A stretch of DNA of 51,162 bases, from positions 1-51,162 of the forward strand of contig JAYEGE010000002.1 in the NCBI GenBank assembly GCA_034658935.1. The letters are read 5' to 3'. Shown one piece after another: positions 1-51,162 of this stretch. Every line of letters starts with the position of its first letter. Positions within the stretch are counted from its first letter, which is position 1. Under the pieces are notes generated by a model. That model ran no database searches, had not been told where the DNA came from, and worked only from the letters and a program-made list of their open reading frames with translations. The translations under genes were made by a program, and so were the position numbers. Source of the DNA: Patescibacteria group bacterium (GTDB lineage Bacteria; Patescibacteriota; Minisyncoccia; Phycocordibacterales; JACOZG01).

Positions 1-103
1 TATATTGTGATTTCCACTACCATCCACACCCCCCCCCCCCGGGGGGGGGGGGGGCCGCGGCCCCCCCCCCCACCACAGCCACTCGCAGTGGAAGGAGTAA
101 GTC

Positions 104-211
104 ATGTGGTTCTATGTGTTACTTGGACTAGGTTGCCTTGTCGCAATTGTGGCGACCGTCGTCGTAGTTATGGTCAAGTTCCGCTATGCACTCACGGTTC
201 CGCCGTATTAA
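104..211 (+). CDS. 35-aa single-TM small protein (MWFYVLLGLGCLVAIVATVVVVMVKFRYALTVPPY); not in the ORF track
   Basis: SD GAAGGAG at 91-97, ATG 104, TAA 209-211, long hydrophobic run, terminator hairpin directly after. Confidence 0.6.
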   Translation: MWFYVLLGLGCLVAIVATVVVVMVKFRYALTVPPY

Positions 212-235
212 GCCCCGATATCCATCGGGGCTTTT
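210..235 (+). terminator. Intrinsic terminator
   Basis: aagccccgat-atcc-atcggggctt followed by T residues. Confidence 0.7.
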
Positions 236-319
236 CCATTGACCAACTACCCATAACCTGCTAGTCTGTGGCCAGTATTCGTTGGCAAGCTTGGTGCTTT
301 TACTGAAAGGAGGTCTTTT

Positions 320-524
320 ATGTGAAGATCAGGGCCGTGGAGTATCTGTCTGTGGGCCGCCGTCATAATCGGGACCATATCCGGGATTCTGGGTTGTATC
401 TTCAAGTCGCCCTTGGCAGACGGCAATGAAGATTATGATGGTGGCGGCCAGCGTAATGTTCATCATCGCCATCGTATTCCTGATACATGTGGCCGGGACA
501 GACCCGAGTTTCCTGCTAAAATAA
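320..524 (+). pseudogene. Probable broken two-TM small membrane protein (stop at codon 2 plus a 1-nt frameshift near 425)
   Basis: SD AAAGGAGG then ATG TGA; that frame continues RSGPWSICLWAAVIIGTISGILGCIFKSPLADG; a second helix MKIMMVAASVMFIIAIVFLIHVAGTDPSFLLK* lies at 426-524 in the next frame. Confidence 0.4.
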
Positions 525-548
525 CGGAAGCAGAAAGGAGGACCGCTC

Positions 549-842
549 ATGTGGGGCATGGCAATATCGAAACTACTAATGACGGCTGGTATGGGTGCCA
601 CCGCCATAGTGTTGGTTGTTATCTTTTTCGGGAGGCTCACTCGAGCAACCGACAAGATACTTGTGGTGTTCACAGTAATCGCCGTATTACTGATTATCGC
701 CGGCATGGTAGCAACAATCTTCGAGAAAGAGCCGGACCAATCGGCAAATCAACCGATTGGCCCCATGATCAAGATGTCCGCTCAGGAGAAAGGCCAAAGC
801 CCCCCAACTATTGGGGGGCTTTTTGTCCGAGCGGTTGGATGA
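549..842 (+). CDS. Small two-TM membrane protein; 3' end runs through a terminator hairpin
   Basis: SD AAAGGAGG, ATG 549, two hydrophobic helices. Confidence 0.55.
   Translation: MWGMAISKLLMTAGMGATAIVLVVIFFGRLTRATDKILVVFTVIAVLLIIAGMVATIFEKEPDQSANQPIGPMIKMSAQEKGQSPPTIGGLFVRAVG
796..824. terminator. Bidirectional terminator (small ORF / aspS)
   Basis: aaagccccccaa-cta-ttggggggcttt. Confidence 0.7.
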
Positions 843-857
843 GTTGGTGTCCAGGTT

Positions 858-2249
858 CTACTTGCTTAACTTAATCCCCAGCTCTTTCATTTGCTTAGGG
901 TCGAGCTCAGACGGAGCGCCCATCATTAGGTCGCGACCCTCACCGGTCTTGGGGAAAGGAATAACCTCGCGGATATTAGGTTCACCAGCCAGGATCATCA
1001 TGATCCTATCTATGCCAGGAGCAAAGCCGCCGTGGGGCGGAGCACCATACTTGAAGGCCTCTAGCATATGGCCAAAGCGCTCCTGCTGTTTCTCTTCGCT
1101 AATTTTAAGAATTTTGAAAACTTGTTTCTGGATTTCCGATTCGTGGATCCTAATGCTTCCCGAGCTCAGCTCGTAACCATTTAGGATAATGTCGTAAGAA
1201 TTAGCCCGGATACTCAGTAAGTCCTCCCCCTTCATAAACTTCTCCTTATCTTCCTCTTTGATAGCGCAGAAGGGGTGGTGGGCCGTAGTCAGATTCTTTT
1301 CTCCATCTTCCTCAAACATTGGGAAATCGAGAACCCAAGCAAAGGCCAACTCATTGGGATCATTCTTGTCCTTACGCAAGTCTGGCTTGTCGCTATTGTA
1401 TTTCTCCATCGACTCTTGGTAAGTAAGTCGCGGGAAGGGCGTCTGGCTGATCTTCTTCTCTGGGAAAAGCTTCGCCACTAATTCAATAAACATCGCCTCA
1501 GTGAATTGAAGAATATCTTCCTGAGTGACGAAGGACATCTCATAATCGAGCTGGGTAAATTCTGGCTGCCTATCCCCCCTCGTATCCTCATCGCGGAAAC
1601 AACGAGCGATCTGAAAATACTTTTCAAAGCCCGCCACCATGGAGAGTTGTTTAAATTGCTGCGGGGCCTGAGGCAAGACGTAAAACTTGCCGTTTTCTAT
1701 TCGAGAAGGGACCACGTATTCTCTAGAGCCCTCGGGCGTCCCCTTCATTAAGATAGGCGTCTCTATTTCCACAAAATCATTCTTGTGCATATACTCGCGG
1801 AAGAAGGTAATCACCTTGTCGCGCAGGCGCATATTGCGCTGGAGACGTTCACGACGCAAGTCAAGATAACGATATTTGAGGCGAATCTCCTCGTTTATTT
1901 CCTTACCATCACCGGAGATGTCAAAAGGTAACGTCAACGCCTCATTGATTACCTTCAACTCAAGAATTTCCACTTCCAGATTGCCATTAACAGCACCCTC
2001 CTTCACATTCTTGGCCGGTCGCTCGTTGACCTTGCCGTGTACTTCAATCACCCACTCAGGGCGGACTTGGTCGGCCACCTTGATCGCCTTTTCGTGGCTA
2101 GGTAGAGCCACCATTTGGACCTTGCCGGTAACATCACGCATATCGATGAAGATGAGCTTGCCTTGGTCACGCCGCACATCAACCCAACCCTGGAGCTTAA
2201 CTTCTTTACCAATCTCATCTTGGAGATTTTTGATATGTGTTCTTTTCAT
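858..2249 (-). CDS. aspS: Aspartate--tRNA ligase, compact form lacking most of the GAD insert
   Basis: OB-fold GWVDVRRDQGKLIF, TPEGSREY, YFQIARCFRDED, QPEFTQLD, YGAPPHGGFAPGIDR. Confidence 0.96.
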   Translation of the reverse strand: MKRTHIKNLQDEIGKEVKLQGWVDVRRDQGKLIFIDMRDVTGKVQMVALPSHEKAIKVADQVRPEWVIEVHGKVNERPAKNVKEGAVNGNLEVEILELKVINEALTLPFDISGDGKEINEEIRLKYRYLDLRRERLQRNMRLRDKVITFFREYMHKNDFVEIETPILMKGTPEGSREYVVPSRIENGKFYVLPQAPQQFKQLSMVAGFEKYFQIARCFRDEDTRGDRQPEFTQLDYEMSFVTQEDILQFTEAMFIELVAKLFPEKKISQTPFPRLTYQESMEKYNSDKPDLRKDKNDPNELAFAWVLDFPMFEEDGEKNLTTAHHPFCAIKEEDKEKFMKGEDLLSIRANSYDIILNGYELSSGSIRIHESEIQKQVFKILKISEEKQQERFGHMLEAFKYGAPPHGGFAPGIDRIMMILAGEPNIREVIPFPKTGEGRDLMMGAPSELDPKQMKELGIKLSK

Positions 2250-2293
2250 GTTTTTGATATTAATTATCTCAGTTATACCACGATTTTAGACGT

Positions 2294-2325
2294 AAAAAAA
2301 CCCTCCGATGGCCATCGGGGGGTTT
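2294..2325 (-). terminator. Intrinsic terminator of the beta-barrel-like gene
   Basis: Minus strand: aaaccccccgatgg/ccatcggagggttt then a T run. Confidence 0.7.
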
Positions 2326-2939
2326 AGGGTCCGAGCTTAATTTCCAGCGCGATCCCGGCATACCAACCATCAAGGTCGGCCCGGATATCGTGGGGGGGCG
2401 ATATTGGTGAAGTTACGACATGCCCCCCAGGTTAACCACCAACGTCCACTTTTACCCAGAGGCACTTCGCCAACAAGGCCGACATTCAGTCCGCTCCCAT
2501 AGAGCCTGTCATCGATCCTTAATTGAAAAGGCCCCCAACCACCTCTGATGTCATAGTCAGCCCAGAAGATCTCGCCTCCTACTTGCAGGCCCAATAGACG
2601 AGTGCCGAAGAGATACCAATCCAACCCCCAACCAACGCCAGCGAAATAGCCTTCTGCCCTCGCCCTAAGGACGGAACGTTGGGCATGGAGACCTCCTTGG
2701 CAGACTTGGGCCTGGACATAGACATCGAGCCACTCACTCAAGTGCTTTTTGATCCGCACTATGATGGTTGGTAAAACGATATCAATATCCAAGACGCTGA
2801 AGTTTGCTTTGGCCTCCCTAGCACCTACTCCCACAGAAATCCGATCCGGCTCAAAATTCTTCAATGCTCCCCCACAACCATTAGTGGAGGTGAAGAGCGC
2901 CAGGGCCACGAGCCCTGCCATAATTCTCATGATCATCAA
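2324..2939 (-). pseudogene. Secreted beta-barrel (OMP-like) protein with a 1-nt frameshift in a C7 run (2392-2398)
   Basis: SD AAAGGAGG, signal-like N-terminus, amphipathic Gly/aromatic strands; removing one C extends the frame to ...HDIRADLDGWYAGIALEIKLGP* ending at 2324, just before the terminator. Confidence 0.55.
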
Positions 2940-2991
2940 ACGCCTCCTTTTTCTACTTTCTTTTTAACACATTTCCTCGTTCTTGTCTACC

Positions 2992-3024
2992 AAAGATGTT
3001 AGACATTCAATGTCTAACATCTTT
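2992..3024. repeat. Palindromic element (ttRgacattcaatgtcYaa family)
   Basis: aaagatgttagacatt-c-aatgtctaacatcttt, 16-bp perfect arms, just downstream of the trpS stop. Confidence 0.85.
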
Positions 3025-3028
3025 TAGA

Positions 3029-3979
3029 TTAGTCGAGACCGACGGCGAGGCGGACTTGCTTCATTTTGAGCATTGCCCTCTCACGAGCTTGGTCGGCGCC
3101 ATTTTTGAGGATTTGCTCCACCTGATCAATATCTGAAGCAATCTCTTCACGCCGCTCGCGGAGCACGGCAATGAAAGCGATCATGTCCTCAAGCAGAGCT
3201 TCTTTCAAGTCCTTATACTTGCCAGCCTTTTCTTCATAAAGTGGATCTAACTCGTCTGCTGGCTTAAGGAGCTTGTGGATAGCGTAAACGTTCTCAGGCC
3301 GGCCAGAATCCGAGTCGGTGACAATCCCCATCACCGCCTTCTTTATTTCTTCGTCGCTAGCAAAGAGTGGAATAGTGTTACCGTAGCTCTTACTCATCTT
3401 CTGACCATCGATGCCAGGGACCACCGCCACCTCTTCTAAGATAAGAGCCTCGGGTAAGTTAAACAGCTTGCCGTAACAATGATTGAATTTCTCAGCAATA
3501 TCACGGGCAATCTCAACATGCTGTTGTTGATCCTTCCCCACCGGCACCACGTGGGTGTTATACATCAAGATATCGGTTGCCATCAGCACGGGGTAAGCGA
3601 AGAGAGTCATCGTCGCTTCCTTACCTTTGGCGACAGCGTCCTTATAAGCGTGAGCCCTTTGGAGATAAGGAACAGTGACGAGGGAGTTAAAAATCCAGGC
3701 CAGCTCGGCGTGTTCAGGTACGTCCGCCTGGCGGAAGAGAGTTATCCTCTGTGGATCAAGGCCGATGGCCAGGTGATCAATGGCCGCATCTAGGGTGTTC
3801 TGCCGTAACTCACCAGGAGTCTGCCCAGAACCGAGATCATGATAATTAGCAATCATAACGCTGGTCTGATATTGATTCTGCAGATCCGCGAATTGCTTCA
3901 TGGCACCGAAATAATTGCCGATATGTGGTCGGCCTGTGGGCTTCACGCCCGATAGAAGATTCTTTTTTCCTTTAGACAT
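3029..3979 (-). CDS. trpS: Tryptophan--tRNA ligase
   Basis: LSGVKPTGRPHIGNYFG (HIGH-like), VPVGKDQQQH, KMSKS. Confidence 0.97.
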   Translation of the reverse strand: MSKGKKNLLSGVKPTGRPHIGNYFGAMKQFADLQNQYQTSVMIANYHDLGSGQTPGELRQNTLDAAIDHLAIGLDPQRITLFRQADVPEHAELAWIFNSLVTVPYLQRAHAYKDAVAKGKEATMTLFAYPVLMATDILMYNTHVVPVGKDQQQHVEIARDIAEKFNHCYGKLFNLPEALILEEVAVVPGIDGQKMSKSYGNTIPLFASDEEIKKAVMGIVTDSDSGRPENVYAIHKLLKPADELDPLYEEKAGKYKDLKEALLEDMIAFIAVLRERREEIASDIDQVEQILKNGADQARERAMLKMKQVRLAVGLD

Positions 3980-4032
3980 AATATTAGTGTATTAGTCCCC
4001 ATATTCTACCCTCTTTAACAAAAGGAGTGTAC

Positions 4033-4061
4033 TTGACATAGGCAGATTGGGCTGTTAATCT
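4033..4061 (+). promoter_or_regulatory. Sigma70-type promoter
   Basis: TTGACA-N17-TAATCT with TG extension, 6 nt upstream of ATG 4068. Confidence 0.55.
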
Positions 4062-4067
4062 TCCGAT

Positions 4068-4181
4068 ATGCCTAATCACGGCTATAAGTTAATGAATATT
4101 TGCCTTTTGGCTACCGATTCCCAGGTGGCCGACTTTGCTATTCTATTTAGCCGTGATTTCTCTAAACAAACCCGTGCATAA
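4068..4181 (+). CDS. 37-aa putative leader peptide (MPNHGYKLMNICLLATDSQVADFAILFSRDFSKQTRA)
   Basis: Directly after the promoter and followed by a terminator hairpin at 4214-4243. Confidence 0.4.
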   Translation: MPNHGYKLMNICLLATDSQVADFAILFSRDFSKQTRA

Positions 4182-4213
4182 TTCATAACTCCCCTCCCCC
4201 TCGCACTTAGAGC

Positions 4214-4243
4214 AATCCCGGCTGAATAGAAGCCGGGATTTTT
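4214..4243 (+). terminator. Intrinsic terminator / possible attenuator
   Basis: aatcccggct...agccgggatt followed by ttt. Confidence 0.7.
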
Positions 4244-4285
4244 ATTTAGCGCTAGTACATTATTAGTTAGTTAGAAAGGAAAAGT

Positions 4286-4434
4286 ATGACTGAAACATCG
4301 AATGTGGTTACCATGAGGAAGGACGCCAGCGTGAACAACATTTCGTTGAGGGACGCTACCACGACCACATCAACTTAGCGATCTTCAAGGCTGATTTCGA
4401 GCCAGTCTGGCAGGCTTACTGCTCAGCCAAGTGA
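4286..4434 (+). pseudogene. C-terminal remnant of a RimJ/RimL-type GNAT acetyltransferase
   Basis: Frame 4303-4434 reads CGYHEEGRQREQHFVEGRYHDHINLAIFKADFEPVWQAYCSAK*; the SD-led ATG at 4286 is out of frame. Confidence 0.55.
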
Positions 4435-4438
4435 ACCT

Positions 4439-4471
4439 AAACACCAACCTACCCGGGGGTTGGTGTTTTTT
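4439..4471 (+). terminator. Intrinsic terminator
   Basis: aaacaccaacc...ggttggtgttt plus T run. Confidence 0.7.
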
Positions 4472-4503
4472 CCGAATTTGGACACGCCGTGTCCAAATTC
4501 GGA
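4471..4503. repeat. Palindromic element (aatttggacac family)
   Basis: tccgaatttggacac-gcc-gtgtccaaattcgga, 15-bp perfect arms. Confidence 0.85.
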
Positions 4504-4574
4504 TAGTTATCCCCAAGGGCACCCCCTAGATTTTTTCGCCATTTCAATTATGATGAATATTCCTGACGAAAATA

Positions 4575-4799
4575 ATGATTGGCATTGTCGGAAACTTTCT
4601 TAAAATTATCTTAGTCTGCGCTTATGCGCTGATACTTTTGCCAAACGTAGCACTTGCCTCCTGGCTCTGGCCTAAACGTAAAAATATTGAATGTCGCTAT
4701 AAGCGCTTCGCTTTTTCCACAATTCTCATGCCCGTAGTGGCCATCGCTGCCACCTCTGCTAAATTTGAAGAGCTGTTCAACGGGATGACCAAGTTTTAG
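4575..4799 (+). CDS. Small two-TM hypothetical protein
   Basis: 74 aa, two hydrophobic segments; its stop overlaps the convergent ATP-grasp stop. Confidence 0.45.
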   Translation: MIGIVGNFLKIILVCAYALILLPNVALASWLWPKRKNIECRYKRFAFSTILMPVVAIAATSAKFEELFNGMTKF

Positions 4800-5797
4800 C
4801 CTAACATCTTCTCTAAAATCGAGCGGTAGATCTCCTCAACTCGCTCGCCCTGCTCGGGGCCCAAGCTAGCGTAATTGGCGAGACCAGGCGAAGCATTCAG
4901 TTCTAAAATACTGTAATCCCCTGGCGCCCCATCCAAGCCGCCTGGGCTTATGATATCAATGCCAACGAAGCGCAGATTTATGTCGCGAGCGATCTTGGCA
5001 GCCAACTCTCGCCAAGCTGGATAGAGCTCTCTGGTTAGATCCTTAGCCTCTCCGCCAGTCGAGAGATTAGCATTGGGCAAGAGCTTCACTTGTTCTCCTT
5101 GCACTGGTTTAGATTGCCAAGAGAGTTCTAATTGCTTGAGTTGATTATCTAAACGGAAGTCGTCACTCTCGATGGCCAACTCTCGTTCAGCGGCAACCAG
5201 TTCTGTTTGCCGCCTTTGCCAAAGCTCGCCCAAGGTCGAACGACCATCGCCAATAAGACTGAGCGGGCGACGCTCATAGGCGGCCACCACCTCTCCATCT
5301 AAAACAGTTAGGCGGTAATCGCGGCCCCGGAGTACCTTCTGGACAATAAAGACCCTCTCTCTGTCTTGGAGAGCCTCCACAGCCTGCTTAAACTCTTCCT
5401 CGTCGTGCACCTTGGCCACACCAATCCCCTGCTTCTGACTATTGGGTTTAACAATTAGAGGCCAACCCAAGCTCTGGGCATAAGTTAAAGCCTTGCGCCA
5501 ATCGCGCTCACTACCAATCCGTTGACACCACCAATCGGTGAAGAAAGCCTGCCCGTCAGGTGCTGGGTAGCCGAAGCGCTTTAGGAAACGGGAGGTATAA
5601 TCTTTGTCTTTGGCTAGCTCAGTGGCACCACTAGTATTTAAGTCGAAGGCAGAGCCGCGAAAGAAGCGACGTTGACCATCTGGTAATTCTAAATAACCAA
5701 CGTAGCCATAACGCGGCTCTAGATAAAACTTAACGCCCCGCTCCTTAGCGAGACGACGCAAAATTGAACCGATAGAACTAGGCTTCATAAGGCCCAC
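4796..5797 (-). CDS. Stand-alone ATP-grasp ligase (resembles the cyanophycin synthetase N-terminal / GshAB-type grasp domain)
   Basis: LAKDKDYT, PLIVKPNSQKQGIGV, DYRLTVLDG, NLSTGG, GIDII, LELNASPG. Confidence 0.85.
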   Translation of the reverse strand: MGLMKPSSIGSILRRLAKERGVKFYLEPRYGYVGYLELPDGQRRFFRGSAFDLNTSGATELAKDKDYTSRFLKRFGYPAPDGQAFFTDWWCQRIGSERDWRKALTYAQSLGWPLIVKPNSQKQGIGVAKVHDEEEFKQAVEALQDRERVFIVQKVLRGRDYRLTVLDGEVVAAYERRPLSLIGDGRSTLGELWQRRQTELVAAERELAIESDDFRLDNQLKQLELSWQSKPVQGEQVKLLPNANLSTGGEAKDLTRELYPAWRELAAKIARDINLRFVGIDIISPGGLDGAPGDYSILELNASPGLANYASLGPEQGERVEEIYRSILEKMLG

Positions 5798-5889
5798 TTA
5801 TACCACAAAAGGGCCGACTAAGCCAGTGGCAAACTGGTTTACTTATATATCACCAACCTACATCTCCATTTTTTATGTCGCACGCGAAT

Positions 5890-5916
5890 AAAAAACCCCG
5901 CCGAAACGGGGAAACC
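5890..5916 (-). terminator. Intrinsic terminator
   Basis: Minus strand: ccccgtttcggcgggg then a T run. Confidence 0.65.
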
Positions 5917-5936
5917 ACAAGAAAGTTGGAGCAACA

Positions 5937-6356
5937 TTAACGCACGCGAAAGCTGATCATTTTGTTGAGCAGGCCTCTAACTATGCGGCGGAGGAGAGGC
6001 CAACGGATAATCAACTTAGACAGTGGAGGAGAAGCTCGATAGTAGACCCCCACAAACGCTCGGCCCCAGAAACTAGGAAGCAGTCTCTGGTCTCGAAACT
6101 GACGTAGCCATTTAACTTCCGGGGCCAGTTCTGAGCCGTAGGCGGCAGTGGCAATAAAACAACCGCCCCCCCCTCCGCCCCCACCAGAGATCTCACCTGA
6201 CTTTCGAGCGTCATCCCTGGCTTTATGCCAATTTCTTGACGCCTGACTGGTCGACACTCCCGTGTCTTTGGCCGCATCTTTCAATGTATACTTGCCCACT
6301 TCATCAACCCGCCTTTCTTTATCTGCCGACCTCTTTGTTCGGATTAGACGATCCAA
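5937..6356 (-). CDS. Small protein: HTH-like N-terminus, poly-Gly linker, CFI-box-CTERM domain
   Basis: [19 protein letters not shown], then [31 protein letters not shown]...YYRASPP; start codon (TTG) uncertain. Confidence 0.75.
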
Positions 6357-6377
6357 CCCTTCTAAATTGACTATGTA

Positions 6378-6632
6378 TTACGAAGTTAGTTTGTCAATAT
6401 TTTGTATCATTTTTTTGGGTATGAAGTAGAAAGTGGGACTCTTGCTTGGATGCTTCACATTGTCCTTGATATTTCGAGTAACAGGATTACTAATGATTAT
6501 GTAATCTTCTGTTTCTTTAGCCACGTACCCCACAGTTTCCATTTCATGTAGCGCCTCATCCAGATAGCGATGTTTGTATATAACCGCATCCCTCCAGACT
6601 ATATTTACTCTCTGTCCTTCTTTATTGGTCAT
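6378..6632 (-). CDS. Small beta-rich hypothetical protein (W-x-D-A ... IPK family), paralog 2
   Basis: VNIVWRDA...TVGYVAKETEDYIIIS...FIPKKMI. Confidence 0.7.
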   Translation of the reverse strand: MTNKEGQRVNIVWRDAVIYKHRYLDEALHEMETVGYVAKETEDYIIISNPVTRNIKDNVKHPSKSPTFYFIPKKMIQNIDKLTS

Positions 6633-6891
6633 TTAGATACCCAACTTTTTTAAACTCGATAATTGATTTTCGGGGAATAAGAAAACCATTAACCGGAGAG
6701 ACAGTATTGGTTTTCTCATCATAATCGACATTGGTGGCGATATTAACAAATTCGGCACTTTCAGAAATGATAAAGCCGCTGGTTATACTCGGCAAAGGAA
6801 TTTCTTTAGGCAGCTGTTCGTCAAATGTGTACGAGGCATCATGCCACAAAATCGTACAAATTGGATTTCGCTTCTCCTTCTCCTGCAACAT
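6622..6891 (-). CDS. Small beta-rich hypothetical protein, paralog 1
   Basis: ILWHDA...TSGFIISESAEFVNIA...LIPRKSI; overlaps the next gene by 11 nt. Confidence 0.7.
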   Translation of the reverse strand: MLQEKEKRNPICTILWHDASYTFDEQLPKEIPLPSITSGFIISESAEFVNIATNVDYDEKTNTVSPVNGFLIPRKSIIEFKKVGYLNDQ

Positions 6892-6922
6892 ATGATTTAC
6901 ATTCTAGCAAATTGCAGACCAA

Positions 6923-8593
6923 TCACAACTCAGCGATGAAGGTGGAACCCTTGCCGAGACCCTCAGATTCGGCCCAGAGACGGCCATTATGGGCCTCTAC
7001 GATCTGCTTAGCAATAAAGAGGCCTAAGCCTGTGCCGCCGGCGTTAACGTCGCCAGCATGCTCGCCGCGGCCGAATTTCTGGAAGAGGCGCTTGATCGCT
7101 TCTGGCGCTAGACCGACTCCCTTATCCTTAATCGCCAGGCGGAAATGACTCTTAGTCTCATTGGCTCCAGCTGGATTAGTGGTCACTCGGGACAGATTAA
7201 CTTCAATCGGCCCCTCTTCACTATACTTGATGGCGTTATCGACGAGATTATGAATTACCTGGGTGAGCTTGCCCTCATCGCCATTCATCTTATAATCCCC
7301 TTCCCCGATATTTAAATTGATTTCTTGCCTATCGCGCCAAGCCGTCATTTGAAGTTCTTTAACCACGCGCTCGGTCATTTGCCGGAAATCGAAATCGGCC
7401 ATATTGTATTTCATTGAGCCGAGCTCGATGCGGGTAACATTTAAGAAGTCCTCGATTACACTGACTAACTTCTGGCTGGATTCAAAGACCACCGAGACCG
7501 CTCCCTTGACCTTCTCCTCCATATTGCCAAAGGAGCCCTCCAAGAGCATCGAGGAATAGCCCTTGATCGCCGTTAGCGGCGAGCGGAGTTGGTGGGAAGC
7601 AATGGAGACGAACTCCGTCTTCTGCTTATCGATCTCATGTAATTTCTCATTAAGCACAAACAATTTATCATTCGACGCCGTCAAATCCTTCGCCAATTCC
7701 TCAATCCGCTCGCGTTGCTTGACTTCACGCAGCACTGACCTGATCAATAGGATGCCAGCAATCAAGACGAGTAAGAAGACACTGCTCCTGAAAACGACCT
7801 GCCCTAAGGCATCGGAAAAAATGATCTCCAAGAAGGTGACGACCGCCAACACAAACACCAACACCGCCGTCGCCATCACTTTTATATTAAAGAGTTTGTG
7901 TTTAAGGATAGAATAAGCAGTCAGCACAACAAAAGGAATTGTAAACAGGGGCGCGAATGGCACAAAGGTAACTACCCCAAAAATTGTAGGCAGCACTAAG
8001 TTACCTACAATGATAAGGCCGTGTGTGATAATGGTTCCAAGTAAAATCAGCCGCGATTGTTTCCTGAGAACATTTCGAAAACGCCGTGTCTTTTTTATCA
8101 AAATAACAAGACCGGCAACGATGAGAAAAATACTCAAGGCACCGAAAAGAGCTGACGCTGGGCCGAATATTGGCAAAGACACTTGGTTGCCACTGATACT
8201 AGTTAATCCGCCAACCACCCAAGGAGACAAATTTAGAATGGAACATAAAATCACCAAAGGTAAAAGTAGACCTTTGTACCATTTACCAAGAATAGTTTTC
8301 TCCAGTGGGAAAATGTAAAAAAAATGAAAAAGTAAAAAAGCATGCCATATGGCAAGGAAAATGGTCGCCCGAATAATCCAGAGCCGCACCTCTAAATTCT
8401 GAGAAAATAAAGAGTAGTCTTGGTAACTCAAATAATTGACAATACTGTATAGCGCAGAACTTACAGAAAACAAAAGAAAAGCGGTGTTGGTTGCGCTTTT
8501 TCTGTTATTTAGATAAACAGCAAAACCCAAAACCACAATACCTGCAACAGTAATGCCAACCGTTAATAAATCAAGATTCTGTAGAATCCCCAT
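6923..8593 (-). CDS. Sensor histidine kinase with N-terminal multi-TM (about 7TM) input domain
   Basis: Hydrophobic N-terminal half; H-box SIASHQLRSPL, N-box NLVDNAIKYS, DKGVG, GGTGLGL, GKGSTF. Confidence 0.93.
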   Translation of the reverse strand: MGILQNLDLLTVGITVAGIVVLGFAVYLNNRKSATNTAFLLFSVSSALYSIVNYLSYQDYSLFSQNLEVRLWIIRATIFLAIWHAFLLFHFFYIFPLEKTILGKWYKGLLLPLVILCSILNLSPWVVGGLTSISGNQVSLPIFGPASALFGALSIFLIVAGLVILIKKTRRFRNVLRKQSRLILLGTIITHGLIIVGNLVLPTIFGVVTFVPFAPLFTIPFVVLTAYSILKHKLFNIKVMATAVLVFVLAVVTFLEIIFSDALGQVVFRSSVFLLVLIAGILLIRSVLREVKQRERIEELAKDLTASNDKLFVLNEKLHEIDKQKTEFVSIASHQLRSPLTAIKGYSSMLLEGSFGNMEEKVKGAVSVVFESSQKLVSVIEDFLNVTRIELGSMKYNMADFDFRQMTERVVKELQMTAWRDRQEINLNIGEGDYKMNGDEGKLTQVIHNLVDNAIKYSEEGPIEVNLSRVTTNPAGANETKSHFRLAIKDKGVGLAPEAIKRLFQKFGRGEHAGDVNAGGTGLGLFIAKQIVEAHNGRLWAESEGLGKGSTFIAEL

Positions 8594-8786
8594 TAGTCAT
8601 ACTTTAACAAATAATAAGCGGTACTAGTAAGGGCCAGTGATTTTACGGGGGATATTTTCTCAACCTCCGGACCTCTAGTTTGTCTGATTATATAAAACTA
8701 TCTTACCATAATGTTTCAGGATTAAGGTAATCTTAACCGTTCCCTAGGTTCAACAAGTAATTCCATACACTTTGATATAGTCAAAG

Positions 8787-9740
8787 TGTATAGAATTCAA
8801 ACATTTTACGATTGAGGAGCGCGAAAAGATACAAGAATTACTCTGGCAAAAAGTCTCGGTCAGGAAGATTGCCAAAGTACTTGACCGATCGCCATCCTCA
8901 ATCTCACGAGAGACCAACAAGAACATTCCCCTTGAACGGTCATACAAACCACGAGTAGCTCAGGAACGAGTAATTAAGAAACGATCTTGTCGTGGTCACC
9001 AGCTCTGTCTAAAGAGTGGCTTCATTCGTCGGTACGTTGTCGCTAGCCTCAAATCGGGTCTATCGCCAGAACAAATAGCTGGTCGACTCTCTATCGACCA
9101 CCCCGAAGAGTCAATCTCTCATGAAGCTATCTCAATACATCTACTCTGTAGTACACCGAGAGGGGCATGGACACCTGAAGCCGTACTACCACGATCTCCG
9201 TCCATATCTGAAACGTCGATATAAGCGTCGGGTCAAAAAGGGTCTACGTAAATCACGGCGTATATTTAAACCAAGGGGGCCTTCTCTTGAGAACAGACCG
9301 ATAGTGGTTGGAGAGCGAAAACGTGTTGGCGATTGGGAAACTAATACGGTGGAAAGTGTGGGCCACAAACGTGGTCTCAACACCTTAGTAGATCGTAAGA
9401 GTGGTCTGGTGATAATCTCTAGACTTAAAGACAGAACATCGCAAGCGACCACTGAGGCTATTGCCAAGAGATTGAGAAATTAACTCAAACAAAATGCTGT
9501 TATGCCCATCCCTACGCCTCTTGGGAACGTGGCACCAACGAGAATACCAACGGTCTCATTAGGTGGTACCTACCCAAAGGCACAGACTTTGATACTATTA
9601 GTGACGAGCAACTAAAAACCATCGAATACGCTCTAAATACTCGCCTCAGGAAACGTCATCATTGGGGAACTCCCTTAGAAGTATTTAACGAAGAAGTGAG
9701 TCATTACCAGCCAAGTGTTGCATTAAGAGGTTGGATGTAC
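8787..9740 (+). mobile_element. IS30-family transposase remnant (frameshift near 9130, stop and internal deletion near 9483)
   Basis: FKHFTIEERE HTH, SPEQIAGRL, SISHEAI/YQYIY, GDWETNTV, HPYASWERGTNENTNGLIRWYLPKGTDF; right end tgttgcattaagaggttggatgtac resembles an IS30-type terminal IR; left IR not found. Confidence 0.88.
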
Positions 9741-9901
9741 CTTCTAAAACAAGACTTAAACTTTATGGAATTGTTGTCGGTATTAAATAATTTGCGAACC
9801 GTGAGGCCCGACGACAATCACCCTCATAGATATTGCTTTATCTTGCTCTTGTTGTTAGACTACAACAACAGATTTTATTAATTTTTGAGCTGGTAATTCC
9901 C

Positions 9902-10738
9902 ATGTTTAATACTCGCAACGATACAATAGTCAGAAGCCTAATGGATTACGGCCTCAGCGAAAAAGAGACGCTGGTCTACCTGGCTACTTTAAAATTAGAA
10001 GTCGCCACAGCCCAAGAGATCGCCAAGATAGCGGACGTAAACCGAAGTTCAACTTATGTAGTCCTGGAGACCCTCACAAAGAAGGGGTTAGTTGGTATAT
10101 CTGACGACAATAGCGTAAGACGCTATGTGGCCACTTCCCCTGAAGTCCTAGCACAAAACGCCAAAAACCTAGCATCTAAACAGGAAAATATCAAAGAAAA
10201 AATCGTCGATATCTTACCGGAATTGAAAGCCCTTCACAAAGACACGAGAAACAGACCGAGAGTTAAAATTTTTGAAGGCGCAAATGGCATAATGGAAGCC
10301 CTAGAGGATACTTTGGGATGTCGGGAAAGGAAAATTAGAATATATTCAGCAATAGAAAACGTCGCCAAACTATTGCCGCGAAATTATTTTGTCGCTTACG
10401 TTACCAATAGACTTAAACGCAAAATTAGCATGAGCGGCATACATCCGGATAACGAGACCTCCAGGATGTTAACCAAAACAGAAGCAATAAGAATAGACAA
10501 GCCTCTGTTAATACAAGACAAAAGGTACAAATTCCCAGCAGATCTGGCAATCTATGATGATAAAATAGGATATATGTCAGGAGAAGGAGGTGGTCTTGCT
10601 ATTATTATAGAGAGTCCGGCAATGGCTGAAACCATGAAGAATGTCTTTGATTTAGCCTGGGAACGAGCCGAGGACTTGGTCACTCGTCAGTCTGGGGCTA
10701 TGAGGCGTAGCGACAATCGGACAACCAAGTCGAAATAA
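9902..10738 (+). CDS. TrmB-like transcriptional regulator (wHTH plus PLD-like sensor domain)
   Basis: YGLSEKETLVYLATLKL...AQEIAKIADVNRSSTYVVLETLTKKGLV, FEGANGI, IYDDKIGYMS; ATG 9902 preferred over the track start. Confidence 0.88.
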   Translation: MFNTRNDTIVRSLMDYGLSEKETLVYLATLKLEVATAQEIAKIADVNRSSTYVVLETLTKKGLVGISDDNSVRRYVATSPEVLAQNAKNLASKQENIKEKIVDILPELKALHKDTRNRPRVKIFEGANGIMEALEDTLGCRERKIRIYSAIENVAKLLPRNYFVAYVTNRLKRKISMSGIHPDNETSRMLTKTEAIRIDKPLLIQDKRYKFPADLAIYDDKIGYMSGEGGGLAIIIESPAMAETMKNVFDLAWERAEDLVTRQSGAMRRSDNRTTKSK

Positions 10739-11698
10739 GGCCTGGGGTTTTAAGTTTGTTTGAAGAATTTTCTGTAAGTCTTGATAGTGGCTCCCTATCT
10801 GGATCGGGGAGGCCCACATAGCCGTTGAAAATCCGGCCTTAGCTGCCAGCAGGGCAATCCTTTCGTAAGTCTGGCCTACCCGTATCCAGTTCCTCGGCTG
10901 GTCATTTTTTGAAGCAATAACCACTAAAGCTGGTGTTTGTTCAGCCAATAAGCGCCGATCTTTTCTGGCGCTCGCCTTATTCACATTAACGTATTTCATT
11001 AATCGTGGGACCAGGATAGACACCAGAGTGGGCATACCAAAGCCAAAACCAGGCATCCCAATGCAAGAACCCGTTTTATTTGGCACAACATACCTAGAAA
11101 GCTCCTGCCTAAATCCCTTATCGCCCGTTGCCTCTATGGAGGCGGCGACGGCAACGTTGGCAATATCTCGCCTGACTCCCCCATCCTGCACAATAAAAAT
11201 CTTTATCCCATCGGTGTCTAATCGCGTCAGTGCTTCAATTAATCCAAGTGGTAGTCCTCCAAGTTTATAAGGATTACGGTTTGAGACTCTCCGGGAAATA
11301 AAATTAGCCAAATGATCGCGAGGGCCTAGTTTACCATGCTTTGCTTCCAGTTTTTTGACGGCCAACCTAACGACTGACTGCCCCCAGTCAGTTCTATCGG
11401 GGTAAATCACCACAATCTCATGGTTGTAATAGTCTGCCGCAATCAAAATATTTTCTACGGCGCAACCCAAACTCATATAAGCTTGACGATTATTACTATC
11501 ACTGTGGGGCAAAAGCCGAGAGAGTTCCAGGGCAACACTAATGACTCCATTATCAATTTTGAATTTCCAGGGTTGACTATTATGACTCGACGGCGCCAAG
11601 ACCGCAAAATTTAAGAGAAAACACAGTTTGTCCTTGGGCGTTGTCGGCTTATGAAAATCGTCCAAAACCAGCTCCCAAGCTTTATAATTATTACCCAT
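10652..11698 (-). CDS. Acg/Rv2032-like nitroreductase-fold FMN protein
   Basis: AVLAPSSHNSQPWKF, SLGCAVENI, RRVSNRNPY, WIRVGQTYERIAL, ALFRLG; ATG 11698 preferred (track start 11725). Confidence 0.87.
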   Translation of the reverse strand: MGNNYKAWELVLDDFHKPTTPKDKLCFLLNFAVLAPSSHNSQPWKFKIDNGVISVALELSRLLPHSDSNNRQAYMSLGCAVENILIAADYYNHEIVVIYPDRTDWGQSVVRLAVKKLEAKHGKLGPRDHLANFISRRVSNRNPYKLGGLPLGLIEALTRLDTDGIKIFIVQDGGVRRDIANVAVAASIEATGDKGFRQELSRYVVPNKTGSCIGMPGFGFGMPTLVSILVPRLMKYVNVNKASARKDRRLLAEQTPALVVIASKNDQPRNWIRVGQTYERIALLAAKAGFSTAMWASPIQIGSHYQDLQKILQTNLKPQALFRLGCPIVATPHSPRLTSDQVLGSFPG

Positions 11699-11818
11699 AA
11701 AGAGAATATTACCAAAAGCCATCATGAAAACAATGTCCCAGGAGTTGGAGATCCGTGGTAACAGTTCATAACCGCCTTAGCGCCACCCAACATTGGAGAG
11801 GGAAATGGTTATTGAAAA

Positions 11819-13000
11819 CTACAACCCAAAGATCTTTTTGAAAGACTCTACCACCTGCCCCCTTTTGGCAGCAGATTCTGGGGTATCCCAATCAGGAGTA
11901 AGTTCCTTATCCAGAAGGATGAGGGCACGATTAGACTCCAATTCTTGACCATTGAGAATCTTTCGGACACAATAGGCCACTGCGGCCCCATTGATCATTG
12001 CCGCACCCCCTAATTGGGGCCAGGAGACGATCGTCTTGCCCATTTCGAGAAGTGATTGTTGCATCCGCTCAGTAACATTTTCTGGTCCGACATGCTTAGT
12101 AATCATCTTGCCGATACCAAACTTGTCTAATTTGCTAAGCATCTCGTAGTCCACCTCCCCCATTCGCCCATGGAAAAATGGTGTGTCTGGATCTAAATCG
12201 TAGCGTTCGATATCGACAACCGAATTATCTCCATTGTCAGCGGCCATCACCACCGCAATTTTATGTTTTTTCGCGTGCTCTCTAATTAAATATTTAACAG
12301 CGAGATTATCGAGTTCGTCTATAACAATATCCAGCCCCTCAAAAAACTTCCCAATATTGTCAGGCTGAAGACCGTCAGAGAATAACTCAACCTCGGCGTA
12401 GGGATTAATCTCGTAGATTCTCCTCGCGGCCATCTCCACCTTAAGCGCACCGAGATTATCAACCCCCATCAATATGCGATTGGTGTTGGAGAGTGCCAAC
12501 CTGTCCATGTCAGCCAACTTAATATGTTTAGCGCCCCCCTGGAGCGCTAAGGCAAAGGCCACACTAGAGCCGATACTCATTCCCCCTATTCCCACCGTAG
12601 AGTTGTAAAACTTATCTTGCTCTTCAGCGGTGATTAGATTCTTATTGCGGGCCGTCCTGACAAGCCAAAAATCATCCTCCAACAAGATATGTACGAGAGT
12701 CGAGCTCCACGGATAGTACACCCAGTGGCCTTGCCGCCAGAGCGGCATAGATTCGCCCAGCCCCCGAAGATAGTCCTGGAAATCGGTTTCGAAGTTGGGT
12801 GCATACACCTTTGACGGATTGTTTACACCAAATAGCTCACGTTGTTGCTCTTCGTAGTCGTCCACGACTACTTGGACCCCATTTTGATCAATAAGCCCTT
12901 GGAGATCCTCTTCGCCAGACCTCTTCGACAAATCAAAAATCGTGGGCTCTGAGCTTAAATCTTGATTCGCGTTTTCTTTTAAAAATTTCTCTGTTTTCAT
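11819..13000 (-). CDS. ThiF/E1-like adenylyltransferase of the Rv1355c-like type
   Basis: WVYYPW, RTARNKNLITAEEQ, VGIGGMSIGS, LADMDRLALSNTNRI, KVEMAARRIYEINPY, IDELD, SWPQLG. Confidence 0.88.
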   Translation of the reverse strand: MKTEKFLKENANQDLSSEPTIFDLSKRSGEEDLQGLIDQNGVQVVVDDYEEQQRELFGVNNPSKVYAPNFETDFQDYLRGLGESMPLWRQGHWVYYPWSSTLVHILLEDDFWLVRTARNKNLITAEEQDKFYNSTVGIGGMSIGSSVAFALALQGGAKHIKLADMDRLALSNTNRILMGVDNLGALKVEMAARRIYEINPYAEVELFSDGLQPDNIGKFFEGLDIVIDELDNLAVKYLIREHAKKHKIAVVMAADNGDNSVVDIERYDLDPDTPFFHGRMGEVDYEMLSKLDKFGIGKMITKHVGPENVTERMQQSLLEMGKTIVSWPQLGGAAMINGAAVAYCVRKILNGQELESNRALILLDKELTPDWDTPESAAKRGQVVESFKKIFGL

Positions 13001-13002
13001 TG

Positions 13003-14520
13003 TTAATTAGAAATATATTTAGGTTTCAAACCGGGTTTAAAATACTTTTCATGTTGGTAGGACCAAAGTTTAACCCGCGGAGATAAATTTTTGTCAGGAT
13101 GATGCTTAACGGTATCAGAATACTCACTATTGGCTTTCAATAGAGTTTGGCAGACTGCCTTCTTTATCTCAGCCCTAATTTTCGATGTTCCCTTGGTGTC
13201 TTTTCGCATTTCAATATTAACAACTAGACATTGTTCATGATTGGGCAAAGGTTTTTTGATGATAGTAAACTTACCCGTGATTCTACTTAAAAGATTCTTC
13301 CTCGCCAAGGCCATGTGTACGTGACCCGGGTAAATGTTTGCGGCATAGAAAATGACTGTCTGGTCACTCCGGCCGTAGAAAGCAATGAGCGGTAACCGCC
13401 ACGGATTAGTTGCCCCACCGACCCTCAAGTCCTTTTTCCAGTCTAAGCCCCCTCCCTCCAATGTTGATGCAAACTCATCGTAATCAAAGATACGTCCAGC
13501 ATCTTGTAAATCAAATCTAATCAAGGGAACCCCACCATTAGCGGTAAAGATTAGATTACCTCTCTCGCTCTCCTCTATATACCTAAGGGCGGGATTATAT
13601 TGAAACAATTGTGGTGATTGAGGTTGCCCGAAGACCGCTCGACTTTTGCGGCTATTTTTTTCGAAAAATTTTCGCGCCACAATAGTTAGGGGCGTCTCAC
13701 ATCCCATTAACAAGAGCTCGGATGATCCATAAGTGTTTATGGCCGCATTGAGATCAGACTCAGATCCCACCCGCTTCTTAATATAGGAGCGCCACAGCTC
13801 ACTAAAGCCCTCACTACAATAGAGCATTTTGATATCTAGAGATTTCCATCTTACCCCCTTGTTTGCCCCAGTCTCCACTACATCTTTTATGAAGAACGGG
13901 TGTCCGATTAGGAGGGTCTGCTCATAGTCCTTGGAGAGCTCTTTTACTGTCCGCAATATTTCATCTTTGTTGTTACCAGCACTTACCACCGTCGACCCGT
14001 ATTTCCTCATTGAAAACAACCAAGTCGGCAATAAGGTCGCCACTCCCGAGACATAGAAGCCCATTGGGAAACCGATAATGATGAGAGTTTTACGTTTGTG
14101 GATTGCAAAAAGATGTTTATAGATCAACTCATGGGTAATCAATGCTTCCAGATCCTGCTCCGACTGCCTAGGCCAAAAAATTGGTTCGCCGCTCGTCCCA
14201 GAACTCAACGCAATAAGATTATTGCTGGCCAAATTACCATCCCAACATCTGTCTTTCAGAGGATACTTTTTAACGTAATCACTTTTATCGGTAATCGGCA
14301 CTCTATCTTTGAAGTCACTAATAGTTCTAATCTCACGAGGAATCAGTTGATGCTTGTTGAGAAAATCTTTATAAGCCGGAACCCGATCAGCGGCAAGATG
14401 AAAAAGTTTCAGAGCGCGAGCCTCTCCACGACGCTGCCAGAAACTACTATTTTTTGTTTCTAATAGCTTTTCGAATGAGGAGACCCCCCCTATTTTAAGC
14501 TCTGTTAATTGTCGGAGCAT
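13003..14520 (-). CDS. Phenylacetate-CoA ligase (PaaK)-like adenylate-forming enzyme
   Basis: RVPAY, SSGTSGEP, YGSSE, IRFDLQD, GRSDQ; overlaps the lyase stop. Confidence 0.85.
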   Translation of the reverse strand: MLRQLTELKIGGVSSFEKLLETKNSSFWQRRGEARALKLFHLAADRVPAYKDFLNKHQLIPREIRTISDFKDRVPITDKSDYVKKYPLKDRCWDGNLASNNLIALSSGTSGEPIFWPRQSEQDLEALITHELIYKHLFAIHKRKTLIIIGFPMGFYVSGVATLLPTWLFSMRKYGSTVVSAGNNKDEILRTVKELSKDYEQTLLIGHPFFIKDVVETGANKGVRWKSLDIKMLYCSEGFSELWRSYIKKRVGSESDLNAAINTYGSSELLLMGCETPLTIVARKFFEKNSRKSRAVFGQPQSPQLFQYNPALRYIEESERGNLIFTANGGVPLIRFDLQDAGRIFDYDEFASTLEGGGLDWKKDLRVGGATNPWRLPLIAFYGRSDQTVIFYAANIYPGHVHMALARKNLLSRITGKFTIIKKPLPNHEQCLVVNIEMRKDTKGTSKIRAEIKKAVCQTLLKANSEYSDTVKHHPDKNLSPRVKLWSYQHEKYFKPGLKPKYISN

Positions 14521-16058
14521 ACTTTCAGGCGTGACAAAACCTTGGCCAGATCATTAGCCAGGGCCCTATCATCGGTTATTGCGGGGAACATTTCTCTAAT
14601 ACTGCGGTAAAATTCAGCTATTGGGCCAGACAGCTCACCACCGGTTTTGAGTAAATCAGTACATTGAGCCAGAGTGACAACCTCAATAGCCTGAATTATG
14701 AAAGAATTGTCGACTACCTTAGAGCACAGAAGCGCCGCATCAGTCCCCATGCTCACCACATCCTGATTGTCAGCATTAGTAGGAATTGAGTGAACATATT
14801 GTGGGTATGCCAAGGTCTGACTTTGGGCGGCAGTTGAAGTCGCCACAAACTGGAGCCCCTGCAGGCCTAATGTTAGCCCTGGTTTCTGTAAATTTAAAAA
14901 GGGGGGGAAGGTGGCGTTGACCTTATCGTTTAGGAAGAAATTGATTCGCCTCTCGGCCAAAAGGCCGAGTTTTACAATAGTCATCTTGAGTTGATCAACG
15001 GCGTAAGCGATGTAGTCACCATGGAAATTACCACCATGGAGAAAACTCTCTTTCTCCCAATCAACAATCGGATTGTCAGTAACGGAATTAATCTCGATTG
15101 CCACCATCTCTTTGGCTTTCTCCACTGCATCATAGACAGGGCCGAGTATCTGGGCCAAGCAGCGAAACGAGTAGACCTCTTGGACTGTCTCAGAAATTTT
15201 ATAGACCTCTTCCGCCTGCGTACCATTTTTCTTTAGGTCCTTCCTGTCTTTCAAAAGCTTGGAGTCCGCCAACAACTTCCTTAAGCGGCCAGATACGCAT
15301 AATTGACCGGCATGCGGCCTCAGAGCATGGAGGCCCTCTGCGATACTGTCATCAAAGGCGTTCACTAACTCTAGAGCCCAAGCGCCGGCCTTAATCTCGT
15401 TATCGAGAAGCCCAGCGGCCCTAGAGACAAGCACCGCGGCTATTCCACCCATCACCGAAGTTCCGTTAATCAATGACAGCCCTTCTTTGGCTTTGAGTTC
15501 ATAGGCCTCGAGTTTTAGTTCTCCAGCGACCTTAGACATCGGTTGCCTTTTGCCTTGATAAAAAACCTCTCCTTCTCCTATTAAAGCCAGAGCAACGTGG
15601 GCAAGCTGAACCAAGTCACCACTAGTCCCCACTGCCCCATGCTCGAGAACAACTGGAATAATTCTTTTGTTAATGTAGGCCGCAAGTCTCTCAACTAATT
15701 CAACTGACACACCGGAGTATCCCTTGACCAGAGTGTTAAGCCGCACAAGCATCGCCGCTAAGACATAGTCTTGGTCAATTGGCTCCCCCATGCCAGTGGC
15801 ATGGCTTCTAATTAGATTGACTTGAAGATTGGCCGCCTCATCATCGTTAACAAGATATGAGGCCATTGGACCAAAACCCGTGTTAACACCGTAAACAATG
15901 TGGTCTTCACGATGTTTCTCAAGGAAAGCACGGGACTGCCGCACTTTATCTAAGGCCTCAGGAGAAATCTCCACCGAGCCCTGTGGGCCAGCAATGAACT
16001 GTTGAATATCGCCAATGGTCAGATCTCCCCCAGTCAGAGTCAGTTTATTTCCTTTCAT
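14505..16058 (-). CDS. MIO-dependent aromatic amino acid ammonia-lyase (FjTAL-like; substrate unproven)
   Basis: YGVNTGFGPMA, LQVNLIRSHATG, HGAVGTSGDLVQLAH, INGTSVM, YSFRC, DNP, HGGNFHGDY, DNQDVVSMGT. Confidence 0.92.
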   Translation of the reverse strand: MKGNKLTLTGGDLTIGDIQQFIAGPQGSVEISPEALDKVRQSRAFLEKHREDHIVYGVNTGFGPMASYLVNDDEAANLQVNLIRSHATGMGEPIDQDYVLAAMLVRLNTLVKGYSGVSVELVERLAAYINKRIIPVVLEHGAVGTSGDLVQLAHVALALIGEGEVFYQGKRQPMSKVAGELKLEAYELKAKEGLSLINGTSVMGGIAAVLVSRAAGLLDNEIKAGAWALELVNAFDDSIAEGLHALRPHAGQLCVSGRLRKLLADSKLLKDRKDLKKNGTQAEEVYKISETVQEVYSFRCLAQILGPVYDAVEKAKEMVAIEINSVTDNPIVDWEKESFLHGGNFHGDYIAYAVDQLKMTIVKLGLLAERRINFFLNDKVNATFPPFLNLQKPGLTLGLQGLQFVATSTAAQSQTLAYPQYVHSIPTNADNQDVVSMGTDAALLCSKVVDNSFIIQAIEVVTLAQCTDLLKTGGELSGPIAEFYRSIREMFPAITDDRALANDLAKVLSRLKVCSDN

Positions 16059-16141
16059 GCACCCATTCTAGCAAAAACGGTCTAACTATTCTAGAGATTG
16101 CCTTGAGGTCAATTCGCCATGACCCAAGAAAACGTGTGCTT

Positions 16142-16783
16142 TTACTGCTTAAATCTTACCGCTACCACGCCAGTATTCTCTAAGCGCGGAGGAGTCATTG
16201 CGACGGCAAAAATCTCCGGAGTTACCTTACGATTTGGGACAGGAGGCAGACCTGGCTCGTGAAAAGTGACCTCAGTTTTAGAAACTTCAGTCACTACCAC
16301 CAAATGACTCCAATAGCCCTCTTCTTTTCTTAGGGCATGAGGGTTTACTGCAACCATCAAGATATATCCCTTTTTGTTGTATTCGATCACGTCTTCTATG
16401 GTACAAACTTTATAGATCAGTTTTACGTCCTTATTTTTGAGTAATACTTTTGCCAACCTTTGCTCATGCGCCAAATCAGTCAACTGCTTTTGCCCCTCAA
16501 GCGTCTCGGGACTCCAGATTTCAGCACAATATTTCTCACCCTCTCCCGCAAAACGAGAGTAATTAAAATTTTCCAGATTGACAACCTCTAGGCCCTGTTT
16601 CTCTAAAAGATCTAAGACCAAGCTCATGCTGGTTCCGTAACCCTTAAGGTGGCCAGTGATCATATTAAGTTCAGCATAGGTGAAAATCTTTTTTGGGAAA
16701 AAATATTTCAAGGCCATGCACAGACATGCTTGCACGCAGTGTCTATCATCTATAGTGTTGGGAAAAAATGGTATTTTATTCAT
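16142..16783 (-). CDS. Peptidase C39-like (papain-fold) protein
   Basis: HCVQAC (Cys), SHLVVV (His), FHEPG (Glu where Asp is usual). Confidence 0.78.
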   Translation of the reverse strand: MNKIPFFPNTIDDRHCVQACLCMALKYFFPKKIFTYAELNMITGHLKGYGTSMSLVLDLLEKQGLEVVNLENFNYSRFAGEGEKYCAEIWSPETLEGQKQLTDLAHEQRLAKVLLKNKDVKLIYKVCTIEDVIEYNKKGYILMVAVNPHALRKEEGYWSHLVVVTEVSKTEVTFHEPGLPPVPNRKVTPEIFAVAMTPPRLENTGVVAVRFKQ

Positions 16784-16803
16784 GTTTTGTATTATAAATA
16801 TAA

Positions 16804-16830
16804 AGACGGGAGGCCGCGATCGGCCTCCCT
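16804..16830 (-). terminator. Hairpin with weak U-tract between the micro-peptide and the C39 gene
   Basis: gggaggccg-atcg-cggcctccc followed by gtctttat. Confidence 0.55.
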
Positions 16831-16840
16831 ATGACAGAAG

Positions 16841-16915
16841 TTAGCTACCTGGGCCACTACCCCTGCCACTACCGGAACTTCCACCGCCCCCGCCGAAGCA
16901 ATGCACAAAACTCAT
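16841..16915 (-). CDS. 24-aa Gly/Ser-rich micro-peptide MSFVHCFGGGGGSSGSGRGSGPGS; not in the ORF track
   Basis: Strong SD AGAAAGGAG shortly upstream, ATG 16915, TAA 16841-16843, varied Gly/Ser codons, downstream hairpin. Confidence 0.65.
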   Translation of the reverse strand: MSFVHCFGGGGGSSGSGRGSGPGS

Positions 16916-17225
16916 AGCGCTCTCCTTTCTAGCCTCTTTCTTATCTCCGCATAAGAACATATTTATGGTTAAGCCAACCTCAACCATCTAGACTTAAGAT
17001 TAGAGCATGACGTATTGTTGTCGATAGATGACAATAGAGAAAAACGGATGACTAAAATGTCAAATCATATCGTATCGACAAAACACCAGATGGCAGACAC
17101 CAAAAGACTTTTAGCTTTACTTGTCAATAACTTGTAACAACTTTTTTCTTGTAGCACACGAACTACCTATCCCCGTCACTGAGAGCCAACATCTCATAAG
17201 CAAAGCTTCGATGTGGCGGATAAAA

Positions 17226-18977
17226 TTATTTCTTCTCCCCCACTTCCTTCTTTAATTTGGTAATGAATTCGTCAACGCTTAGATTTTCTTTATCATCGCC
17301 ATCGCGGGATTCGATGGTTAGTTTTTTGTCGGCGACCTCCTTATCTCCCAAGACCACAGCGTAAGGCGCCTTCTCTAATTTCCAATTACGGATCTTCTTG
17401 CCCAGACTCTCGTCTGAATCGTCCAACTCGGCCCGCAAACCTTCGTCCTGCAGACTCGCCACTACTTCCTTAGCGAAGTCCATATGGGCCTCGCCGATAG
17501 GCAGAACCTTAACTTGGACTGGAGCCAGCCAAGTGGGCAACGAGCCGGCCGTGTGCTCAATAAGGATAGAGAGGAAACGCTCGATGGAACCCATAATAGC
17601 GGCGTGGATCATCACAATCCGCTCCTTCTCCCCTTTCTCATTAACACAGGTCAGGTCAAAGCGCTCGGGCATATTCATGTCTAGCTGGATAGTCGCTACT
17701 TGCCACTCCCGACCCAAGGAATCCTTGGCCATGAAGTCCAGCTTGGGGCCGTAGAAAGCGGCCTCGCCAGGAGCGTCGACATAATCGACCCCCTTCTCCT
17801 TAGCGATCGCTTCCAAAACAGACTCGGCCTCCTCCCAACTCTTCTCTTCGCCCAGATAATTCTCCATCTTCTCTGGATCATGGCGTGAGAGCCAAACCTC
17901 AATCTCAAAACCAAAAGCACCGTAGAACTCATGGACAATATCCCAGATTTTTAGAAACTCTTCCTTAACTTGTGAGGTCCGACAGAAGACGTGGGCATCG
18001 TCTTGAGTAAGACTGCGAGTGCGAGAGATACCAGCCAACTCCCCCGATTGCTCATCACGATAACACTTAGTAGTGCTAGCATAACGCTGAGGCAATTCTC
18101 TATAACTCCACAGCTTGCGAGCGTAGATTTGAGTGTGGTGCGGGCAATTCATTGGCTTCATCACAAACTCATGCCCCTCGCGCGTTTTGATTTGGAAGAG
18201 CTCGTCCTTAAATTTGTCCCAATGGCCACTAGTGATATAGAGATCCTTCTTGGTAATGTGAGGGATATCAACCAACACATAACCCTGCTCAGTCCGGAGT
18301 TCCCAAACAAAAGTGTCGAGTAAATTGCGGACTAAAGTCCCCTTCGGCGTCCAGAGCGGCAGGCCGCTCCCCACCAAATCAGAGAAGGTGAAGAGGTCTA
18401 GGGCTGGGCCCAGCTTCTTATGATCACGCTTAATAGCTTCCTCACGTTGTTTGCGATAATCGCCTAGCTCATCTTTAGTATCAAAGGCCAATCCGTAAAT
18501 TCGAGTTAGCATTTGGTTTTCCTCACTCCCCCGCCAATAAGCGCCGGACAGACGGTCGAGCTTGAAGGAGTCTGGCTTGATGTCCTTGGCGGGGTTTTCG
18601 TTATGTCCGCCGCGGCAAAGATCGGAAAAACCGGCGCAGGCGTAGAAAGTGACTTGTTCGCCTTTACCGGCAATCTCATCAATTAGTTCTAGCTTGTATG
18701 GATTGTCCTCGTATTCCTTCTTAGCTTCGTCAGGACTCATCTCACTATAATCAAAACTCCCCCAGGTGGGCAGGAGCTCCTGCATCTTCGCCTCAATCTT
18801 CTCTAAATCCTCTTCGCCAATTGGTTTAGTAAATTCAAAATCGTAATAGAAGCCGTCATCGACAGTCGGCCCAATAGCGTGCTTGGTGTCTGGCCAGAGT
18901 TCCAGCACAGCCGCCGCTAGTAAATGGGCCAAAGTATGCCGTTTATGGTCTAATCCCTCCTTGTTATCCTTGTTCAT
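17226..18977 (-). CDS. thrS: Threonine--tRNA ligase (no N-terminal TGS domain)
   Basis: RHTLAHLLA, DLCRGGH, GAYWRG, RDHKKLG, KPMNCPHH, YRDEQSGEL, AAFYGPKLD; ATG 18977. Confidence 0.97.
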   Translation of the reverse strand: MNKDNKEGLDHKRHTLAHLLAAAVLELWPDTKHAIGPTVDDGFYYDFEFTKPIGEEDLEKIEAKMQELLPTWGSFDYSEMSPDEAKKEYEDNPYKLELIDEIAGKGEQVTFYACAGFSDLCRGGHNENPAKDIKPDSFKLDRLSGAYWRGSEENQMLTRIYGLAFDTKDELGDYRKQREEAIKRDHKKLGPALDLFTFSDLVGSGLPLWTPKGTLVRNLLDTFVWELRTEQGYVLVDIPHITKKDLYITSGHWDKFKDELFQIKTREGHEFVMKPMNCPHHTQIYARKLWSYRELPQRYASTTKCYRDEQSGELAGISRTRSLTQDDAHVFCRTSQVKEEFLKIWDIVHEFYGAFGFEIEVWLSRHDPEKMENYLGEEKSWEEAESVLEAIAKEKGVDYVDAPGEAAFYGPKLDFMAKDSLGREWQVATIQLDMNMPERFDLTCVNEKGEKERIVMIHAAIMGSIERFLSILIEHTAGSLPTWLAPVQVKVLPIGEAHMDFAKEVVASLQDEGLRAELDDSDESLGKKIRNWKLEKAPYAVVLGDKEVADKKLTIESRDGDDKENLSVDEFITKLKKEVGEKK

Positions 18978-19028
18978 ATTGAGCCTAATATAGCATAAAG
19001 CGGCTGTGTCGTCTGCTACAATAACAGT

Positions 19029-19361
19029 ATGGCGAGAGATCAGGGATTTCACGATTACATAGTTTACGACCTATTGAGCGAGCTGCCGGACCTACGGTCG
19101 CGAGGGATGTTCGACGGCCATGGTTTGTATCAAAAGGATACCTTTTTTGGCTTCGTCAATGAAGGAGTACTTTATTTGAAAACTGGGGAAGCTGATCGCA
19201 GTGAATATAAGGAATACGGCTCTGCCCCCTTCTCCTACCCTCGAGCAGGCAAAACTGCCACCCTCCACACTTATTGGGCCGTGCCTGGAGAAATCTTAGA
19301 CGATCCTCCCCGCCTCCTCGAATGGGCCGAACGCGCAATCCAAGCCACACTTGATAAGTAA
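19029..19361 (+). CDS. TfoX/Sxy N-terminal domain protein
   Basis: RSRGMFDGHGLY...FGFVNEGVLYLK...PFSY...YWAVP...LLEWA. Confidence 0.85.
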   Translation: MARDQGFHDYIVYDLLSELPDLRSRGMFDGHGLYQKDTFFGFVNEGVLYLKTGEADRSEYKEYGSAPFSYPRAGKTATLHTYWAVPGEILDDPPRLLEWAERAIQATLDK

Positions 19362-19385
19362 ATTTGGACACTGCGTGTCCAAATT
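19361..19385. repeat. Palindromic element (aatttggacac family)
   Basis: aatttggacac-tgc-gtgtccaaatt at the tfoX stop. Confidence 0.85.
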
Positions 19386-19440
19386 AAGTATCCGAACAAG
19401 AAAAGAGCCGCCCGGGATGCACCGAGCGGCGACGAAACAA

Positions 19441-20031
19441 TCATTCCCCCTCCTTAGGCGCGGAAGATAGGTCGAGTTGGGAGTCGATAACCATGTCGAC
19501 AAGCCCAAACTCAAGTGCCTCTTCTGCGGTCATGTCTTGGCCCTTCTTACATTCCCGCCTGATGGCCGCCACACTCTTACCGCTACGAGCGGCCAAGATA
19601 CGATAGAGTCGATCCTGACTTGCCTCCATACTAGTCTTGAGTGCCGCCAATCGTTTCGCATCTTGAATCACATCGAGACTGATTTCCCTTCTGGAAACGT
19701 GGTGGATCAAGAGCTGGGCATGCCGCGACGCAATTCTCTGGGTACAGGCCTGGAGTACCACAGCAGCCATGGACCTGGCGTAGCCGACGACCAAGCCAAT
19801 CTTCTTTCCTGGATACACCTGGAAAGCGTCGTAGATGTCGAGCCCGACCTCCACCAGACCCCCCTCACTACAGATAGAAATGGTGATCGGGGGAGAACCC
19901 CGAGCAACCAGGCGCAGAAGAGCCTCTCGTACATAGAGAGCAGTTTTACCTTCAACCTTCCCACCAATCTCAATGACCCCCCTATCCAGAAGATCGAGTT
20001 GAACCCTATTCAACTCATCATGTGACCACAT
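19441..20031 (-). CDS. Divergent ClpP-family protease subunit
   Basis: ICSEGG, ARSMAAVVL (Ser), LLIHH (His), MTAEEALEFGLVD; SD AGGGAGG. Confidence 0.85.
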   Translation of the reverse strand: MWSHDELNRVQLDLLDRGVIEIGGKVEGKTALYVREALLRLVARGSPPITISICSEGGLVEVGLDIYDAFQVYPGKKIGLVVGYARSMAAVVLQACTQRIASRHAQLLIHHVSRREISLDVIQDAKRLAALKTSMEASQDRLYRILAARSGKSVAAIRRECKKGQDMTAEEALEFGLVDMVIDSQLDLSSAPKEGE

Positions 20032-20122
20032 ATCGTCCTCCCTGTTATCAAGACATTCTGGCCCAAAAAATCCAATATTTTTTGTCTAAATAGAAACTTA
20101 CATATTCTTGATGTTTTGTCAA

Positions 20123-20395
20123 TCAGAGATTCTTTTTGATCTCTTTTGGGTACTCAGGAAAATAATACTCGATTTTCTTCAGATTGAATTCGCGTAAGAT
20201 CGATTCCTTGGGTTCCCGAGTTAGGAGGAACTCGAAGGAGCGGCGGACCAAATCGCCAACCTCCTCCTGGCCGTCCGTTAATTTCTGCCAATAATCCTTA
20301 TCTACCGTGACAGTAAAATCTAAATCCCCTACTCTCACTACTAATTTCCAATCTTTTGAAGTCTCCTGTTGTTTGATGATTTTAATTTGTGACAT
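20123..20395 (-). CDS. Conserved small hypothetical protein
   Basis: SFEFLLTREPKESILREFNL...YFPEY; ATG 20395 preferred. Confidence 0.7.
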   Translation of the reverse strand: MSQIKIIKQQETSKDWKLVVRVGDLDFTVTVDKDYWQKLTDGQEEVGDLVRRSFEFLLTREPKESILREFNLKKIEYYFPEYPKEIKKNL

Positions 20396-20413
20396 ATGCC
20401 ATAGTTTAAACAT

Positions 20414-20432
20414 TTGGACACTGAGCGTCCAA
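20414..20432. repeat. Degenerate copy of the ttggac...gtccaa palindrome
   Basis: ttggac-actgagc-gtccaa. Confidence 0.5.
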
Positions 20433-20572
20433 GAAAAAGCCCCCTTCTGTAATGGGATTGAAAAAACGTGCCCACTGTGATAGAAAAGGACTAGAATAGT
20501 CCGTCGGCGCGTAGCCGATTTGTCAGCCGTAGGCTGACTTTTGACATCAAACCAGAGAAAGGGAGAAACACC

Positions 20573-21247
20573 GTGATTACACCAGCAACAACCGACCAGG
20601 CGGTGACCGACACGGCATCAGAAAAGCCAGCATTGCAATTCGAAGATGTGGATGTCGAATCGATGAGTAGGAGTACTGGCACCCGCGTGAACGACATTTT
20701 GGATTCTTGGGGAACGCCTTGCTCCGTGAGATGCAATGCAACCTCATTAGTCGACGCACATAGTGAATGCTACGCCGCAGATCCTGACAGCGAAGAAGAG
20801 CGGGCCGCCCAAACCCGGATGAACAGGCTCGCGCGAATCAGCATTGCTAGAGCCCCCAACGTGGCGGAGGCTTTGAGAATCTGCAACCTCATGAGCGGTA
20901 ATGACATAATCTCCTGGGAAGCTCTGCGCAAGGCGGCCGAATTGGTTGTCGCTGTGGAAGAGGGGGCGGAAGTATTCGAATAGGCGGAAGAACACCCCGA
21001 CGTCCAGCGAATACTCTTGCCAAGGTGGCTACTCCTGATCCAGGAGTTCGCAAACGTCACGGCATTGTTTAGTAAAGTGCCTGAAGAATACCCGGTCGAT
21101 GAATTGGTACTGTTCCGCTGCGCAGAACTGGCAAAGACCAAGGTACAACTACGAGAGGTCATCCGAAGAGCAAGAAAGGGTGGCAAGGCCCACCAATTGG
21201 CCGTTCGTAAGTGGAGCGCCTTCTACCGCAAACAACAGCCCATCTAG
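20573..21247 (+). pseudogene. Helical-repeat hypothetical protein split by an in-frame TAG at 20981-20983
   Basis: ORFs 20573-20983 and 21017-21247 share a frame and the linker AEEHPDVQRIL is open; SD AAAGGGAG before GTG. Confidence 0.6.
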
Positions 21248-21347
21248 GCGTGCAACAAAACGCGTTTGGTTACCACACAGCCCCCCTAATTCGCTACGGC
21301 GAACGGGGGGTTATTTTTTACTTGGAGGTTTAGCCTCCAAGTGGAGT

Positions 21348-22430
21348 TTACAAGCCTTCTTTTTTCAGCTCCTCCATCAGCTTCTTGGCTTGGCGAGAGA
21401 GTCTGGTTGGAGTAGAAACAATAACTTTAATTAAAAGGTCGCCACGTTTATTGGGCCCAGTATGTACTCCCTTATTACGCACCCGGAGAAACTCACCAGA
21501 GGAGATTCCCGCAGGAATTTTAAGATTTAAATCACCATCGAGAGTTTTGAGTTTTTGTTCGGCGCCGAGAATAGCGTCTGAAAATTTAACCTTCAAGTCC
21601 ATCAACAGATTGGCCCCCTCACGCCGGAAAATTGCGTGCTTATCAACATGAACCCGGACATATAGGTCACCAGCCACACCGCCAGTAATCGCCTCGCCTC
21701 TGCCAGAGAGGCGGATCATCTCACCATTCTCCAGCCCAGCTGGAATCTTGATTTTGATCTCCTCAGTTTTCTTAAGAGTGCCATGACCCCCGCAAGCCTT
21801 GCAACCCTTCTCTGGCACCTTACCACTCCCTCGACAGGCTTCGCATTCACGAGCCACATTAATTACTCCCAAGAAGGAGCGGCGACTCTCTTGGATCTTA
21901 CCTTGCCCATTACAAGTCGAGCAGGTCTTCAATTCAGTACCTGGTTCCGCCCCCTTGCCATCACAAGTATCGCAAACACCAATCTTATTTATTAAAACCT
22001 GACGTTCAGTACCGAAAACCGAATCAGCAAAAGAAATCTGAATATCGACGGAGATATCCCGCCCCCTTTTAGTCTGGCCCCCACCACGCCGGCCGCCAAA
22101 CATATCGCCAAAGATATCGCCTAAGTCGAAAGCAAAGCCACTGCCAGAAGCGTCGCCGCCAGAGAAATTAGTGAAGTCCCAACCACCGGCATTGCCAGCA
22201 CCACCGCCCATACCACCACCAGAGCCAGCGGAGCCAAAGGTGTCGTATTGTTGGCGCTTACTGTCGTCGCCGAGCACCTGGTATGCCTCGTTGACCTCCT
22301 TGAATTTGCCCTCATCACCATTCTTCTTATCGGGGTGATACTTATGGGCTAATTTATGGAAGGCCTTCTTAACGTCGTCTTTAGAGGCGCCTTTTTCAAT
22401 CCCCAAAATTTGATAATAATCCTTAGACAT
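21348..22430 (-). CDS. dnaJ: Chaperone DnaJ
   Basis: J domain with HPD, G/F region, four CxxCxGxG-type repeats. Confidence 0.98.
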   Translation of the reverse strand: MSKDYYQILGIEKGASKDDVKKAFHKLAHKYHPDKKNGDEGKFKEVNEAYQVLGDDSKRQQYDTFGSAGSGGGMGGGAGNAGGWDFTNFSGGDASGSGFAFDLGDIFGDMFGGRRGGGQTKRGRDISVDIQISFADSVFGTERQVLINKIGVCDTCDGKGAEPGTELKTCSTCNGQGKIQESRRSFLGVINVARECEACRGSGKVPEKGCKACGGHGTLKKTEEIKIKIPAGLENGEMIRLSGRGEAITGGVAGDLYVRVHVDKHAIFRREGANLLMDLKVKFSDAILGAEQKLKTLDGDLNLKIPAGISSGEFLRVRNKGVHTGPNKRGDLLIKVIVSTPTRLSRQAKKLMEELKKEGL

Positions 22431-24373
22431 TAGTTGGTCTCTGCATCTCGTACATTGCCCTCCCCTCCAGGTGGAGTATCTCCACTCTTTTTCGGTTGTT
22501 CATCCGTTTTACCATCTTCAGGTTTAGGTTGTTCTTGGCCGGCTTCTCCAGTGGGCCCTGCGGCTGAGGACATCGCCTGGCCAATCTTCTGCATTGCCTG
22601 GGAGAGACCCTCGGTGCCAGATTTAATGGCCGCCGTGTCCTTGGCCTCCAAGGCCTTCTTCAATTCGCTGACCTTATCTTCAACTTCCTTCTTTACATCA
22701 GCTGGGGCCTTATCGCCAGCATCTTTCACAGATTTTTCAGCAGTATAGATTAATTGTTCAGCCAAATTACGTGTTTCAATTTCTTCTTTCTTCTTCTTAT
22801 CTTCATCGGCATGTAGTTCGGCATCTTTCTTCATCTTTTCAATATCCTCATCACTCAAGCTCGAGCGGGCTTCAATTCGGATAGACTGTTCTTTTCCGCT
22901 AGCTTTGTCCTTAGCCTTAACATTCAAGATGCCGTTAGCATCGACGTCAAAGCTCACTTCTACCTGCGGCATACCGCGAGGTGATGGTGGAATACCATCT
23001 AGGATAAAGCGACCTAAGGATTTATTGTCCGTAGCCATTTGTCGCTCACCTTGAGTAATGTGGATCTCAACTGAGGTCTGATTATCGGCGGCAGTCGAGA
23101 AGACCTGACTGCGAGAAGTTGGGATAGTGGTATTCTTCTCAATCAATTTAGTGCTGACACTGCCCAAAGTCTCAATACCAAGGGACAGCGGAATAACATC
23201 GAGCAAAAGCACATCCTTAACGTCACCCTGGAAAATTCCGGCCTGAATCGCCGCACCCAAGGCAACCACCTCGTCGGGGTTAATAGATAGGTTGGGCTCC
23301 TTACCAAAGAATTTCTTCACCGCTTCAATGATAGCTGGCATCCGGGTCTGCCCACCTACCAAAATAACTTCCTCGATATCGCCAGGCTGGAAGCCAGAAG
23401 CTTCTACTGCCCGCTTAGTAATCTCCATCGCCCGATCAATAAACTCTTGGGCCAATTCCTCAAGCTTGGCGCGAGTCATCTTCAGTAGCAAGTGGCGTGG
23501 CCCCGAGGCATCAGAGGTAATAAAGGGGATATTAATCTCAGTCTCAGGAGTCGTAGAGAGCTCATGCTTAGCCTTCTCGGCACCTTCCTTCAAGCGCTGG
23601 AGGGCGAGTTCGTCTTTAGTGACATCGATACCACTCTCCTTCTTGTACTCCTCACCAATCCACTTGATAATCTTCTGATCAATATCCTCACCACCCATAT
23701 GTGAGTCACCATCGGTAGCCTTAACTACCACACTTTGCTCATCTTCCGCACCGGTAATTTCTAGAATAGAGACATCGAAGGTCCCGCCACCGAAGTCGAA
23801 AACGGCCACCTGCTCGTCCTTCCTCTTATTAAAGCCGTAGGCCAAGGCGGCAGCTGTTGGCTCGTTGATGATCCGGCGAACCTTAAAGCCGGCGATCTCT
23901 CCAGCCTGGCGGGTAGCTTGTCGTTGAGAGTCGTCAAAATAGGCTGGCACAGTAATCACCGCCTCTTCGATCTTCTCGCCCAGCTTAGATTCAGCATCCT
24001 TCTTCAATTTTTGGAGAATCATGGCGGAAATTTCTTCTGGCCGGTAACTCTTATCATCTATCTTAACCTTGATTCCACCATCATCAGACTGGCTCATCTC
24101 ATAGGGAGAAATATCGCGGTCACGCTTAATATTGGCATCTTCAAATTTATGACCCATCATCCGTTTAATACCGTAAATAGTACTCTTTGGATTAGTGATC
24201 GCCTGGCGCTTAGCCAAGAGACCCACCAGACGTTCCCCGCCCTTAGACACAGCCATAACAGAAGGCATAGTGCGCGCCCCTTCAATATTCTCAATTATTC
24301 GCGGTTCGCCACCCTCGATGTATGCCATCGCTGAGTTAGTGGTCCCCAAATCAATGCCTAAAATTTTAGCCAT
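22430..24373 (-). CDS. dnaK: Chaperone DnaK
   Basis: [35 protein letters not shown]. Confidence 0.99.
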
Positions 24374-24399
24374 ACTTTTTAATATTTAAATCTTAATAA

Positions 24400-24942
24400 T
24401 TATTGACCCACCTTCACCCTGGCCGGTCTGATAACCTTGCCGTTCAACCGATACCCCTTCTGGACAACTTCTACTACTATATCACTTTCGTTTACCCCGC
24501 CGGCCATCTCGACTGCCTGATGAATAACTGGATTAAAAGAAACATCGACATCGCCAATTACTTCTAGCCCGTTCTGCTTGAAGATATCACCGAGCTTGGC
24601 GTAGATATGCATTATTCCCTGCCGCCAATTCTCATCAACCGCCTCCCAACTCTCCTTATTGGCCATTGCCAGCTCGAAATTGTCAGCTAGCTCCAATAAT
24701 TGAGTCAGGAGATCGGCCTTGGCGAACTTAAACATCTCTGCCTGGCCAGACTCGGCCTCCTTACGGTAATTGAGATAATCGGCCCTAAGGCGCTGACTAG
24801 CATCAAGATATTCCTGGCGCTCAGTCTGACAAATCTTTAGTTTAGCCCTCAATTTCTTAATCTGAGCGGCTGGATTGACCACCTCCTCTTCAGGCACCAA
24901 CTCTTCGTCAGAGCCATCTTCTAATTCAATTTCCTCGTCCAT
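24400..24942 (-). CDS. grpE: Nucleotide exchange factor GrpE
   Basis: RLRADYLNYRK, FNPVIHQAV, QKGYRLNGKVIRPARVKV. Confidence 0.96.
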   Translation of the reverse strand: MDEEIELEDGSDEELVPEEEVVNPAAQIKKLRAKLKICQTERQEYLDASQRLRADYLNYRKEAESGQAEMFKFAKADLLTQLLELADNFELAMANKESWEAVDENWRQGIMHIYAKLGDIFKQNGLEVIGDVDVSFNPVIHQAVEMAGGVNESDIVVEVVQKGYRLNGKVIRPARVKVGQ

Positions 24943-24949
24943 AGTAAAT

Positions 24950-24977
24950 ATTATAACAGATAAAAAAGATAAAGCAA
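24950..24977 (-). promoter_or_regulatory. Sigma70-type promoter of grpE-dnaK-dnaJ
   Basis: TTGCTT-N16-TATAAT with TG extension, 7 nt before ATG; no CIRCE seen. Confidence 0.6.
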
Positions 24978-24995
24978 GGGGTATGGGACTCTAGG

Positions 24996-25394
24996 CTAAC
25001 GCTTCGACCATTGTGGTGCCTTTCGGGCTTTCTTGAGGCCGAATTTACGGCGCTCTTTCATCCGTGCATCACGGGTCAGGAGCTTAGCAGTCTTAATAGC
25101 TGGTTTCAATTCTGCATCATAAGCTACCAAGGCTCGAGCTAAGCCATGAGCCAGAGCCATGGCCTGAGAACTAATACCGCCACCTGTTAATTTGGCAGTA
25201 ATAGTGAACTTAGCGGCCGTTTTACTAATCAGAAAGGGGGCCTCAACTACTTGCCGAAGAGCAAGGATGGGAAAATAAGCCTGGAAAGTTTTGTCATTAA
25301 CAGTAATGCTAGTCTTGGTTGCCTCAGTAAGACGCACCCGAGCTACTGCTGTCTTACGGCGGCCAACTGCTTGATGATAAGTGGTCTTGCTCAT
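24996..25394 (-). CDS. rpsI: 30S ribosomal protein S9
   Basis: GRRKTAVARV, RDARMKERRKFGLKKARKAPQWSKR. Confidence 0.98.
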   Translation of the reverse strand: MSKTTYHQAVGRRKTAVARVRLTEATKTSITVNDKTFQAYFPILALRQVVEAPFLISKTAAKFTITAKLTGGGISSQAMALAHGLARALVAYDAELKPAIKTAKLLTRDARMKERRKFGLKKARKAPQWSKR

Positions 25395-25395
25395 G

Positions 25396-25761
25396 TTATT
25401 CGCTAATAGTTAAATGCTTCATTAATCTCGGTCGTAATTTGTTTGCTGGGAGCATACCGTAGACTGCTCGACGAAGCACCTCGCCATAACCAAAACGCTT
25501 TAATAAATCAGCTTGGCTGATCTGCTTCTGCCCGCCCGGATAGCCACTGTAGCTGATATAAATTTTGCCTCCCGCCTTAGCGTTCGAGATTCGTAATTTA
25601 GCGGCGTTAATTACCTCCACTTGAGTCTGGCCTAAAATATGTCGTTCAAAATGAGCGGAATCTTTATCGCGCAGAATTACCGCCACCTCAGAAGCCACCC
25701 GGCCAGGCGCCCTGCCGGCAGCATCTATGGTTACGATTTTGTTTTCGGCTTCTGTTTTCAT
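25396..25761 (-). CDS. rplM: 50S ribosomal protein L13
   Basis: IDAAGRAPGRVAS, YSGYPGG, AVYGMLP. Confidence 0.96.
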   Translation of the reverse strand: MKTEAENKIVTIDAAGRAPGRVASEVAVILRDKDSAHFERHILGQTQVEVINAAKLRISNAKAGGKIYISYSGYPGGQKQISQADLLKRFGYGEVLRRAVYGMLPANKLRPRLMKHLTISE

Positions 25762-25774
25762 ACGTTTTTATTCA

Positions 25775-26125
25775 CTATACAAATTCGATAACGGCCATTT
25801 TACTTGAATCACTTTTCCGTGGCGGCAATTTAACAATCCTGGTATACCCACCTGCCCGCTCAACATACTTAGGAGCAATCTCATCTACTAGCTTCTTAGC
25901 TCTAGCCGGTGTCCCCAATTCGGAGATCACTAAGCGCCTAGCGCTCAAGGTCCCCGGCTTAGCTTTGGTCACCAAGCGCTCAACAAAGGGACGTAGGGAC
26001 TTGGCCTTAGCCTCAGTAGTCTGGATACGGCCATGGGTAATGAGAGCCTCTGCTAGAGAACGCATCAAAGCTGTCCGTTGACCGGCCTTACGTCCAAATT
26101 TACGATTTTGATCGTGGTGCCTCAT
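25775..26125 (-). CDS. rplQ: 50S ribosomal protein L17
   Basis: MRH...RKFGR, IQTTEAKAK, GGYTRIVKL. Confidence 0.98.
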   Translation of the reverse strand: MRHHDQNRKFGRKAGQRTALMRSLAEALITHGRIQTTEAKAKSLRPFVERLVTKAKPGTLSARRLVISELGTPARAKKLVDEIAPKYVERAGGYTRIVKLPPRKSDSSKMAVIEFV

Positions 26126-26134
26126 TAGTCTCTA

Positions 26135-27112
26135 TTAACTATCATCTTTCAGGGATAGATCAAGTTTGCTCAATGCATCCCTAATTTCGGTTAATCCCTT
26201 TTCGCCCAACCCTTCAACCTTAAGTAAATCGGCTCCTTTCTTCCTAACCAAGCCACCAACCGTCCGAATGCCATCGCTTGTCAGGGCTTTACTGGTCCGA
26301 GTAGAGAGCTCCAGCTCGTCCACTCTGGTCTTCAGACTGTCCGAGGTATCATCATCCCCATCTTCAGATTCTTCGGTCTCTGCCTCCACCTTGTCTCTAG
26401 CGTTAAATTCTGTCTCCTCACTCTTAAAACCAACGATGGCTTGGAGCTGACTAATCATAATCTCCAGGGCCTTCTCCAGGGCCTGGCGTGAAGAAACAGT
26501 GCCATCAGTTTCAATATTTAGGCGGAGACGATTATAATCAGTCCTGTCGCCCACACGCATATTCTCCACCTCATAACTAGCTCGATGGATAGGGGTAAAG
26601 ACTGCGTCTAAGAAGATCACCCCGATTTCATTTCTATCATGTCGGATAACTTCCTTGGGAAGATAGCCCATGCCTCTCTCGACAGTCAATTCCACATCCA
26701 GAGAGCCCTTCTTGTCAGTGATTGTCGCCAGATATTGGTCAGAATTTATTACTTCCACTTGGCCACCAACTTGGATGTCTTTGGCAGTAATCTCCTTCTC
26801 TCCCTTAACTTTGAGAGACAATTTCTGGGGCTCATCGCCAGTAAACTTAAAGCGGACTCGTTTCAGATTTAGAATCAAAGAAATAACATCTTCCTTTACA
26901 CCAGGAATAGTGGCAAATTCATGAGTCACCCCCTCCACCTTTACGGTAGTAATAGCCGTTCCAACCAAAGAAGAAAGTAGGATACGGCGGAGAGAATTAC
27001 CCAAGGTGTGACCGTAGCCTGGGTAGAGACCGTCTACTTCGTAAATCCCCTTTAGCTGGTCTTCACTCACGATCCGTGGCTTAGAGGGTAAAATAATACT
27101 GGAATCGATCAT
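26135..27112 (-). CDS. rpoA: RNA polymerase alpha subunit
   Basis: GYGHTLGNSLRRILLSSL, HEFATIPGVKEDV, LDAVFTPI, alpha-CTD. Confidence 0.98.
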   Translation of the reverse strand: MIDSSIILPSKPRIVSEDQLKGIYEVDGLYPGYGHTLGNSLRRILLSSLVGTAITTVKVEGVTHEFATIPGVKEDVISLILNLKRVRFKFTGDEPQKLSLKVKGEKEITAKDIQVGGQVEVINSDQYLATITDKKGSLDVELTVERGMGYLPKEVIRHDRNEIGVIFLDAVFTPIHRASYEVENMRVGDRTDYNRLRLNIETDGTVSSRQALEKALEIMISQLQAIVGFKSEETEFNARDKVEAETEESEDGDDDTSDSLKTRVDELELSTRTSKALTSDGIRTVGGLVRKKGADLLKVEGLGEKGLTEIRDALSKLDLSLKDDS

Positions 27113-27146
27113 ATTAAAATAATTTAAACTTACTAAAAATTTATAT

Positions 27147-27764
27147 TTACACTCGGCTATAAAATTCCAAGATCGCCGTCAAATTTATATCACTCGGCAT
27201 ATCACTGGCTAATGGATCAGCAATAACCTCACCCGCTTTTTTGCCATCATCAAAGCACAGCCAAGCCGGCGCTTGGTAATCTTTCAATCTCTCTTCCAGC
27301 TCATTGGTAATGCCAGAACTCTGACTCTGAAGGCGGATAGTCACCACGTCACCAATCTTCACCTGGTGTGAAGGCACATTAAGGCGGCGGCCATTGAGCA
27401 TTATGTGGCCATGGGTTACCAATTGCCTGGCAGCCTGACGGCTAGGAGCTAAGCCCAAGCGGAAAACAACATTATCGAAGCGACGCTCTAACGTCTGGAA
27501 GAGATTTGTCCGTGGATCACCTTGGCGCGAACGGACGGCAGAAACATAATTAGCAATCTGGTGGTTCTTGAGACCATAAGTAAAGCGAGCCTTCTGTTTC
27601 TCGATCAATTGGACCCCATACTCTGAGCCGCCACGAGAACGTCGCCGACCCTTAGGTCGTGGCTTATTAGCTGAACCAGAAATACTAAATTTAGTGGTCT
27701 GTGTCTTAGGGAAGATGCGTGCCCCTAAACGTCGAGCAATTTTATATTTTGGTCCAATTATCAT
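27147..27764 (-). CDS. rpsD: 30S ribosomal protein S4
   Basis: SEYGVQLIEKQK, LERRFDNVVFRLG, ARQLVTHGH. Confidence 0.98.
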   Translation of the reverse strand: MIIGPKYKIARRLGARIFPKTQTTKFSISGSANKPRPKGRRRSRGGSEYGVQLIEKQKARFTYGLKNHQIANYVSAVRSRQGDPRTNLFQTLERRFDNVVFRLGLAPSRQAARQLVTHGHIMLNGRRLNVPSHQVKIGDVVTIRLQSQSSGITNELEERLKDYQAPAWLCFDDGKKAGEVIADPLASDMPSDINLTAILEFYSRV

Positions 27765-27773
27765 AATTATATT

Positions 27774-28205
27774 TTAGACTCGGCGCGGCTTAGGTGGCTT
27801 AGGTCCGTTAAAGGGCACCGGGGTAACGTCCTTCAAGGTATTAATCACTAGCCCCTTGCCGGCAAAGGCTCGGACTGCCGCCTCCCGACCAGACCCTACC
27901 CCACGTAAGATAACATCGATTTCTTTAAGGCCTAGAGCCTGGCCACGCTCCGCCACTACTTCTGCCACCTTGCCAGCGGCAAAGGGCGTCCCTTTCTTGG
28001 CACCCTTAAAGCCGAGAGCCCCACTAGAGGAGGCCAGAATAGCTCCACCCTCGGCATTAGCCAGAGTAATCTTAGTGTTATTATAAGTAGCTTGAATATG
28101 TACCACCCCAGCGACAAGCTTACGCTTCCCGGCGACAGCCGCTCCAGTATTGCCAGTTTTGATTTCAGCCTGACCGCTCTCAGTGATGATACGTTTCTTG
28201 CCCAT
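27774..28205 (-). CDS. rpsK: 30S ribosomal protein S11
   Basis: ATYNNT, GFKGAKKGTPFAA, GVGSGRE, DVTPVPFNG. Confidence 0.98.
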   Translation of the reverse strand: MGKKRIITESGQAEIKTGNTGAAVAGKRKLVAGVVHIQATYNNTKITLANAEGGAILASSSGALGFKGAKKGTPFAAGKVAEVVAERGQALGLKEIDVILRGVGSGREAAVRAFAGKGLVINTLKDVTPVPFNGPKPPKPRRV

Positions 28206-28211
28206 AATTAA

Positions 28212-28592
28212 TTATTTGATATCAACCTTACGTCGACCAGAACCCATAGTCTTGCGGACATTACCTCGACGCGTTCGAGAATTAGTTTTAGTCCGTTGGC
28301 CTCGCCCCGGCAAGTGATGAGAATGTCGAGACCCACGATAACTTTTAATATCAACCAATCGTTTAATATTAGCTGAAATCTCACGCTTGAGAGCCCCTTC
28401 AGTCTTGTAAACTTCTAGGGCCTTACGAACCTCGTTCTCCTCATCGGCCGAGAGCTCCTTCGCCCGCTTGTCGTAAGACACTTTAACTTGATCTAAAATG
28501 CGTCGTGAGCGGCTGCGCCCAACACCGTGAAGGGCAGTCAGGGCTACCTCCAAACGTTTATTATCGGGAATGGTAATACCAGCAATACGCAT
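28212..28592 (-). CDS. rpsM: 30S ribosomal protein S13
   Basis: MRIAGITIP, YRGSRH, GQRTKTNSRT. Confidence 0.98.
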   Translation of the reverse strand: MRIAGITIPDNKRLEVALTALHGVGRSRSRRILDQVKVSYDKRAKELSADEENEVRKALEVYKTEGALKREISANIKRLVDIKSYRGSRHSHHLPGRGQRTKTNSRTRRGNVRKTMGSGRRKVDIK

Positions 28593-28594
28593 AA

Positions 28595-28711
28595 TTAACC
28601 TTGTTTTTGTTTATGACTGGGTTTACTTTTGCAAATAATATAAAGCCGCCTCTGGCGCCTGACCAGCTTACATTTGGTGCATCGTGGTTTAACTGAGGCT
28701 CTAACTTTCAT
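28595..28711 (-). CDS. rpmJ: 50S ribosomal protein L36 (Zn-ribbon type); not in the ORF track
   Basis: [38 protein letters not shown]. Confidence 0.97.
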
Positions 28712-28735
28712 TTTCTTCCAAATTCTCCCAAAAAA

Positions 28736-28990
28736 TTAGGCTGGTTGTCGCAGCCTCCTAGTAATCCGGCCCTTGCCGCCATAAGGATCTAACACCAATT
28801 CAACCCGATCGCCGACTAAGACTCGGATTCGATATAGCCTCATTTTACCAGCCAGATAGGCCATGATTTCCTTATCTGGCTCAATCTTTACCTTAAAAAG
28901 AGTATTGGGAAGGGCTTCAACGACAGTGCCCACCACCACCCCCGTCGACTCCTTGGCGGCTGGGTCTTGTTTGTCTGATTCCGGCATCAT
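28736..28990 (-). CDS. infA: Translation initiation factor IF-1
   Basis: GTVVEALPNTLFKV, AYLAGKMR, IRVLVGDRV. Confidence 0.96.
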   Translation of the reverse strand: MMPESDKQDPAAKESTGVVVGTVVEALPNTLFKVKIEPDKEIMAYLAGKMRLYRIRVLVGDRVELVLDPYGGKGRITRRLRQPA

Positions 28991-29018
28991 TTTGACTACG
29001 CGCTAATACTAGCAAATT

Positions 29019-30311
29019 TTAATTAGAATCGTCAAGAGAAACCACAATATCGACCGCCGTGGCTGGAAAACGATGTGCCCAGGGAGGCCTGAATACGACC
29101 TCTAGTTTTTCGATGCCAGGGAAACGACCCAGCACCTCTTCAATCACTATTTTCTTCTCTCCAGCTAATTGTTGCTTCAAAGCGGCCTCACCGACCTGGG
29201 CCATAACCTTAGCCTCCCCCGCCAGACTAAAGGTGAAGGAACTGCCAGCCTCCAAATCAATACTCGCCACATCATCAATATCAAAATCCAATTTATCCAA
29301 GTTCCTAATCGACACTTCTAACCCCTGCAGACTAGGCAATTGATCACCAACTACCACTCGCGATAAATCTAAGAGCTCAAAGATGGCGCCACGGAGCTGG
29401 CCGACAATCACCATATTAACCGTCTCTCCCCCAGAGTCACTGACCCAATCAGTTTTATCTTCGAAACTGAAAGTGGTCCCCTTATCAAATAGAACAAAGT
29501 CTGCTGGAATCTGAGCCCGCGCCGCTTCTAAAAGTCTCGTGCGCAACTCTCCTTCTAGGGTCTGACGAGCCACTTCTTTGTCCGATTCTGAAACTACTTT
29601 GACGGTGCCGACAAAGCCCCCACTAGGCCCCCCCACCGAACGAGCTGAGAATTTAGAATAACGAGGGCCGTCCTTGAAACCAGGGATGGTAAATTGGAGA
29701 TCGTCGGCACTGTTGAAACTCTCTCCGGGAGAGTCTGCGACAATTGCCACCCTTACCTCCCCAGGCTGCTCCTCGTCATCGACCACCTTTTGACCAGGTA
29801 CTGTCGTCGCCTTAGTTAAGCGATAAATCCTCCCGTCTGAGGCCTCCAATCTGGTGTTAACCACCAGGCGTTGGTCAGACTTACTGTAATTATTACTAAT
29901 GATGGCCTCACCGCTCGCTTTCTCTGATAACTCTTCCTCGCCGCTAGCATTGAGAGTTTGGGAGGCTTCCGTAGCTGGCAAAGTGACCACCTCGTAAGTG
30001 ACCTCCCCACTCCCTGGGTCAGCACCATTAACGGCCACGAAATCACCAGACAAAATTAGATCAGCTTGTTTAGGTGTGACTATTACTGTGGCGCGAACCC
30101 ACCAACTAGACACCACGAAGACGAGCACTAACACCAATACAATTATCAAAACTAAATACCCCAAACGAAAGCGGCCTTTATTTCTTTGCCTCTTTTTAGT
30201 TGATTGACGAGGTAGACGTTTGTCAGAACTAGTGAGCTTTTTATCAGCGGCGTCCTTTTTAGGCAAGACTTCGCGTAGGCTCCGTTTCTTTGATCTGATT
30301 TCTGGTGACAT
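29019..30311 (-). CDS. Membrane-anchored protein with baseplate-J-like beta domain (common in CPR genomes)
   Basis: Basic N-terminus, one TM, KASGEAIISN, TRLEASDG, IVADSPGESFN, FTIPG, GGFVG. Confidence 0.7.
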   Translation of the reverse strand: MSPEIRSKKRSLREVLPKKDAADKKLTSSDKRLPRQSTKKRQRNKGRFRLGYLVLIIVLVLVLVFVVSSWWVRATVIVTPKQADLILSGDFVAVNGADPGSGEVTYEVVTLPATEASQTLNASGEEELSEKASGEAIISNNYSKSDQRLVVNTRLEASDGRIYRLTKATTVPGQKVVDDEEQPGEVRVAIVADSPGESFNSADDLQFTIPGFKDGPRYSKFSARSVGGPSGGFVGTVKVVSESDKEVARQTLEGELRTRLLEAARAQIPADFVLFDKGTTFSFEDKTDWVSDSGGETVNMVIVGQLRGAIFELLDLSRVVVGDQLPSLQGLEVSIRNLDKLDFDIDDVASIDLEAGSSFTFSLAGEAKVMAQVGEAALKQQLAGEKKIVIEEVLGRFPGIEKLEVVFRPPWAHRFPATAVDIVVSLDDSN

Positions 30312-30318
30312 AATGCTT

Positions 30319-31482
30319 TTACCTATGAGCCACTATTCTATCATAATAAATCGTTTCCGCCATCAGCGATAAATCTTGTCTGGCCTGGGTATCGTGAGGG
30401 GCCCAAGGAGAAAACCAATCTGCCTGCCAATAATCAATTGCCAATTGACGCTTAGTAACTAGTTGACCGTTCAAGGTGAGACCGTCTAGCCAGGAGCCGA
30501 AAAGTGGGGTCAGGTCTGGGTCGCCAATCAGCCAAGCCCGTTGTGGCAAGAAAAAGGACTGACGAGCCTCGACCGCCGATTGGCGGAAGGCCTTAAGCCA
30601 CTCCACCTTTACCTTCTCTAATACCTCGGCCAATTGATTGGCCGCCGAAGGGTAATGCTCGCCCTTGACCTGCCGCTTAATCGCCGCGGCCGCTTCAGCC
30701 AAACTAGCACCCAGGGCCTTGGCCACTTCTCGGATTACATAATGCCCGCCAACTGGGAAAGAGGCAGTTTCCAGAGAGATATCGTGAGTGGTTACTGAAA
30801 GCTCAGTGACCTCGCCACCGATATCTAGGAGCAAGTAAGAATCACGTTGAGGCAAAACCTCCCGCCAGACTCGGTAATAGACTAGGGCGGCAGTGTGCAG
30901 TTCAATATTTTCATGATGAAAGGCGGCGGTCATCGTCGCCCTGATTTTATCTAAGACATCGGTTGCCCCCAAACTAAAATAGCTGGCCACCTCGAGCTCG
31001 GAGGCCACCTGACCATAAGGATCAGCAATGTAATAGCCATTTAGTTTGATAGACAATAATTTATTCTCTATTAACTCATGTTGGCCCGCCTGCTCACTTT
31101 TAAAACGTTGTAGTTTCTCATCAATCAGACCATCAATTAGCTTGGAAGTGATCTCGGTTGGCTTCTCTAGCTTATATTGGATGGCCCTGGTCTGGGCAGC
31201 ATAAAAAGGGGCAGAGAGAAAAATATGTACCTTCTTGGGCGAGCCCTTCAATTTATTATCCTGCGATTTCAGGGTGCTCTGGAAATCAGTGAGAACCTCC
31301 TTCAAAGATGATTCTACTTGGCCGAAGAAAGTTCCTGGCGTTAATTCTTTTTGAAAATTAATTTGTCGGCGAGTGGTGTAGGCCACCTGGTGACGACTCT
31401 TCAACCGCTTATCTTTATGCGGCCTGAGAAGAGCCCCGCCAACACTGGTGCTTCCGATATCAATAAGGGCAACTAGAGACAT
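30319..31482 (-). CDS. FtsA/PilM-like actin-fold protein
   Basis: IDIGSTSVGG, LLDIGGEVTEL, SFPVGGHYV. Confidence 0.75.
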   Translation of the reverse strand: MSLVALIDIGSTSVGGALLRPHKDKRLKSRHQVAYTTRRQINFQKELTPGTFFGQVESSLKEVLTDFQSTLKSQDNKLKGSPKKVHIFLSAPFYAAQTRAIQYKLEKPTEITSKLIDGLIDEKLQRFKSEQAGQHELIENKLLSIKLNGYYIADPYGQVASELEVASYFSLGATDVLDKIRATMTAAFHHENIELHTAALVYYRVWREVLPQRDSYLLLDIGGEVTELSVTTHDISLETASFPVGGHYVIREVAKALGASLAEAAAAIKRQVKGEHYPSAANQLAEVLEKVKVEWLKAFRQSAVEARQSFFLPQRAWLIGDPDLTPLFGSWLDGLTLNGQLVTKRQLAIDYWQADWFSPWAPHDTQARQDLSLMAETIYYDRIVAHR

Positions 31483-31505
31483 TGTCTCAAAATTATAACA
31501 TAGAA

Positions 31506-31540
31506 CAAAAAAGCCGCCCCGATGGATACCGGGACGGCTG
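31506..31540 (-). terminator. Terminator of the empty cassette
   Basis: Minus strand: cagccgtcccgg...cggggcggctt plus T run. Confidence 0.65.
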
Positions 31541-31592
31541 TGGATGGAACAGAGAAAGAAAAGACGTCGTTATGTCATCTCTCTTCCCTTTC

Positions 31593-31639
31593 TTCTCTTG
31601 TCAGAGACCCGAACCGCGAGGGACATTCCCTCACTTCTG
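31593..31639 (-). repeat. 47-nt structured leader, copy 1
   Basis: 46/47 identical to 32812-32858; contains a GAGGGA-AUG-UCCCUC hairpin. Confidence 0.9.
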
Positions 31640-31644
31640 TTGTG

Positions 31645-31673
31645 AAGCTATCATGCAATAGGCCATTTGTCAA
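31645..31673 (-). promoter_or_regulatory. Promoter TTGACA-N17-TAGCTT (TG-extended)
   Basis: Same geometry as the promoter at 32864-32892. Confidence 0.6.
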
Positions 31674-31680
31674 GCAAATA

Positions 31681-31714
31681 AGAAAGCCGCCCCGGTGTAA
31701 AACCGAGACGGCTG
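31681..31714 (-). terminator. Terminator of the 343-aa ORF, paralogous to 31506-31540
   Basis: aagccgccccgg...ccgagacggctg. Confidence 0.65.
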
Positions 31715-31753
31715 TATATATGTACTGTGTACAGAGAAAAGAAAAGCGGATGG

Positions 31754-32785
31754 TCACTTCTTGGTATAACTCTCTTGGAGCTTCTTGAGGACCGCGTCAG
31801 CGGCATCACCCTCCTGACGTGATTTCTCCCAAAGCAGGCGCAGGCCTTCGGTGGTGACGATCGCTTCAAGCTGCGCCATGACGACCTTGTCCCAACAATC
31901 GTTGAAATCGGCCACCAACGTCTCTTGCTTCCGGAATCTCTTGGCTTGTTCGTCGACCAAGGGGCGAACGATCTCAACGTCCGCCAAAGTCGTCATGGTG
32001 TAGGCCATCTTCCTCAAGCAACTAGACCGGCGCCGTCCATCACTCCTGCCTATCCACCCATAGACCTCCTGAAGACGGGCTAGGTTCAAGGGCCCCGCAA
32101 ATTCCTTTTCGAACAGAAAGTGCAGACGCCTCTTGGCCATCTCCCGTTCTGGGGTCTCTTTGGGGACGCGAAATCGGAGCTCTTGGAGTTTGGGAATCTC
32201 TGTGGTTGCCGCTATCTCCTCGCCGGCGACCCGACACCATTTGGCGTAACAGACACCTCTGATCTCCTGGAGACGAGCGGATAGTCCAGACCCATCTAGG
32301 GCCCACCAAGGCGAATGTAATTGTGATGCCGTCTGAGCCAACTCGAGCGCCCTGGACGCGGCTGCTTGAGCAATGTCGACATCGAGCAGGTCGTGAGCGT
32401 ATGTTACCTCGTACGCTCCCTCAAAGCCCGACTCAGATTCGAGGATCACACGCGCCAAGGTTAAAACCCGGGCCTTTGCGAAATTCGAGAGCTGAGTCTG
32501 TTGCTTGTGGGAGATATGCCCGTAATTGTTGAGGTTCTTATGTCTCTGAACCTCCAATGACAACGCCGCGATATCTTCGGCGATCCCGACGTTCTTAACG
32601 AGCTGATCGTAGAAACTGGGCTCTTCGTTCACTTCCGTCTTCGCCCTCACTACCGACGAATCCTCCGGGTCAACAAAGCGAGCAAAGTTGACGACAATGG
32701 AGACACATACTATGGCCAACCCCGCGATAAGAACATGCGACCAACCCCACTTACTTTTGCTTTCAGTATTCTCGGCACATGTCAT
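31754..32785 (-). CDS. Membrane-anchored alpha-helical repeat hypothetical protein
   Basis: SD GAAAGGTGG, ATG 32785, one N-terminal TM, repeated amphipathic helices. Confidence 0.75.
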   Translation of the reverse strand: MTCAENTESKSKWGWSHVLIAGLAIVCVSIVVNFARFVDPEDSSVVRAKTEVNEEPSFYDQLVKNVGIAEDIAALSLEVQRHKNLNNYGHISHKQQTQLSNFAKARVLTLARVILESESGFEGAYEVTYAHDLLDVDIAQAAASRALELAQTASQLHSPWWALDGSGLSARLQEIRGVCYAKWCRVAGEEIAATTEIPKLQELRFRVPKETPEREMAKRRLHFLFEKEFAGPLNLARLQEVYGWIGRSDGRRRSSCLRKMAYTMTTLADVEIVRPLVDEQAKRFRKQETLVADFNDCWDKVVMAQLEAIVTTEGLRLLWEKSRQEGDAADAVLKKLQESYTKK

Positions 32786-32811
32786 CTCGTTCCACCTTTC
32801 TTTCTCTATTT

Positions 32812-32858
32812 TTCTCTTGTCAGAGACCCGAACCGCGAGGGACATTCCCCCACTTCTG
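32812..32858 (-). repeat. 47-nt structured leader, copy 2
   Basis: Near-identical to 31593-31639. Confidence 0.9.
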
Positions 32859-32863
32859 ATTTC

Positions 32864-32892
32864 AGACTATCATATTATGAAGTGGTTGTCAA
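32864..32892 (-). promoter_or_regulatory. Promoter TTGACA-N17-TAGTCT whose -35 lies in the last alaS codons
   Basis: alaS ends TTG ACA ACC ACT TCA TAA, supplying TTGACA. Confidence 0.55.
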
Positions 32893-34743
32893 GGTCGCCT
32901 TAATGCGGCGGATGCCGGCGGAGGTTGCTTCTTCTTTTTTGATTTTGAAAACCAGGTCGCCATCGGGGCCAGTCAAATCAGCGGTATTGCTAACATGCGG
33001 TCCGCCGCAGAACTCGATTGAAAAGGCCTCATCAAATTGTGGATCCTCGGCAGTAGCGTCAGCTGGGCCCACCGAGTAGACGGAGACTCGCTCTGGATAC
33101 TTAGCGCCAAACTCATGTTCAGCATTTAATTTCTCAGCTTCCTCAGAAGCCATCTCGGTATGGAGTACCGGCAGACCCTCCTTTATCTTTTCATTTACGG
33201 TTTTCTCCACCTCTTGCTTTTGCTCGTCGGTCATCTTCTGTCTATAAATAAAATCGATCCGCAAGCGCTCGGCAGTGATATTACTCCCCCGCTGTTTAAC
33301 CTCTGGCCCAAGAACTATCTGTAGAGCCTTGAGTAGCAAGTGGTGGGCGGTGTGCAAGCGAGTCGTCACCTCTGACGCATCAGCCAGCCCACCCTTAAAT
33401 TTTTGATCGAGGCCCGCTTTTGAGGCCTCCCTATGCTTCTTCATTTGTTTATCAAACTTAGCTTCGTTGATCGTCGTCCCCTTCTCCTGGGCCAATTCTT
33501 TAGTCAACTCAATAGGGAAACCATAACTAGTGAAGAGGATAAAGGGGTCAGTTCCTTTTTCAAATTCCTTTAACCCCCGAGTCAGGGTTACTCTGAACTT
33601 ATCTTCTTCATTCTGGATTTCCTCTGCAATCTTTGAACTTTGGTCTTTGACATTGGAGTAAGTCTCCGCGTACTGATCAGCCACAATGTTCACCAATTCT
33701 GACAACCCACCCGACTTGATCCCCAAAACATCCCCATATCGCACTGCCCGGCGGAGGAGACGGCGGAGAACATAGGCCTGTTCAACATTGCCCGGCTTTA
33801 CTCCGGCAGCAATGAGAAACACTGAGGCTTTAATGTGATCGGCTACGATCCGCATTGCCTTCTTGTCCTCTCCCCAACATTCAGGTTCTATGTCGTAACC
33901 CAAGTCGCCCTTGATAAAACAGTATTTTTTGCCACTTAACTCCTCTATTTTTTTGATAATCTCAGCGTGATTGGCCAAGAAGATATCGCTATTGTTCTGA
34001 GCAGCCATCGTTAAGCGTTCTAGACCGCCGCCAAAATCTACGTTGCGTCGTGGGAGCATAGTGAAGCTGCCCTCAGTCCTCTGATATTCCATGAAGACGT
34101 TATTGCCAATCTCGAGGAAGCGCCCACAATCACAATTAGGATGGCATTTCTTGCCGAACTTGGGATCATGCTCAACATTCTCAAATTCGTAGAATACCTC
34201 CGAGTCTGGCCCGCCCGGTTCACCTGCCGGCATACCCTGTGGCGGACCAGAGCGGCTCCACCAATTCTTCCCCACACCATAGAAAGCAATTTGGTCTTCA
34301 GGAATTCCTAATTCTTTCCAAATAGCAGCTGACTCGGTATCACGAGGCAACTTAAATTCCTCGTTACCCTCAAAGCAAGTCACCCAAAGACGCTCCTTGG
34401 ATACGCCAAGCTCTTTTGTTAGAAATTCAAAAAACCAACCCAATTGCTCTTGTTTGAAATAATCCCCCAAAGACCAATTGCCAAGCATTTCAAAAAAGGT
34501 GGTATGCCTATTGTCCCCCACCTCATCAATATCAATTGCCCGGAAACATTTCTGAGAATCGGCTACCCGTTGGCCCTCTGGATGATCCTTGCCCAAGAGG
34601 TACGGGATTAGCGGCTGCATACCCGAACCAGTGAAGAGGGTTGAGGGATCATTTTCAGGCACCAAAGAGGCCGGGGGCAAGATGGTATGTCCTCGCGCTT
34701 GAAAAAAGTCCAGGTAGCGCTTGCGAACTTCGTTAGCGGTCAT
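32875..34743 (-). CDS. alaS: Alanine--tRNA ligase, short form without the C-Ala domain
   Basis: LFTGSGMQP, HTTFFEMLGNWS, DFGGGLER, ADHIK, HTAHHLL, EFCGGPHV. Confidence 0.97.
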   Translation of the reverse strand: MTANEVRKRYLDFFQARGHTILPPASLVPENDPSTLFTGSGMQPLIPYLLGKDHPEGQRVADSQKCFRAIDIDEVGDNRHTTFFEMLGNWSLGDYFKQEQLGWFFEFLTKELGVSKERLWVTCFEGNEEFKLPRDTESAAIWKELGIPEDQIAFYGVGKNWWSRSGPPQGMPAGEPGGPDSEVFYEFENVEHDPKFGKKCHPNCDCGRFLEIGNNVFMEYQRTEGSFTMLPRRNVDFGGGLERLTMAAQNNSDIFLANHAEIIKKIEELSGKKYCFIKGDLGYDIEPECWGEDKKAMRIVADHIKASVFLIAAGVKPGNVEQAYVLRRLLRRAVRYGDVLGIKSGGLSELVNIVADQYAETYSNVKDQSSKIAEEIQNEEDKFRVTLTRGLKEFEKGTDPFILFTSYGFPIELTKELAQEKGTTINEAKFDKQMKKHREASKAGLDQKFKGGLADASEVTTRLHTAHHLLLKALQIVLGPEVKQRGSNITAERLRIDFIYRQKMTDEQKQEVEKTVNEKIKEGLPVLHTEMASEEAEKLNAEHEFGAKYPERVSVYSVGPADATAEDPQFDEAFSIEFCGGPHVSNTADLTGPDGDLVFKIKKEEATSAGIRRIKATLTTTS

Positions 34744-34791
34744 ATTAGAAATTGTCCATCATCTTCATCTTAACAAAATTTGAGTATAAAT

Positions 34792-35128
34792 AAAAAAAGA
34801 GCCCCGATGCAGCAACATCGGGGCGCTTAGTAGTGCCCCCACCCTTGCACTCGCAGGAGCACCACGGCAAGTGGCTATGAAAACTCAAACGCAGGGGCAG
34901 GTCAAGGCCATCACTCCCGACCGCCCCTGCCAAGGAGGCGCTCCCTAAGAAATAGGGATGCGGTAGGCGAAAAAAGAGGCGGAGCAGGAACCAATCCTGC
35001 TTCACTTCGACCGGATGTCCCACAAAAGGACCGTACGCCAAAAAAAAGAACTAGGTCAAAATGGGGGCAGGTGCGACCCCGCATCGCACCTACCCCGGCA
35101 GGAACTCCCCGTCGCCAGTCTTCATCCA
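34792..35128 (-). ncRNA. Candidate structured ncRNA or alaS leader (unassigned family)
   Basis: Promoter TTGACA-N17-TAGCAT at 35163-35135, several GC-rich hairpins, terminator at 34801-34824 plus U run, no convincing protein. Confidence 0.5.
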
Positions 35129-35247
35129 CATTCAATGCTACTCCCCGATTCCCAAGCTGTCAAGAGTCAGCTCAAGCCCGGTGGATAACTCGGCGTGTAT
35201 ACCTTGACAACATAACCCCACTAGGTTGGTGAGGAATTGTTTTTTGG

Positions 35248-37638
35248 TCATTGAAATAATTGTTTTAATGAACCCCATACCTCTGTCTTTTTAAAGATAG
35301 CATTTAGATAATCTTCATCTATCTCCCCGCTTATGTTAATCGGTAAGAATATCTTTAATTGATCAACTTTATTTTCATAGCATTTTCTGCCGTAAGAAAA
35401 ACGCCATTTTAGACTATTTATCTGTGTAACAAAGAATAGTAAGGTCGAAAATTTATATTCTCTTAGTGGCTTACATAAGAGTACGTTGTCTTTTGCTGTA
35501 AATTGATAATAATGATAAAAACTTGTTAGGGGTGCCCCGTCTGAAGCTATTGTTATTGCATTTTGTAGTATGTGTTTCTTATTTTCTATATTATAAAATC
35601 CTTCAAAACCACAATCAACACTGACACAAGATACTAAAGGAATTTTTCCCTCATCTAACTCACTACTTTTGTGATAGTTACCTGTCTTAATTGGTGCCTC
35701 AAACAAGTCTGTTAATAAGAATTCTTTCCATTGGACATTCTCATCATAAGCTGAATTTGAAAAAAACTTTTTTTCTTTTTCTATAACGTTCTTTTTAAAT
35801 TCGTTGAGTCTGTTGTATTTTATCATTGAAGAGATGAAATTTCTCATTTCAATATCAATTCTCTTATACAAAACATCATCACTTGGTTTTTTTTCATCTA
35901 GGTAGACTTGCGGTAACAATTCAAGATTTTTATCTTGGAAATCAATCTTTTCAGTTTTTATAAATTCCTCAATATTTCTGATTTTCATTGAGGGATCTTT
36001 TATAAAATCCTTTACTATATCAGCGATTTCATTTAACTGGTTTGGCTCTTTTTTGTTAGATATTCTTTTTCCTTTAACCTTTAAAAAGCCGTCTTTATCA
36101 ACTTTTACCCATAAGACATTTTGGTTATGGTTGTGAGAAACTCCTTTTTTTATATAAAAACCTAATGTATGAGTGCCAACAGGATAAAATAAGTCCATTG
36201 GAAATGTAACAACCGACAAGAGTGTGTTTTTCTTCAACATCTCAGTTCTCCATTGAATAAATTTTGCTTGTTTTACTAACGCCCCAACAGGAAGGACACA
36301 AAATAGGATACCCCCGTCCTGCATTTGGTTTAACGCTTGTTCAATAAATTCAAATTCTTTTTTTTCCTGACTAAAAGGAGGATTTATCATCACCTTTGTT
36401 ATTGGTCGTATTCTATCTTCTTCATTTTTATCAAGATATTCCGCTTTGATATCTCCACTTTCTGTTCTTGATACAGCAAGCCATTTATTAAAACAATTCC
36501 CTTCGATCATGTTTGTTTTTCCATCACCTCTAAAAATCATATTCACAATGGCGAGAGAAATAATCGGATCTTGTTCTTCTATCCCATAGATGCCATTCTG
36601 TTTAAAGTTTTCAAATTCTTTTTTATCTTTTGTCTTTCTTTTAACTTCATCATAAGCAGATACAAGAAATCCGCCTGTTCCACAGGCCAGATCTAAAACT
36701 AAATCATGTGCGTCAATGTCTAATGTATATGATGCAAACCTTGTTATATGTCGTGGGGTTAACACAATACCGATTTCTTTTGCACCGTTTCCGTATTTCA
36801 AAAATACTTCATAAAATTCTCCTAAAACATCTCTACCAGAGTTCATTGCTGATCGGATATTCAAATCAAGCAACTTTTGATAAGTCCTTTTTATGGCGTC
36901 TTTTACTTTTACATGGTTATCCTCACTTGAAGGCTCATCTATTCTTATAAATTTTGCAAAATCTTGTTTTTTATGATTTCGTAAAATCAGTTCAACTTTT
37001 TTATTTACGTTATTTATTAAAACAAGGGCGTTTTCATTTAGATTCAAATTTTCACCCGTGGTCATTGATAAAAGTATTGCTGACATGAATCTAGCACGAT
37101 AATCTTTGTTTATTGAGTTTTCATGTAAAATCTTGTTGACTTCAATTGCTGTTTTTAAAAATTCATCTTCAGAAATCTCAATGTCTTCGATAAGGGCAGA
37201 CTTATTTTTTAAAATAGTATCTATTTGTTGTAAAGATAAAATGCTTGTTATTTCAACATCATTTTCTTTAATTAGATCCCAATTACTACCATTAAAATAG
37301 TAACTTTTAGAGATATACCCCTCATCTTCATTCCCCGCAACACCAGTAACAAAAAGGACTTTAATTTTTTTACTCTGGTTTATTTTTTTTGCGTATTGAT
37401 TTTTTGCCTCGTCGATAGCTATTTCTATTTTTGATTTTTCATTTTTACCCTCAATTACATAGAAGATTTCTTCTTTTACTTTTATTACGTTTTCAGGTCT
37501 ATCTAAGACTAGATATTTTTTTACTTCTTCTATAGTTAAACATTCCTGTTGAGTATAAACATTTTTTTTATCCCAACCCTTTTTTAGGATCTCATCTAAG
37601 ATATATTTATAACATGCAACTTCTGATTTCTTTATCAT
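35248..37638 (-). CDS. Single-chain restriction-modification enzyme (nuclease + N6-adenine MTase + TRD; type IIG/IIB-like)
   Basis: N-terminal PENV...IEGK nuclease-like motif, LDLACGTGGFL, NPPF, C-terminal HsdS-like TRD; visibly AT-rich. Confidence 0.88.
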   Translation of the reverse strand: MIKKSEVACYKYILDEILKKGWDKKNVYTQQECLTIEEVKKYLVLDRPENVIKVKEEIFYVIEGKNEKSKIEIAIDEAKNQYAKKINQSKKIKVLFVTGVAGNEDEGYISKSYYFNGSNWDLIKENDVEITSILSLQQIDTILKNKSALIEDIEISEDEFLKTAIEVNKILHENSINKDYRARFMSAILLSMTTGENLNLNENALVLINNVNKKVELILRNHKKQDFAKFIRIDEPSSEDNHVKVKDAIKRTYQKLLDLNIRSAMNSGRDVLGEFYEVFLKYGNGAKEIGIVLTPRHITRFASYTLDIDAHDLVLDLACGTGGFLVSAYDEVKRKTKDKKEFENFKQNGIYGIEEQDPIISLAIVNMIFRGDGKTNMIEGNCFNKWLAVSRTESGDIKAEYLDKNEEDRIRPITKVMINPPFSQEKKEFEFIEQALNQMQDGGILFCVLPVGALVKQAKFIQWRTEMLKKNTLLSVVTFPMDLFYPVGTHTLGFYIKKGVSHNHNQNVLWVKVDKDGFLKVKGKRISNKKEPNQLNEIADIVKDFIKDPSMKIRNIEEFIKTEKIDFQDKNLELLPQVYLDEKKPSDDVLYKRIDIEMRNFISSMIKYNRLNEFKKNVIEKEKKFFSNSAYDENVQWKEFLLTDLFEAPIKTGNYHKSSELDEGKIPLVSCVSVDCGFEGFYNIENKKHILQNAITIASDGAPLTSFYHYYQFTAKDNVLLCKPLREYKFSTLLFFVTQINSLKWRFSYGRKCYENKVDQLKIFLPINISGEIDEDYLNAIFKKTEVWGSLKQLFQ

Positions 37639-37717
37639 TTACTAATCATAACAGGTACATAAAAAAACAAAAGTCGTTGAAAATCAAAAAGTGTTGATAA
37701 CTTATTCTATCTATTGA

Positions 37718-38902
37718 TTATGTAATAATGGTATACACGCCGATAACTCCCCCACCCAGCATTTTTTGCTTATCGTAGATAACACAGGACTGACCCAAGG
37801 CCAAAGCTGGAGGCGGCTTGAGAAATTCCACTTTATCACCATCGACTCGGCACTCATAAAGTTCCCCATGATAGCGAACCTGCGCCTGGTAAGTTTTACC
37901 ACTGTCCGGTGACGCACCAGAGATCCAGTTGATATTTGTGAGTGTGGCCCACTTGGACATTGAATGTCCAAGTGACTCATTCTGACTTGGACATTCAATG
38001 TCCAAGTTGCCGTCCAAATTATGGGCAACCACTAATTGGTTCTTTTTGATATCCTTGGCAACTACATAATATGGTTTGTCGCCTGACGTCTTCTTGGTGA
38101 TAGTAAAACCGTGGCGTTCACCAATAGTACAAAAGACAGCCCCATCATGTCGGCCGATTATTCCCCCCTTCTCATTTAATACTTGCCCGCGTTTCTCTGG
38201 GATAAACTTTTTCAAAAAATCCTTCACTGATAATTGACCGATGAAGCACAGACCCTGACTATCTTTCTTCTCAGCGTTCGGCAGGCCAAATTTCCTGGCT
38301 AATTTTCGCACCGCCTCTTTTTTGTATTTACCAATGGGGAACAAGCAATGCTCGAGCTCGGCTTGAGTGAGAATCCAAAGGAAATAAGATTGATCCTTGG
38401 CTGGGTCTTTACCTCGCAATAACTTGAACTTGGACATTGAATGTCCAAGTGACTCATTCTGACTTGGACATTCAATGTCCAAGTTATTCGAACGGGCATA
38501 ATGTCCCGTCGCCATCCGCCAGTCGGCGGACCCCGCTCGCTTCATCGCCCAATCGAAAAAGGCGCCAAACTTAATCTCTTGATTGCACATCACGTCAGGG
38601 TTGGGTGTCCGGCCGGCCCTATATTCACCCACCATATAATCCACCACTTCGTCTTTGTATTCTTTAGATAGATCAATGGTTAGTAATGGGATATCTAGAT
38701 GGGCCGCCGCCCGCATCGCCTCTCGGCGTTCTTCACGCCAGGTGCATTCTATTCCCCACTCCTCATTGAAATCAGTTATCTTTATGAAAACGCCCACCAC
38801 CTCATGGCCTTCTCCCCGCAACAAAGCTGCCGCGACAGAAGAATCAACTCCTCCGGACATGCCTACATAAACCTTTTTCTTTTTTCCAGGCCGCTTCTTC
38901 AT
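37718..38902 (-). CDS. mnmA: tRNA-specific 2-thiouridylase with two 19-aa palindrome-derived inserts
   Basis: GMSGGVDSSVAA, PNPDVMCN, ATGHYAR, KDQSYFL, DSQGLCFIG, ALGQSCVIY; ATG 38902. Confidence 0.96.
   Translation of the reverse strand: MKKRPGKKKKVYVGMSGGVDSSVAAALLRGEGHEVVGVFIKITDFNEEWGIECTWREERREAMRAAAHLDIPLLTIDLSKEYKDEVVDYMVGEYRAGRTPNPDVMCNQEIKFGAFFDWAMKRAGSADWRMATGHYARSNNLDIECPSQNESLGHSMSKFKLLRGKDPAKDQSYFLWILTQAELEHCLFPIGKYKKEAVRKLARKFGLPNAEKKDSQGLCFIGQLSVKDFLKKFIPEKRGQVLNEKGGIIGRHDGAVFCTIGERHGFTITKKTSGDKPYYVVAKDIKKNQLVVAHNLDGNLDIECPSQNESLGHSMSKWATLTNINWISGASPDSGKTYQAQVRYHGELYECRVDGDKVEFLKPPPALALGQSCVIYDKQKMLGGGVIGVYTIIT
37951..38008. repeat. 58-nt double-palindrome insert in mnmA, copy 1
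   Basis: acttggacattgaatgtccaagtgactcattctgacttggacattcaatgtccaagtt. Confidence 0.95.
38428..38485. repeat. 58-nt double-palindrome insert in mnmA, copy 2 (identical)
   Basis: Same 58 nt; both copies encode NLDIECPSQNESLGHSMSK. Confidence 0.95.
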
Positions 38903-38958
38903 TCCTTTCAATTTAGCTTTTTGACGCGAGTGAGGCAAATCAGTATCATAAGGAAACT

Positions 38959-39723
38959 GTGATTTGGATATATACCCTAACGAGTGTGATAGTAGTTAGT
39001 TTGATTTCCTTAGTTGGAGTCCTATTCCTGTTATTAAAAGAGAGTCGGCTACAGAAATATTTGAGCATCTTGGTGGCCCTAGCCACCGGGGCTCTTTTCG
39101 GCGATGCTCTCCTGCACCTTTTGCCAGAAATTTTTTCGGAGGCAGAGAATACTCTTCTGCCTTCAATCTTGGTTCTCGGTGGGATACTGCTCTTCTTCGT
39201 CTTAGAGAAATTCCTTCGCTGGTCACATTCCCACGAACTTACGGCTTGTGATTGCCCGCCAGAAGGACATAAAACTGTTAAAACAGTCGGTCAATTATCC
39301 CTAGTCTCTGATGGCTTCCACAATCTCCTAGACGGAGTAATCATTGCCGCCAGCTACCTAGTCAGTCCTCCTATCGGTATCGCCACCACCATTGCCGTAA
39401 TCCTCCACGAAATTCCCCAAGAAATCGGAGACTTCGCCATCCTTATCCATTCCGGCTTTAGCAAGGCACGGGCCCTCCTCTTTAATCTCTTCTCAGGTTC
39501 TTTAGCAATTCTTGGCGCTGTTGTTACACTTCTTATCGGTGTTTGGGCAGATAATTTAACTACCATTTTGCTTCCCATTGCCGCCGGTGGCTTTCTCTAT
39601 CTGGCTGGCTCCGACTTAGTGCCAGAACTCCATAAAACCACCGGTTTCAAAAAATCTATTTTTCAATTAATTGCCTTCCTCATCGGCATCGCCGCCATGC
39701 TCCTGCTACTTTTCCTAGAATAA
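38959..39723 (+). CDS. ZIP-family divalent metal transporter
   Basis: SDGFHNLLDG, LHEIPQEIGDF, His-containing loop, AAGGFLYLAGSDLVPEL. Confidence 0.93.
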   Translation: MIWIYTLTSVIVVSLISLVGVLFLLLKESRLQKYLSILVALATGALFGDALLHLLPEIFSEAENTLLPSILVLGGILLFFVLEKFLRWSHSHELTACDCPPEGHKTVKTVGQLSLVSDGFHNLLDGVIIAASYLVSPPIGIATTIAVILHEIPQEIGDFAILIHSGFSKARALLFNLFSGSLAILGAVVTLLIGVWADNLTTILLPIAAGGFLYLAGSDLVPELHKTTGFKKSIFQLIAFLIGIAAMLLLLFLE

Positions 39724-39731
39724 TCTTAAAC

Positions 39732-39764
39732 AAAAAGCCTCGGTTCGCTGTAGCGAACCGAGGC
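39732..39764 (-). terminator. Intrinsic terminator
   Basis: gcctcggttcgct/agcgaaccgaggc 13-bp stem with an A run on the + side. Confidence 0.75.
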
Positions 39765-39793
39765 ACGTATTCAAACCAGCTGAATCCATAGAA

Positions 39794-40540
39794 TCAGGTC
39801 GTTCGGGCGAAATTCAGACAAACCTGGAGCGCCGCCTTTGTTGCACGACTCTGCCACCATTGCTGCGCCACAGACCTGCAGAGACTGAGAACGGCCGACT
39901 TGACCGGACCCAGTTCTTCTCTGAACCGCGAGTAAGCGGCCTGTGTGGCTGCCCATTCCTCTGTCCTGTTGGCCAGCTCCGCCTTCACACCCGCCAACTC
40001 CTCCCGCACCGACACTTCTGCCTCCTGCTCCTCGGCGGCCTCAACAATCTCTTCGGCCCCAGCAGTGCCGGCAAGATAACAACATAGCAGATTGGCGTCC
40101 GGGACATGCAAAATGGGCTTACCAGCCCGAGTTGCGCGAACTGACACCGAACTATAACGCTGGCCATCGATTTCGACCTCGATATGATCGTCATAGGCTT
40201 GACCGAGCCGACGACTGTCTAGAAGGCACGAGGTCTCTTCGAGATCAATCCGAGGCTGCCCATTCTCCCAGCGGACCTGCAGAAAAAACTGTCGAAAGTT
40301 GGTGTCCCTACGTTTTCCAGGAACCATAACCACCACCGCCACCAAACCAGGACGGCTTTCTTCGGGGTAGATGCAGATCGAGGCCAACTCATTATCACCG
40401 GGCTTGGCGCTAGTTGGGATGCTTGTTCCCAAAAAACGTATCGAGCTCCCAGTGAAATAAGGGCGCAATAGGATCACACCCTTGTCAGAAACCTTGGCAC
40501 GAAAAAAGTTACTCGGCAACATATTTTCCTCCTCAGCCAT
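39794..40540 (-). CDS. Hypothetical protein with C-terminal coiled coil
   Basis: 248-aa ORF followed by a terminator; EAAEEQEAEVSVREELAGVKAELAN heptads. Confidence 0.7.
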   Translation of the reverse strand: MAEEENMLPSNFFRAKVSDKGVILLRPYFTGSSIRFLGTSIPTSAKPGDNELASICIYPEESRPGLVAVVVMVPGKRRDTNFRQFFLQVRWENGQPRIDLEETSCLLDSRRLGQAYDDHIEVEIDGQRYSSVSVRATRAGKPILHVPDANLLCCYLAGTAGAEEIVEAAEEQEAEVSVREELAGVKAELANRTEEWAATQAAYSRFREELGPVKSAVLSLCRSVAQQWWQSRATKAALQVCLNFARTT

Positions 40541-40683
40541 AAGCTGATTTCGAAGAACATTGGTGGGGTGTTATCCACCGCCACCTAGGCATATTTTTCA
40601 ACCCTGCCTTTTTGGGCCGAAGTAGCAATTACTTCATCTCACCCAATTATACACAGACAAGAGAGTTTGTCAAGGCTAACACC

Positions 40684-41238
40684 CTAATCAATCTCCAATA
40701 GTTTTTTATAAATCTCGAAAGTCACTTTGATGTCGGCCAGGGCGGTATGGGCTTTCTCGTTTTTGAGACCGTAATAATCGGCCAGAGCACCCAGATAGAA
40801 ACGTTGGACCAACTCGTCATTATAGAGCTTGGTGAAGGCAATGGTAATCACATCCATCCGATGATGATGCATCTTATTTTCTACCCCAGTCTTTTTGAAA
40901 GCTTTTTCAAGGAAACCCCAATCAAATAAAACATTCTGGGCTACCATATTAGCCCCTGTCGTCTTCTCCCCCACCGCCCTCATCACCTGCTCTAGGTCAG
41001 AAGCAAAGAGCCAATCAGCGTCGTTGTAACCATTCACCCGCAAGGCTTCTGGCTCGGCCGTCTCGATATGCTCAGGCTTAACCTTAAACTCAAACTCGTC
41101 TATTACTTCTACCCTCGGACCCTTACCTGACCGCGGAATCTGCTTAACAATAAGTCCGCCAACTTCAATAATTTCGTGCTTCTCTGGGTCAAGACCAGTA
41201 GTTTCTAAATCAATGAAAGCTAAATTATGCTTTTTCAC
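40684..41238 (-). CDS. DEDDh 3'-5' exonuclease (DnaQ-like)
   Basis: FIDLETTG, AQNVLFD, HTALAD. Confidence 0.92.
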   Translation of the reverse strand: MKKHNLAFIDLETTGLDPEKHEIIEVGGLIVKQIPRSGKGPRVEVIDEFEFKVKPEHIETAEPEALRVNGYNDADWLFASDLEQVMRAVGEKTTGANMVAQNVLFDWGFLEKAFKKTGVENKMHHHRMDVITIAFTKLYNDELVQRFYLGALADYYGLKNEKAHTALADIKVTFEIYKKLLEID

Positions 41239-42218
41239 GGTATGTATATTTTCTTATAATATTTATGTTCTTCGAAATCGCGCGAATAATGCATGTTACC
41301 ATCCATGTCTGACAAATAGAACCAATACGGTGACTCGGTCGGTCGGAGAGCGGCTAAAATAGAACTCATCCCCGGATTGCTAATAGGCCCCGGCGGCAAG
41401 CCTTTATATTTGTAGGTATTATACGGCGAATCAATTTTTAAATCAGCTCGAGTTAATTCAAAGCTATTCTTGCCGATGATATAGGGAAAGACGGCGTCTA
41501 CCTGCAAGAGCATCCCATCCTCAAGCCGCTTCCAAAGAACACCGGAGATCAGAGCTCTATCCTTATCGTTATTAGCCTCCTCTTCTAAGAGTGAAGCCAT
41601 CACTAAAATCTCTTCCAAGCTACGGCCAGAAGAAACCACCTCCTCAGCCAGAGGCTCGGCCACCTGCTGATTAAAATTAGAGACCATCGCCTCATAGACG
41701 CTGGCCTCGCCCACCAAGGCCGAAAAGAAATAAGTGTCTGGGAGCAAATAACCCTCGTCGGTTTCAGCTAGGAGTAAGAACTGGTCAACATCAAAGCGGG
41801 GTAGGTGGCGAGCTAATAACTCAGCGGTCTCTTCTAAATTCAGGCCTTCGGGAATAGTAACTTTGGCTGGATTAATGGAATAAAGGCCATCTTCAACCCG
41901 ACGCACCACCGTCCAAATCCACAACGGCTCTTCAAAGATATAATCGCCCGCCTTCAAATCTTCACTCTTGCCTCCCAAGCGAACCGATAACTCGAAAAAT
42001 GTGCGAGATCGAATGGCGTCGGCCTGGTAAAGTGACTCGCTAATATCTTTCAAAGTCCCCCCGCCGTTTACCAAAACGATCTCATTAGTTGGAAAACTCT
42101 TCGGTGCACTAGCGGCGATTAGGATAAGCAGAGCAATTACGATAATTACTCCGGCAAATTCATAACGCCACCATCTCCCAACATAAGCAAAAATTTGCGG
42201 CCAAACTCGGACAGACAT
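41235..42218 (-). CDS. mltG: Endolytic transglycosylase MltG
   Basis: TIPEG, EGYLLPDTY, ASLLEEEA, LQVDA, SPYNTY...GLPPGPISNPG. Confidence 0.94.
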   Translation of the reverse strand: MSVRVWPQIFAYVGRWWRYEFAGVIIVIALLILIAASAPKSFPTNEIVLVNGGGTLKDISESLYQADAIRSRTFFELSVRLGGKSEDLKAGDYIFEEPLWIWTVVRRVEDGLYSINPAKVTIPEGLNLEETAELLARHLPRFDVDQFLLLAETDEGYLLPDTYFFSALVGEASVYEAMVSNFNQQVAEPLAEEVVSSGRSLEEILVMASLLEEEANNDKDRALISGVLWKRLEDGMLLQVDAVFPYIIGKNSFELTRADLKIDSPYNTYKYKGLPPGPISNPGMSSILAALRPTESPYWFYLSDMDGNMHYSRDFEEHKYYKKIYIP

Positions 42219-42220
42219 GA

Positions 42221-43456
42221 TTAGACAGGGAGATTCTCGGGCGGCACAGCGCGCTTAGACTCAATCTTAGGCAAAGTAGGAGTGCCAGCCACCTGGCCAG
42301 GGAAGTGAAAAATGGTCGCTAACTCCTCGGCGCTTAAAACAAAAGGGGTGCGCTGATACGGTGGGTAAAACCAAGAACGGCGACGATAGGCATCGAAGAA
42401 AATCCTCTTACGGCGAGCTAAGCGCCAACCGAAAGGGTCTTGCCATGGATAATTAAAAGCTGTTTTGAAAGCGGCCTTAAAACCATTCGACCCCGCTGAA
42501 GCATACTGCTTAAAAGCGCCAAGAAGACCAACGATATTGAGAGGAGTGAAGACGTCTCTTCGATAGAGATACATACCTCGGATACCACAATCAAAACCGA
42601 GCTTGCCCAAATTACGCTCTGCATTCTCGACCCCCTTACGCTCCCCGGGCGAAAGCATCAATTCGCCAAAATTAGCTTTCTCGTCATCACCACCTTTTTT
42701 ATCTCGTTTCATTAATTCATCGACCTTCCGCTTACCCTGGGCCGTCCAACCTTCTTTGCTAAAGACTTTACCTTCCTTCTTATACCTATCCTTAGCCGCC
42801 ATCGCCAAAATTTGAATCCAAACTTGTTGGTTGGCTCCCACGGTCCCCAAGTACTCGATCATGGCAGTCATTGGATCAACCTTGTTCTCTTCCTCAACAA
42901 TCTTGTCCATCCCATAATCAATATAGGTCTTGATCGGCAAAACATCCTCTTTGGCCAATTTATAGTCGGTTGCCCAAAGATCCCAATCCGAGCCGGGGAG
43001 ACCAAAAGATATATTGTCGACATAATCATCGACTTCGAAAATTTCTATACCGGGATATTGAGCGTAGAGTTGAGACTCTATTAGATTCTTGAAAAACTTA
43101 TCAGTCCTTACGTAAAAATGTATGTCCCCCGAGAAGGAGGCGATCTCTAAAGAGAACCAGGTCCTAGTCTCGCCCTTCACCCAGCCATCAATCAAAAGAT
43201 TGCCGTGATCACGAGTTTGATAGAAAACGCCCATAGCCAATTCCATCGCCTGGGGCGTCTTATCGATCTGCTTTGGTAATTTAATCTCTAAGAGGACCCA
43301 CGGCTTGTCACGCAAGAAGCGGGCCCGAATATATCGGAACCACATAACGATCGCCAAGTAAATGACGACAATCGGTGCCCAAAGAGGAGCCCAGCGAATA
43401 GCCACATCCCAGACCTGGGCCAGCAATGGAAACAAAATAGTAGTGAGGCTAGTCAC
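42221..43456 (-). CDS. Conserved CPR-type N-terminally anchored hypothetical protein
   Basis: N-terminal TM, WVLLEIKLP, FSLEIAS, YAQYP, SAEELATIFHFP. Confidence 0.75.
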   Translation of the reverse strand: MTSLTTILFPLLAQVWDVAIRWAPLWAPIVVIYLAIVMWFRYIRARFLRDKPWVLLEIKLPKQIDKTPQAMELAMGVFYQTRDHGNLLIDGWVKGETRTWFSLEIASFSGDIHFYVRTDKFFKNLIESQLYAQYPGIEIFEVDDYVDNISFGLPGSDWDLWATDYKLAKEDVLPIKTYIDYGMDKIVEEENKVDPMTAMIEYLGTVGANQQVWIQILAMAAKDRYKKEGKVFSKEGWTAQGKRKVDELMKRDKKGGDDEKANFGELMLSPGERKGVENAERNLGKLGFDCGIRGMYLYRRDVFTPLNIVGLLGAFKQYASAGSNGFKAAFKTAFNYPWQDPFGWRLARRKRIFFDAYRRRSWFYPPYQRTPFVLSAEELATIFHFPGQVAGTPTLPKIESKRAVPPENLPV

Positions 43457-43490
43457 TACTATATTTTAACACAAAGAAAGAGAATAAGTT

Positions 43491-44561
43491 TTAAGCAATG
43501 GAGAAGAGACCTTCTGGGCTCTCACTGAAGTGGCGGGGGTTCTTGAGGTTGACCATGATGGTATTGGGCTTAACGTAGCGCTCCTTAAGCACCTTGGCAA
43601 TAATATCCTCCTTAGAAAGTGGGCCGTGGCGACGGAGTATCTCCCGAACAACGTCTCGAACTACCCCCTTAGTATATCCCCAATCAGCCAGGGCATAGAT
43701 CCCCCGACCAACCAAAACAAAGCGATCGTCTTTAATAAGTTCGTTATGGCTGGTAGCCGGATTAGCTCGGCGACCAAATTGGTCGCTAATAGCTTGAGCC
43801 ACTTCTGTGAAATGCATCGGCGAACCATGCTGGCGCATGATGAGGAAAGCGTAGTCGCGAATTCCGCGGACCTTAACGCTTGGCGAGTTAGCTAGACCCC
43901 ATTCCCCTACCGGACTTACACCGACACCCTTAGACAAATGCAACCAGCGCAGACCATGGAGTCGAGTTTCAGTTTCGCTAAGAGAATCGTGTAAATTTTT
44001 TGCTAATTGTTCTAAAATGTCTTCCTCAATTAGAAGATCATTGATCGACAGCTTGCGACCAAGATTCTTTAGAGATTGGTGAACGGCATCGGCAGTGGAC
44101 ATATCAGTAGTCCAACGCTTATGGAAATAATCGTCCTCACGCAATTTGATGAAAGCATCTCCTAAGACGAGTAGAAAGTGGATATTATTCCGAGTAACCT
44201 GGTCACCACTTAGAGAAGCGAGAAACTCTTGCTCATGGACAATGCCACCATAGTCTTCCATGGCGGCCTCCAACTCATCAAGTTCAGCAATGGCAACCTC
44301 AAAAGTATCGCTCTTCTTTATTGTTTTAATAGTAAAATCTTCGATCTGGCGGACGCGCTCACGCGTAATACCGTAACCCTGGCCTACCGCCTCGAGAGTC
44401 ATCGTATCTTTGGAATCTAGACCGAAACGCTTTTTAATAATTTGGCGCGAACGAGGAGCTAACCCCTCCATTAGGCCAGTTACCACTTTCTTGGGATTAA
44501 AAGATAGGGACATCGAGTCCTTGTTTTTCCCCTTAGTTTTAGCTGTTTTTTCCTTTGCCAT
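43491..44561 (-). CDS. Sigma-70 region-4 HTH protein with C-terminal winged-HTH domains
   Basis: RRFGL...TLEAVGQGYGITRERVRQIE, PMHFTEVA, HNELIKDDRFVLVGRGIYAL. Confidence 0.8.
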   Translation of the reverse strand: MAKEKTAKTKGKNKDSMSLSFNPKKVVTGLMEGLAPRSRQIIKKRFGLDSKDTMTLEAVGQGYGITRERVRQIEDFTIKTIKKSDTFEVAIAELDELEAAMEDYGGIVHEQEFLASLSGDQVTRNNIHFLLVLGDAFIKLREDDYFHKRWTTDMSTADAVHQSLKNLGRKLSINDLLIEEDILEQLAKNLHDSLSETETRLHGLRWLHLSKGVGVSPVGEWGLANSPSVKVRGIRDYAFLIMRQHGSPMHFTEVAQAISDQFGRRANPATSHNELIKDDRFVLVGRGIYALADWGYTKGVVRDVVREILRRHGPLSKEDIIAKVLKERYVKPNTIMVNLKNPRHFSESPEGLFSIA

Positions 44562-44633
44562 GTCGATATTAATAATATTGGTTACTGCGTATAAATCATT
44601 ACTATCATATTTATAACATATTGTCTAGTAAGG

Positions 44634-47615
44634 TCAAAGCGCCACGAAGTTGATAAGTCGGCCAGGTACATAAACCACCTTCTTGACCTCCTTGTCTTCC
44701 AACCACTTGTCAATCTTCTGACTCCTCAGGGCTAGCTCCTTGGCCCCCACCTCATCAATGTCTTGTTGAGCCTCGACACTGTCTCTGACCACCCCGTTGA
44801 CCTGGATAACCAGGGTAAAACTATCGCTTACCAGATATTGAGGATCAGCTTCCGGCCAAGGGGCAAGATGGATGGAATCGGTATGTCCCAACTGATTCCA
44901 TAGCTCTTCAGTGATATGTGGAGCTAGAGGGGCTAAAAGTTTCAGGAAGATCTCCCAACTAGCTTGATCAATCTTCTCTACCTTTTCCATAACTCCAACC
45001 AGAATCATCAAAGCTGAAACTGCAGTATTAAAACGCATGGCCTCAATATCTTCAGTGACTTTTTTTATGGTTCCGTAAAGCTGGTGCAAAACAGTCAGCG
45101 GCGGAGTCGACTCAAGAGAATTCTCGTCGGTATCGGAGCCCTTTAGGGTAAAGCCGCGAGAATTCTCTTGGGTCGACGGAGCCTGAATCCCCGATCCCAA
45201 TCTCCACACCTTCTCCAAAAACCTCCTCGGCCCAACAATCCCGTCAGTACTCCAAACAACCGACTGGTCAAAGGGCCCGATAAACATCTCGTAAAGCCGT
45301 AAAGTGTCAGCCCCAAACTTCTCAACAATAGAATCAGGGTTAATCACATTGCCCTTGGACTTGCTCATCTTCTCGCCGCCCTCGGCTAAAATCATCCCGT
45401 GCGAGGTCCGCTTGGCGTAAGGCTCATCGGCCAACACCACTCCAATATCAAAAAGAAACTTGTGCCAGAAACGCGAGTACAGTAAGTGGAGAGTGGTATG
45501 CTCCATCCCACCGTTATACCAATCTATGGGAGTCCAATATTTTAATTTATCTGGTGAAGCAAGTTCCTTGCTATTATGCGGATCACAATAACGCAGATAA
45601 TACCAAGACGAGCCAGCCCAATTAGGCATCACGTCGGTTTCCCGCCGCGCCGCGCCACCACATTGTGGACAGGTAGTATTGACCCACTCCTCAATATTGG
45701 CCAGCGGCGACTCCCCAGTATCTGTAGGCTCATATTTATCAACCTTAGGTAACTCCACCGGCAATTGATCTTCAGGCACCGCAAACCAACCAGGATTTGT
45801 TTTCTCTCCCTCATTCTTGAATCCTGAATCTTGCTTCTTAAATCTTTCCGCGCAGTCTTTGCAAAAAACAAGCGGAATCGGCTCCCCCCAATATCTCTGC
45901 CGACTAAAGATCCAATCACGGAGTTTGTAAGTAGTCTTCATCTCTCCACCAACAAACTTAGTAATTTCCTCCTTCGCCTCTTCTGAATCTAAACCGTCGA
46001 ATTGACCGGAGTTTATTAGTTCTCCTTCATCTATGTATGCCTGTTCAGGGCCAAGAAAACGCCTGACGCCAATCACGTTGTGAGAATGAGTAACCTGGTT
46101 TAATAACTCATCACCGCTAATCCAAATCGGTTCGAGTTTGTCTTGTTCTTCTGCCGAACGAGCCTCTGGTTCGTCTACTACTAATTCTAAAAGTACAGGT
46201 TGATCTAAACGATGCCGCCAAACATCTTTGTTCTCGGCAAAAAAATGCATCACCACCTCTCCGCCTAGTTTCTTGATCGGCTTAACTTGATAACCAGTTT
46301 CTTCAAGTACTTCTCTGGTTGCCGCCTCTTCTGACGTTTCCCCGTCATCGATACCGCCAATTGGTAAAGACAACCAGCCAAATTTTTTCCACTTAACAGC
46401 GAGAAACTTACCGTCACTAGGTCGCCGAACTATCGCCGTAATCGTGCGTCTAAATTCTGCTCCTTTATGCGGCTCACCAAAAACTGGCCGAATTACCTCC
46501 TTGATCGGCAAATCGTATTTCTTAGCAAACTCAAAATCGCGCTCGTCATGAGCTGGTACAGCCATCACCGCGCCAGTACCGTAATGGGGCAATACATAAT
46601 CAGCAACAAAGATGGGAACCTGCTCCTGGTTAGCAGGGTTGATCGCGTAAAAGCCTTCCAATTTAACACCGGTTTTCTCCCTGTCCTCGGCAGTCCGTTC
46701 AATGTCTGTCTTCTTTTTGACTTCCTCGAGGTATTTCTTCACCTCGTCAAAATTGGTAATGCCCCCCTCTCCCTCTGGTCTAGGCGCGGATTCGTATTCT
46801 CGGATGAGAGCATGTTCCGGGGCAACGGCCACGTAAGTTGCACCAAATAAGGTGTCTGGCCTAGTAGTAAAAACCTCGATTTCCTTTTTTGATATTCCTT
46901 TGGACTTTGAACCTTGGACTTTGAACTTCATTGTCGCGCCTTGGCTGGGCCCAATCCAATTACGTTGCTGAGTTTTAGCCCGCTCGATATAATCCACCTT
47001 TTCTAAATCATCATAGAGTCGCTGGGCATACTTAGTGATCCGCAAGAGCCATTGTTCCTTCTCTTTCTTCTCCACCTCGCCCCCACAACGTTCACATCGG
47101 CTGTCCACCACCTCCTCATTAGCCAAACCAATTTTACAGCTGGGACACCAATTGATTGTAGTTTTCTCTTTATAGGCCAGCCCCTTCTTAAACATCTGGA
47201 GGAAAATCCATTGAGTCCATTTATAATAGGCCGGGTCAGTAGTATTAACTTCCCGTGACCAATCGAAGGAGAGGCCGAGCGATTTCAATTGCTGGCGATA
47301 ATTAGCGGCATTCTCCGCAGTAATTTCCTGAGGGTCTCGGCCAACCTTAATGGCATAATTCTCAGCCGGTAAACCGAAAGCGTCCCAACCCATGGGGTAA
47401 AGAACGTTGCGGCCCTCCATCCTTAATTTACGAGCAACAATGTCCATGGCGGTGTAGCTCCGAACATGACCGGTATGTAACCCCTCACCAGATGGGTAAG
47501 GGAATTCGACTAGAGTGTAATACTTTTTACCCTCGTCCTTGGTCTGGTAGATACCGGACTCTTCCCATTTGCGTTGCCAACGATTTTCGATTTCTTTATG
47601 GTCGTAATCTTTCAT
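44634..47615 (-). CDS. leuS: Leucine--tRNA ligase with an inserted Nudix domain and a palindrome-derived insert
   Basis: FPYPSGEGLHTGH, GWDAFGLPAEN, FTTRPDTLFG, GTGAVMAVPAHD, KMSKSKGN. Confidence 0.97.
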   Translation of the reverse strand: MKDYDHKEIENRWQRKWEESGIYQTKDEGKKYYTLVEFPYPSGEGLHTGHVRSYTAMDIVARKLRMEGRNVLYPMGWDAFGLPAENYAIKVGRDPQEITAENAANYRQQLKSLGLSFDWSREVNTTDPAYYKWTQWIFLQMFKKGLAYKEKTTINWCPSCKIGLANEEVVDSRCERCGGEVEKKEKEQWLLRITKYAQRLYDDLEKVDYIERAKTQQRNWIGPSQGATMKFKVQGSKSKGISKKEIEVFTTRPDTLFGATYVAVAPEHALIREYESAPRPEGEGGITNFDEVKKYLEEVKKKTDIERTAEDREKTGVKLEGFYAINPANQEQVPIFVADYVLPHYGTGAVMAVPAHDERDFEFAKKYDLPIKEVIRPVFGEPHKGAEFRRTITAIVRRPSDGKFLAVKWKKFGWLSLPIGGIDDGETSEEAATREVLEETGYQVKPIKKLGGEVVMHFFAENKDVWRHRLDQPVLLELVVDEPEARSAEEQDKLEPIWISGDELLNQVTHSHNVIGVRRFLGPEQAYIDEGELINSGQFDGLDSEEAKEEITKFVGGEMKTTYKLRDWIFSRQRYWGEPIPLVFCKDCAERFKKQDSGFKNEGEKTNPGWFAVPEDQLPVELPKVDKYEPTDTGESPLANIEEWVNTTCPQCGGAARRETDVMPNWAGSSWYYLRYCDPHNSKELASPDKLKYWTPIDWYNGGMEHTTLHLLYSRFWHKFLFDIGVVLADEPYAKRTSHGMILAEGGEKMSKSKGNVINPDSIVEKFGADTLRLYEMFIGPFDQSVVWSTDGIVGPRRFLEKVWRLGSGIQAPSTQENSRGFTLKGSDTDENSLESTPPLTVLHQLYGTIKKVTEDIEAMRFNTAVSALMILVGVMEKVEKIDQASWEIFLKLLAPLAPHITEELWNQLGHTDSIHLAPWPEADPQYLVSDSFTLVIQVNGVVRDSVEAQQDIDEVGAKELALRSQKIDKWLEDKEVKKVVYVPGRLINFVAL
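45106..45177. repeat. Long inverted repeat inside leuS
   Basis: 21-nt arms gtcgactcaagagaattctcg / cgagaattctcttgggtcgac (20/21), 30-nt spacer. Confidence 0.9.
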
Positions 47616-47704
47616 GAAATGAAGTCGCCCGCCGGAGAGGCGGTTTGACTCTTATGATATTAAGTATAGCAATTTTAGAGCAATAACCAACCCTTGACGG
47701 GCGA

Positions 47705-48673
47705 TCAATCGCTCTTCTTGGTGCCTCCACCCCCACCTCCACTACTGGCGCCGTAGCTAGCGGCGCCCGATTCAATATTAGGTAATTTCACACCAGCTCC
47801 GCCGACACCACCACCTGCCCCTGCTGGCCCAGAGCCTTCAGTCACTTGGTAGATAGTCGGTAATTCTAACTCTTCAACGATAGTCTGATGCTCTTCCAAA
47901 ACTTCCTTCAGGCCACTTAGAGCCTCGGCCTTCTCTATTTCCATTTTCGTCATGGGCATGTCTCCAGAGACACCACCACTACCCCCAGCTTCTGTTTGAA
48001 TTTCAGTTTTAGGCTCAATCGTCACAGATGGAGCAGTGACATCATCTAGCGTGGAAAAAACCTTCATTGAACCAGCTTCCCTATTATCAACCGGCTTGGT
48101 GTCGCCCAACTCAGAAACTGCAGTGGGAATAGTATCGTCAGACTCGGAGACTGGAGTCAAAACAGCAACAGGAGCAGAAACGGCGGCAATCGGCTCAGCC
48201 CGGTTGATAACTGCAACCTGTTTGGCTACCTGAATTTTAATTTGTTCTTTCAAAATCGGGCTTAGCCTTTCTTGCGAGGCCAGTTTTTCTGCTTCCTCCA
48301 AGCGCCTCTTCACCAACTTAACTTCCACCTCAGACACAGGGCTCCCTAGGGCCGGCGCGGTTAGGCGAACTATCCCCTCATTAAAACTGAGCTTCATTGG
48401 GTAGAGCCTATCGCCCGGCAGAGATTGCTCGGCAAAAGCGGAGAGGCTTCCAGTACCAATTATCAAAACAAGAGCTATGGCCCAGGCCACACGTTGCCAA
48501 GCAAAATATTGCCAAGGCCAAGAAGGTCCACTTGCCTGTGGAGCAAGGACTTCGGTCGAAGCTGGCATTTTAGAAATATCAGCCACAAGCTCTGCGCACA
48601 ATTGCTTGCGCTCCCCACTGCTTAGGTGAGTTTGTTTTAAGACCTCAATTAATTTTTTGCTTTTTTCATCCAT
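47705..48673 (-). CDS. Putative anti-sigma factor (TM + DUF5667-like + low-complexity tail)
   Basis: One TM, AEQSLPGDRLYPMK, RRLEEA; directly follows the ECF sigma gene. Confidence 0.78.
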   Translation of the reverse strand: MDEKSKKLIEVLKQTHLSSGERKQLCAELVADISKMPASTEVLAPQASGPSWPWQYFAWQRVAWAIALVLIIGTGSLSAFAEQSLPGDRLYPMKLSFNEGIVRLTAPALGSPVSEVEVKLVKRRLEEAEKLASQERLSPILKEQIKIQVAKQVAVINRAEPIAAVSAPVAVLTPVSESDDTIPTAVSELGDTKPVDNREAGSMKVFSTLDDVTAPSVTIEPKTEIQTEAGGSGGVSGDMPMTKMEIEKAEALSGLKEVLEEHQTIVEELELPTIYQVTEGSGPAGAGGGVGGAGVKLPNIESGAASYGASSGGGGGGTKKSD

Positions 48674-48675
48674 AA

Positions 48676-49170
48676 TTATGTTATCAGTTTGCGCAGGCGC
48701 CCCAAGGCTCGGTGAATCCTAACTGAAATATTATTTTCTTTCTCCCCCTTGAGGGCGGCGATATCTTTAGGCGACATATCTTCCACAAACCTCAAGGTGA
48801 TCAGCTCTTGGTCTTCTTCCTTCAGGCGACTCAGATTCTGCAGAGCCCAAGAGATCTCAGCCTTGTCTTCGGTGGATTCTCGCTCCGCCACCGGGTCGAA
48901 GCCCTTTTCTAGTAGGTCATCAAGGGACTCCGACTTGCGTTGCCTATACCAATCAATAATCAGGTTATTGGCGATCCGGTATAGCAGGGCCCGCTCGTTC
49001 TCTATATCTCGCCCCTCACGCCAATAGGTCCAGGCACGGAGAAAAGTCTGCTGAGTTAGGTCCTTGGCCAGTTCCCGATCACTTGTCTTGAAGAAGCAAC
49101 GACGAAAAATGGCGTCAGCGTACGCCTCATAAGCTTTCAAAAATTCTGCCTCCTTGGGCTTGCCTGCCAT
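48676..49170 (-). CDS. ECF RNA polymerase sigma factor
   Basis: AKDLTQQTFLRAW, LYRIANNLIIDWYR, LRFVEDMSPKDIA...RIHRAL. Confidence 0.94.
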   Translation of the reverse strand: MAGKPKEAEFLKAYEAYADAIFRRCFFKTSDRELAKDLTQQTFLRAWTYWREGRDIENERALLYRIANNLIIDWYRQRKSESLDDLLEKGFDPVAERESTEDKAEISWALQNLSRLKEEDQELITLRFVEDMSPKDIAALKGEKENNISVRIHRALGRLRKLIT

Positions 49171-49306
49171 ATATAATAACGTTGAAACTAAGCTTCCCTT
49201 ACTGCCATTATCTCACCTCCCGGCAACATTGACAAGTGTGGACAAAAATGATAGATAAAGGCTAGTTTGGTCCTTGTCAGGACTGGTATCAAAAACAATT
49301 CTAGGG

Positions 49307-49340
49307 CCAGTTCCAGGCTGGTTTACCAGCCTGGAACTGG
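49307..49340 (+). promoter_or_regulatory. Perfect 15-bp leader hairpin abutting the SD
   Basis: ccagttccaggctgg-ttta-ccagcctggaactgg then agaaagggag. Confidence 0.7.
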
Positions 49341-49356
49341 AGAAAGGGAGACCATC

Positions 49357-50766
49357 ATGGCCAAGAAAAAGGTGGCGAGAAAACCTGCTGCCAAGAAAAA
49401 GGTGAGGGCGGCAAAAAAGCAACCGACACCTGAACTAGAACTTCAGATCCGCGGTGGTGAGAGTCAAGACGCCAATCTGCGGGTGGGTTGGCGATTGAGC
49501 CCAAAGATGCTCGAAAAAATCGCCCAGCTAGAAGCGGCCAATTCACCTGGCTGTTTCGCAATTCTCGTCACTGCCGGAAAGGAGGGCCGGGGGCACGAAA
49601 CAGAGGAGAGGCAAATTGTCCCCTTGGACAGAGGCGGTAACCTTTTTCCCTTCCACCGCCCTGGGCGCCACCATCTCCACATCTTTTTGCTCTTCTGCGC
49701 GGGCGGCACCCATACGATGGGCCAGATCCTCCTGAACAAGGGATACTCTGACCGCTATGAGCTCGAGCTATTCCAACGAAACGGAGAGCCTTGGGCCCCA
49801 ATTAACATAGACCAGCTCGGAGATCGCTGCGGCCACAATACTGTATCGATAGTCGGCCACGACAGGGGGAAGGTGGAGATAGACCCGGCTTTCTTTGCCC
49901 CTACACCCAATCCTCTCGTAGCGAGCTGGGTTAACTGGCTTCACGAAAACTGGCTACGCGACGAGTGCCACTACCGCAGACGAGCGGCCCTCGCCTTCAC
50001 CCTCAAGCCGTTCCTCCTCTTGGGCTACATACCATACCGAGTAGTACGGGGAGCAATCGTGGCGAGTGCGGTAATCATGACTCGACTGGTTGGCCTGATC
50101 TACTCCCTACTTTGTGGATACCACATCGAAGGGTCCATTCTTCTCTCTTATGAAGCGGCCATAGAGGCAATTGAGGGAAGAACAATGGACGATGCGCTTG
50201 GGGAAGTCTTCCGGAGGGTCTACCTGCCCAGATCAGCGTACTACGATTTAAGCTACGAACCCCGATCCTGCTTCAAACACAAAAAGGACGGGACAGAGAG
50301 GCCCCGACATTGGAGCTTGCTGAGACCAACGACTCTCTTTTGGGTGGCCTTCACCTCCACCTGCCTCTACCTAATGAATGCCGGAGGCAGCACTTCTTTC
50401 TCTGGCTGGACAATGGGCGCAGTATTGATCTACCTATGCTTGGTTGGGGCGGGCCTCGGTATCTTTTCCTTGGTCCAAGGCATTCAAAAAGGCTGCCTTT
50501 CCTCTTTGGATGCTGACGAGCTCGCCAGGAGGCAAGCAGAGCGCGCGGCCCAGCGCGAAATGGCACGGGCTGAATTAGCAGTACTCAAGAAGAAAGAGCG
50601 CGAAGCCCGCGCCGCGTTGCAGCTAGCAAAGGTGACCCAGAGACAACGGGAGGCTCACCGGCATCTCGTCCAAGGCTCTTCCGAGTCTCCATCAGGATTT
50701 CACGGCGTCGTACTCTGGTGCCAAAACTTCAAGGCAAGGGTATGCAGACCCTTCGCCAGACCCTAA
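49357..50766 (+). CDS. Hypothetical multi-TM protein with Lys/Ala-rich N-tail and C-terminal coiled coil
   Basis: SD AAAGGGAG, ATG 49357, MAKKKVARKPAAKKKVRAAKK, several hydrophobic helices. Confidence 0.78.
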   Translation: MAKKKVARKPAAKKKVRAAKKQPTPELELQIRGGESQDANLRVGWRLSPKMLEKIAQLEAANSPGCFAILVTAGKEGRGHETEERQIVPLDRGGNLFPFHRPGRHHLHIFLLFCAGGTHTMGQILLNKGYSDRYELELFQRNGEPWAPINIDQLGDRCGHNTVSIVGHDRGKVEIDPAFFAPTPNPLVASWVNWLHENWLRDECHYRRRAALAFTLKPFLLLGYIPYRVVRGAIVASAVIMTRLVGLIYSLLCGYHIEGSILLSYEAAIEAIEGRTMDDALGEVFRRVYLPRSAYYDLSYEPRSCFKHKKDGTERPRHWSLLRPTTLFWVAFTSTCLYLMNAGGSTSFSGWTMGAVLIYLCLVGAGLGIFSLVQGIQKGCLSSLDADELARRQAERAAQREMARAELAVLKKKEREARAALQLAKVTQRQREAHRHLVQGSSESPSGFHGVVLWCQNFKARVCRPFARP

Positions 50767-50788
50767 ATGACCCCGAGTCCTTACATTC

Positions 50789-50826
50789 GCCCCCCCCGTT
50801 GCCAAGCGACGGGGGGCTCTTTTTTT
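50789..50826 (+). terminator. Intrinsic terminator
   Basis: gcccccccgt...acggggggc plus T run. Confidence 0.75.
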
Positions 50827-50944
50827 CTCAAAACTTAAGGTGGGGAAATCTATTGCTTTGGTTTTCTCTACTATGTTAGAATGAACACGACAGAAGCCGA
50901 GTGTTTCTGGTCATAGATTATTAGCTTTCACGAAAACAAACTCT

Positions 50945-51097
50945 ATGGACGAGCCAACAACTCCGCCAATGGGGGGCGACCAGCCAACTCCGGCTTCAGA
51001 TACCCCAATGACTCCACCAGCAACAGAGCCAACTCCGGCTCCTGAAGGTGGCGACACACCAGCCAGCCCTATGGGTGGCGACACACCTGCACTATAA
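50945..51097 (+). CDS. 50-aa acidic Pro/Thr/Gly-rich disordered small protein; not in the ORF track
   Basis: MDEPTTPPMGGDQPTPASDTPMTPPATEPTPAPEGGDTPASPMGGDTPAL*, terminator immediately after. Confidence 0.65.
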   Translation: MDEPTTPPMGGDQPTPASDTPMTPPATEPTPAPEGGDTPASPMGGDTPAL

Positions 51098-51110
51098 TTG
51101 CAGGTCTTCA

Positions 51111-51141
51111 AAAAACACCCTCGCCCAGCGAGGGTGTTTTT
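51111..51141. terminator. Bidirectional terminator
   Basis: aaaaacaccctcgc-cca-gcgagggtgttttt. Confidence 0.8.
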
Positions 51142-51162
51142 GTATCCAACACTCAATACTTG

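Follow-up and report, generated by a model that had tools for sequence, protein, structure and literature searches.

Genes for an MIO aromatic amino acid ammonia-lyase, a PaaK-family adenylate-forming ligase, a ThiF-like ATP-dependent cyclase, a flavin-dependent oxidase (FDO), and a 7TM sensor histidine kinase formed a conserved unit, and the cluster, found in many CPR/Patescibacteria, most likely makes an aromatic small molecule of the oxazolone type from tyrosine. Taken as a whole, the reading of an oxazolone-type biosynthetic operon that is linked to a 7TM two-component sensor and vertically conserved within the Patescibacteria is one toward which we lean with modest confidence. Every feature named in the first-pass annotation was found on the strand and in the order claimed. 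The features in the window (the whole 51,162-nucleotide stretch of DNA analyzed) were as follows:

6923..8593, minus strand: HisKA_7TM sensor histidine kinase (Pfam HisKA_7TM, HisKA, and HATPase_c)
8790..9760 (about), plus strand: decayed IS30-family transposase gene (NF033563 IS30, 70 bits; fragment 9121-9483)
9833..10738, plus strand: TrmB-family regulator (Pfam TrmB, E 1.7e-15)
10652..11725, minus strand: monomeric double-nitroreductase-fold FDO, 357 aa (Acg family FMN oxidoreductase)
11819..13000, minus strand: ThiF-like ATP-dependent cyclase, 393 aa (like the N-terminal half of OxzB/TrzS)
13003..14520, minus strand: PaaK-family adenylate-forming ligase, 505 aa (distant match; AF2/Foldseek fold)
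14505..16058, minus strand: MIO aromatic amino acid ammonia-lyase, 517 aa (Pfam Lyase_aromatic, E 1e-154)
16085..16112, minus strand: promoter-like site in the C39-like/lyase intergenic region (TTGACC-16-AATAGT, 9/12 matches, from a consensus match only)
16142..16783, minus strand: C39-like/papain-fold Cys-His protein, 213 aa (Pfam DUF3335, E 2.5e-4, below the cut-off)
16841..16915, minus strand: plausible 24-aa, Gly/Ser-rich product, MSFVHCFGGGGGSSGSGRGSGPGS, of a small ORF at 16841-16987 (from reading the sequence)

Forty-eight related loci from several Patescibacteria candidate phyla were compared, with proportions calculated over evaluable loci only. The order lyase-ligase-ThiF-FDO-kinase was kept across these loci, and the full five-gene set was present in 26 of 36. 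The ligase gene co-occurred with genes for the lyase (44/46), ThiF (38/41), the FDO (36/41), and the kinase (32/37); the genes flanking the cluster varied from lineage to lineage. Recurrence of this gene order in dozens of genomes is far beyond chance. In the window, the lyase and ligase genes overlapped by 16 nt, with gaps of 2 nt between the ligase and ThiF genes and 93 nt between the ThiF and oxidase genes. Fused ORFs included ThiF~FDO (L013, L022, and L030), lyase~ligase (L045), ligase~ThiF, ThiF~ligase, dehydrogenase~ligase, and dehydrogenase~ligase~ThiF; partners of the ligase in these fusions were the lyase, ThiF, and an amino acid dehydrogenase. A sister architecture carried a ScyB-like amino acid dehydrogenase in place of the lyase and retained the ligase, ThiF, FDO, and 7TM kinase; the common task of the first enzyme is therefore taken to be the supply of a deaminated aryl acid. 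The first-pass annotation had treated the lyase, ligase, ThiF, and nitroreductase-fold genes as one biosynthetic unit and had staked that claim on co-conservation, which was borne out for five genes, including that for the 7TM kinase.

The kinase gene lay closely downstream of the biosynthetic genes, mostly directly after the oxidase gene, in those 32 of 37 evaluable loci, in agreement with the earlier proposal that the kinase beyond the insertion sequence goes with the enzymes, and it was found in all four variant architectures. The kinase H-box and N/G boxes were intact. In related loci the kinase was often accompanied by a response regulator, usually receiver-only; none was found in the window. 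When distance matrices were compared, the 7TM domain of the kinase gave no sign of coevolution with the enzymes (rho of −0.18 to 0.06). In the window, the IS30 remnant and the TrmB gene are inserted between the oxidase and kinase genes. The IS30 transposase gene is a pseudogene, its frame broken into at least three pieces, and the TrmB gene is convergent with the oxidase gene, with an 87-nt overlap. Homologues of this TrmB gene flanked the cluster in only 3 of the 48 loci (L010, L013, and L014) in addition to the window, and another TrmB-like gene followed the kinase in a variant cluster (L052/L053). TrmB, proposed earlier as the cluster regulator, is thus an occasional neighbor whose membership in the system is uncertain.

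The lyase is predicted, from its sequence, to be a tyrosine ammonia-lyase (TAL) producing p-coumarate. Its best NCBIfam model was the FlxA flexirubin TAL, at 620 bits against an equivalog cut-off of 700 (HutH, 444 bits); this model was matched by all 31 of 31 lyase orthologues, with the best E-value among models. The best solved relative was the tyrosine aminomutase SgTAM (E 6e-92). Residues Tyr56, T/A-S-G 145-147, Asn198, Tyr296, Arg299, and Gln432 were invariant in 42 orthologues, and His86 was nearly so; Gln occupied the position of histidine ammonia-lyase Glu414, and Pro that of SgTAM Glu71. Overall, the lyase residues match a tyrosine-type enzyme.

The ligase represents a new subfamily of the PaaK family that is distant from any characterized enzyme, comprising 522 clusters (50% identity) at E<=1e-30. 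It scored 57 bits on NCBIfam PaaK (cut-off, 646) and 34 bits on FlxY, with a weak match to the N-terminal domain of Pfam GH3. Its AF2 model (pLDDT 88.7) had PaaK1 2y27 as the top Foldseek match (E 3e-23), and NatL2, AjiA1, and ClxA were also matched (E 1e-18 to 1e-15). The SSGTSGEP loop and the C-terminal Lys499 were conserved. The ligase is predicted to activate an aryl acid for N-acylation of an amino acid. No acyltransferase was found among the larger ORFs of the window or as a conserved neighbor in related loci; nor did the larger ORFs of the window include a YcaO, PKS, LuxI, or GNAT/NAS-type gene, the first three of which had already been reported as not visible. NatL2 and ClxA carry out condensation without CoA (PMC7204872 and PMC12519233). 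Because of the gene fusions, the absence of an acyltransferase, and these CoA-independent precedents within the PaaK family, the ligase probably replaces OxzA/TyzA/TrzA. The occurrence of ligase~ThiF fusions in both orders argues that the ligase product is the substrate of ThiF.

ThiF matched the Rv1355c family model NF005901 over positions 4-349 of 722, its N-terminal half, with 342 bits, so that the split protein of the window fell short of the equivalog cut-off of 476; the fused ThiF~FDO orthologues scored 500 (L022) and 474 (L013) bits. The motifs GxGxxG, LADxD, NRI, and DExD were conserved in 34 orthologues. The FDO, a predicted C-alpha/C-beta desaturase, scored 202 bits on the Acg family NF047509 (cut-off, 199) and 53 bits on the C-terminal half of NF005901, and it matched PDB Acg 2YMV (E 9e-10). 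This Acg/FDO-B-like subtype was the minority (7/39 loci) and was also used in dehydrogenase-type clusters; most related loci had the FDO-A-like subtype. Against the oxazolone reading, known FDOs use O2, whereas many CPR bacteria are anaerobes. Nor has the Acg/FDO-B-like subgroup so far been tied to oxazolones (PMC10404671). The statement in the first-pass annotation that Rv1355c-type ThiF-nitroreductase genes are uncharacterized is outdated: OxzB (bioRxiv 10.1101/2020.06.11.147165), TyzBC (PMC10404671), and TrzS, which is Rv1355c (PMC12856293), have been shown to be oxazolone synthetases that cyclize and desaturate N-acyl aromatic amino acids (PMC12856293, PMC10404671, and 10.1101/2020.06.11.147165). 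The end product is therefore likely an oxazolone instead of a plain amide or the acylated peptide suggested earlier; a derivative of a coumaroyl/cinnamoyl-type amide stays plausible.

In the proposed pathway, L-tyrosine would be deaminated to p-coumarate by the MIO lyase, as homology and active-site residues suggest. The ligase would then adenylate the aryl acid and couple it to the amino group of Tyr or Trp, standing in for the acyl-CoA-dependent N-acyltransferase. The ThiF-like enzyme would adenylate the alpha-carboxylate, with closure of the oxazol-5-one ring, and the flavin oxidase would desaturate the C-alpha/C-beta bond; among the homologues, OxzB, TyzB, and TrzS have been shown to cyclize, and OxzB, TyzC, and TrzS to desaturate (PMC12856293, PMC10404671, and 10.1101/2020.06.11.147165). 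This route would yield a conjugated 2-(4-hydroxystyryl)-4-arylidene-oxazol-5-one, whose amino acid moiety is not fixed, since TrzS, the closest characterized homologue, is Trp specific. In some lineages the product may be O-methylated (methyltransferase gene) or processed further (alpha/beta-hydrolase gene). Judging solely from adjacency, the HisKA_7TM kinase may sense the lipophilic product or control its synthesis, as in CqsA/CqsS.

The cluster shares the pairing of a ThiF-like ATP-dependent cyclase and a monomeric nitroreductase-fold flavin oxidase with OxzAB (Pseudoalteromonas rubra) and TyzACB/TrzAS (Rv1356c-Rv1355c, Mycobacterium tuberculosis), and N-acyl aromatic amino acids are predicted as the common substrate class. 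Here the two enzymes are encoded by neighboring genes; some CPR orthologues are fusions, like OxzB/TrzS. Unlike those systems, which are hosted by Proteobacteria and Actinomycetota, the CPR cluster has a PaaK-family ligase instead of the N-acyltransferase, a predicted aryl acid from the in-cluster MIO lyase (or the sister-type dehydrogenase) rather than a fatty acyl-CoA donor, an Acg/FDO-B-like oxidase in the window, and a 7TM histidine kinase inside the conserved unit. The earlier description of an undescribed route stands only for the acyl donor and ligase part and for the kinase linkage. The predicted succession of a TAL and a p-coumarate-activating adenylate-forming enzyme recalls TAL/pCL (photoactive yellow protein [PYP] chromophore) and FlxA/FlxY (flexirubin starter unit), in which, by NCBIfam model names, a TAL paired with a PaaK-like FlxY is a precedent for aryl acid activation; here, however, there is no PKS or PYP apoprotein, ThiF and FDO follow downstream, and the 505-aa ligase belongs to a separate subfamily from FlxY (about 425 aa). 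With NatL2/AjiA1/ClxA of benzoxazole pathways, which activate an aryl acid with ATP for CoA-free condensation with a second aromatic block, the ligase has the PaaK fold in common; that relation is structural only (15-16% identity), and the ligase of this cluster is predicted to acylate an alpha-amino group, with the heterocycle closed by ThiF rather than by an amidohydrolase. In CqsA/CqsS, LqsA/LqsS, and AgrBD/AgrC, genes for synthesis of a lipophilic small molecule likewise adjoin that of a kinase with an all-membrane multihelix sensor, but their sequences are unrelated to those of this cluster, where ligand sensing is only putative, and the partner regulator is receiver-only and missing from the window.

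The first-pass annotation had included the small ORF and the C39-like gene in the cluster and proposed peptide tailoring. It is very improbable that the C39-like peptidase cuts the Gly-rich peptide, that ThiF and the nitroreductase-fold enzyme tailor it in a TOMM- or microcin-C-like manner, and that the ligase adds an aryl acid to it. The small ORF has an AAAGGAG ribosome-binding site, lies directly upstream beside the Cys-His papain-fold protein, and precedes a terminator-like hairpin (16829-16808) stronger than any other in the region, and TOMM clusters are known to contain pairs of E1-like proteins and FMN dehydrogenases. Against this, the peptide and the C39-like gene were found in 0 of 48 related loci and in none of the variant loci, with no comparable small ORF beside other clusters; there is no YcaO; the terminator and the promoter-like site divide the units; and the ThiF orthologues fall in a small-molecule family. 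Among 5.8 billion database proteins, the C39-like protein had a single homologue, a distant one in which Cys16 and His160 were kept, and its AF2 model (pLDDT 74) weakly suggests a C39/papain fold (best Foldseek matches, papain-like/C39 peptidases, E 1e-3 to 1e-2). The two genes are an unrelated, genome-specific local insertion outside the conserved cluster.

Among readings that keep the five genes together, it is possible, if doubtful, that the biosynthesis proceeds as proposed and the product is no self-signal but an antibiotic, host-directed effector, pigment, or membrane-active lipid, with the kinase answering an external cue and regulating only production or resistance. The lack of coevolution between the 7TM domain and the enzymes fits this view, as do additional kinase copies of the same type in several genomes (L035 and L052); antimicrobial activity is also possible for N-acyl tyrosine derivatives, and what oxazolones do is not yet settled (PMC12856293). 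Yet kinase adjacency survives where gene order is rearranged, genes are fused, or the first enzyme is replaced, as is typical of synthase/receptor pairs, and the usually receiver-only regulator has no DNA-binding output to drive the operon. Other chemistry, in which the ligase would make an aryl-acyl-CoA or -AMP for an unlinked acceptor and ThiF would activate another carboxylate for amidation or thiocarboxylation, is unlikely: although the ligase is distant from every characterized enzyme and the FDO of the window is Acg-like, the ThiF match spans the N-terminal part of Rv1355c that is specific to the family, fused orthologues score at about the equivalog cut-off, and the ligase~ThiF fusions link the two steps. 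It is distinctly unlikely that the product would serve as a chromophore or prosthetic group of the kinase in a light or redox sensor. Bacteriophytochrome operons (bphO-bphP-receiver) have a similar layout of cofactor synthesis, kinase, and receiver-only regulator, the predicted product would be strongly conjugated and electrophilic, and a TAL and a coumarate ligase supply the PYP chromophore; but the kinase has a 7TM region only, with no PAS, GAF, or PYP domain, many carriers are groundwater metagenome-assembled genomes, and a coumaroyl thioester would not need the ThiF and FDO steps. For the oxazolone pathway favored here, adjacency of the kinase puts a signaling role for oxazolones within reach of testing.

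ORF listing and profile searches of the window bore out the minus-strand gene list of the first-pass annotation and recovered the following features:

16841-16987, minus strand: small ORF, with a most plausible product of 24 codons (16841-16915)
16142-16783, minus strand: Cys-His protein, weakly C39-like (213 aa)
14505-16058, minus strand: aromatic amino acid lyase (517 aa)
13003-14520, minus strand: distant PaaK-like ligase (505 aa)
11819-13000, minus strand: ThiF (393 aa; 342 bits on the Rv1355c family model, over the N-terminal half of the model)
10652-11725, minus strand: Acg-family FMN oxidoreductase (357 aa; 202 bits against a cutoff of 199)
9833-10738, plus strand: TrmB gene, convergent with the oxidase gene
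6923-8593, minus strand: HisKA_7TM histidine kinase, beyond an IS30 remnant

The lyase and ligase genes overlapped by 16 nt, and 2 nt separated the ligase and ThiF genes. The 3' ends of the TrmB and oxidase genes overlapped by 87 nt, and beyond TrmB lay an IS30 transposase gene with a reading frame in at least three pieces. The kinase gene was followed by two paralogous small ORFs and a gene annotated as encoding a CFI-box-CTERM protein, and the string was closed by a terminator-like hairpin (5911-5896). The paralogous ORFs (6378-6632 and 6622-6891, minus strand; 84 and 89 aa) overlapped each other, directly followed the kinase gene, and had neither a family match nor a counterpart in related loci. 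The CFI-box-CTERM domain protein (5937-6356, minus strand; NF041770, 91 bits), the final gene product of the string, contained an eight-glycine run preceding a stretch of 10 residues; the upstream micropeptide shared with it a Cys-Phe pair and a glycine run (HCFGGGGG) in reversed order. An ATP-grasp ligase ORF (4796-5797, minus strand) resembled the N-terminal part of cyanophycin synthetase (E value, 1.6e-42).

The remainder of the window was predicted to encode housekeeping functions, including ribosomal proteins, RpoA, GrpE-DnaK-DnaJ, and six aminoacyl-tRNA synthetases. The leucyl-tRNA synthetase (44634-47615, minus strand; 993 aa) carried a NUDIX hydrolase domain (residues 389 to 505; E value, 3e-13) inserted after the editing domain. 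A low-GC island at about 35000-38000 (GC content of 0.33 to 0.34 versus 0.47 to 0.50 elsewhere in the window), which encoded a 796-aa N6 DNA methylase-domain protein (35248-37638, minus strand), was probably acquired horizontally. Neither Rfam families nor tRNAs were found in the window, and no acyltransferase, YcaO, PKS, or LuxI gene was found among the larger ORFs of the 51 kb.

Homologues of the ligase numbered in the hundreds (45 to 57% identity), nearly all from Patescibacteria metagenome-assembled genomes, and the family comprised 522 clusters (50% identity) at an E value of ≤1e-30. A ligase profile scan with one genome per species returned 48 loci, distributed among Parcubacteria/Paceibacterota and Doudna-, Kaiser-, Lloyd-, Roizman-, and Gottesmanbacteria. 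Gene content was determined by tblastn and ORF clustering, and co-occurrence was counted only in loci with sufficient flanking sequence. The ligase gene was accompanied by genes for the lyase in 44 of 46 evaluable loci, ThiF in 38 of 41, the oxidase in 36 of 41, and the kinase in 32 of 37, with all five cluster genes present together in 26 of 36. The recurrent order was lyase, ligase, ThiF, oxidase, a methyltransferase in about six loci, and 7TM kinase. A receiver-only response regulator was encoded in 18 loci, in most of them directly before or after the cluster; no receiver protein was encoded in the window. A reduced order of oxidase, ligase, and kinase was found in two of the related loci (L021 and L043) without a lyase gene nearby, and the ThiF gene of L043 lay 8.7 kb upstream.

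Neighbors outside the cluster varied by lineage, and dnaK-dnaJ lay upstream in several lineages, including that of the window; the cluster thus looks like an old, vertically retained unit rather than a mobile island. The kinase gene was directly 3' of the biosynthetic genes in most loci, usually after the oxidase or methyltransferase gene; judged by this order, the window's IS30 remnant and TrmB gene interrupt an ancestral operon. Among additional candidate members, the ATP-grasp gene was near the cluster in only 2 of the 48 loci (L008 and L010), and neither the CFI-box protein gene nor the pair of small ORFs behind the kinase gene was near it in any; all were rejected.

These comparisons supported only part of the earlier interpretation, in which an aryl-acyl signal or peptide-tailoring cluster had its own sensor and regulator: the genes were observed as described and five of them are co-conserved, but the micropeptide, the C39-like gene, and TrmB fall outside the conserved set. 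TrmB, proposed as a dedicated regulator, was beside the cluster in only 3 of the 48 loci and in the window. The small ORF was preceded by a ribosome-binding site (AAAGGAG) and followed by the region's best terminator-like hairpin, and a promoter-like site preceded the lyase gene. The 48 loci and the variant, dehydrogenase-type loci contained neither the micropeptide nor the C39-like gene, and no small Gly/Ser-rich ORF lay close to the cluster in them. The C39-like protein had a single homologue in a large protein database (30% identity), with a Cys/His pair common to both; a search of its sequence against PDB gave only noise, and its structural model, of medium confidence, was weakly similar to the papain-fold enzymes PeiR, PCAT1 C39 domains, phytochelatin synthase, and CtaG. 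The Gly-rich ORF and the C39-like gene may together form a small, separate module that was inserted at a site between thrS and the operon, and nothing ties them to the conserved system. Peptide tailoring of the RiPP type (TOMM or microcin C-like) was considered and rejected, given that the precursor and peptidase genes were not co-conserved and that YcaO was absent from the window.

ThiF retained the family-specific N-terminal region (NF005901, model positions 4 to 349 of 722), and its adenylation motifs (nucleotide binding and DExD) were kept in 34 orthologues. The split window genes scored 342 bits (ThiF) and 53 bits (oxidase) on this model, for which the equivalog cutoff of 476 bits applies to the whole protein; of the fused orthologues, that of L022 scored above the cutoff (500 bits) and that of L013 just below (474 bits). 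The earlier description of Rv1355c-type genes as uncharacterized is outdated, as OxzB, TyzB/TyzC, and TrzS are demonstrated oxazolone synthetases (10.1101/2020.06.11.147165, PMC10404671, PMC12856293). In Pseudoalteromonas rubra, the ThiF-nitroreductase protein OxzB uses the N-acyl tyrosine supplied by OxzA (10.1101/2020.06.11.147165; review, PMC12596934). In M. tuberculosis, TyzB and TyzC have the equivalent activity as separate proteins (PMC10404671), and TrzS, which is Rv1355c, carries out an ATP-dependent cyclization of N-acyl tryptophan followed by desaturation with O2 (PMC12856293). By homology, the cluster ThiF and oxidase are predicted to convert an N-acyl amino acid, by cyclization and desaturation, into an oxazolone. 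Whereas these characterized systems have a neighboring N-acyltransferase (OxzA, TyzA, or TrzA), none was found in the window or as a conserved neighbor across the 48 loci.

Two oxidase subtypes were present. The oxidase resembled the C-terminal half of Rv1355c in 31 of 39 loci and Acg in 7, including the window, where the oxidase adjoins ThiF and is Acg/FDO-B-like (NF047509). Of the published subgroups of nitroreductase-fold flavin-dependent oxidases, FDO-A is oxazolone linked, whereas FDO-B corresponds to Acg, the function of which is unknown (PMC10404671); assignment of the cluster oxidases as FDO-A-like or FDO-B-like is provisional. An Acg-like oxidase was encoded beside ThiF in the window, in six related loci (L001, L006, L009, L035, L042, and L045), and in four variant loci (L050 to L053), a position filled in most related clusters by an FDO-A-like oxidase; the dehydrogenase-type clusters use the Acg-like subtype.

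The lyase is most likely a tyrosine ammonia-lyase that would yield p-coumarate. The MIO triad (TSG, residues 145 to 147) and the catalytic residues Tyr56, Asn198, Tyr296, and Arg299 were invariant in 42 orthologues, and the flexirubin tyrosine ammonia-lyase model FlxA scored best for every orthologue tested. The window lyase scored 620 bits on FlxA, below the equivalog cutoff of 700 bits, yet this was its best model (HutH, 444 bits). The nearest solved relative was the tyrosine aminomutase SgTAM, in which His93 aligns to His86 of the lyase; Gln432 occupies the position of Glu414 of histidine ammonia-lyase, and Pro64 occupies that of the aminomutase Glu71. These positions, which we take to be markers of tyrosine-type versus histidine-type and aminomutase pockets, point to a pocket of the tyrosine rather than the histidine type. 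Catabolism of histidine or phenylalanine was considered and rejected, as the lyase has no counterpart of the histidine-lyase Glu414, its best-scoring model is a tyrosine ammonia-lyase, and no catabolic partner genes were present.

The ligase model (pLDDT, 88.7) had a PaaK fold with adenylate-forming motifs, and the SSGTSGEP motif and a C-terminal Lys were conserved. Similarity to PaaK itself was distant (NCBIfam PaaK, 57 bits, below the 646-bit equivalog level; PDB PaaK E value, 1.7e-6), with the structure 2y27 matched by Foldseek at an E value of 3e-23 (TM scores, 0.65/0.76). Structural neighbors included NatL2, AjiA1, and ClxA, with GH3 amido synthetases more distant. NatL2, AjiA1, and ClxA join aryl acids to a second substrate without CoA (PMC7204872, PMC12519233).

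Gene fusions and a second cluster type bear on how these enzymes are connected. ThiF-oxidase fusions were found in L013, L022, and L030 and a lyase-ligase fusion in L045; among more distant ligase relatives, ligase-ThiF, ThiF-ligase, dehydrogenase-ligase, and dehydrogenase-ligase-ThiF proteins were found. Triple fusions occurred in the variant loci L050 to L056, for example, as a 1,242-aa dehydrogenase-ligase-ThiF protein. The dehydrogenase is ScyB-like, of the Glu/Leu/Phe/Val amino acid dehydrogenase family. Contigs of these distant relatives carried genes for an oxidase, a dehydrogenase, ligase, and ThiF (fused or separate), an alpha/beta-hydrolase, and a HisKA_7TM kinase, followed by genes for a receiver protein, a TrmB-like protein, or bactofilin/DAGK. 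The dehydrogenase thus stands in the place of the lyase, with ligase, ThiF, oxidase, and kinase kept. That either of two deaminating enzymes can occupy the first position while the rest is unchanged favors a scheme in three parts: the first enzyme would supply a deaminated aryl acid (an acrylate in the case of the lyase, a 2-oxo acid in that of the dehydrogenase), the ligase would act on this acid, and ThiF would receive what the ligase makes.

In the proposed pathway, the lyase would deaminate tyrosine to p-coumarate, as suggested by its residues and best-scoring model. The ligase would form coumaroyl-AMP and use it to acylate an aromatic amino acid at its amino group, standing in for the missing OxzA-type acyltransferase; this step is inferred from the fusions, the absence of any acyltransferase, and family precedent. 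By the demonstrated chemistry of their homologues, ThiF would then adenylate the alpha-carboxylate and close the oxazol-5-one ring, and the flavin oxidase would put in the exocyclic double bond. Tyrosine is an economical guess for the amino acid moiety; the nearest characterized relative, TrzS, uses tryptophan. The methyltransferase and hydrolase genes of some lineages suggest tailoring of the product. The cluster is best filed as oxazolone biosynthesis with an aryl acid donor, a ligase in place of the acyltransferase, a split cyclase/oxidase, and a linked 7TM kinase.

The strongest argument for a functional tie between the kinase and the product is persistence: a polytopic kinase was kept beside the biosynthetic genes in four of four variant architectures, through rearrangements, fusions, and replacement of the first enzyme. 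A sensor domain that lies wholly in the membrane is suited to a lipophilic ligand, and the layout of cluster and adjacent kinase resembles that of CqsA/CqsS-type pairs. Two or three HisKA_7TM kinase paralogues surrounded the cluster in L035 and L052. In a mirror-tree comparison of distance matrices over 20 loci, lyase, ligase, and ThiF covaried (rho, 0.33 to 0.42), and the kinase 7TM domain showed no coevolution signal with these three (Spearman rho, -0.18 to 0.06). Since the 7TM domain did not covary, the window encoded no receiver, and the putative kinase-product link is one of gene adjacency, synthesis of the product was rated higher than its sensing by the cluster kinase. We offer only tentatively, and consider less likely than not, the full proposal of an ancient Patescibacteria signaling system in which the four-enzyme operon makes a tyrosine-derived aryl-oxazolone (a keto-acyl analogue in the dehydrogenase type) that the adjacent HisKA_7TM kinase perceives, signaling to receiver-only regulators.

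The cluster predicts a new PaaK-family amide ligase, probably CoA independent, and also that oxazolone-type pathways can make use of Acg-type (FDO-B-like) oxidases; the Acg-like oxidase beside ThiF may offer a clue to what Acg, a mycobacterial dormancy protein of unknown function, does. What oxazolones do physiologically is described as a major question still to be resolved (PMC12856293), and an oxazolone pathway coupled to a sensor kinase is a direct test case for the signaling hypothesis. If that hypothesis is true, the system would be a first in three respects: a cognate receptor for an oxazolone natural product, a ligand for the HisKA_7TM type of sensor domain, and a described system of dedicated chemical communication among CPR bacteria. 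No paper describing the cluster in CPR bacteria was found in a literature search of incomplete coverage, so it may still have been described. CPR bacteria have tiny genomes and almost no recognized specialized metabolism, and an oxazolone-type cluster is widespread in them. The presence of a five-gene small-molecule/sensor module in a housekeeping neighborhood in several candidate phyla suggests that it is important to the CPR lifestyle, and, if the signaling proposal is true, episymbiont behavior, such as attachment, could be under the control of such a signal.

What the first reader, a model, noticed from the sequence alone, without database searches (positions are those of the whole stretch)
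16142..17081. Hidden 24-aa Gly/Ser/Cys micro-peptide directly upstream of a C39-like peptidase
Seen: SD AGAAAGGAG, then MSFVHCFGGGGGSSGSGRGSGPGS*. There are leader hairpins (atggttgag/cttaaccat; tcttat/ataaga), a weak terminator, an upstream inverted pair ttgtcgata (17018-17026) / tatcgacaa (17073-17081) that could be an operator, and a Cys-His-Glu peptidase next door. Known: C39 enzymes cut after double-Gly, and microcin B17 is Gly/Ser/Cys-rich and uses E1-like and FMN enzymes, though it also needs YcaO. Inference: a RiPP-like precursor or acyl-carrier peptide (Cys as acceptor, as in PYP) for the cluster.
Basis: partly seen in the sequence, partly recalled or inferred. Interest (0 to 1): 0.75.

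Follow-up and report, generated by a model that had tools for sequence, protein, structure and literature searches.

The report
Glycine-rich micro-gene paired with a peptidase
The 24-codon glycine-rich reading frame is very probably a real small gene: similar ones sit in front of related cysteine-peptidase genes in many uncultured CPR bacteria, but it does not belong to the neighbouring tyrosine-lyase/ThiF/flavin enzyme cluster.

Summary
The window contains AGAAAGGAG, a 6-nt spacer, ATG, 24 codons (MSFVHCFGGGGGSSGSGRGSGPGS) and a stop. A strong terminator hairpin follows, not a weak one, and then a 213-aa papain-fold C39-like protein (Cys16/His160/Glu176).

The TAL, PaaK/GH3-like ligase, ThiF and FMN-oxidase genes form a cluster conserved in more than 50 CPR loci. 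None of those loci has a C39-like gene or a conserved upstream micro-ORF. ThiF plus nitroreductase is the published oxazolone-synthetase chemistry, which acts on small molecules and needs no peptide.

The micro-ORF belongs with the peptidase. The same layout (extended SD, 24-43 Gly-rich codons, terminator, peptidase ATG) precedes C39-like genes in 11 or more distinct loci. By one uniform criterion, 8 of 34 C39-like genes have it against 6 of 2163 other genes (p=4e-12). Codon periodicity supports translation.

Searching from the peptide side, relatives (GSGGHGxGxxGSGGQ...RGK) sit directly upstream of a C39-like or an M16 peptidase at five of six sites.

Most likely this is a peptide and its processing or turnover peptidase, with unknown biology. 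The window's peptide fits by position, architecture and composition, not by sequence motif. I found no description of the family in Pfam, NCBIfam or the searched papers.

The parts
16841..16915 (-). Micro-ORF of 24 codons plus stop, encoding MSFVHCFGGGGGSSGSGRGSGPGS.
   Evidence: Read directly. Codon periodicity of G is 0.46/0.71/0.17. It occupies the same slot as Gly-rich micro-ORFs upstream of homologous C39-like genes.
16922..16930 (-). Shine-Dalgarno AGAAAGGAG, 6 nt before the ATG.
   Evidence: An SD is exceptional in this window, where 1-2 of 42 genes have one. Related loci carry (A)AGGAGGTGAT in the same place.
16796..16829 (-). Intrinsic terminator: a 9-bp GC stem (16829-16821 / 16816-16808), an ATCG loop and a T-rich tail.
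   Evidence: -20.6 kcal/mol, z=-4.8. A comparable hairpin plus T-tract follows the micro-ORF in every related locus examined.
16791..16796 (-). TATAAT box 7 nt before the peptidase ATG. It is likely the peptidase gene's own -10 element or a leaderless-style start region.
   Evidence: Read directly. The same A/T-rich TATAAT-like context occurs before most genes of the window and before C39-like genes in L165, L167 and L329. Promoter function is inferred, not shown.
16142..16783 (-). C39-like papain-fold cysteine peptidase, 213 aa, with Cys16/His160/Glu176 and no signal peptide.
   Evidence: Pfam DUF3335 (Peptidase_C39-like) below threshold. 545 representatives in an exhaustive HMMER search. Relatives carry PF03412, PF13529 and PF11814, and one is named 'C39 family peptidase'. 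The family profile hits the ComA peptidase domain at E=4e-5. AF2 pLDDT is 93.8. Foldseek returns PeiR, phytochelatin synthase, PCAT1/ComA C39 and staphopain.
16938..16987 (-). Two small hairpins in the 5' leader (16987-16965 and 16957-16938).
   Evidence: z=-2.2. They are not seen as a conserved feature in related loci. Significance is doubtful.
17018..17081 (-). Exact 9-nt inverted repeat bracketing a TTGACA (17063-17058). It could be a promoter/operator region for the micro-ORF.
   Evidence: Chance expectation is about 0.1 per region and the fold z-score is -1.9. Several related loci have TTGACA-N16-17-TAnnnT promoters 30-60 nt upstream of their micro-ORF. Operator function is untested.

Best explanation
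The micro-ORF is a real, independently expressed small gene. It has its own ribosome-binding site and terminator, and probably its own promoter. It encodes a short, glycine-rich, unstructured cytoplasmic peptide. Together with the downstream C39-like cysteine peptidase it forms a two-gene module that recurs in CPR (Patescibacteria) genomes. The module is unrelated to the adjacent TAL/ligase/ThiF/FMN-oxidase (oxazolone-type) cluster.

The most likely working relationship is substrate and enzyme. The peptide is made in excess, because a strong SD drives translation and the terminator limits read-through. The peptidase, using Cys16/His160/Glu176, then cleaves it, probably at or next to a Gly-Gly bond. 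This either removes the short variable N-terminal part (MSFVHCF in the window) or controls the peptide's level.

Shown:
- the sequence features;
- the conserved synteny and architecture;
- the coding signature;
- the peptidase fold and catalytic triad;
- the independence from the enzyme cluster.

Inferred:
- translation in vivo;
- that the peptide is the peptidase's substrate;
- the cleavage site;
- any biological role of the product.
For: 1. The same layout (extended SD, ATG, 24-43 Gly-rich codons, GC hairpin plus T-tract, A/T-rich start of a C39-like gene) is found in the window and in L165, L166, L167, L169, L178, L184, L191, L202, L204-206 and L329-333. L207/208 has an interrupted version. 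The surrounding genes differ between loci.
2. By a uniform criterion, 8 of 34 C39-like genes against 6 of 2163 other genes have an upstream Gly-rich micro-ORF. The odds ratio is 110 and Fisher p=4e-12. Among C39-like genes at least 40% identical to the window's (L165-169, L198, L202, L204, L207, L329 and the window), 9 of 11 have one; L207's is interrupted by an in-frame stop.
3. The coding signature is clear. G sits at codon positions 1 and 2 (0.4-0.7) but rarely at position 3 (0.04-0.25), GGG codons are avoided, and orthologues show many synonymous differences, for example L165 against L167 with 13 synonymous and 6 amino-acid changes. A conserved motif, GSGGHGxGxxGSGGQ...RGK, runs across phylum-level lineages.
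4. Search from the peptide side gave six sites. P0208 lies directly upstream of a C39-like gene that is 42% identical to the window's, on 5 contigs. L304, L318, P0209 and P0216 lie directly upstream of an M16 metallopeptidase. P0211 lies next to neither. Two unrelated peptidase families in the same slot point to proteolysis of the peptide as the shared function.
5. The peptidase is catalytically intact and C39-related.
6. More than 50 TAL/ligase/ThiF/FMN clusters lack both the micro-ORF and the peptidase. C39-like loci lack that cluster.
7. The window's genes almost never use an SD, which makes the SD here meaningful.
Against: - The window's own peptide does not match the family motif. An HMM of 17 family members scores it 3.5 bits (E about 8 within the window alone), because it lacks the His-Gly, Gln and terminal RGK positions and has a unique hydrophobic, Cys-containing N-terminus. 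Its membership rests on position, architecture, length and composition.
- About two thirds of the more distant C39-like genes have no such micro-ORF.
- One family peptide (P0211) and the L003 example are not next to a peptidase.
- No canonical double-glycine leader is present, and no exporter or modifying enzyme is conserved nearby.
- The terminator and the TATAAT before the peptidase ATG suggest the two genes may be transcribed separately.
- There are no expression or biochemical data.
Confidence: 0.55

Rival explanations
1. One reading: the peptide is a RiPP-like precursor or a Cys acyl-carrier (PYP-style) for the TAL/ligase/ThiF/FMN cluster, and the C39-like enzyme is its leader peptidase.
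For: The genes are adjacent and on the same strand in the window. The peptide is Gly/Ser/Cys-rich like microcin B17. E1-like and FMN enzymes do occur in azole RiPP pathways (general knowledge).
Against: - The four-gene cluster is conserved in more than 50 CPR loci with no C39-like gene.
- 42 distinct TAL-containing clusters have upstream regions with no conserved small ORF, and most of those intergenic gaps are only 30-150 bp.
- No C39-like locus carries TAL, ligase, ThiF or the FMN oxidase.
- The ThiF half matches Rv1355c/TrzS at 342 bits, and the FMN protein matches the TrzS C-terminal half and the Acg family. These are oxazolone synthetases acting on N-acyl amino acids (PMC12856293; 10.1101/2020.06.11.147165).
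- There is no YcaO and no PAS domain.
- TAL has its own TAGAAT box, and a promoter-like site follows the peptidase stop.
Confidence: 0.04
2. A cis-acting leader peptide or attenuator: translation of the Gly-rich uORF controls read-through of the terminator into the peptidase gene, and the peptide itself has no function.
For: A short ORF with a strong SD is followed closely by a terminator in front of a gene. In several loci the stop codon lies only 5-17 nt from the stem, so a terminating ribosome could mask the 5' arm. The ORF has many Gly codons.
Against: - No alternative antiterminator pairing was found. The terminator hairpin persists in the minimum-free-energy fold of the whole ORF-plus-spacer in all 7 loci folded.
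- The distance from stop to stem varies from 5 to about 60 nt.
- The amino-acid motif (His, Gln, terminal RGK) is conserved beyond Gly content, with many synonymous changes.
- The peptidase genes have their own TATAAT-like start context.
- There is no obvious logic linking Gly-tRNA supply to a peptidase.
Confidence: 0.12
3. A free-standing small disordered protein, for example a stress, RNA-binding or chaperone-like 'shield' protein, whose closeness to peptidases reflects a shared proteostasis neighbourhood rather than an enzyme-substrate pair. Alternatively, the peptide regulates or inhibits the peptidase.
For: - The composition is cationic Gly/Arg/Lys-rich and RGG-like.
- Its own promoter-like site and terminator make it a separate transcription unit.
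- HSP20 lies upstream in L329, L330 and L332. DnaK and DnaJ are nearby in L304 and in the window.
- P0211 and L003 have no peptidase neighbour.
- Foldseek also retrieves staphopain, which has a dedicated co-encoded inhibitor.
Against: The immediate adjacency, same strand and fixed order upstream of a peptidase hold in 5 of 6 peptide-side sites and 11 or more C39-side loci, although the wider neighbourhoods differ. Replacement of C39-like by M16 in the same slot is most simply explained by a shared substrate.
Confidence: 0.22
4. A chance ORF or non-coding G-rich element in the thrS-TAL intergenic region.
For: The ORF is only 24 codons long. The window peptide fails the family HMM. No close relative of this exact region is available, since the peptidase occurs on a single contig in the collection.
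Against: It has an exceptional SD at ideal spacing in an SD-poor genome. It shows GGN periodicity with varied third positions. A strong terminator follows directly. The identical architecture occurs in front of orthologous peptidase genes with p=4e-12 enrichment. There is no Rfam match.
Confidence: 0.05

Closest known systems
Double-glycine leader peptides and C39 peptidase domains (ComC/ComA, class II bacteriocins, PCAT1, LahT150).
   Same: The partner is a papain-fold Cys/His peptidase related in sequence to the ComA peptidase domain (profile E=4e-5) and in fold to PCAT1/ComA/LahT. A small ribosomal peptide rich in Gly-Gly is encoded directly upstream.
   Different: - The peptidase is free-standing and has no ABC exporter.
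- No signal peptide or exporter was identified, so it is presumably cytoplasmic.
- The peptide has no 15-30-aa amphipathic leader.
- The peptide is almost entirely Gly/Ser/polar and cationic, with no hydrophobic core.
- The acidic triad residue is Glu in the window.
- M16 peptidases replace the C39-like enzyme in some loci.
RiPP precursor plus M16 or other dedicated peptidase pairs (PqqA/PqqF-G, subtilosin AlbE/F, mycofactocin MftA/MftE).
   Same: A tiny precursor gene has its own strong translation signals and a terminator ahead of the processing genes. A dedicated peptidase gene lies adjacent, and M16 family members occupy the slot in L304, L318, L335 and L338.
   Different: No modifying enzyme (radical SAM, YcaO, cyclase and so on) is conserved next to the pair. 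No known precursor family matches in Pfam or NCBIfam. The product is unknown.
Microcin B17 (McbA with McbBCD).
   Same: The peptide has a Gly/Ser/Cys-rich composition. In the window an E1-like protein and an FMN enzyme lie nearby.
   Different: There is no YcaO. The E1-like and FMN genes belong to a separately conserved small-molecule cluster. The peptide has one Cys and no leader. Co-conservation with these enzymes was tested and not met.
Oxazolone synthetases OxzB, TrzS (Rv1355c) and TyzB/TyzC. This comparison is for the neighbouring genes, not the micro-ORF.
   Same: A ThiF-like cyclase and a flavin-dependent nitroreductase-type oxidase lie side by side. The window's two proteins match the two halves of the Rv1355c family model (PMC12856293).
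   Different: The two activities are split into two genes. The N-acyltransferase (OxzA/TrzA/TyzA) is replaced by a tyrosine ammonia-lyase plus a PaaK/GH3-like adenylating ligase. The product is unknown. The cluster is found in CPR bacteria.
Leader-peptide transcription attenuators (trp, his, thr leaders).
   Same: A short ORF enriched in one amino acid lies just ahead of an intrinsic terminator.
   Different: No alternative antiterminator structure was found. The peptide sequence is conserved beyond its composition. The downstream gene is a peptidase with its own start context.

Membership tests
RiPP precursor of the adjacent ThiF/FMN/ligase cluster (TOMM / microcin B17-like) | The precursor gene is co-conserved with the modifying enzymes. 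| tested here: not met
   None of the more than 50 homologous clusters has a C39-like gene. 42 distinct TAL-containing clusters have no comparable upstream ORF.
RiPP precursor of the adjacent ThiF/FMN/ligase cluster (TOMM / microcin B17-like) | A YcaO cyclodehydratase is present. | tested here: not met
   Pfam and NCBIfam scans of the cluster proteins show TAL, a PaaK/GH3-like ligase, ThiF and a nitroreductase only.
Double-glycine (C39) leader-peptide substrates | A leader of about 15-30 aa with conserved hydrophobic positions, ending in GG. | tested here: not met
   Only 7 residues precede the first GG in the window. Relatives have 1-12 polar or Lys-rich residues there.
Double-glycine (C39) leader-peptide substrates | The partner is a C39-type Cys/His peptidase. 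| tested here: met
   Cys16 and His160 are invariant, and position 176 is Asp in at least 90% of relatives (Glu in the window). The profile hits the ComA peptidase domain at E=4e-5. The fold matches PCAT1/ComA/LahT. Relatives carry PF03412 and PF13529.
Double-glycine (C39) leader-peptide substrates | The peptidase is fused to, or next to, an ABC exporter. | tested here: not met
   No transporter lies beside the pair in the window. Neighbours vary in related loci.
CPR glycine-rich micro-protein family (GSGGHGxGxxGSGGQ...RGK), defined here | The gene lies directly upstream of, and on the same strand as, a C39-like or M16 peptidase gene. | tested here: met
   In the window the gap is 57 nt. The same holds in 11 or more C39-side loci and 5 of 6 peptide-side sites.
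CPR glycine-rich micro-protein family (GSGGHGxGxxGSGGQ...RGK), defined here | The architecture is strong SD, then 24-43 codons with at least 40% Gly, then an intrinsic terminator. | tested here: met
CPR glycine-rich micro-protein family (GSGGHGxGxxGSGGQ...RGK), defined here | The signature sequence motif is present (His-Gly, GSGGQ, basic C-terminus). | tested here: not met
   The HMM of 17 members scores the window peptide 3.5 bits, E about 8 among 1941 window segments. It has no Lys or Gln and ends in PGS.
PYP-type chromophore acceptor (4-coumaroyl thioester on Cys) | A PAS-fold protein carries the acceptor Cys. | tested here: not met
   The peptide is 24 aa, Gly-rich, and hits no domain.
Leader-peptide attenuator | Mutually exclusive terminator and antiterminator structures are coupled to the ORF. 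| tested here: not met
   The terminator persists in the MFE folds of the ORF plus spacer in 7 loci, with no conserved alternative.
Oxazolone-synthetase clusters (OxzAB / TrzAS / TyzACB), applied to the neighbouring genes | [quoted passage not shown] | tested here: met
   NF005901 (Rv1355c family) matches the ThiF protein at 342 bits over model positions 4-349, and the FMN protein over positions 370-653. The Acg family scores 202 bits against a cut-off of 199. The function is taken from PMC12856293.
Oxazolone-synthetase clusters (OxzAB / TrzAS / TyzACB), applied to the neighbouring genes | An adjacent amino-acid N-acyltransferase is present. | tested here: not met
   No such gene was found. 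TAL plus a PaaK/GH3-like ligase occupy that place.

The most novel reading that the evidence does not exclude
Glycine-rich micro-proteins of 24-43 aa form a widespread and so far undescribed family of ribosomal peptides in CPR/Patescibacteria. Each carries an exceptional ribosome-binding site and a terminator, and each is matured by a dedicated neighbouring peptidase, either C39-like or, interchangeably, M16. The product would have its own biological activity, such as a signal, an antimicrobial, or a metal- or RNA-binding peptide. This would be a new minimal peptide-plus-peptidase system in organisms thought to have almost no secondary metabolism. The window's Cys/His-containing peptide would be a divergent variant.
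Probability: 0.3. Interest if true: 0.8.

Novelty: new variant of a known kind. Interest (0 to 1): 0.62.

Why it matters
Small ORFs are routinely missed in annotation, and CPR bacteria are mostly known from genomes alone. This work shows that a 24-codon frame belongs to a recurring peptide-plus-peptidase module found across several CPR lineages. It has an unusual expression design: a near-perfect SD in genomes that mostly lack SDs, and its own terminator.

Two unrelated peptidase families alternate in the same slot. That gives a concrete, testable hypothesis: the peptide is cleaved.

The work also corrects a tempting misreading. The neighbouring E1-like and FMN enzymes are not RiPP machinery. 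They form a split oxazolone-synthetase-type small-molecule cluster with a new TAL/ligase front end. That cluster is widespread in CPR and worth study in its own right.

Tried and rejected
- Word-index homologue search of the peptidase found only 2 proteins and wrongly suggested an orphan. The exhaustive HMMER search found 545 representatives.
It was repeated with 8 sequences.
Only two low-GC CPR hits (L304, L318) were informative.
It was redone with a 41-aa first row.
- Pfam and NCBIfam scans of 10 peptides gave no family.
- An Rfam scan of the intergenic region gave nothing meaningful.
- The family HMM against all window reading frames did not pick out the window peptide. I therefore do not claim sequence homology.
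- A search for an antiterminator found none.
- The upstream inverted repeat as an operator is not significant and not conserved, so I left it as a possibility only.
- The 48-aa alternative start has no SD and was rejected as less likely.
- The L003 Gly-rich 68-aa ORF beside a TAL cluster was considered as evidence for a link to that cluster. I rejected this because it is on the opposite strand and occurs in only one distinct sequence among the clusters examined.
- Four literature searches found no description of the module. One of the four did find the oxazolone literature.
Full report
**1. What is in the sequence**

The features below lie on the minus strand, in the 442-nt gap between thrS (17226-19052) and a 213-aa ORF (16142-16783).
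- The SD AGAAAGGAG lies at 16930-16922, followed by a 6-nt spacer and ATG at 16915.
- The 24 codons read MSFVHCFGGGGGSSGSGRGSGPGS, ending in TAA at 16843-16841.
- Eleven nucleotides later comes a 9-bp stem with 8 GC pairs, GGGAGGCCG-ATCG-CGGCCTCCC (16829-16808), with a T-rich tail. It was found by the terminator scan and folds at -20.6 kcal/mol, z=-4.8, with 0 of 200 shuffles as good.
- A TATAAT box (16796-16791) sits 7 nt before the ATG of the 213-aa ORF.
- The two small leader hairpins exist but are only mildly better than shuffles (z=-2.2).
- The 9-nt inverted pair 17018-17026/17073-17081 is exact and brackets a TTGACA. A perfect 9-mer pair turns up in about one shuffle in ten of this region.
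- An in-frame ATG at 16987 would give 48 aa but has no SD.

**2. Is the SD meaningful?**

I listed the 25 nt upstream of 42 trusted genes of the window. Almost none has an SD. Most have an A/T-rich, TATAAT-like stretch a few bases before the start codon, which looks like leaderless or SD-independent initiation. Only one or two genes have a purine-rich SD-like motif. The SD in front of the micro-ORF is therefore exceptional for this genome. G occupies codon positions 1/2/3 at 0.46/0.71/0.17, and the ten Gly codons use all four synonymous forms. That pattern is expected of coding sequence, not of a G-rich structural element.

**3. The neighbours**

Pfam and NCBIfam scans gave the following.
- 16142-16783: sub-threshold DUF3335, the 'Peptidase_C39 like family'.
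- 14505-16058: an aromatic amino-acid lyase, closest to the flexirubin tyrosine ammonia-lyase FlxA.
- 13003-14520: a PaaK/GH3-like adenylating ligase.
- 11819-13000: a ThiF protein matching the N-terminal half of the 'Rv1355c family' model at 342 bits.
- 10652-11725: an Acg-family FMN oxidoreductase matching the C-terminal half of the same model.
- 9833-10738 (+): a TrmB-type regulator.

**4. Does the micro-ORF belong to the enzyme cluster?**

Using the ligase as the query, I fetched 163 related loci from genomes and metagenomes.
- TAL-ligase-ThiF-FMN-oxidase clusters, or variants of them, recur in more than 50 CPR loci.
- None of these loci contains a relative of the C39-like protein.
- In 42 distinct TAL-containing clusters the region upstream of TAL is mostly 30-150 bp. 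It holds no conserved SD-preceded small ORF.
- A scan for Gly-rich reading frames within 4 kb of the clusters found one distinct case (L003, also held as L004 and L107). It lies on the opposite strand, beyond the oxidase gene.
- The literature explains the E1-like and FMN enzymes without any peptide. ThiF plus nitroreductase is the oxazolone synthetase: OxzB in proteobacteria, TyzB/TyzC in M. tuberculosis, and TrzS (Rv1355c). It cyclises and desaturates N-acyl amino acids (PMC12856293; bioRxiv 10.1101/2020.06.11.147165; PMC10404671, listed).
- In the window the usual N-acyltransferase is replaced by TAL plus a ligase. In L006, TAL is in turn replaced by an ELFV amino-acid dehydrogenase.
- TrmB relatives occur near the cluster in five other loci, so that regulator goes with the cluster.

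**5. Does it belong to the peptidase?**

The word-index search found only two relatives of the 213-aa protein, and the one extra contig had no micro-ORF. That picture was misleading.
- The exhaustive HMMER search found 545 representatives, mostly proteins of about 210 aa.
- Cys16 and His160 are invariant. Asn9 is invariant and Gln18 is conserved in at least 90% of relatives. Asp176 is present in at least 90% of relatives, and is Glu in the window.
- Relatives carry precomputed PF03412, PF13529, PF11814 and PF09778 hits. One is named 'C39 family peptidase'.
- A family profile hits the ComA peptidase domain at E=4e-5.
- The AlphaFold model is confident (pLDDT 93.8). Its nearest solved folds are papain-like enzymes: PeiR, primitive phytochelatin synthase, AziU3, PCAT1/ComA/LahT C39 domains, staphopain and CtaG.

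A genome scan with a family alignment gave 33 loci, and look-ups of four closer relatives gave 11 more.
- None of them has TAL, ligase, ThiF or the oxidase.
- Directly upstream, on the same strand, many have a Gly-rich micro-ORF. Examples:
  - L165: MNKKGSGGHGSGNAGSGGQNGGGGIRGGDRGK
  - L167: MGGKGGSGGHGGGNAGSGGQNGQGGIRGGGRGR
  - L202: MAKDKKGSGGHGTGRDGSGGQSGGPGPRTGGKGK
  - L166: MAKGPSPHGKGSGGGRGGNGKPGKPGK
- Other cases are L169, L178, L184, L191 and L204-206. L207/208 has an interrupted version.
- The architecture matches the window's: an extended SD, typically AAGGAGGTGAT, 6-9 nt before the ATG; 24-43 codons; a strong GC hairpin with a T-tract (about -19 to -42 kcal/mol in nine of the ten loci; L191's is weak, -8); then an A/T-rich start of the peptidase gene.
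- The wider neighbourhoods differ from locus to locus.
- With one uniform criterion, 8 of 34 C39-like genes and 6 of 2163 other genes have such an upstream ORF (Fisher p=4e-12).
- Codon periodicity and many synonymous differences between orthologues support coding, with the caveat that Gly-rich sequences align easily.

**6. The test from the peptide side**

A DNA pattern for the motif was swamped by high-GC genomes. It still yielded two CPR loci (L304, L318) where the peptide gene, with its SD and terminator, sits directly upstream of an M16 metallopeptidase.

A profile search with the peptides found 13 small proteins sharing the motif GSGGHGxGxDGSGGQRGGPGPR..GK. Look-ups of four of them gave these results.
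- P0208 lies upstream of a C39-like gene that is 42% identical to the window's, on five contigs.
- P0209 and P0216 lie upstream of M16 peptidases.
- P0211 lies next to neither.
- L167 and L184 have an M16 gene on the other side of the peptide gene as well.

Two unrelated peptidase families in the same slot are most simply explained if cleaving the peptide is the common function. The peptides match no Pfam or NCBIfam family, and three literature searches found no description of the module.

**7. Caveats**

- The window's peptide is the odd one out. An HMM of 17 family members does not score it significantly (3.5 bits after composition correction).
- It lacks the His-Gly, Gln and basic C-terminal positions and has a unique MSFVHCF N-terminus.
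- I therefore place it in the family by position, architecture, length and composition only. It may be a divergent member or an analogous occupant of the slot.
- Most distant C39-like genes have no micro-ORF.
- The two genes may be transcribed separately.
- An attenuator model was tested and found wanting. There is no alternative structure, the terminator persists in all folds, and the stop-to-stem distance varies.
- Nothing here shows translation, cleavage or function directly.

**8. Verdict**

- The link to the C39-like peptidase is supported by comparative genomics.
- The link to the ThiF/FMN/ligase/TAL cluster, and the RiPP or acyl-carrier reading, is not supported.
- The most likely mechanism is a highly expressed Gly-rich peptide cleaved by its neighbouring peptidase. 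The role is unknown.
- It is a new variant of the 'small peptide plus dedicated peptidase' theme. The closest known relatives are double-glycine/C39 systems and M16-processed precursors, but it lacks their leader, exporter and modifying enzymes.

Noticed in passing
window 10652-16058 (-), with TrmB at 9833-10738 (+): [quoted passage not shown] The front end is a tyrosine-lyase plus ligase instead of the usual N-acyltransferase. The cluster is conserved in more than 50 CPR loci and is often followed by a 7TM histidine kinase. A TrmB-like gene lies nearby in the window and in 5 other loci. No product is known.
   Followed up: partly
L006 7926-15266: A variant of the same cluster in which TAL is replaced by a Glu/Leu/Phe/Val-type amino-acid dehydrogenase and an alpha/beta hydrolase is added. 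This suggests a family of pathways that start from different amino-acid-derived acids.
   Followed up: no
whole window (42 gene starts): Genes almost never have a Shine-Dalgarno sequence. Many have a TATAAT-like box 5-10 nt before the start codon, suggesting leaderless or SD-independent initiation in this organism.
   Followed up: partly
L207 77-160 and L208 (same sequence): The micro-ORF slot upstream of a C39-like gene (44% identical to the window's) reads MSGNGGNS-TAG-GGGCGGGGGGKD-TAG. The in-frame stop appears in two independent assemblies. It could be decay, an 8-aa peptide or read-through.
   Followed up: no
L304 3131-4577, L318 about 1200-2576, L335 838-2290, L338 3001-4491: Members of the Gly-rich peptide family lie directly upstream of M16 (insulinase-type) peptidase genes instead of C39-like genes. 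L167 and L184 have both kinds flanking the peptide gene.
   Followed up: partly
L329, L330, L332 (HSP20 at about 881-1374); window 21348-24942; L304 5-1461: Chaperone genes lie close to the peptide-peptidase module: HSP20 in three contigs, and DnaK/DnaJ(/GrpE) and a ClpP-like gene in the window and L304. This hints at a proteostasis neighbourhood.
   Followed up: no
window 5937-6356 (-); L167 9414-9797: A CFI-box-CTERM domain protein (NF041770, 91 bits) with a run of eight glycines before the [10 protein letters not shown] motif. A homologue lies a few kb from the module in L167 as well.
   Followed up: no
L003 6406-6612 (-): A 68-codon ORF ends in ...RVVCSGNGGNHNGGGTGGGGGGGDRGK and is followed by a terminator and a 90-aa membrane protein. 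It sits between the oxidase and kinase genes of a TAL cluster, on the opposite strand. Its Gly-rich tail resembles the peptide family, but no peptidase lies next to it.
   Followed up: partly
L169 2390-3109 and 6001-6645: Two C39-like paralogues occur in one Moranbacteria locus. Only the second is preceded by a Gly-rich micro-ORF, and a 7TM histidine kinase lies directly upstream of that micro-ORF.
   Followed up: no
window 4796-5797 (-): A free-standing 333-aa ATP-grasp protein resembles the ATP-grasp part of cyanophycin synthetase (TIGR02068, 145 bits, far below the cut-off). Relatives occur near TAL clusters in L010 and L085 and near the module in L178.
   Followed up: no

What the first reader, a model, noticed from the sequence alone, without database searches (positions are those of the whole stretch)
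34792..35163. About 335-nt GC-rich structured RNA upstream of alaS with a terminator/antiterminator switch
Seen on the minus strand: consensus TTGACA-N17-TAGCAT, then stems GGGGUAGGUGCGA/UCGCACCUGCCCC, GCAGGA/UCCUGC, CCCUA/UAGGG and GCAGGGGCGGUC/GACCUGCCCCUGC, and a terminator GCCCCGAUG/CAUCGGGGC-U-run about 50 nt before alaS. Just upstream, AAGGGUGGGGGCAC can pair with GCGCCCC and would exclude the terminator. Known: T-box riboswitches use AAGGGUGG-N-ACC in this position upstream of aaRS genes; here the ACC, and a clear specifier loop, are missing. Inference: a divergent T-box-like or new attenuator for alaS, or an independent ncRNA.
Basis: partly seen in the sequence, partly recalled or inferred. 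Interest (0 to 1): 0.7.

Follow-up and report, generated by a model that had tools for sequence, protein, structure and literature searches.

The report
Hairpin-and-terminator spacer upstream of alaS
The GC-rich stretch before the alanyl-tRNA synthetase gene of this uncultured Patescibacteria (CPR) bacterium is a real chain of stable RNA hairpins with its own promoter and several terminators, but it is not a T-box and probably does not switch alaS, which has its own promoter just downstream.

Summary
The ~337-nt RNA folds far better than shuffles (z = -7.35).

It is not a T-box. Rfam gives no T-box, RNase P, tmRNA, SRP or 6S match even at E<=10. The same model finds a clear T-box (E = 6e-18) between mnmA and alaS in another CPR genome, L040, so the negative result is informative.

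The element is absent upstream of alaS in about 180 relatives. Only two genomes with the same mnmA-alaS layout, L081 and L175, carry hairpin and U-run arrays there. Their sequences are barely or not alignable to the window.

alaS has its own extended -10 (TGtTAAGAT) after the terminator, conserved in L081 and L175. In 97 of 142 CPR alaS loci a -10-like hexamer ends 5-9 nt before the ATG, which indicates leaderless mRNAs.

Best reading: a lineage-specific, non-coding, self-terminating unit of tandem intrinsic terminators with an orphan promoter. It would shield the alaS promoter from upstream transcription. An orphan sRNA or a non-T-box attenuator remains possible. No RNA data exist. Interest is low to moderate.

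The parts
35135..35163 (-). Sigma-70-type promoter TTGACA (35163-35158), 17-nt spacer, TAGCAT (35140-35135). Predicted transcription start about 35128.
   Evidence: 10 of 12 consensus matches. TTGACA-N16-18-TAG occurs 5 times against 1.0 expected, all intergenic and facing genes. L081 has TTGACA 3 nt after the mnmA stop.
35090..35125 (-). Possible leaderless 11-codon mini-ORF (MKTGDGEFLPG*), with its ATG 9 nt after the -10. Probably not a conserved peptide.
   Evidence: Sequence. L081 and L175 also have an ATG 4-9 nt after a -10-like hexamer, but the peptides are unrelated and contain no Ala codons. Inference only.
35058..35096 (-). H1: 14-bp hairpin followed by CAUUUU (weakly terminator-like). 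A U8 run follows at 35047-35040.
   Evidence: I3; -29.2 kcal/mol, z = -4.75.
35017..35032 (-). Small hairpin GGUCC / GGGAC.
   Evidence: predicted only.
34970..35008 (-). H2: stem with 14-nt arms (12 pairs, 2 mismatches) followed directly by U6 (34975-34970). Terminator-like.
   Evidence: I5; -16.2 kcal/mol, z = -3.0. Not reported by the strict terminator scan, which does not allow mismatches in the stem.
34943..34957 (-). H3: CCCUA / UAGGG hairpin.
   Evidence: L175 has a different small hairpin (CCUC / GAGG) at the aligned position.
34880..34930 (-). H4: long bulged hairpin GCAGGGGCGGUC...GACCUGCCCCUGC followed by GUUUGAGUUUU (moderately terminator-like).
   Evidence: -30.5 kcal/mol, z = -4.2. 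It shares the core GCGGUC/GACC(U)GC with the final terminator of L175 in the local alignment.
34832..34863 (-). H5: GGUGCUCCUGC / GGGUGGGGGCACU hairpin containing the 'AAGGGUGG' string (34846-34839). Its G-run is the proposed antiterminator strand.
   Evidence: -20.1 kcal/mol, z = -4.0.
34792..34824 (-). H6: canonical intrinsic terminator (10 pairs, 7 G-C, loop of 4) plus U7.
   Evidence: -21.7 kcal/mol, z = -5.7.
34767..34775 (-). alaS's own extended -10 promoter element, TGtTAAGAT.
   Evidence: AAATTTTGTTA(A)GAT is the only significantly conserved stretch against L081 (p about 0.01) and is also conserved in L175. In L081 and L175 it sits 7 and 6 nt before the alaS ATG. Of 142 CPR alaS loci, 97 have TAnnnT ending 5-9 nt before the ATG.
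34745..34762 (-). Mini-ORF ATGATGGACAATTTCTAA (MMDNF*) at the predicted 5' end of the alaS mRNA. Its stop lies 1 nt before the alaS ATG.
   Evidence: It occupies the position of the alaS ATG in L081. Its role (re-initiation) is inference.
32875..34743 (-). alaS (622 aa, short CPR form).
   Evidence: (tRNA-synt_2c 2.5e-114, tRNA_SAD).
35184..37749 (-). Transposon-like 2550-bp AT-rich insertion (35192-37741) carrying an N6-methylase gene. It is bounded by ~24-26-bp inverted repeats and an 8-bp direct duplication GAGTTATC (37749-37742 and 35191-35184). It separates mnmA from the RNA promoter and is not part of the RNA.
   Evidence: (I6). Removing it restores an mnmA ending ...GGVIHRA* 8 nt before TTGACA, the layout seen in L081.

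Best explanation
The element is a lineage-specific, non-coding, self-terminating transcription unit. A real promoter (TTGACA-17-TAGCAT) that ancestrally sat right after the mnmA stop drives an A-poor, G/C/U-rich RNA. That RNA is a chain of independent stable hairpins. Two of them (H2, H6) are canonical intrinsic terminators and two (H1, H4) are weaker ones. Most transcripts should therefore end inside the element, at about 70, 160, 250 or 337 nt. alaS is then transcribed separately from its own extended -10 (TGtTAAGAT), 17-25 nt downstream of the last U-run, as a leaderless or near-leaderless mRNA.

The function I commit to is tandem termination, that is, insulation. The array stops transcription coming from mnmA, from the inserted methylase element and from its own promoter before it can run over the alaS core promoter. 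There is no ligand- or tRNA-sensing switch.

Shown: the elements, their stability, the absence of known RNA families, the lack of conservation upstream of alaS, and the conserved alaS -10. Inferred: promoter activity, the termination sites and the insulating role.
For: Elements and stability.

Promoter class enriched 5-fold and always facing genes.

Not coding. The 98-aa ORF has no homologues among 1.84 billion representatives, only itself and repeat junk. A content of 12.8% is unlike genes of this genome.

alaS's own promoter. The AAATTTTGTTAgAAT block is conserved in L081 and L175, 6-7 nt before the ATG. In 97 of 142 CPR alaS loci a -10-like hexamer ends 5-9 nt before the ATG, against 24 in a control window. 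Within the window only 3 of 42 genes have an SD-like motif. Several genes show terminator, then -10, then 6-9 nt, then ATG.

The two genomes that share the mnmA-gap-alaS layout also carry hairpin plus U-run arrays that end in a strong terminator directly before the alaS -10. L081 has about 85 nt with one terminator and L175 has 272 nt with two. Sequence similarity is at or near noise. This is the pattern expected for selection on termination rather than on a specific RNA.
Against: No RNA-seq exists for this organism, so promoter use and 3' ends are untested. A strong promoter feeding directly into terminators is wasteful if insulation is the only function, which favours an sRNA role. Other CPR genomes with adjacent mnmA and alaS manage with gaps of about 85-110 nt and no terminator (L010, L015, L059). 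L175 has no recognisable promoter. Four long, near-perfect hairpins are more than termination needs.
Confidence: 0.45

Rival explanations
1. Orphan trans-acting or protein-binding small RNA. The promoter and terminators define one or more stable RNAs (about 70-337 nt) whose hairpins have a specific cellular function unrelated to alaS.
For: It has an orphan promoter of a credible class plus terminators, it is GC-rich relative to the genome (58-60% vs 47%), and it has a strong fold z-score. L081 has the same promoter-hairpin-terminator layout in the same place. A top-of-173 local alignment to L175 covers H2-H4.
Against: There is no significant sequence conservation with L081. The L175 alignment score (35) is close to noise scores of 30-33 from unrelated loci. 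Loops lack the GNRA or A-rich features typical of tertiary-structured RNAs (12.8% A). No copy or relative was found in the window, the loci, phages or plasmids. No Rfam family matches.
Confidence: 0.25
2. Non-T-box cis-regulatory attenuator. Transcription from the TTGACA promoter reads into alaS when a factor (AlaRS, tRNA, or translation of the leaderless mini-ORF) disrupts H5 and lets the G-run pair with the terminator's 5' arm.
For: An alternative pairing that excludes the terminator exists and is the best fold of the nascent RNA. L081 also has a 10-bp alternative, CUAAGGGGAC / GUCUCCUUGG, that competes with its terminator. The element sits directly upstream of an aaRS gene. T-box control of alaS at this same mnmA-alaS position exists elsewhere in CPR.
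Against: Read-through would have to pass H1, H2 and H4 as well as H6. H5 forms first and is compatible with the terminator, and the full fold favours the terminator by 16.5 kcal/mol. alaS has a conserved own -10 and CPR alaS is typically leaderless. Close relatives have no leader at all. The mini-ORF has no Ala codons. G-rich and C-rich alternative pairings are expected by chance in GC-rich hairpin arrays.
Confidence: 0.12
3. Non-functional debris. The hairpins would be relics of palindromic or mobile insertions, or the terminators of lost genes, with a fortuitous or left-over promoter.
For: This genome carries palindromic insertions even inside mnmA, a TIR/TSD-bounded insertion next door, and a duplicated promoter-plus-terminator unit 3 kb away. 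Other CPR alaS-upstream gaps hold MITE-like palindromes and repeats (L092, L075, L024, L012). The sequence is not conserved.
Against: No second copy of any hairpin occurs in the 51-kb window. CPR genomes are compact, yet three related genomes keep an array at this exact place. The last terminator and the promoter are of good quality.
Confidence: 0.15
4. Divergent T-box riboswitch sensing uncharged tRNA-Ala.
For: The element is upstream of alaS, ends in a terminator, and contains the string AAGGGUGG (34846-34839).
Against: There is no RF00230 hit at E<=10, with a positive control in CPR at E = 6e-18. The GGGUGGNACC core is absent at the site. UGGG would not pair with the ACCA end of tRNA-Ala (PMC4695836). 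AAGGGUGG is not positionally conserved: L081 has AAGGGGAC, and in L175 the string lies in a different hairpin.
Confidence: 0.02

Closest known systems
Tandem Rho-independent (intrinsic) terminators and transcriptional insulators between genes
   Same: GC-rich hairpins are followed by U-runs (H6 and H2 canonical, H1 and H4 weaker). They lie between a convergently read upstream unit and the core promoter of the next gene. Structure is kept across relatives while sequence is not.
   Different: Up to four such hairpins plus two non-terminator hairpins lie within 337 nt, and they are preceded by their own strong promoter. The stems are unusually long (13-20 bp).
Orphan intergenic sRNA genes (promoter plus terminator units as predicted by SIPHT/sRNAPredict-type logic)
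   Same: The unit has an orphan sigma-70 promoter and an intrinsic terminator, is non-coding, is GC-rich relative to the genome, and folds stably.
   Different: There is no expression evidence, no conserved sequence, and no identifiable seed or protein-binding motif. The internal terminators would truncate it.
T-box leader (Rfam RF00230), e.g. B. subtilis / C. acetobutylicum alaS and the CPR example L040 3724-3941
   Same: The position upstream of alaS (in L040 it is even between mnmA and alaS), a terminal terminator, and a G-rich strand that can pair with the terminator's 5' arm.
   Different: There is no covariance-model match, no Stem I / Specifier Loop, no UGGU-ACC antiterminator bulge and no conservation. 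An independent alaS promoter lies downstream.
Leader-peptide attenuators of aaRS genes (E. coli pheST / pheM)
   Same: A short ORF at the 5' end of a terminator-containing leader upstream of an aaRS gene.
   Different: The mini-ORF (MKTGDGEFLPG) has no alanine codons, is not conserved, and is about 270 nt (four hairpins) upstream of the final terminator.

Membership tests
T-box leader (RF00230) | Significant match to the family covariance model (Stem I, Specifier Loop, Stem II/IIA-B, Stem III, T-box/antiterminator) | tested here: not met
   no T-box hit at E<=10 in window 34600-35400; none at the gathering score in the whole window. Positive control: L040 scores 81 bits, E = 6e-18, full model 1-219.
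T-box leader (RF00230) | T-box sequence with an antiterminator bulge UGGN-ACC, where N complements the tRNA discriminator (UGGU for tRNA-Ala) | tested here: not met
   GGGTGGNACC with <=1 mismatch is not found at 34832-34846, and window-wide counts are at chance. The sequence there is GGGUGGGGGCAC (UGGG, no ACC). The UGGU requirement comes from PMC4695836.
T-box leader (RF00230) | Mutually exclusive terminator and antiterminator helices | tested here: inconclusive
   an alternative pairing exists (nascent fold -27.1 kcal/mol). However, the G-run is sequestered in H5, and the full-length fold with H5 plus terminator is -43.6.
T-box leader (RF00230) | Conserved upstream of the regulated aaRS gene in relatives | tested here: not met
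   no similarity in 164 alaS loci; the closest AlaRS relatives have 0-143-nt gaps; no T-box in L081 or L175.
Intrinsic (Rho-independent) terminator | Stable GC-rich hairpin immediately followed by a U-run | tested here: met
   H6. H2: stem followed directly by U6, with two mismatches allowed. H1 (CAUUUU) and H4 (GUUUGAGUUUU) meet it only partly.
Independent sRNA gene | Own promoter and terminator, non-coding, with a detectable transcript | tested here: inconclusive
   Promoter. Terminator. Non-coding. Transcript: not testable, since no RNA runs exist.
Housekeeping RNAs (RNase P RNA, tmRNA, SRP RNA, 6S RNA) | Match to the Rfam models, or ARAGORN for tmRNA | tested here: not met
   As a control for tmRNA, the same Rfam search mode finds the L012 tmRNA at E = 7.8e-47.
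Leader-peptide attenuator (pheST type) | Leader ORF enriched in codons of the cognate amino acid and overlapping the alternative helices | tested here: not met
   The mini-ORF at 35125-35090 encodes MKTGDGEFLPG with no Ala. The L081 and L175 counterparts are unrelated.

The most novel reading that the evidence does not exclude
The hairpin arrays at mnmA-alaS in the window, L175 and perhaps L081 are one fast-evolving, CPR-lineage-specific structured RNA family. It would act as a new, non-T-box attenuator or regulator of alaS, for example by factor-dependent read-through of tandem terminators feeding a leaderless gene. It could have replaced an ancestral T-box such as the one still present at this position in L040.
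Probability: 0.1. Interest if true: 0.6.

Novelty: new member of a known kind. Interest (0 to 1): 0.25.

Why it matters
If the best reading is right, this is ordinary gene-boundary architecture, tandem terminators plus an orphan promoter, in a poorly sampled CPR lineage. Its main value is as a caution: a terminator and a G-rich string upstream of an aaRS gene are not enough to call a T-box.

The by-products are of some interest for how these reduced bacteria organise transcription and translation. They are: pervasive leaderless alaS promoters across CPR, a real T-box between mnmA and alaS in a Saccharibacteria genome, and a transposon-like methylase insertion in mnmA.

If instead the array is a conserved regulator, it would be a new aaRS control element in a phylum where almost no RNA regulation is known.

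Tried and rejected
- Known RNA families: Rfam at the gathering score on the whole window, and at E<=10 on the region. ARAGORN. Nothing found.
- Homology of the RNA: blastn/nhmmer against 80 GTDB and 80 JGI alaS loci, the window itself, phages and plasmids. Nothing found.
- More relatives: AlaRS scans of genome, metagenome and viral collections, two protein searches and all 12 context look-ups. Only L081 and L175 have comparable gaps.
- L081 against the window: only the alaS promoter block is significant.
- L175 against the window: p about 0.003 against shuffles, but only marginally above real-sequence noise. Homology is therefore not claimed.
- Internal tandem-module idea (M1-M4): the MAFFT alignment is unconvincing and TRF finds nothing.
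- Coding hypothesis: the 98-aa ORF has no homologues. The plus-strand open frame is a composition artefact.
- AlaRS-binding acceptor-stem mimic (G3:U70): none of the stems has it, by reading the sequence.
- RNA-seq: no runs hold the stretch. Runs for L081 and L175 could not be queried.
- Strain variation: Logan contigs show one variant-free contig.
- A sliding z-score scan timed out and was replaced by a GC-regressed MFE scan.
- MAFFT did not reproduce the local window/L175 alignment, so no covariance model or formal pair count was built from two sequences.

Full report
**Context.** The window is a contig of an uncultured Patescibacteria/CPR bacterium, Parcubacteria-like. Its AlaRS is 68% identical at best to any protein in 5.8 billion, and the named hits are Kaiserbacteria or Parcubacteria. 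The stretch is held by a single brine-metagenome DNA run. There it lies on one variant-free contig at depth 15, and no RNA run holds it.

On the minus strand the gene order is mnmA (37718-38938), an AT-rich (about 30% GC) N6-methylase gene (35248-37638), the finding, then alaS (32875-34743; 622 aa).

**Observation.**
- Promoter TTGACA-17-TAGCAT at 35163-35135.
- H1 at 35096-35064.
- H2 at 35008-34976, followed by U6.
- H3 at 34957-34943.
- H4 at 34930-34891.
- H5 at 34863-34832, which contains AAGGGUGG.
- Terminator H6 at 34824-34801, followed by U7. This is 49 nt before the alaS ATG.

The 351-nt RNA folds at -170.9 kcal/mol against -131.8 +/- 5.3 for shuffles (z = -7.35). Each hairpin is individually significant (z from -3.0 to -5.7). 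The minus strand folds 30 kcal/mol better than the plus strand. The RNA is only 12.8% A.

The promoter hexamers alone are at chance level. However, TTGACA-N16-18-TAG occurs 5 times in the window against 1.0 expected, and every site is intergenic and faces a gene. I therefore regard the promoter as credible.

**Not a known RNA.** No Rfam family reaches the gathering score anywhere in the window. At E<=10 the region gives only chance matches to terminator-containing sRNA models, and no T-box, RNase P, tmRNA, SRP or 6S. ARAGORN finds nothing.

The negative T-box result is informative because of a control. In L040, a Saccharibacteria genome, the same search finds a full-length T-box (81 bits, E = 6e-18) lying between mnmA and alaS, with the UGGU-ACC bulge expected for tRNA-Ala (features from PMC4695836). 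In the window the corresponding string is GGGUGGGGGCAC. It reads UGGG, has no ACC, and does not match GGGUGGNACC.

**Not coding.** The 98-aa ORF across the region matches only itself and a repeat artefact among 1.84 billion representatives. The open frames are by-products of the skewed composition.

**Not a conserved alaS leader.**
- The region has no similarity to the alaS-upstream DNA of 164 relatives.
- The closest AlaRS relatives (63-68% identity) have upstream gaps of 0-143 nt. Where the upstream neighbour is divergent, the gap is 39-50 nt (L166, L170).
- mnmA-alaS adjacency is common in CPR. Where the two genes are directly adjacent the gaps are short, about 85-110 nt, and lack hairpins.

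Only two genomes with the same layout carry something comparable.
- L081 (AlaRS 68%) has a 143-nt gap. It holds TTGACA 3 nt after the mnmA stop, one small hairpin and one strong terminator.
- L175 (Zip-mnmA-272 nt-alaS; AlaRS about 59%) has a structured gap (z = -4.3) with two hairpin plus U-run units.

Against L081, only the block next to alaS is significantly similar. Against L175, a local alignment covers H2-H4. It beats shuffles (p about 0.003) and ranks first of 173 real upstream regions. Its score of 35 is close to scores of 30-33 from unrelated loci. I treat this as positional and architectural correspondence, not proven homology.

**alaS has its own promoter.**
- AAATTTTGTTAAGAT (extended -10 TGtTAAGAT, 34775-34767) lies just after the U7 run.
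- It is conserved as TGtTAGAAT in L081 and TGcTAGGAT in L175. There it ends 7 and 6 nt before the alaS ATG, which indicates a leaderless mRNA.
- Of 142 CPR alaS loci, 97 have a TAnnnT hexamer ending 5-9 nt before the ATG (mode 6-7 nt), against 24 in a control window.
- Within the window only 3 of 42 genes have an SD-like motif and 11 have a -10 in the leaderless position.
- The pattern terminator, then -10, then ATG recurs at genes ending at 2249, 16783 and 31482.
- In the window the ancestral start position is occupied by ATGATGGACAATTTCTAA (34762-34745). Its stop lies one nucleotide before the true alaS ATG. This suggests a very short leader or re-initiation, which is inference.

**The switch idea.** The G-run of H5 can pair with the terminator's 5' arm, and this is the best fold of the nascent chain (-27.1 kcal/mol). 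But H5 (-20.1) forms earlier and coexists with the terminator, and the complete RNA prefers H5 plus terminator (-43.6). Transcripts from 35128 must also pass H1, H2 (stem followed directly by U6) and H4 first. L081 has a 10-bp competitor of its terminator too. A non-T-box attenuator is therefore not excluded, but nothing specific supports it.

**Ancestral layout.**
- The methylase gene is a 2550-bp insertion (35192-37741).
- It has ~24-26-bp terminal inverted repeats and an 8-bp target duplication, GAGTTATC.
- It sits inside the 3' end of mnmA.
- Removing it puts the mnmA stop 8 nt before TTGACA, as in L081. The RNA unit therefore predates the insertion and is not part of it.

**Conclusion.** The best-supported reading is a lineage-specific, non-coding, self-terminating unit. 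An orphan promoter feeds a chain of hairpins, of which two to four are intrinsic terminators. This ends transcription ahead of the leaderless alaS promoter (confidence 0.45). The rivals are:
- An orphan sRNA with a specific function (0.25).
- Relic or palindromic debris (0.15). This genome has palindromic insertions even inside mnmA, and a duplicated promoter-terminator unit nearby.
- A non-T-box attenuator (0.12).
- A divergent T-box (0.02).

No expression data exist and only two distant comparators are available. The choice among the first three readings rests on inference.

Noticed in passing
window 35184-37749 (insert 35192-37741): The AT-rich N6-methylase/R-M gene is a transposon-like insertion into the 3' end of mnmA. 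It has ~24-26-bp terminal inverted repeats (35190-35215 vs 37718-37743) and an 8-bp target-site duplication GAGTTATC, and it carries no transposase. It gives MnmA a new C-terminus (GVYTIIT* instead of HRA*).
   Followed up: partly
window 37951-38008 and 38428-38485; also 4475-4499 and 19361-19385: Two identical 58-nt composites of the palindrome ACTTGGACATTGAATGTCCAAGT lie in frame inside mnmA, encoding the duplicated peptide NLDIECPSQNESLGHSMSK. Related palindromes AATTTGGACAC..GTGTCCAAATT occur elsewhere. They resemble Rickettsia-palindromic-element-like insertions in coding sequence.
   Followed up: no
L040 3724-3941 (+): A full-length T-box leader (RF00230, 81 bits, E = 6e-18; UGGU-ACC bulge) lies between mnmA and alaS in a Saccharibacteria (CPR) genome. 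It scores below Rfam's gathering threshold of 93, so routine annotation would miss it.
   Followed up: partly
window-wide; 142 CPR alaS loci (L001-L184): Leaderless architecture. Only 3 of 42 window genes have an SD-like motif, and 11 have a -10-like hexamer 5-9 nt before the start. In 97 of 142 CPR alaS genes TAnnnT ends 5-9 nt before the ATG (peak 6-7 nt).
   Followed up: partly
window 6371-6397(-), 31648-31673(-), 32867-32892(-), 35138-35163(-), 49229-49254(+): A promoter class TTGACA-N17-TAG(nnn) is 5-fold enriched over shuffles, and every site is intergenic and faces a gene.
   Followed up: partly
window 31590-31654 / 32809-32873 and terminators 31713-31685 / 31539-31512: An 89%-identical 65-nt duplication of the promoter and first codons of the 363-aa ORF downstream of alaS, together with a duplicated terminator. 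This creates an orphan promoter-miniORF-terminator unit between two genes.
   Followed up: no
window 34745-34762: The mini-ORF ATGATGGACAATTTCTAA sits where relatives have the leaderless alaS ATG. Its stop is 1 nt before the real alaS ATG (UAAUAUG), which could allow re-initiation.
   Followed up: no
window 3980-4795, 8594-9120, 9484-10651, 16784-17225: These are large stretches with no ORF of 80 aa or more in an otherwise compact contig. They have no Rfam or tRNA hits and their content is unexamined. The 4381-4560 segment is strongly structured on both strands.
   Followed up: no
L092, L075, L024, L012 (alaS-upstream gaps): Other CPR alaS-upstream gaps contain large inverted repeats, palindromes or tandem and direct repeats (fold z from -3 to -9). 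These are unrelated to the window element. L012 160-554(-) is a tmRNA.
   Followed up: no

Follow-up and report, generated by a model that had tools for sequence, protein, structure and literature searches.

The two identical palindromic segments carried by the mnmA gene of this Patescibacteria genome are probably intragenic REPINs of a CPR REP-RAYT family—mobilised elements at old positions in the gene, translated as loops of the enzyme. A sequence-only reading of the window (the whole 51,162-nt stretch of DNA analysed) had described two exact 58-nt double palindromes, 477 nt apart and in frame in mnmA, and a repeat search bore this out: the copies at 37951-38008 and 38428-38485 are 100% identical with a start-to-start distance of 477 nt, and no third copy is present in the 51-kb window (chance expectation 0, 100 shuffles). 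The core of the repeat is 57 nt long, the 58th common base being one flanking base, and is laid out as an arm ACTTGGACATT-G-AATGTCCAAGT (23 nt), a spacer GACTCATTCTG (11 nt), and a second arm ACTTGGACATT-C-AATGTCCAAGT (23 nt); each arm is palindromic, and either arm is the exact reverse complement of the other. A 23-bp hairpin is the fold obtained for both strands of the doublet (dG -38 to -43 kcal/mol, z ~ -9). Both copies encode the same 19 residues, NLDIECPSQNESLGHSMSK, in frame. At site 1 the insert sits between TGHYARSN and FKLLRG, with the junctions NNLDIECPS... and ...HSMSKFKLL. Over the two sites, insert-spanning peptides deduced from the DNA read ...ARSNNLDIECPS... and ...HSMSKWATL.... 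No target-site duplication was seen between the flanks of the window copies (CCC...TGC and TGA...TAT).

Table. Positions of mnmA, its two doublets, and the other hairpin units in the window.
Feature	Position	Strand	Sequence or parts	Remarks
mnmA (tRNA 2-thiouridine synthase), host gene	37718..38938	-	406 aa	Pfam PF03054, PF20259, PF20258
REPIN-like doublet, site 1	38428..38484	-	arms 38428-38450, 38462-38484; spacer 38451-38461	residues 152-170, after TGHYARSN
REPIN-like doublet, site 2	37951..38007	-	arms 37951-37973, 37985-38007; spacer 37974-37984	residues 311-329, directly before KWATLTNINW
Putative half-unit remnant	38012..38020	-	coding sense AATTTGGAC, residues N-L-D	just upstream of site-2 doublet; from codon-level comparison with L189
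Single intergenic unit	4476..4498		ATTTGGACACGCCGTGTCCAAAT
Single intergenic unit	19362..19384		ATTTGGACACTGCGTGTCCAAAT	57 nt downstream of clpP
Degenerate single unit	20412..20434		ATTTGGACACTGAGCGTCCAAGA
Single unit	21320..21342		ACTTGGAGGTTTAGCCTCCAAGT	5 nt past dnaJ stop (21348-22430, minus strand)

In total, the window holds four doublet arms and four single units. Judged by eye, the units at 4476 and 21320 are poor candidates for terminators, the T-run lying on the wrong side for the neighbouring minus-strand genes. An open reading frame between two of the single units (19441-20031), considered as a possible RAYT, proved to encode ClpP (Pfam, NCBIfam), and a tblastn search of the 51-kb window with five RAYTs returned noise and no RAYT gene. 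Nor did the window contain a known structured RNA or intron family, with 0 matches to Rfam 15 at gathering thresholds.

The hairpins of the window belong to a widespread family of REP-type mobile hairpins in Patescibacteria (CPR). Its unit is ACTTGG-N4-N3-N4-CCAAGT, a 23-nt sequence with a 10-bp stem and a 3-nt loop. A second MnmA (P0047, 52% identical to that of the window) carries a doublet of 23+11+23 nt at exactly the same codon, with the same ACTTGG...CCAAGT termini and an interior that is different, still self-complementary. Searching a single genome from each of 185,579 species for the conserved termini, with no constraint on interiors or spacer, we recovered 64 loci against ~0.1 expected by our own arithmetic; 52 of these are labelled as CPR lineages, and several metagenome-assembled genomes hold many copies (for example JAGMBS01, with L014, L015, L029, L030, L051, and L058). 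In a set of 107 distinct units, 30-52 two-sided compensatory changes were seen at each of the four stem pairs left unconstrained, and pairing was intact in 95.3% of cells versus 83.8% in shuffles (0/500), with slid controls at 18-48%—a stem, then, with a conserved foot and a covarying upper part. Pairs with equal arms were inverted in 28 cases and direct in 8. The flanks of 138 oriented units were symmetric, of the form (C/T)(C/A)-unit-(G/T)G, and contained neither a GTAG or CGTC tag nor, beyond this 2-bp extension of the stem, any target motif or direct-repeat duplication. The window's exact 23-nt unit recurs on at least 120 metagenome contigs, mostly from groundwater, although none of the metagenome matches listed held another copy of its 57-nt doublet with the same spacer. 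Some apparent relatives were set aside: the interiors are not palindromic in five viral matches, which all represent a single orthologous phage locus unrelated to the family, nor in the genome-scan matches from Planctomycetaceae (L007, L027, L040, L048) and Neobacillus (L009), which are coding repeats. The CPR family is apparently new to the literature.

Besides their intergenic positions, family units are very often found in frame within CPR housekeeping genes, in agreement with the proposal of the sequence-only reading that an RPE-like palindromic element had inserted in frame in loops. Among 63 CPR doublets, 24 are located in long open frames. Hosts of in-frame doublets, confirmed by Pfam, are PheT, LigA (two genomes), TopA, GltX, GatB, enolase, UvrA, UvrC, TsaD, FolD, GAPDH, SMC, glycosyltransferases (GT1), and MnmA in four further genomes. 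Genic doublets have spacers of 5, 8, 11, or 14 nt, and total length is therefore divisible by 3 in 18/24 of them, compared to 12/39 non-genic doublets (Fisher p=8e-4), a contrast to be read with the definition of ‘genic’ as lying in a long open frame, which biases that class towards frame-keeping copies. The conserved termini are free of stops in every frame and yield three peptide signatures—xLxxxxPS, LGxxxxK, and TWxxxxQV. Among the matches listed for the window's own variant, 61 of 141 units (43%) fall in open frames no shorter than 150 aa, and the hosts of its exact unit include TIM (at least 17 contigs), GatB, Mur ligase, and RsmE. Frame keeping argues that the hairpins are translated rather than spliced out. 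The family explains a class of odd insertions, 8-20 residues long, in the housekeeping proteins of CPR, which might else be taken for loops peculiar to one lineage or for noise in the annotation.

Five genome loci pointed to a candidate mobilising enzyme for the family. At each, an open frame of ~220 aa lies between flanking units, and these ORFs are homologous to one another; at ~215 aa, they match Pfam Y1_Tnp (PF01797) with 24.7-32.5 bits (gathering cut-off 23), while their sole NCBIfam match is REP_Tyr_transpos, with a score far below its cut-off. An HxH motif and a YxNxN tyrosine are invariant among them. HMMER searches of the PDB with one sequence and with a 10-sequence profile found no solved relative. 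We built an AF2 model from database homologs (pLDDT 79), and its top Foldseek match was 4er8_A (E=1.4e-5, probability 1.00), followed by the TnpA proteins of IS608 and ISDra2; 4ER8 is the E. coli REP-associated tyrosine transposase (TnpA_REP) bound to its REP hairpin (PMC3479197). In gene context, as seen on contigs other than the window, a unit lies ~15 nt upstream of the start in 11/11 cases and a unit of the same variant 6-18 nt past the stop in 7/11. On the basis of Pfam, motifs, modelled fold, and gene context, we assign these ORFs to the Y1/HUH transposases of RAYT type and infer that they are the candidate mobilising enzyme of the hairpins. The subfamily comprises 3195 relatives at E<=1e-10, some of which JGI already names RayT, and the window's exact variant is associated with at least seven RAYT genes in metagenomes, at and within the genes. 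RAYT genes themselves carry one or two in-frame units, two in 63 of 120 genes; where paired, the four free residues of these internal units agree at 3.41/4 positions within a protein versus 1.32/4 between proteins. These results would supply a concrete candidate enzyme for in-frame palindromic insertions, whose mechanism has been open since the Rickettsia RPE description, and would extend REPIN-RAYT systems to Patescibacteria, where they are apparently abundant given the number of RAYT relatives. The sequence-only reading missed both the family to which the element belongs and its candidate RAYT, in view of which ‘REPIN’ is a more precise label for it than ‘RPE-like’.

The host protein is probably little affected. 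MnmA of the window was sighted once, on one metagenome contig (P0001), and its 7997 homologs at E<=1e-30 carry Patescibacteria/CPR names. Pfam delineates a HUP domain (21-234), a PRC barrel (239-306), and a C-terminal barrel (332-399). The frame and catalytic motifs are intact, as had been claimed from the letters: the protein has the PP-loop SGGVDS (residue 28) as well as the two catalytic cysteines (DVMCN 115-119, GLCF 229-232), none of which varies across MnmA alignments. An AF2 model (pLDDT 87.7, pTM 0.86) has low confidence only at the N-terminus and in the two inserts, placing both in low-pLDDT loops. In this model, the site-1 insert (pLDDT ~60, no secondary structure) forms the tip of a beta-hairpin with strands 148-153 and 170-175 on either side, and the site-2 insert is part of the linker joining the PRC barrel to the C-terminal barrel, where strand 301-305 precedes it, strand 329-338 follows, and residues 313-326 have pLDDT <50. 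Both are thus predicted to be disordered loops added to MnmA with the catalytic core left intact, and the consequence for the enzyme alone is probably modest—most likely, it is functional with two extra floppy loops. Over 120 CPR MnmAs, the loop between TGHY and KDQSYFL ranges from 15 to 53 residues in length, repeat-like inserts being frequent and many proteins having short loops without a unit (baseline 15-20 aa). One MnmA homolog (P0006) has an entire DUF559 endonuclease in the loop with GC-rich hairpins on both flanks, and two others (P0003 and P0007) have GC-rich hairpins of that type with the ORF absent. Evidently, the loop tolerates a great deal, and two or more selfish-element families with no relation to each other make use of it.

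Comparison with related genes suggests that the two positions in mnmA have a long history. In the nearest ortholog (P0002, 63% identity, with syntenic Zip-MnmA), the protein alignment gave the impression of an empty-site allele; at the DNA level, however, each site contains a single unit, ATTTGGACAC-GAA-GTGTCCAAAT, with IGHEVSK and HLDTKCPN as the translations, and the right-hand junction at site 1 is identical to that of the window. The putative half-unit next to the window's site-2 doublet matches the left half of the single site-2 unit of this ortholog. Four other loci (L054, L056, L020, and L030) have family doublets in the site-1 loop, and in L054 and L056 the doublet follows the same codon as in the window (TGHYxxxN). 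The spacers of the window and L056 are equal at 8/11 positions (p ~0.001), whereas doublets in other genes have unrelated spacers. The arm interiors of the window, L056, and L054 doublets are ACATTGAATGT, CAATCGGATTG, and TAATCAAGTTA, the two arms matching within each gene; the L054 and L056 proteins are 77% identical, yet both arms differ in parallel. The paired units inside RAYT genes, which agree far better within a protein than between proteins, follow this pattern too. From these patterns we infer that the mnmA sites are ancient and that the hairpins in them have been renewed or homogenised. That the window copies are identical even in the spacer is consistent with a recent event in which the doublet was copied in one piece; the doublet at site 2 would then derive as a complete unit from that at site 1, or vice versa.

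The same observations can be assembled into a more specific proposal, which we put forward tentatively and regard as possible rather than probable: that resident hairpins at fixed positions in essential genes (the two MnmA loops, a GatB linker, TIM, and two sites in the RAYT gene) are, beyond plain inheritance or re-insertion, overwritten in place by the REP variant that the RAYT of the genome handles at the time, perhaps by hairpin-for-hairpin replacement at the ACTTGG/CCAAGT foot. If so, peptide loops of core enzymes would evolve in concert with the DNA specificity of a transposase, and the units in the RAYT gene could belong to the same loop, through self-targeting or autoregulation. Same-site variant turnover offers a clean system for the co-evolution of repeat populations and transposases.

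In the account that we favour, each 57-nt sequence would be a REPIN, consisting of two inverted REP-type hairpin units with a short spacer between them. The RAYT would bind the folded single-stranded hairpin, cut at the conserved stem foot, and ligate the strand into single-stranded DNA elsewhere, with a preference for positions at or next to a unit already in place. Copies landing in coding DNA would persist only if in frame, stop-free, and in permissive loops. Units of the family would have occupied both mnmA loops already in an ancestor common to this lineage and its closest relatives, and the doublet would later have been copied whole between sites (probably from site 1 into an older unit at site 2) or homogenised, either of which would account for the 58/58 identity. 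Transcribed and translated, the doublets would form two disordered loops of 19 residues each, with no benefit to the host required.

A simpler history, in which an active element recently jumped twice into empty mnmA loops, seems unlikely. The identity of the two copies, including the spacer, would suit it, and the unit-free short loops of many CPR MnmAs demonstrate that empty sites exist; it is opposed by the closest ortholog, with its units at both sites and its shared right-hand junction at site 1, by the half-unit remnant adjoining the site-2 doublet, and by the L054 and L056 doublets with their related spacers at the identical codon. Part of what the sequence-only reading had proposed here stands: a recently active element is compatible with recent whole-doublet copying, but the sites are not newly invaded empty ones, and the empty alleles that it expected in a sister mnmA were not found in the nearest ortholog, which is occupied at both positions. 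The same reading had named segments shared by orthologs as ancient divergent loops as the outcome that would speak against it, and on this the picture is divided—the positions go far back, yet what they contain are perfect hairpins, in variants particular to each genome, and not drifting loops.

The remaining explanations are less probable still. A role for the host within mnmA, either as a regulatory RNA or DNA structure (an RNase III site, a pause site, or a protein-binding palindrome) or as useful loops near the tRNA, could draw on the presence of perfect palindromes at these two loops in many lineages, unrelated palindrome families included, and on the functions in mRNA stability and termination assigned to REPs elsewhere (PMC3733652). 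We consider it improbable, however, as units also lie in dozens of unrelated genes and between genes, many orthologs are insert-free, the inserts are modelled as disordered, and the DNA palindrome dictates a peptide that differs freely between genomes. Removal of the hairpins from the mRNA in the manner of an intron (for example by hairpin cleavage and religation), leaving MnmA without the extra residues, is more improbable again, as the sequence-only reading had also judged. Each doublet would form a perfect 23-bp RNA hairpin, and a system of mRNA excision triggered by inverted repeats is known in animals (PMC12779559); but genic copies keep length and frame, being enriched for multiples of 3 and stop-free where precise excision would need neither, and they occur in all three stop-free frames with many spacer lengths, lack an Rfam family or intron signature, and fall in modelled loops able to accommodate them. 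Least credible of all is an artefact of assembly or amplification, in the form of collapsed or chimeric palindromes. Although the window is a metagenome contig seen once and amplification chimeras can yield palindromes, MnmA stays colinear when one or the other copy is taken out, with no part of it lost or present twice, the same architecture occurs at the same site in independent assemblies from other studies, and the unit is found on the many other contigs noted above.

Set against known systems, the feature works like an RPE and matches REP-RAYT in most respects, but not all. The REP/REPIN-RAYT (‘REPtron’) layout was described in Proteobacteria (Nunvar 2010, PMC2817692; Bertels & Rainey 2011, PMC3116915; Messing 2012, PMC3479197; Corneloup 2021, PMC8266576), and the CPR family shares with it a short hairpin unit, inverted doublets with short spacers, what may be many dispersed copies per genome, a Y1/HUH transposase gene between cognate units, a unit sequence that co-varies with the genome and its RAYT, and the persistence of units at orthologous positions; a REP group with perfect palindromes has also been described. 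It differs in lacking the GTAG/CGTC tag of the published REP superfamilies (PMC3733652), the conserved part being instead the 6-bp stem foot ACTTGG/CCAAGT, and in location, REPs being typically extragenic whereas a large share of the CPR copies are intragenic and in frame, although intragenic copies are documented for other REP families as well. Further differences are the in-frame unit or units within the RAYT gene itself, the visible turnover of variants at the same site, the patescibacterial host, and a RAYT of ~215 aa with a distinct C-terminal half, in which similarity to 4ER8 is undetectable by HMMER. No link of REPs, REPINs, or in-frame palindromes with CPR/Patescibacteria was found in the literature searched, PMC6006769 included.

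Other mobile and palindromic elements share some of these traits. IS200/IS605 elements and their ORF-less derivatives (PATEs) have a transposase of the same superfamily, recognise single-stranded hairpins, and produce no target-site duplication, but in IS200/IS605 the left end differs from the right and the target is a fixed 4-5 nt, whereas the CPR units show no asymmetric flank or target motif. The target-site duplication of MITEs is absent from both the window copies and the 138 flanks. The Rickettsia palindromic elements were reportedly described by Ogata et al. in 2000 as in-frame insertions in genes; RPE-1 measures ~100-150 bp. The coding palindromes of Nematomorpha mitochondria (PMC6649704) are likewise perfect inverted repeats in coding sequence with both arms translated, though they are long, gene-specific, and organellar, and form no dispersed family with a transposase. 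For GTAG and CGTC REPs, intragenic copies have been reported, often with a replication or repair gene as host, and Rickettsia RPE-4 and RPE-6 were identified as CGTC REPs (Di Nocera et al. 2013, PMC3733652). Like RPEs and intragenic REPs, the CPR hairpins are in-frame palindromes that add peptide at tolerated positions of housekeeping proteins, occur as singles, dimers, and clusters, and are prominent in replication and repair hosts (uvrA, ligase, topoisomerase); unlike them, they have a nameable cognate RAYT and a visible same-site turnover of variants, and they differ in unit size and presumably in sequence family; with its patescibacterial host, the family is at most an analogue of RPE. Intragenic REPs, REPINs, RAYTs, and RPEs are already published, and the CPR family is an addition to this known kind.

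Insertion of different ACTTGG-family variants at an identical codon position, which we observed in genes besides mnmA, recurs, for example, in the linker joining GatB_N to GatB_Yqey, and in the triosephosphate isomerase (TIM) gene a single insertion site is common to about 17 contigs among the matches listed. Genes for RAYTs, the Y1/HUH transposases flanked by these hairpin units, carry their own REP unit (LGxxxxK) in frame, in one or two copies, at two conserved positions that are each a low-confidence loop in the RAYT structure model; the copies are alike within one gene and unlike between genomes.

Palindromes outside the ACTTGG family were also found at the linker before the C-terminal barrel of MnmA (site 2), specifically AATGGTAGCGCTC-C-GAGCGCTACCATT in the homolog P0047 and TGTTAAACAT-CCG-ATGTTTAACA in the homolog P0007. 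The TGHY-KDQSYFL loop of MnmA (site 1), for its part, is occupied also by a second family of selfish elements, unrelated to the ACTTGG family. In P0007 and another homolog, P0003, this loop holds a GC-rich double hairpin (CCCCTCTCC-N3-GGAGAGGGG plus CCCTTCCCC-N3-GGGGAAGGG) encoding the peptides PSPSPKERG...PSPLGKGQG, and the 190-aa loop of a third, P0006, contains a nested DUF559/PF18741 endonuclease domain with GC-rich hairpins of the same kind on both sides.

Coordinates of genes, insertions and hairpins
Feature	Location	Strand	Remark
Class-II aminoacyl-tRNA synthetase gene	window 17226-19052	(-)	
ACTTGGACTGGAGCCAGCCAAGT	window 17512-17534		within the class-II synthetase gene
AlaRS	window 32875-34743		neighbour of N6 DNA methylase gene
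N6 DNA methylase protein	window 35248-37638	(-)	796 aa; between AlaRS and MnmA genes
Leucyl-tRNA synthetase	window 44634-47615	(-)	993 aa
PheT	L014:1383-3815		Paceibacterota MAG
RAYT genes with in-frame own units	L090:1162-1806; L174:3282-3926; L115:9468-10112; L059:3023-3676; others		
Shared-codon insertions	L044:2979-3032; L183:3147; L070:1027; L186:1528; L112:235; ~17 TIM loci including L096:7970		
GC-rich hairpin family	L003:1184-2368; L004:319-1452; P0006		
P0047 site 2 palindrome	L001:3904-3930		
P0007 site 2 palindrome	L004		

Among aminoacyl-tRNA synthetases, the phenylalanyl-tRNA synthetase beta subunit (PheT) of one Paceibacterota MAG (L014) has an in-frame ACTTGG-family doublet, besides an NlpC/P60 domain nested between B3_4 and B5. 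In the leucyl-tRNA synthetase of the window, a NUDIX domain (residues 389-505) is nested behind the editing domain. The sequence ACTTGGACTGGAGCCAGCCAAGT has the family termini around a poorly palindromic interior, and thus may represent either a decayed ACTTGG-family unit or a chance match. Bona fide palindromic units at two loci (L017 and L057) of the MAG CAZHDT01, labelled 'uncultured Gammaproteobacteria', likewise allow two readings: either the bin is mislabelled or contaminated, or the family extends beyond the CPR.

The stretch holding the N6 DNA methylase gene has a GC content of 33%, versus ~47% for the window. Because AlaRS directly adjoins MnmA in the syntenic relative L003, this stretch looks like an inserted restriction-modification island.
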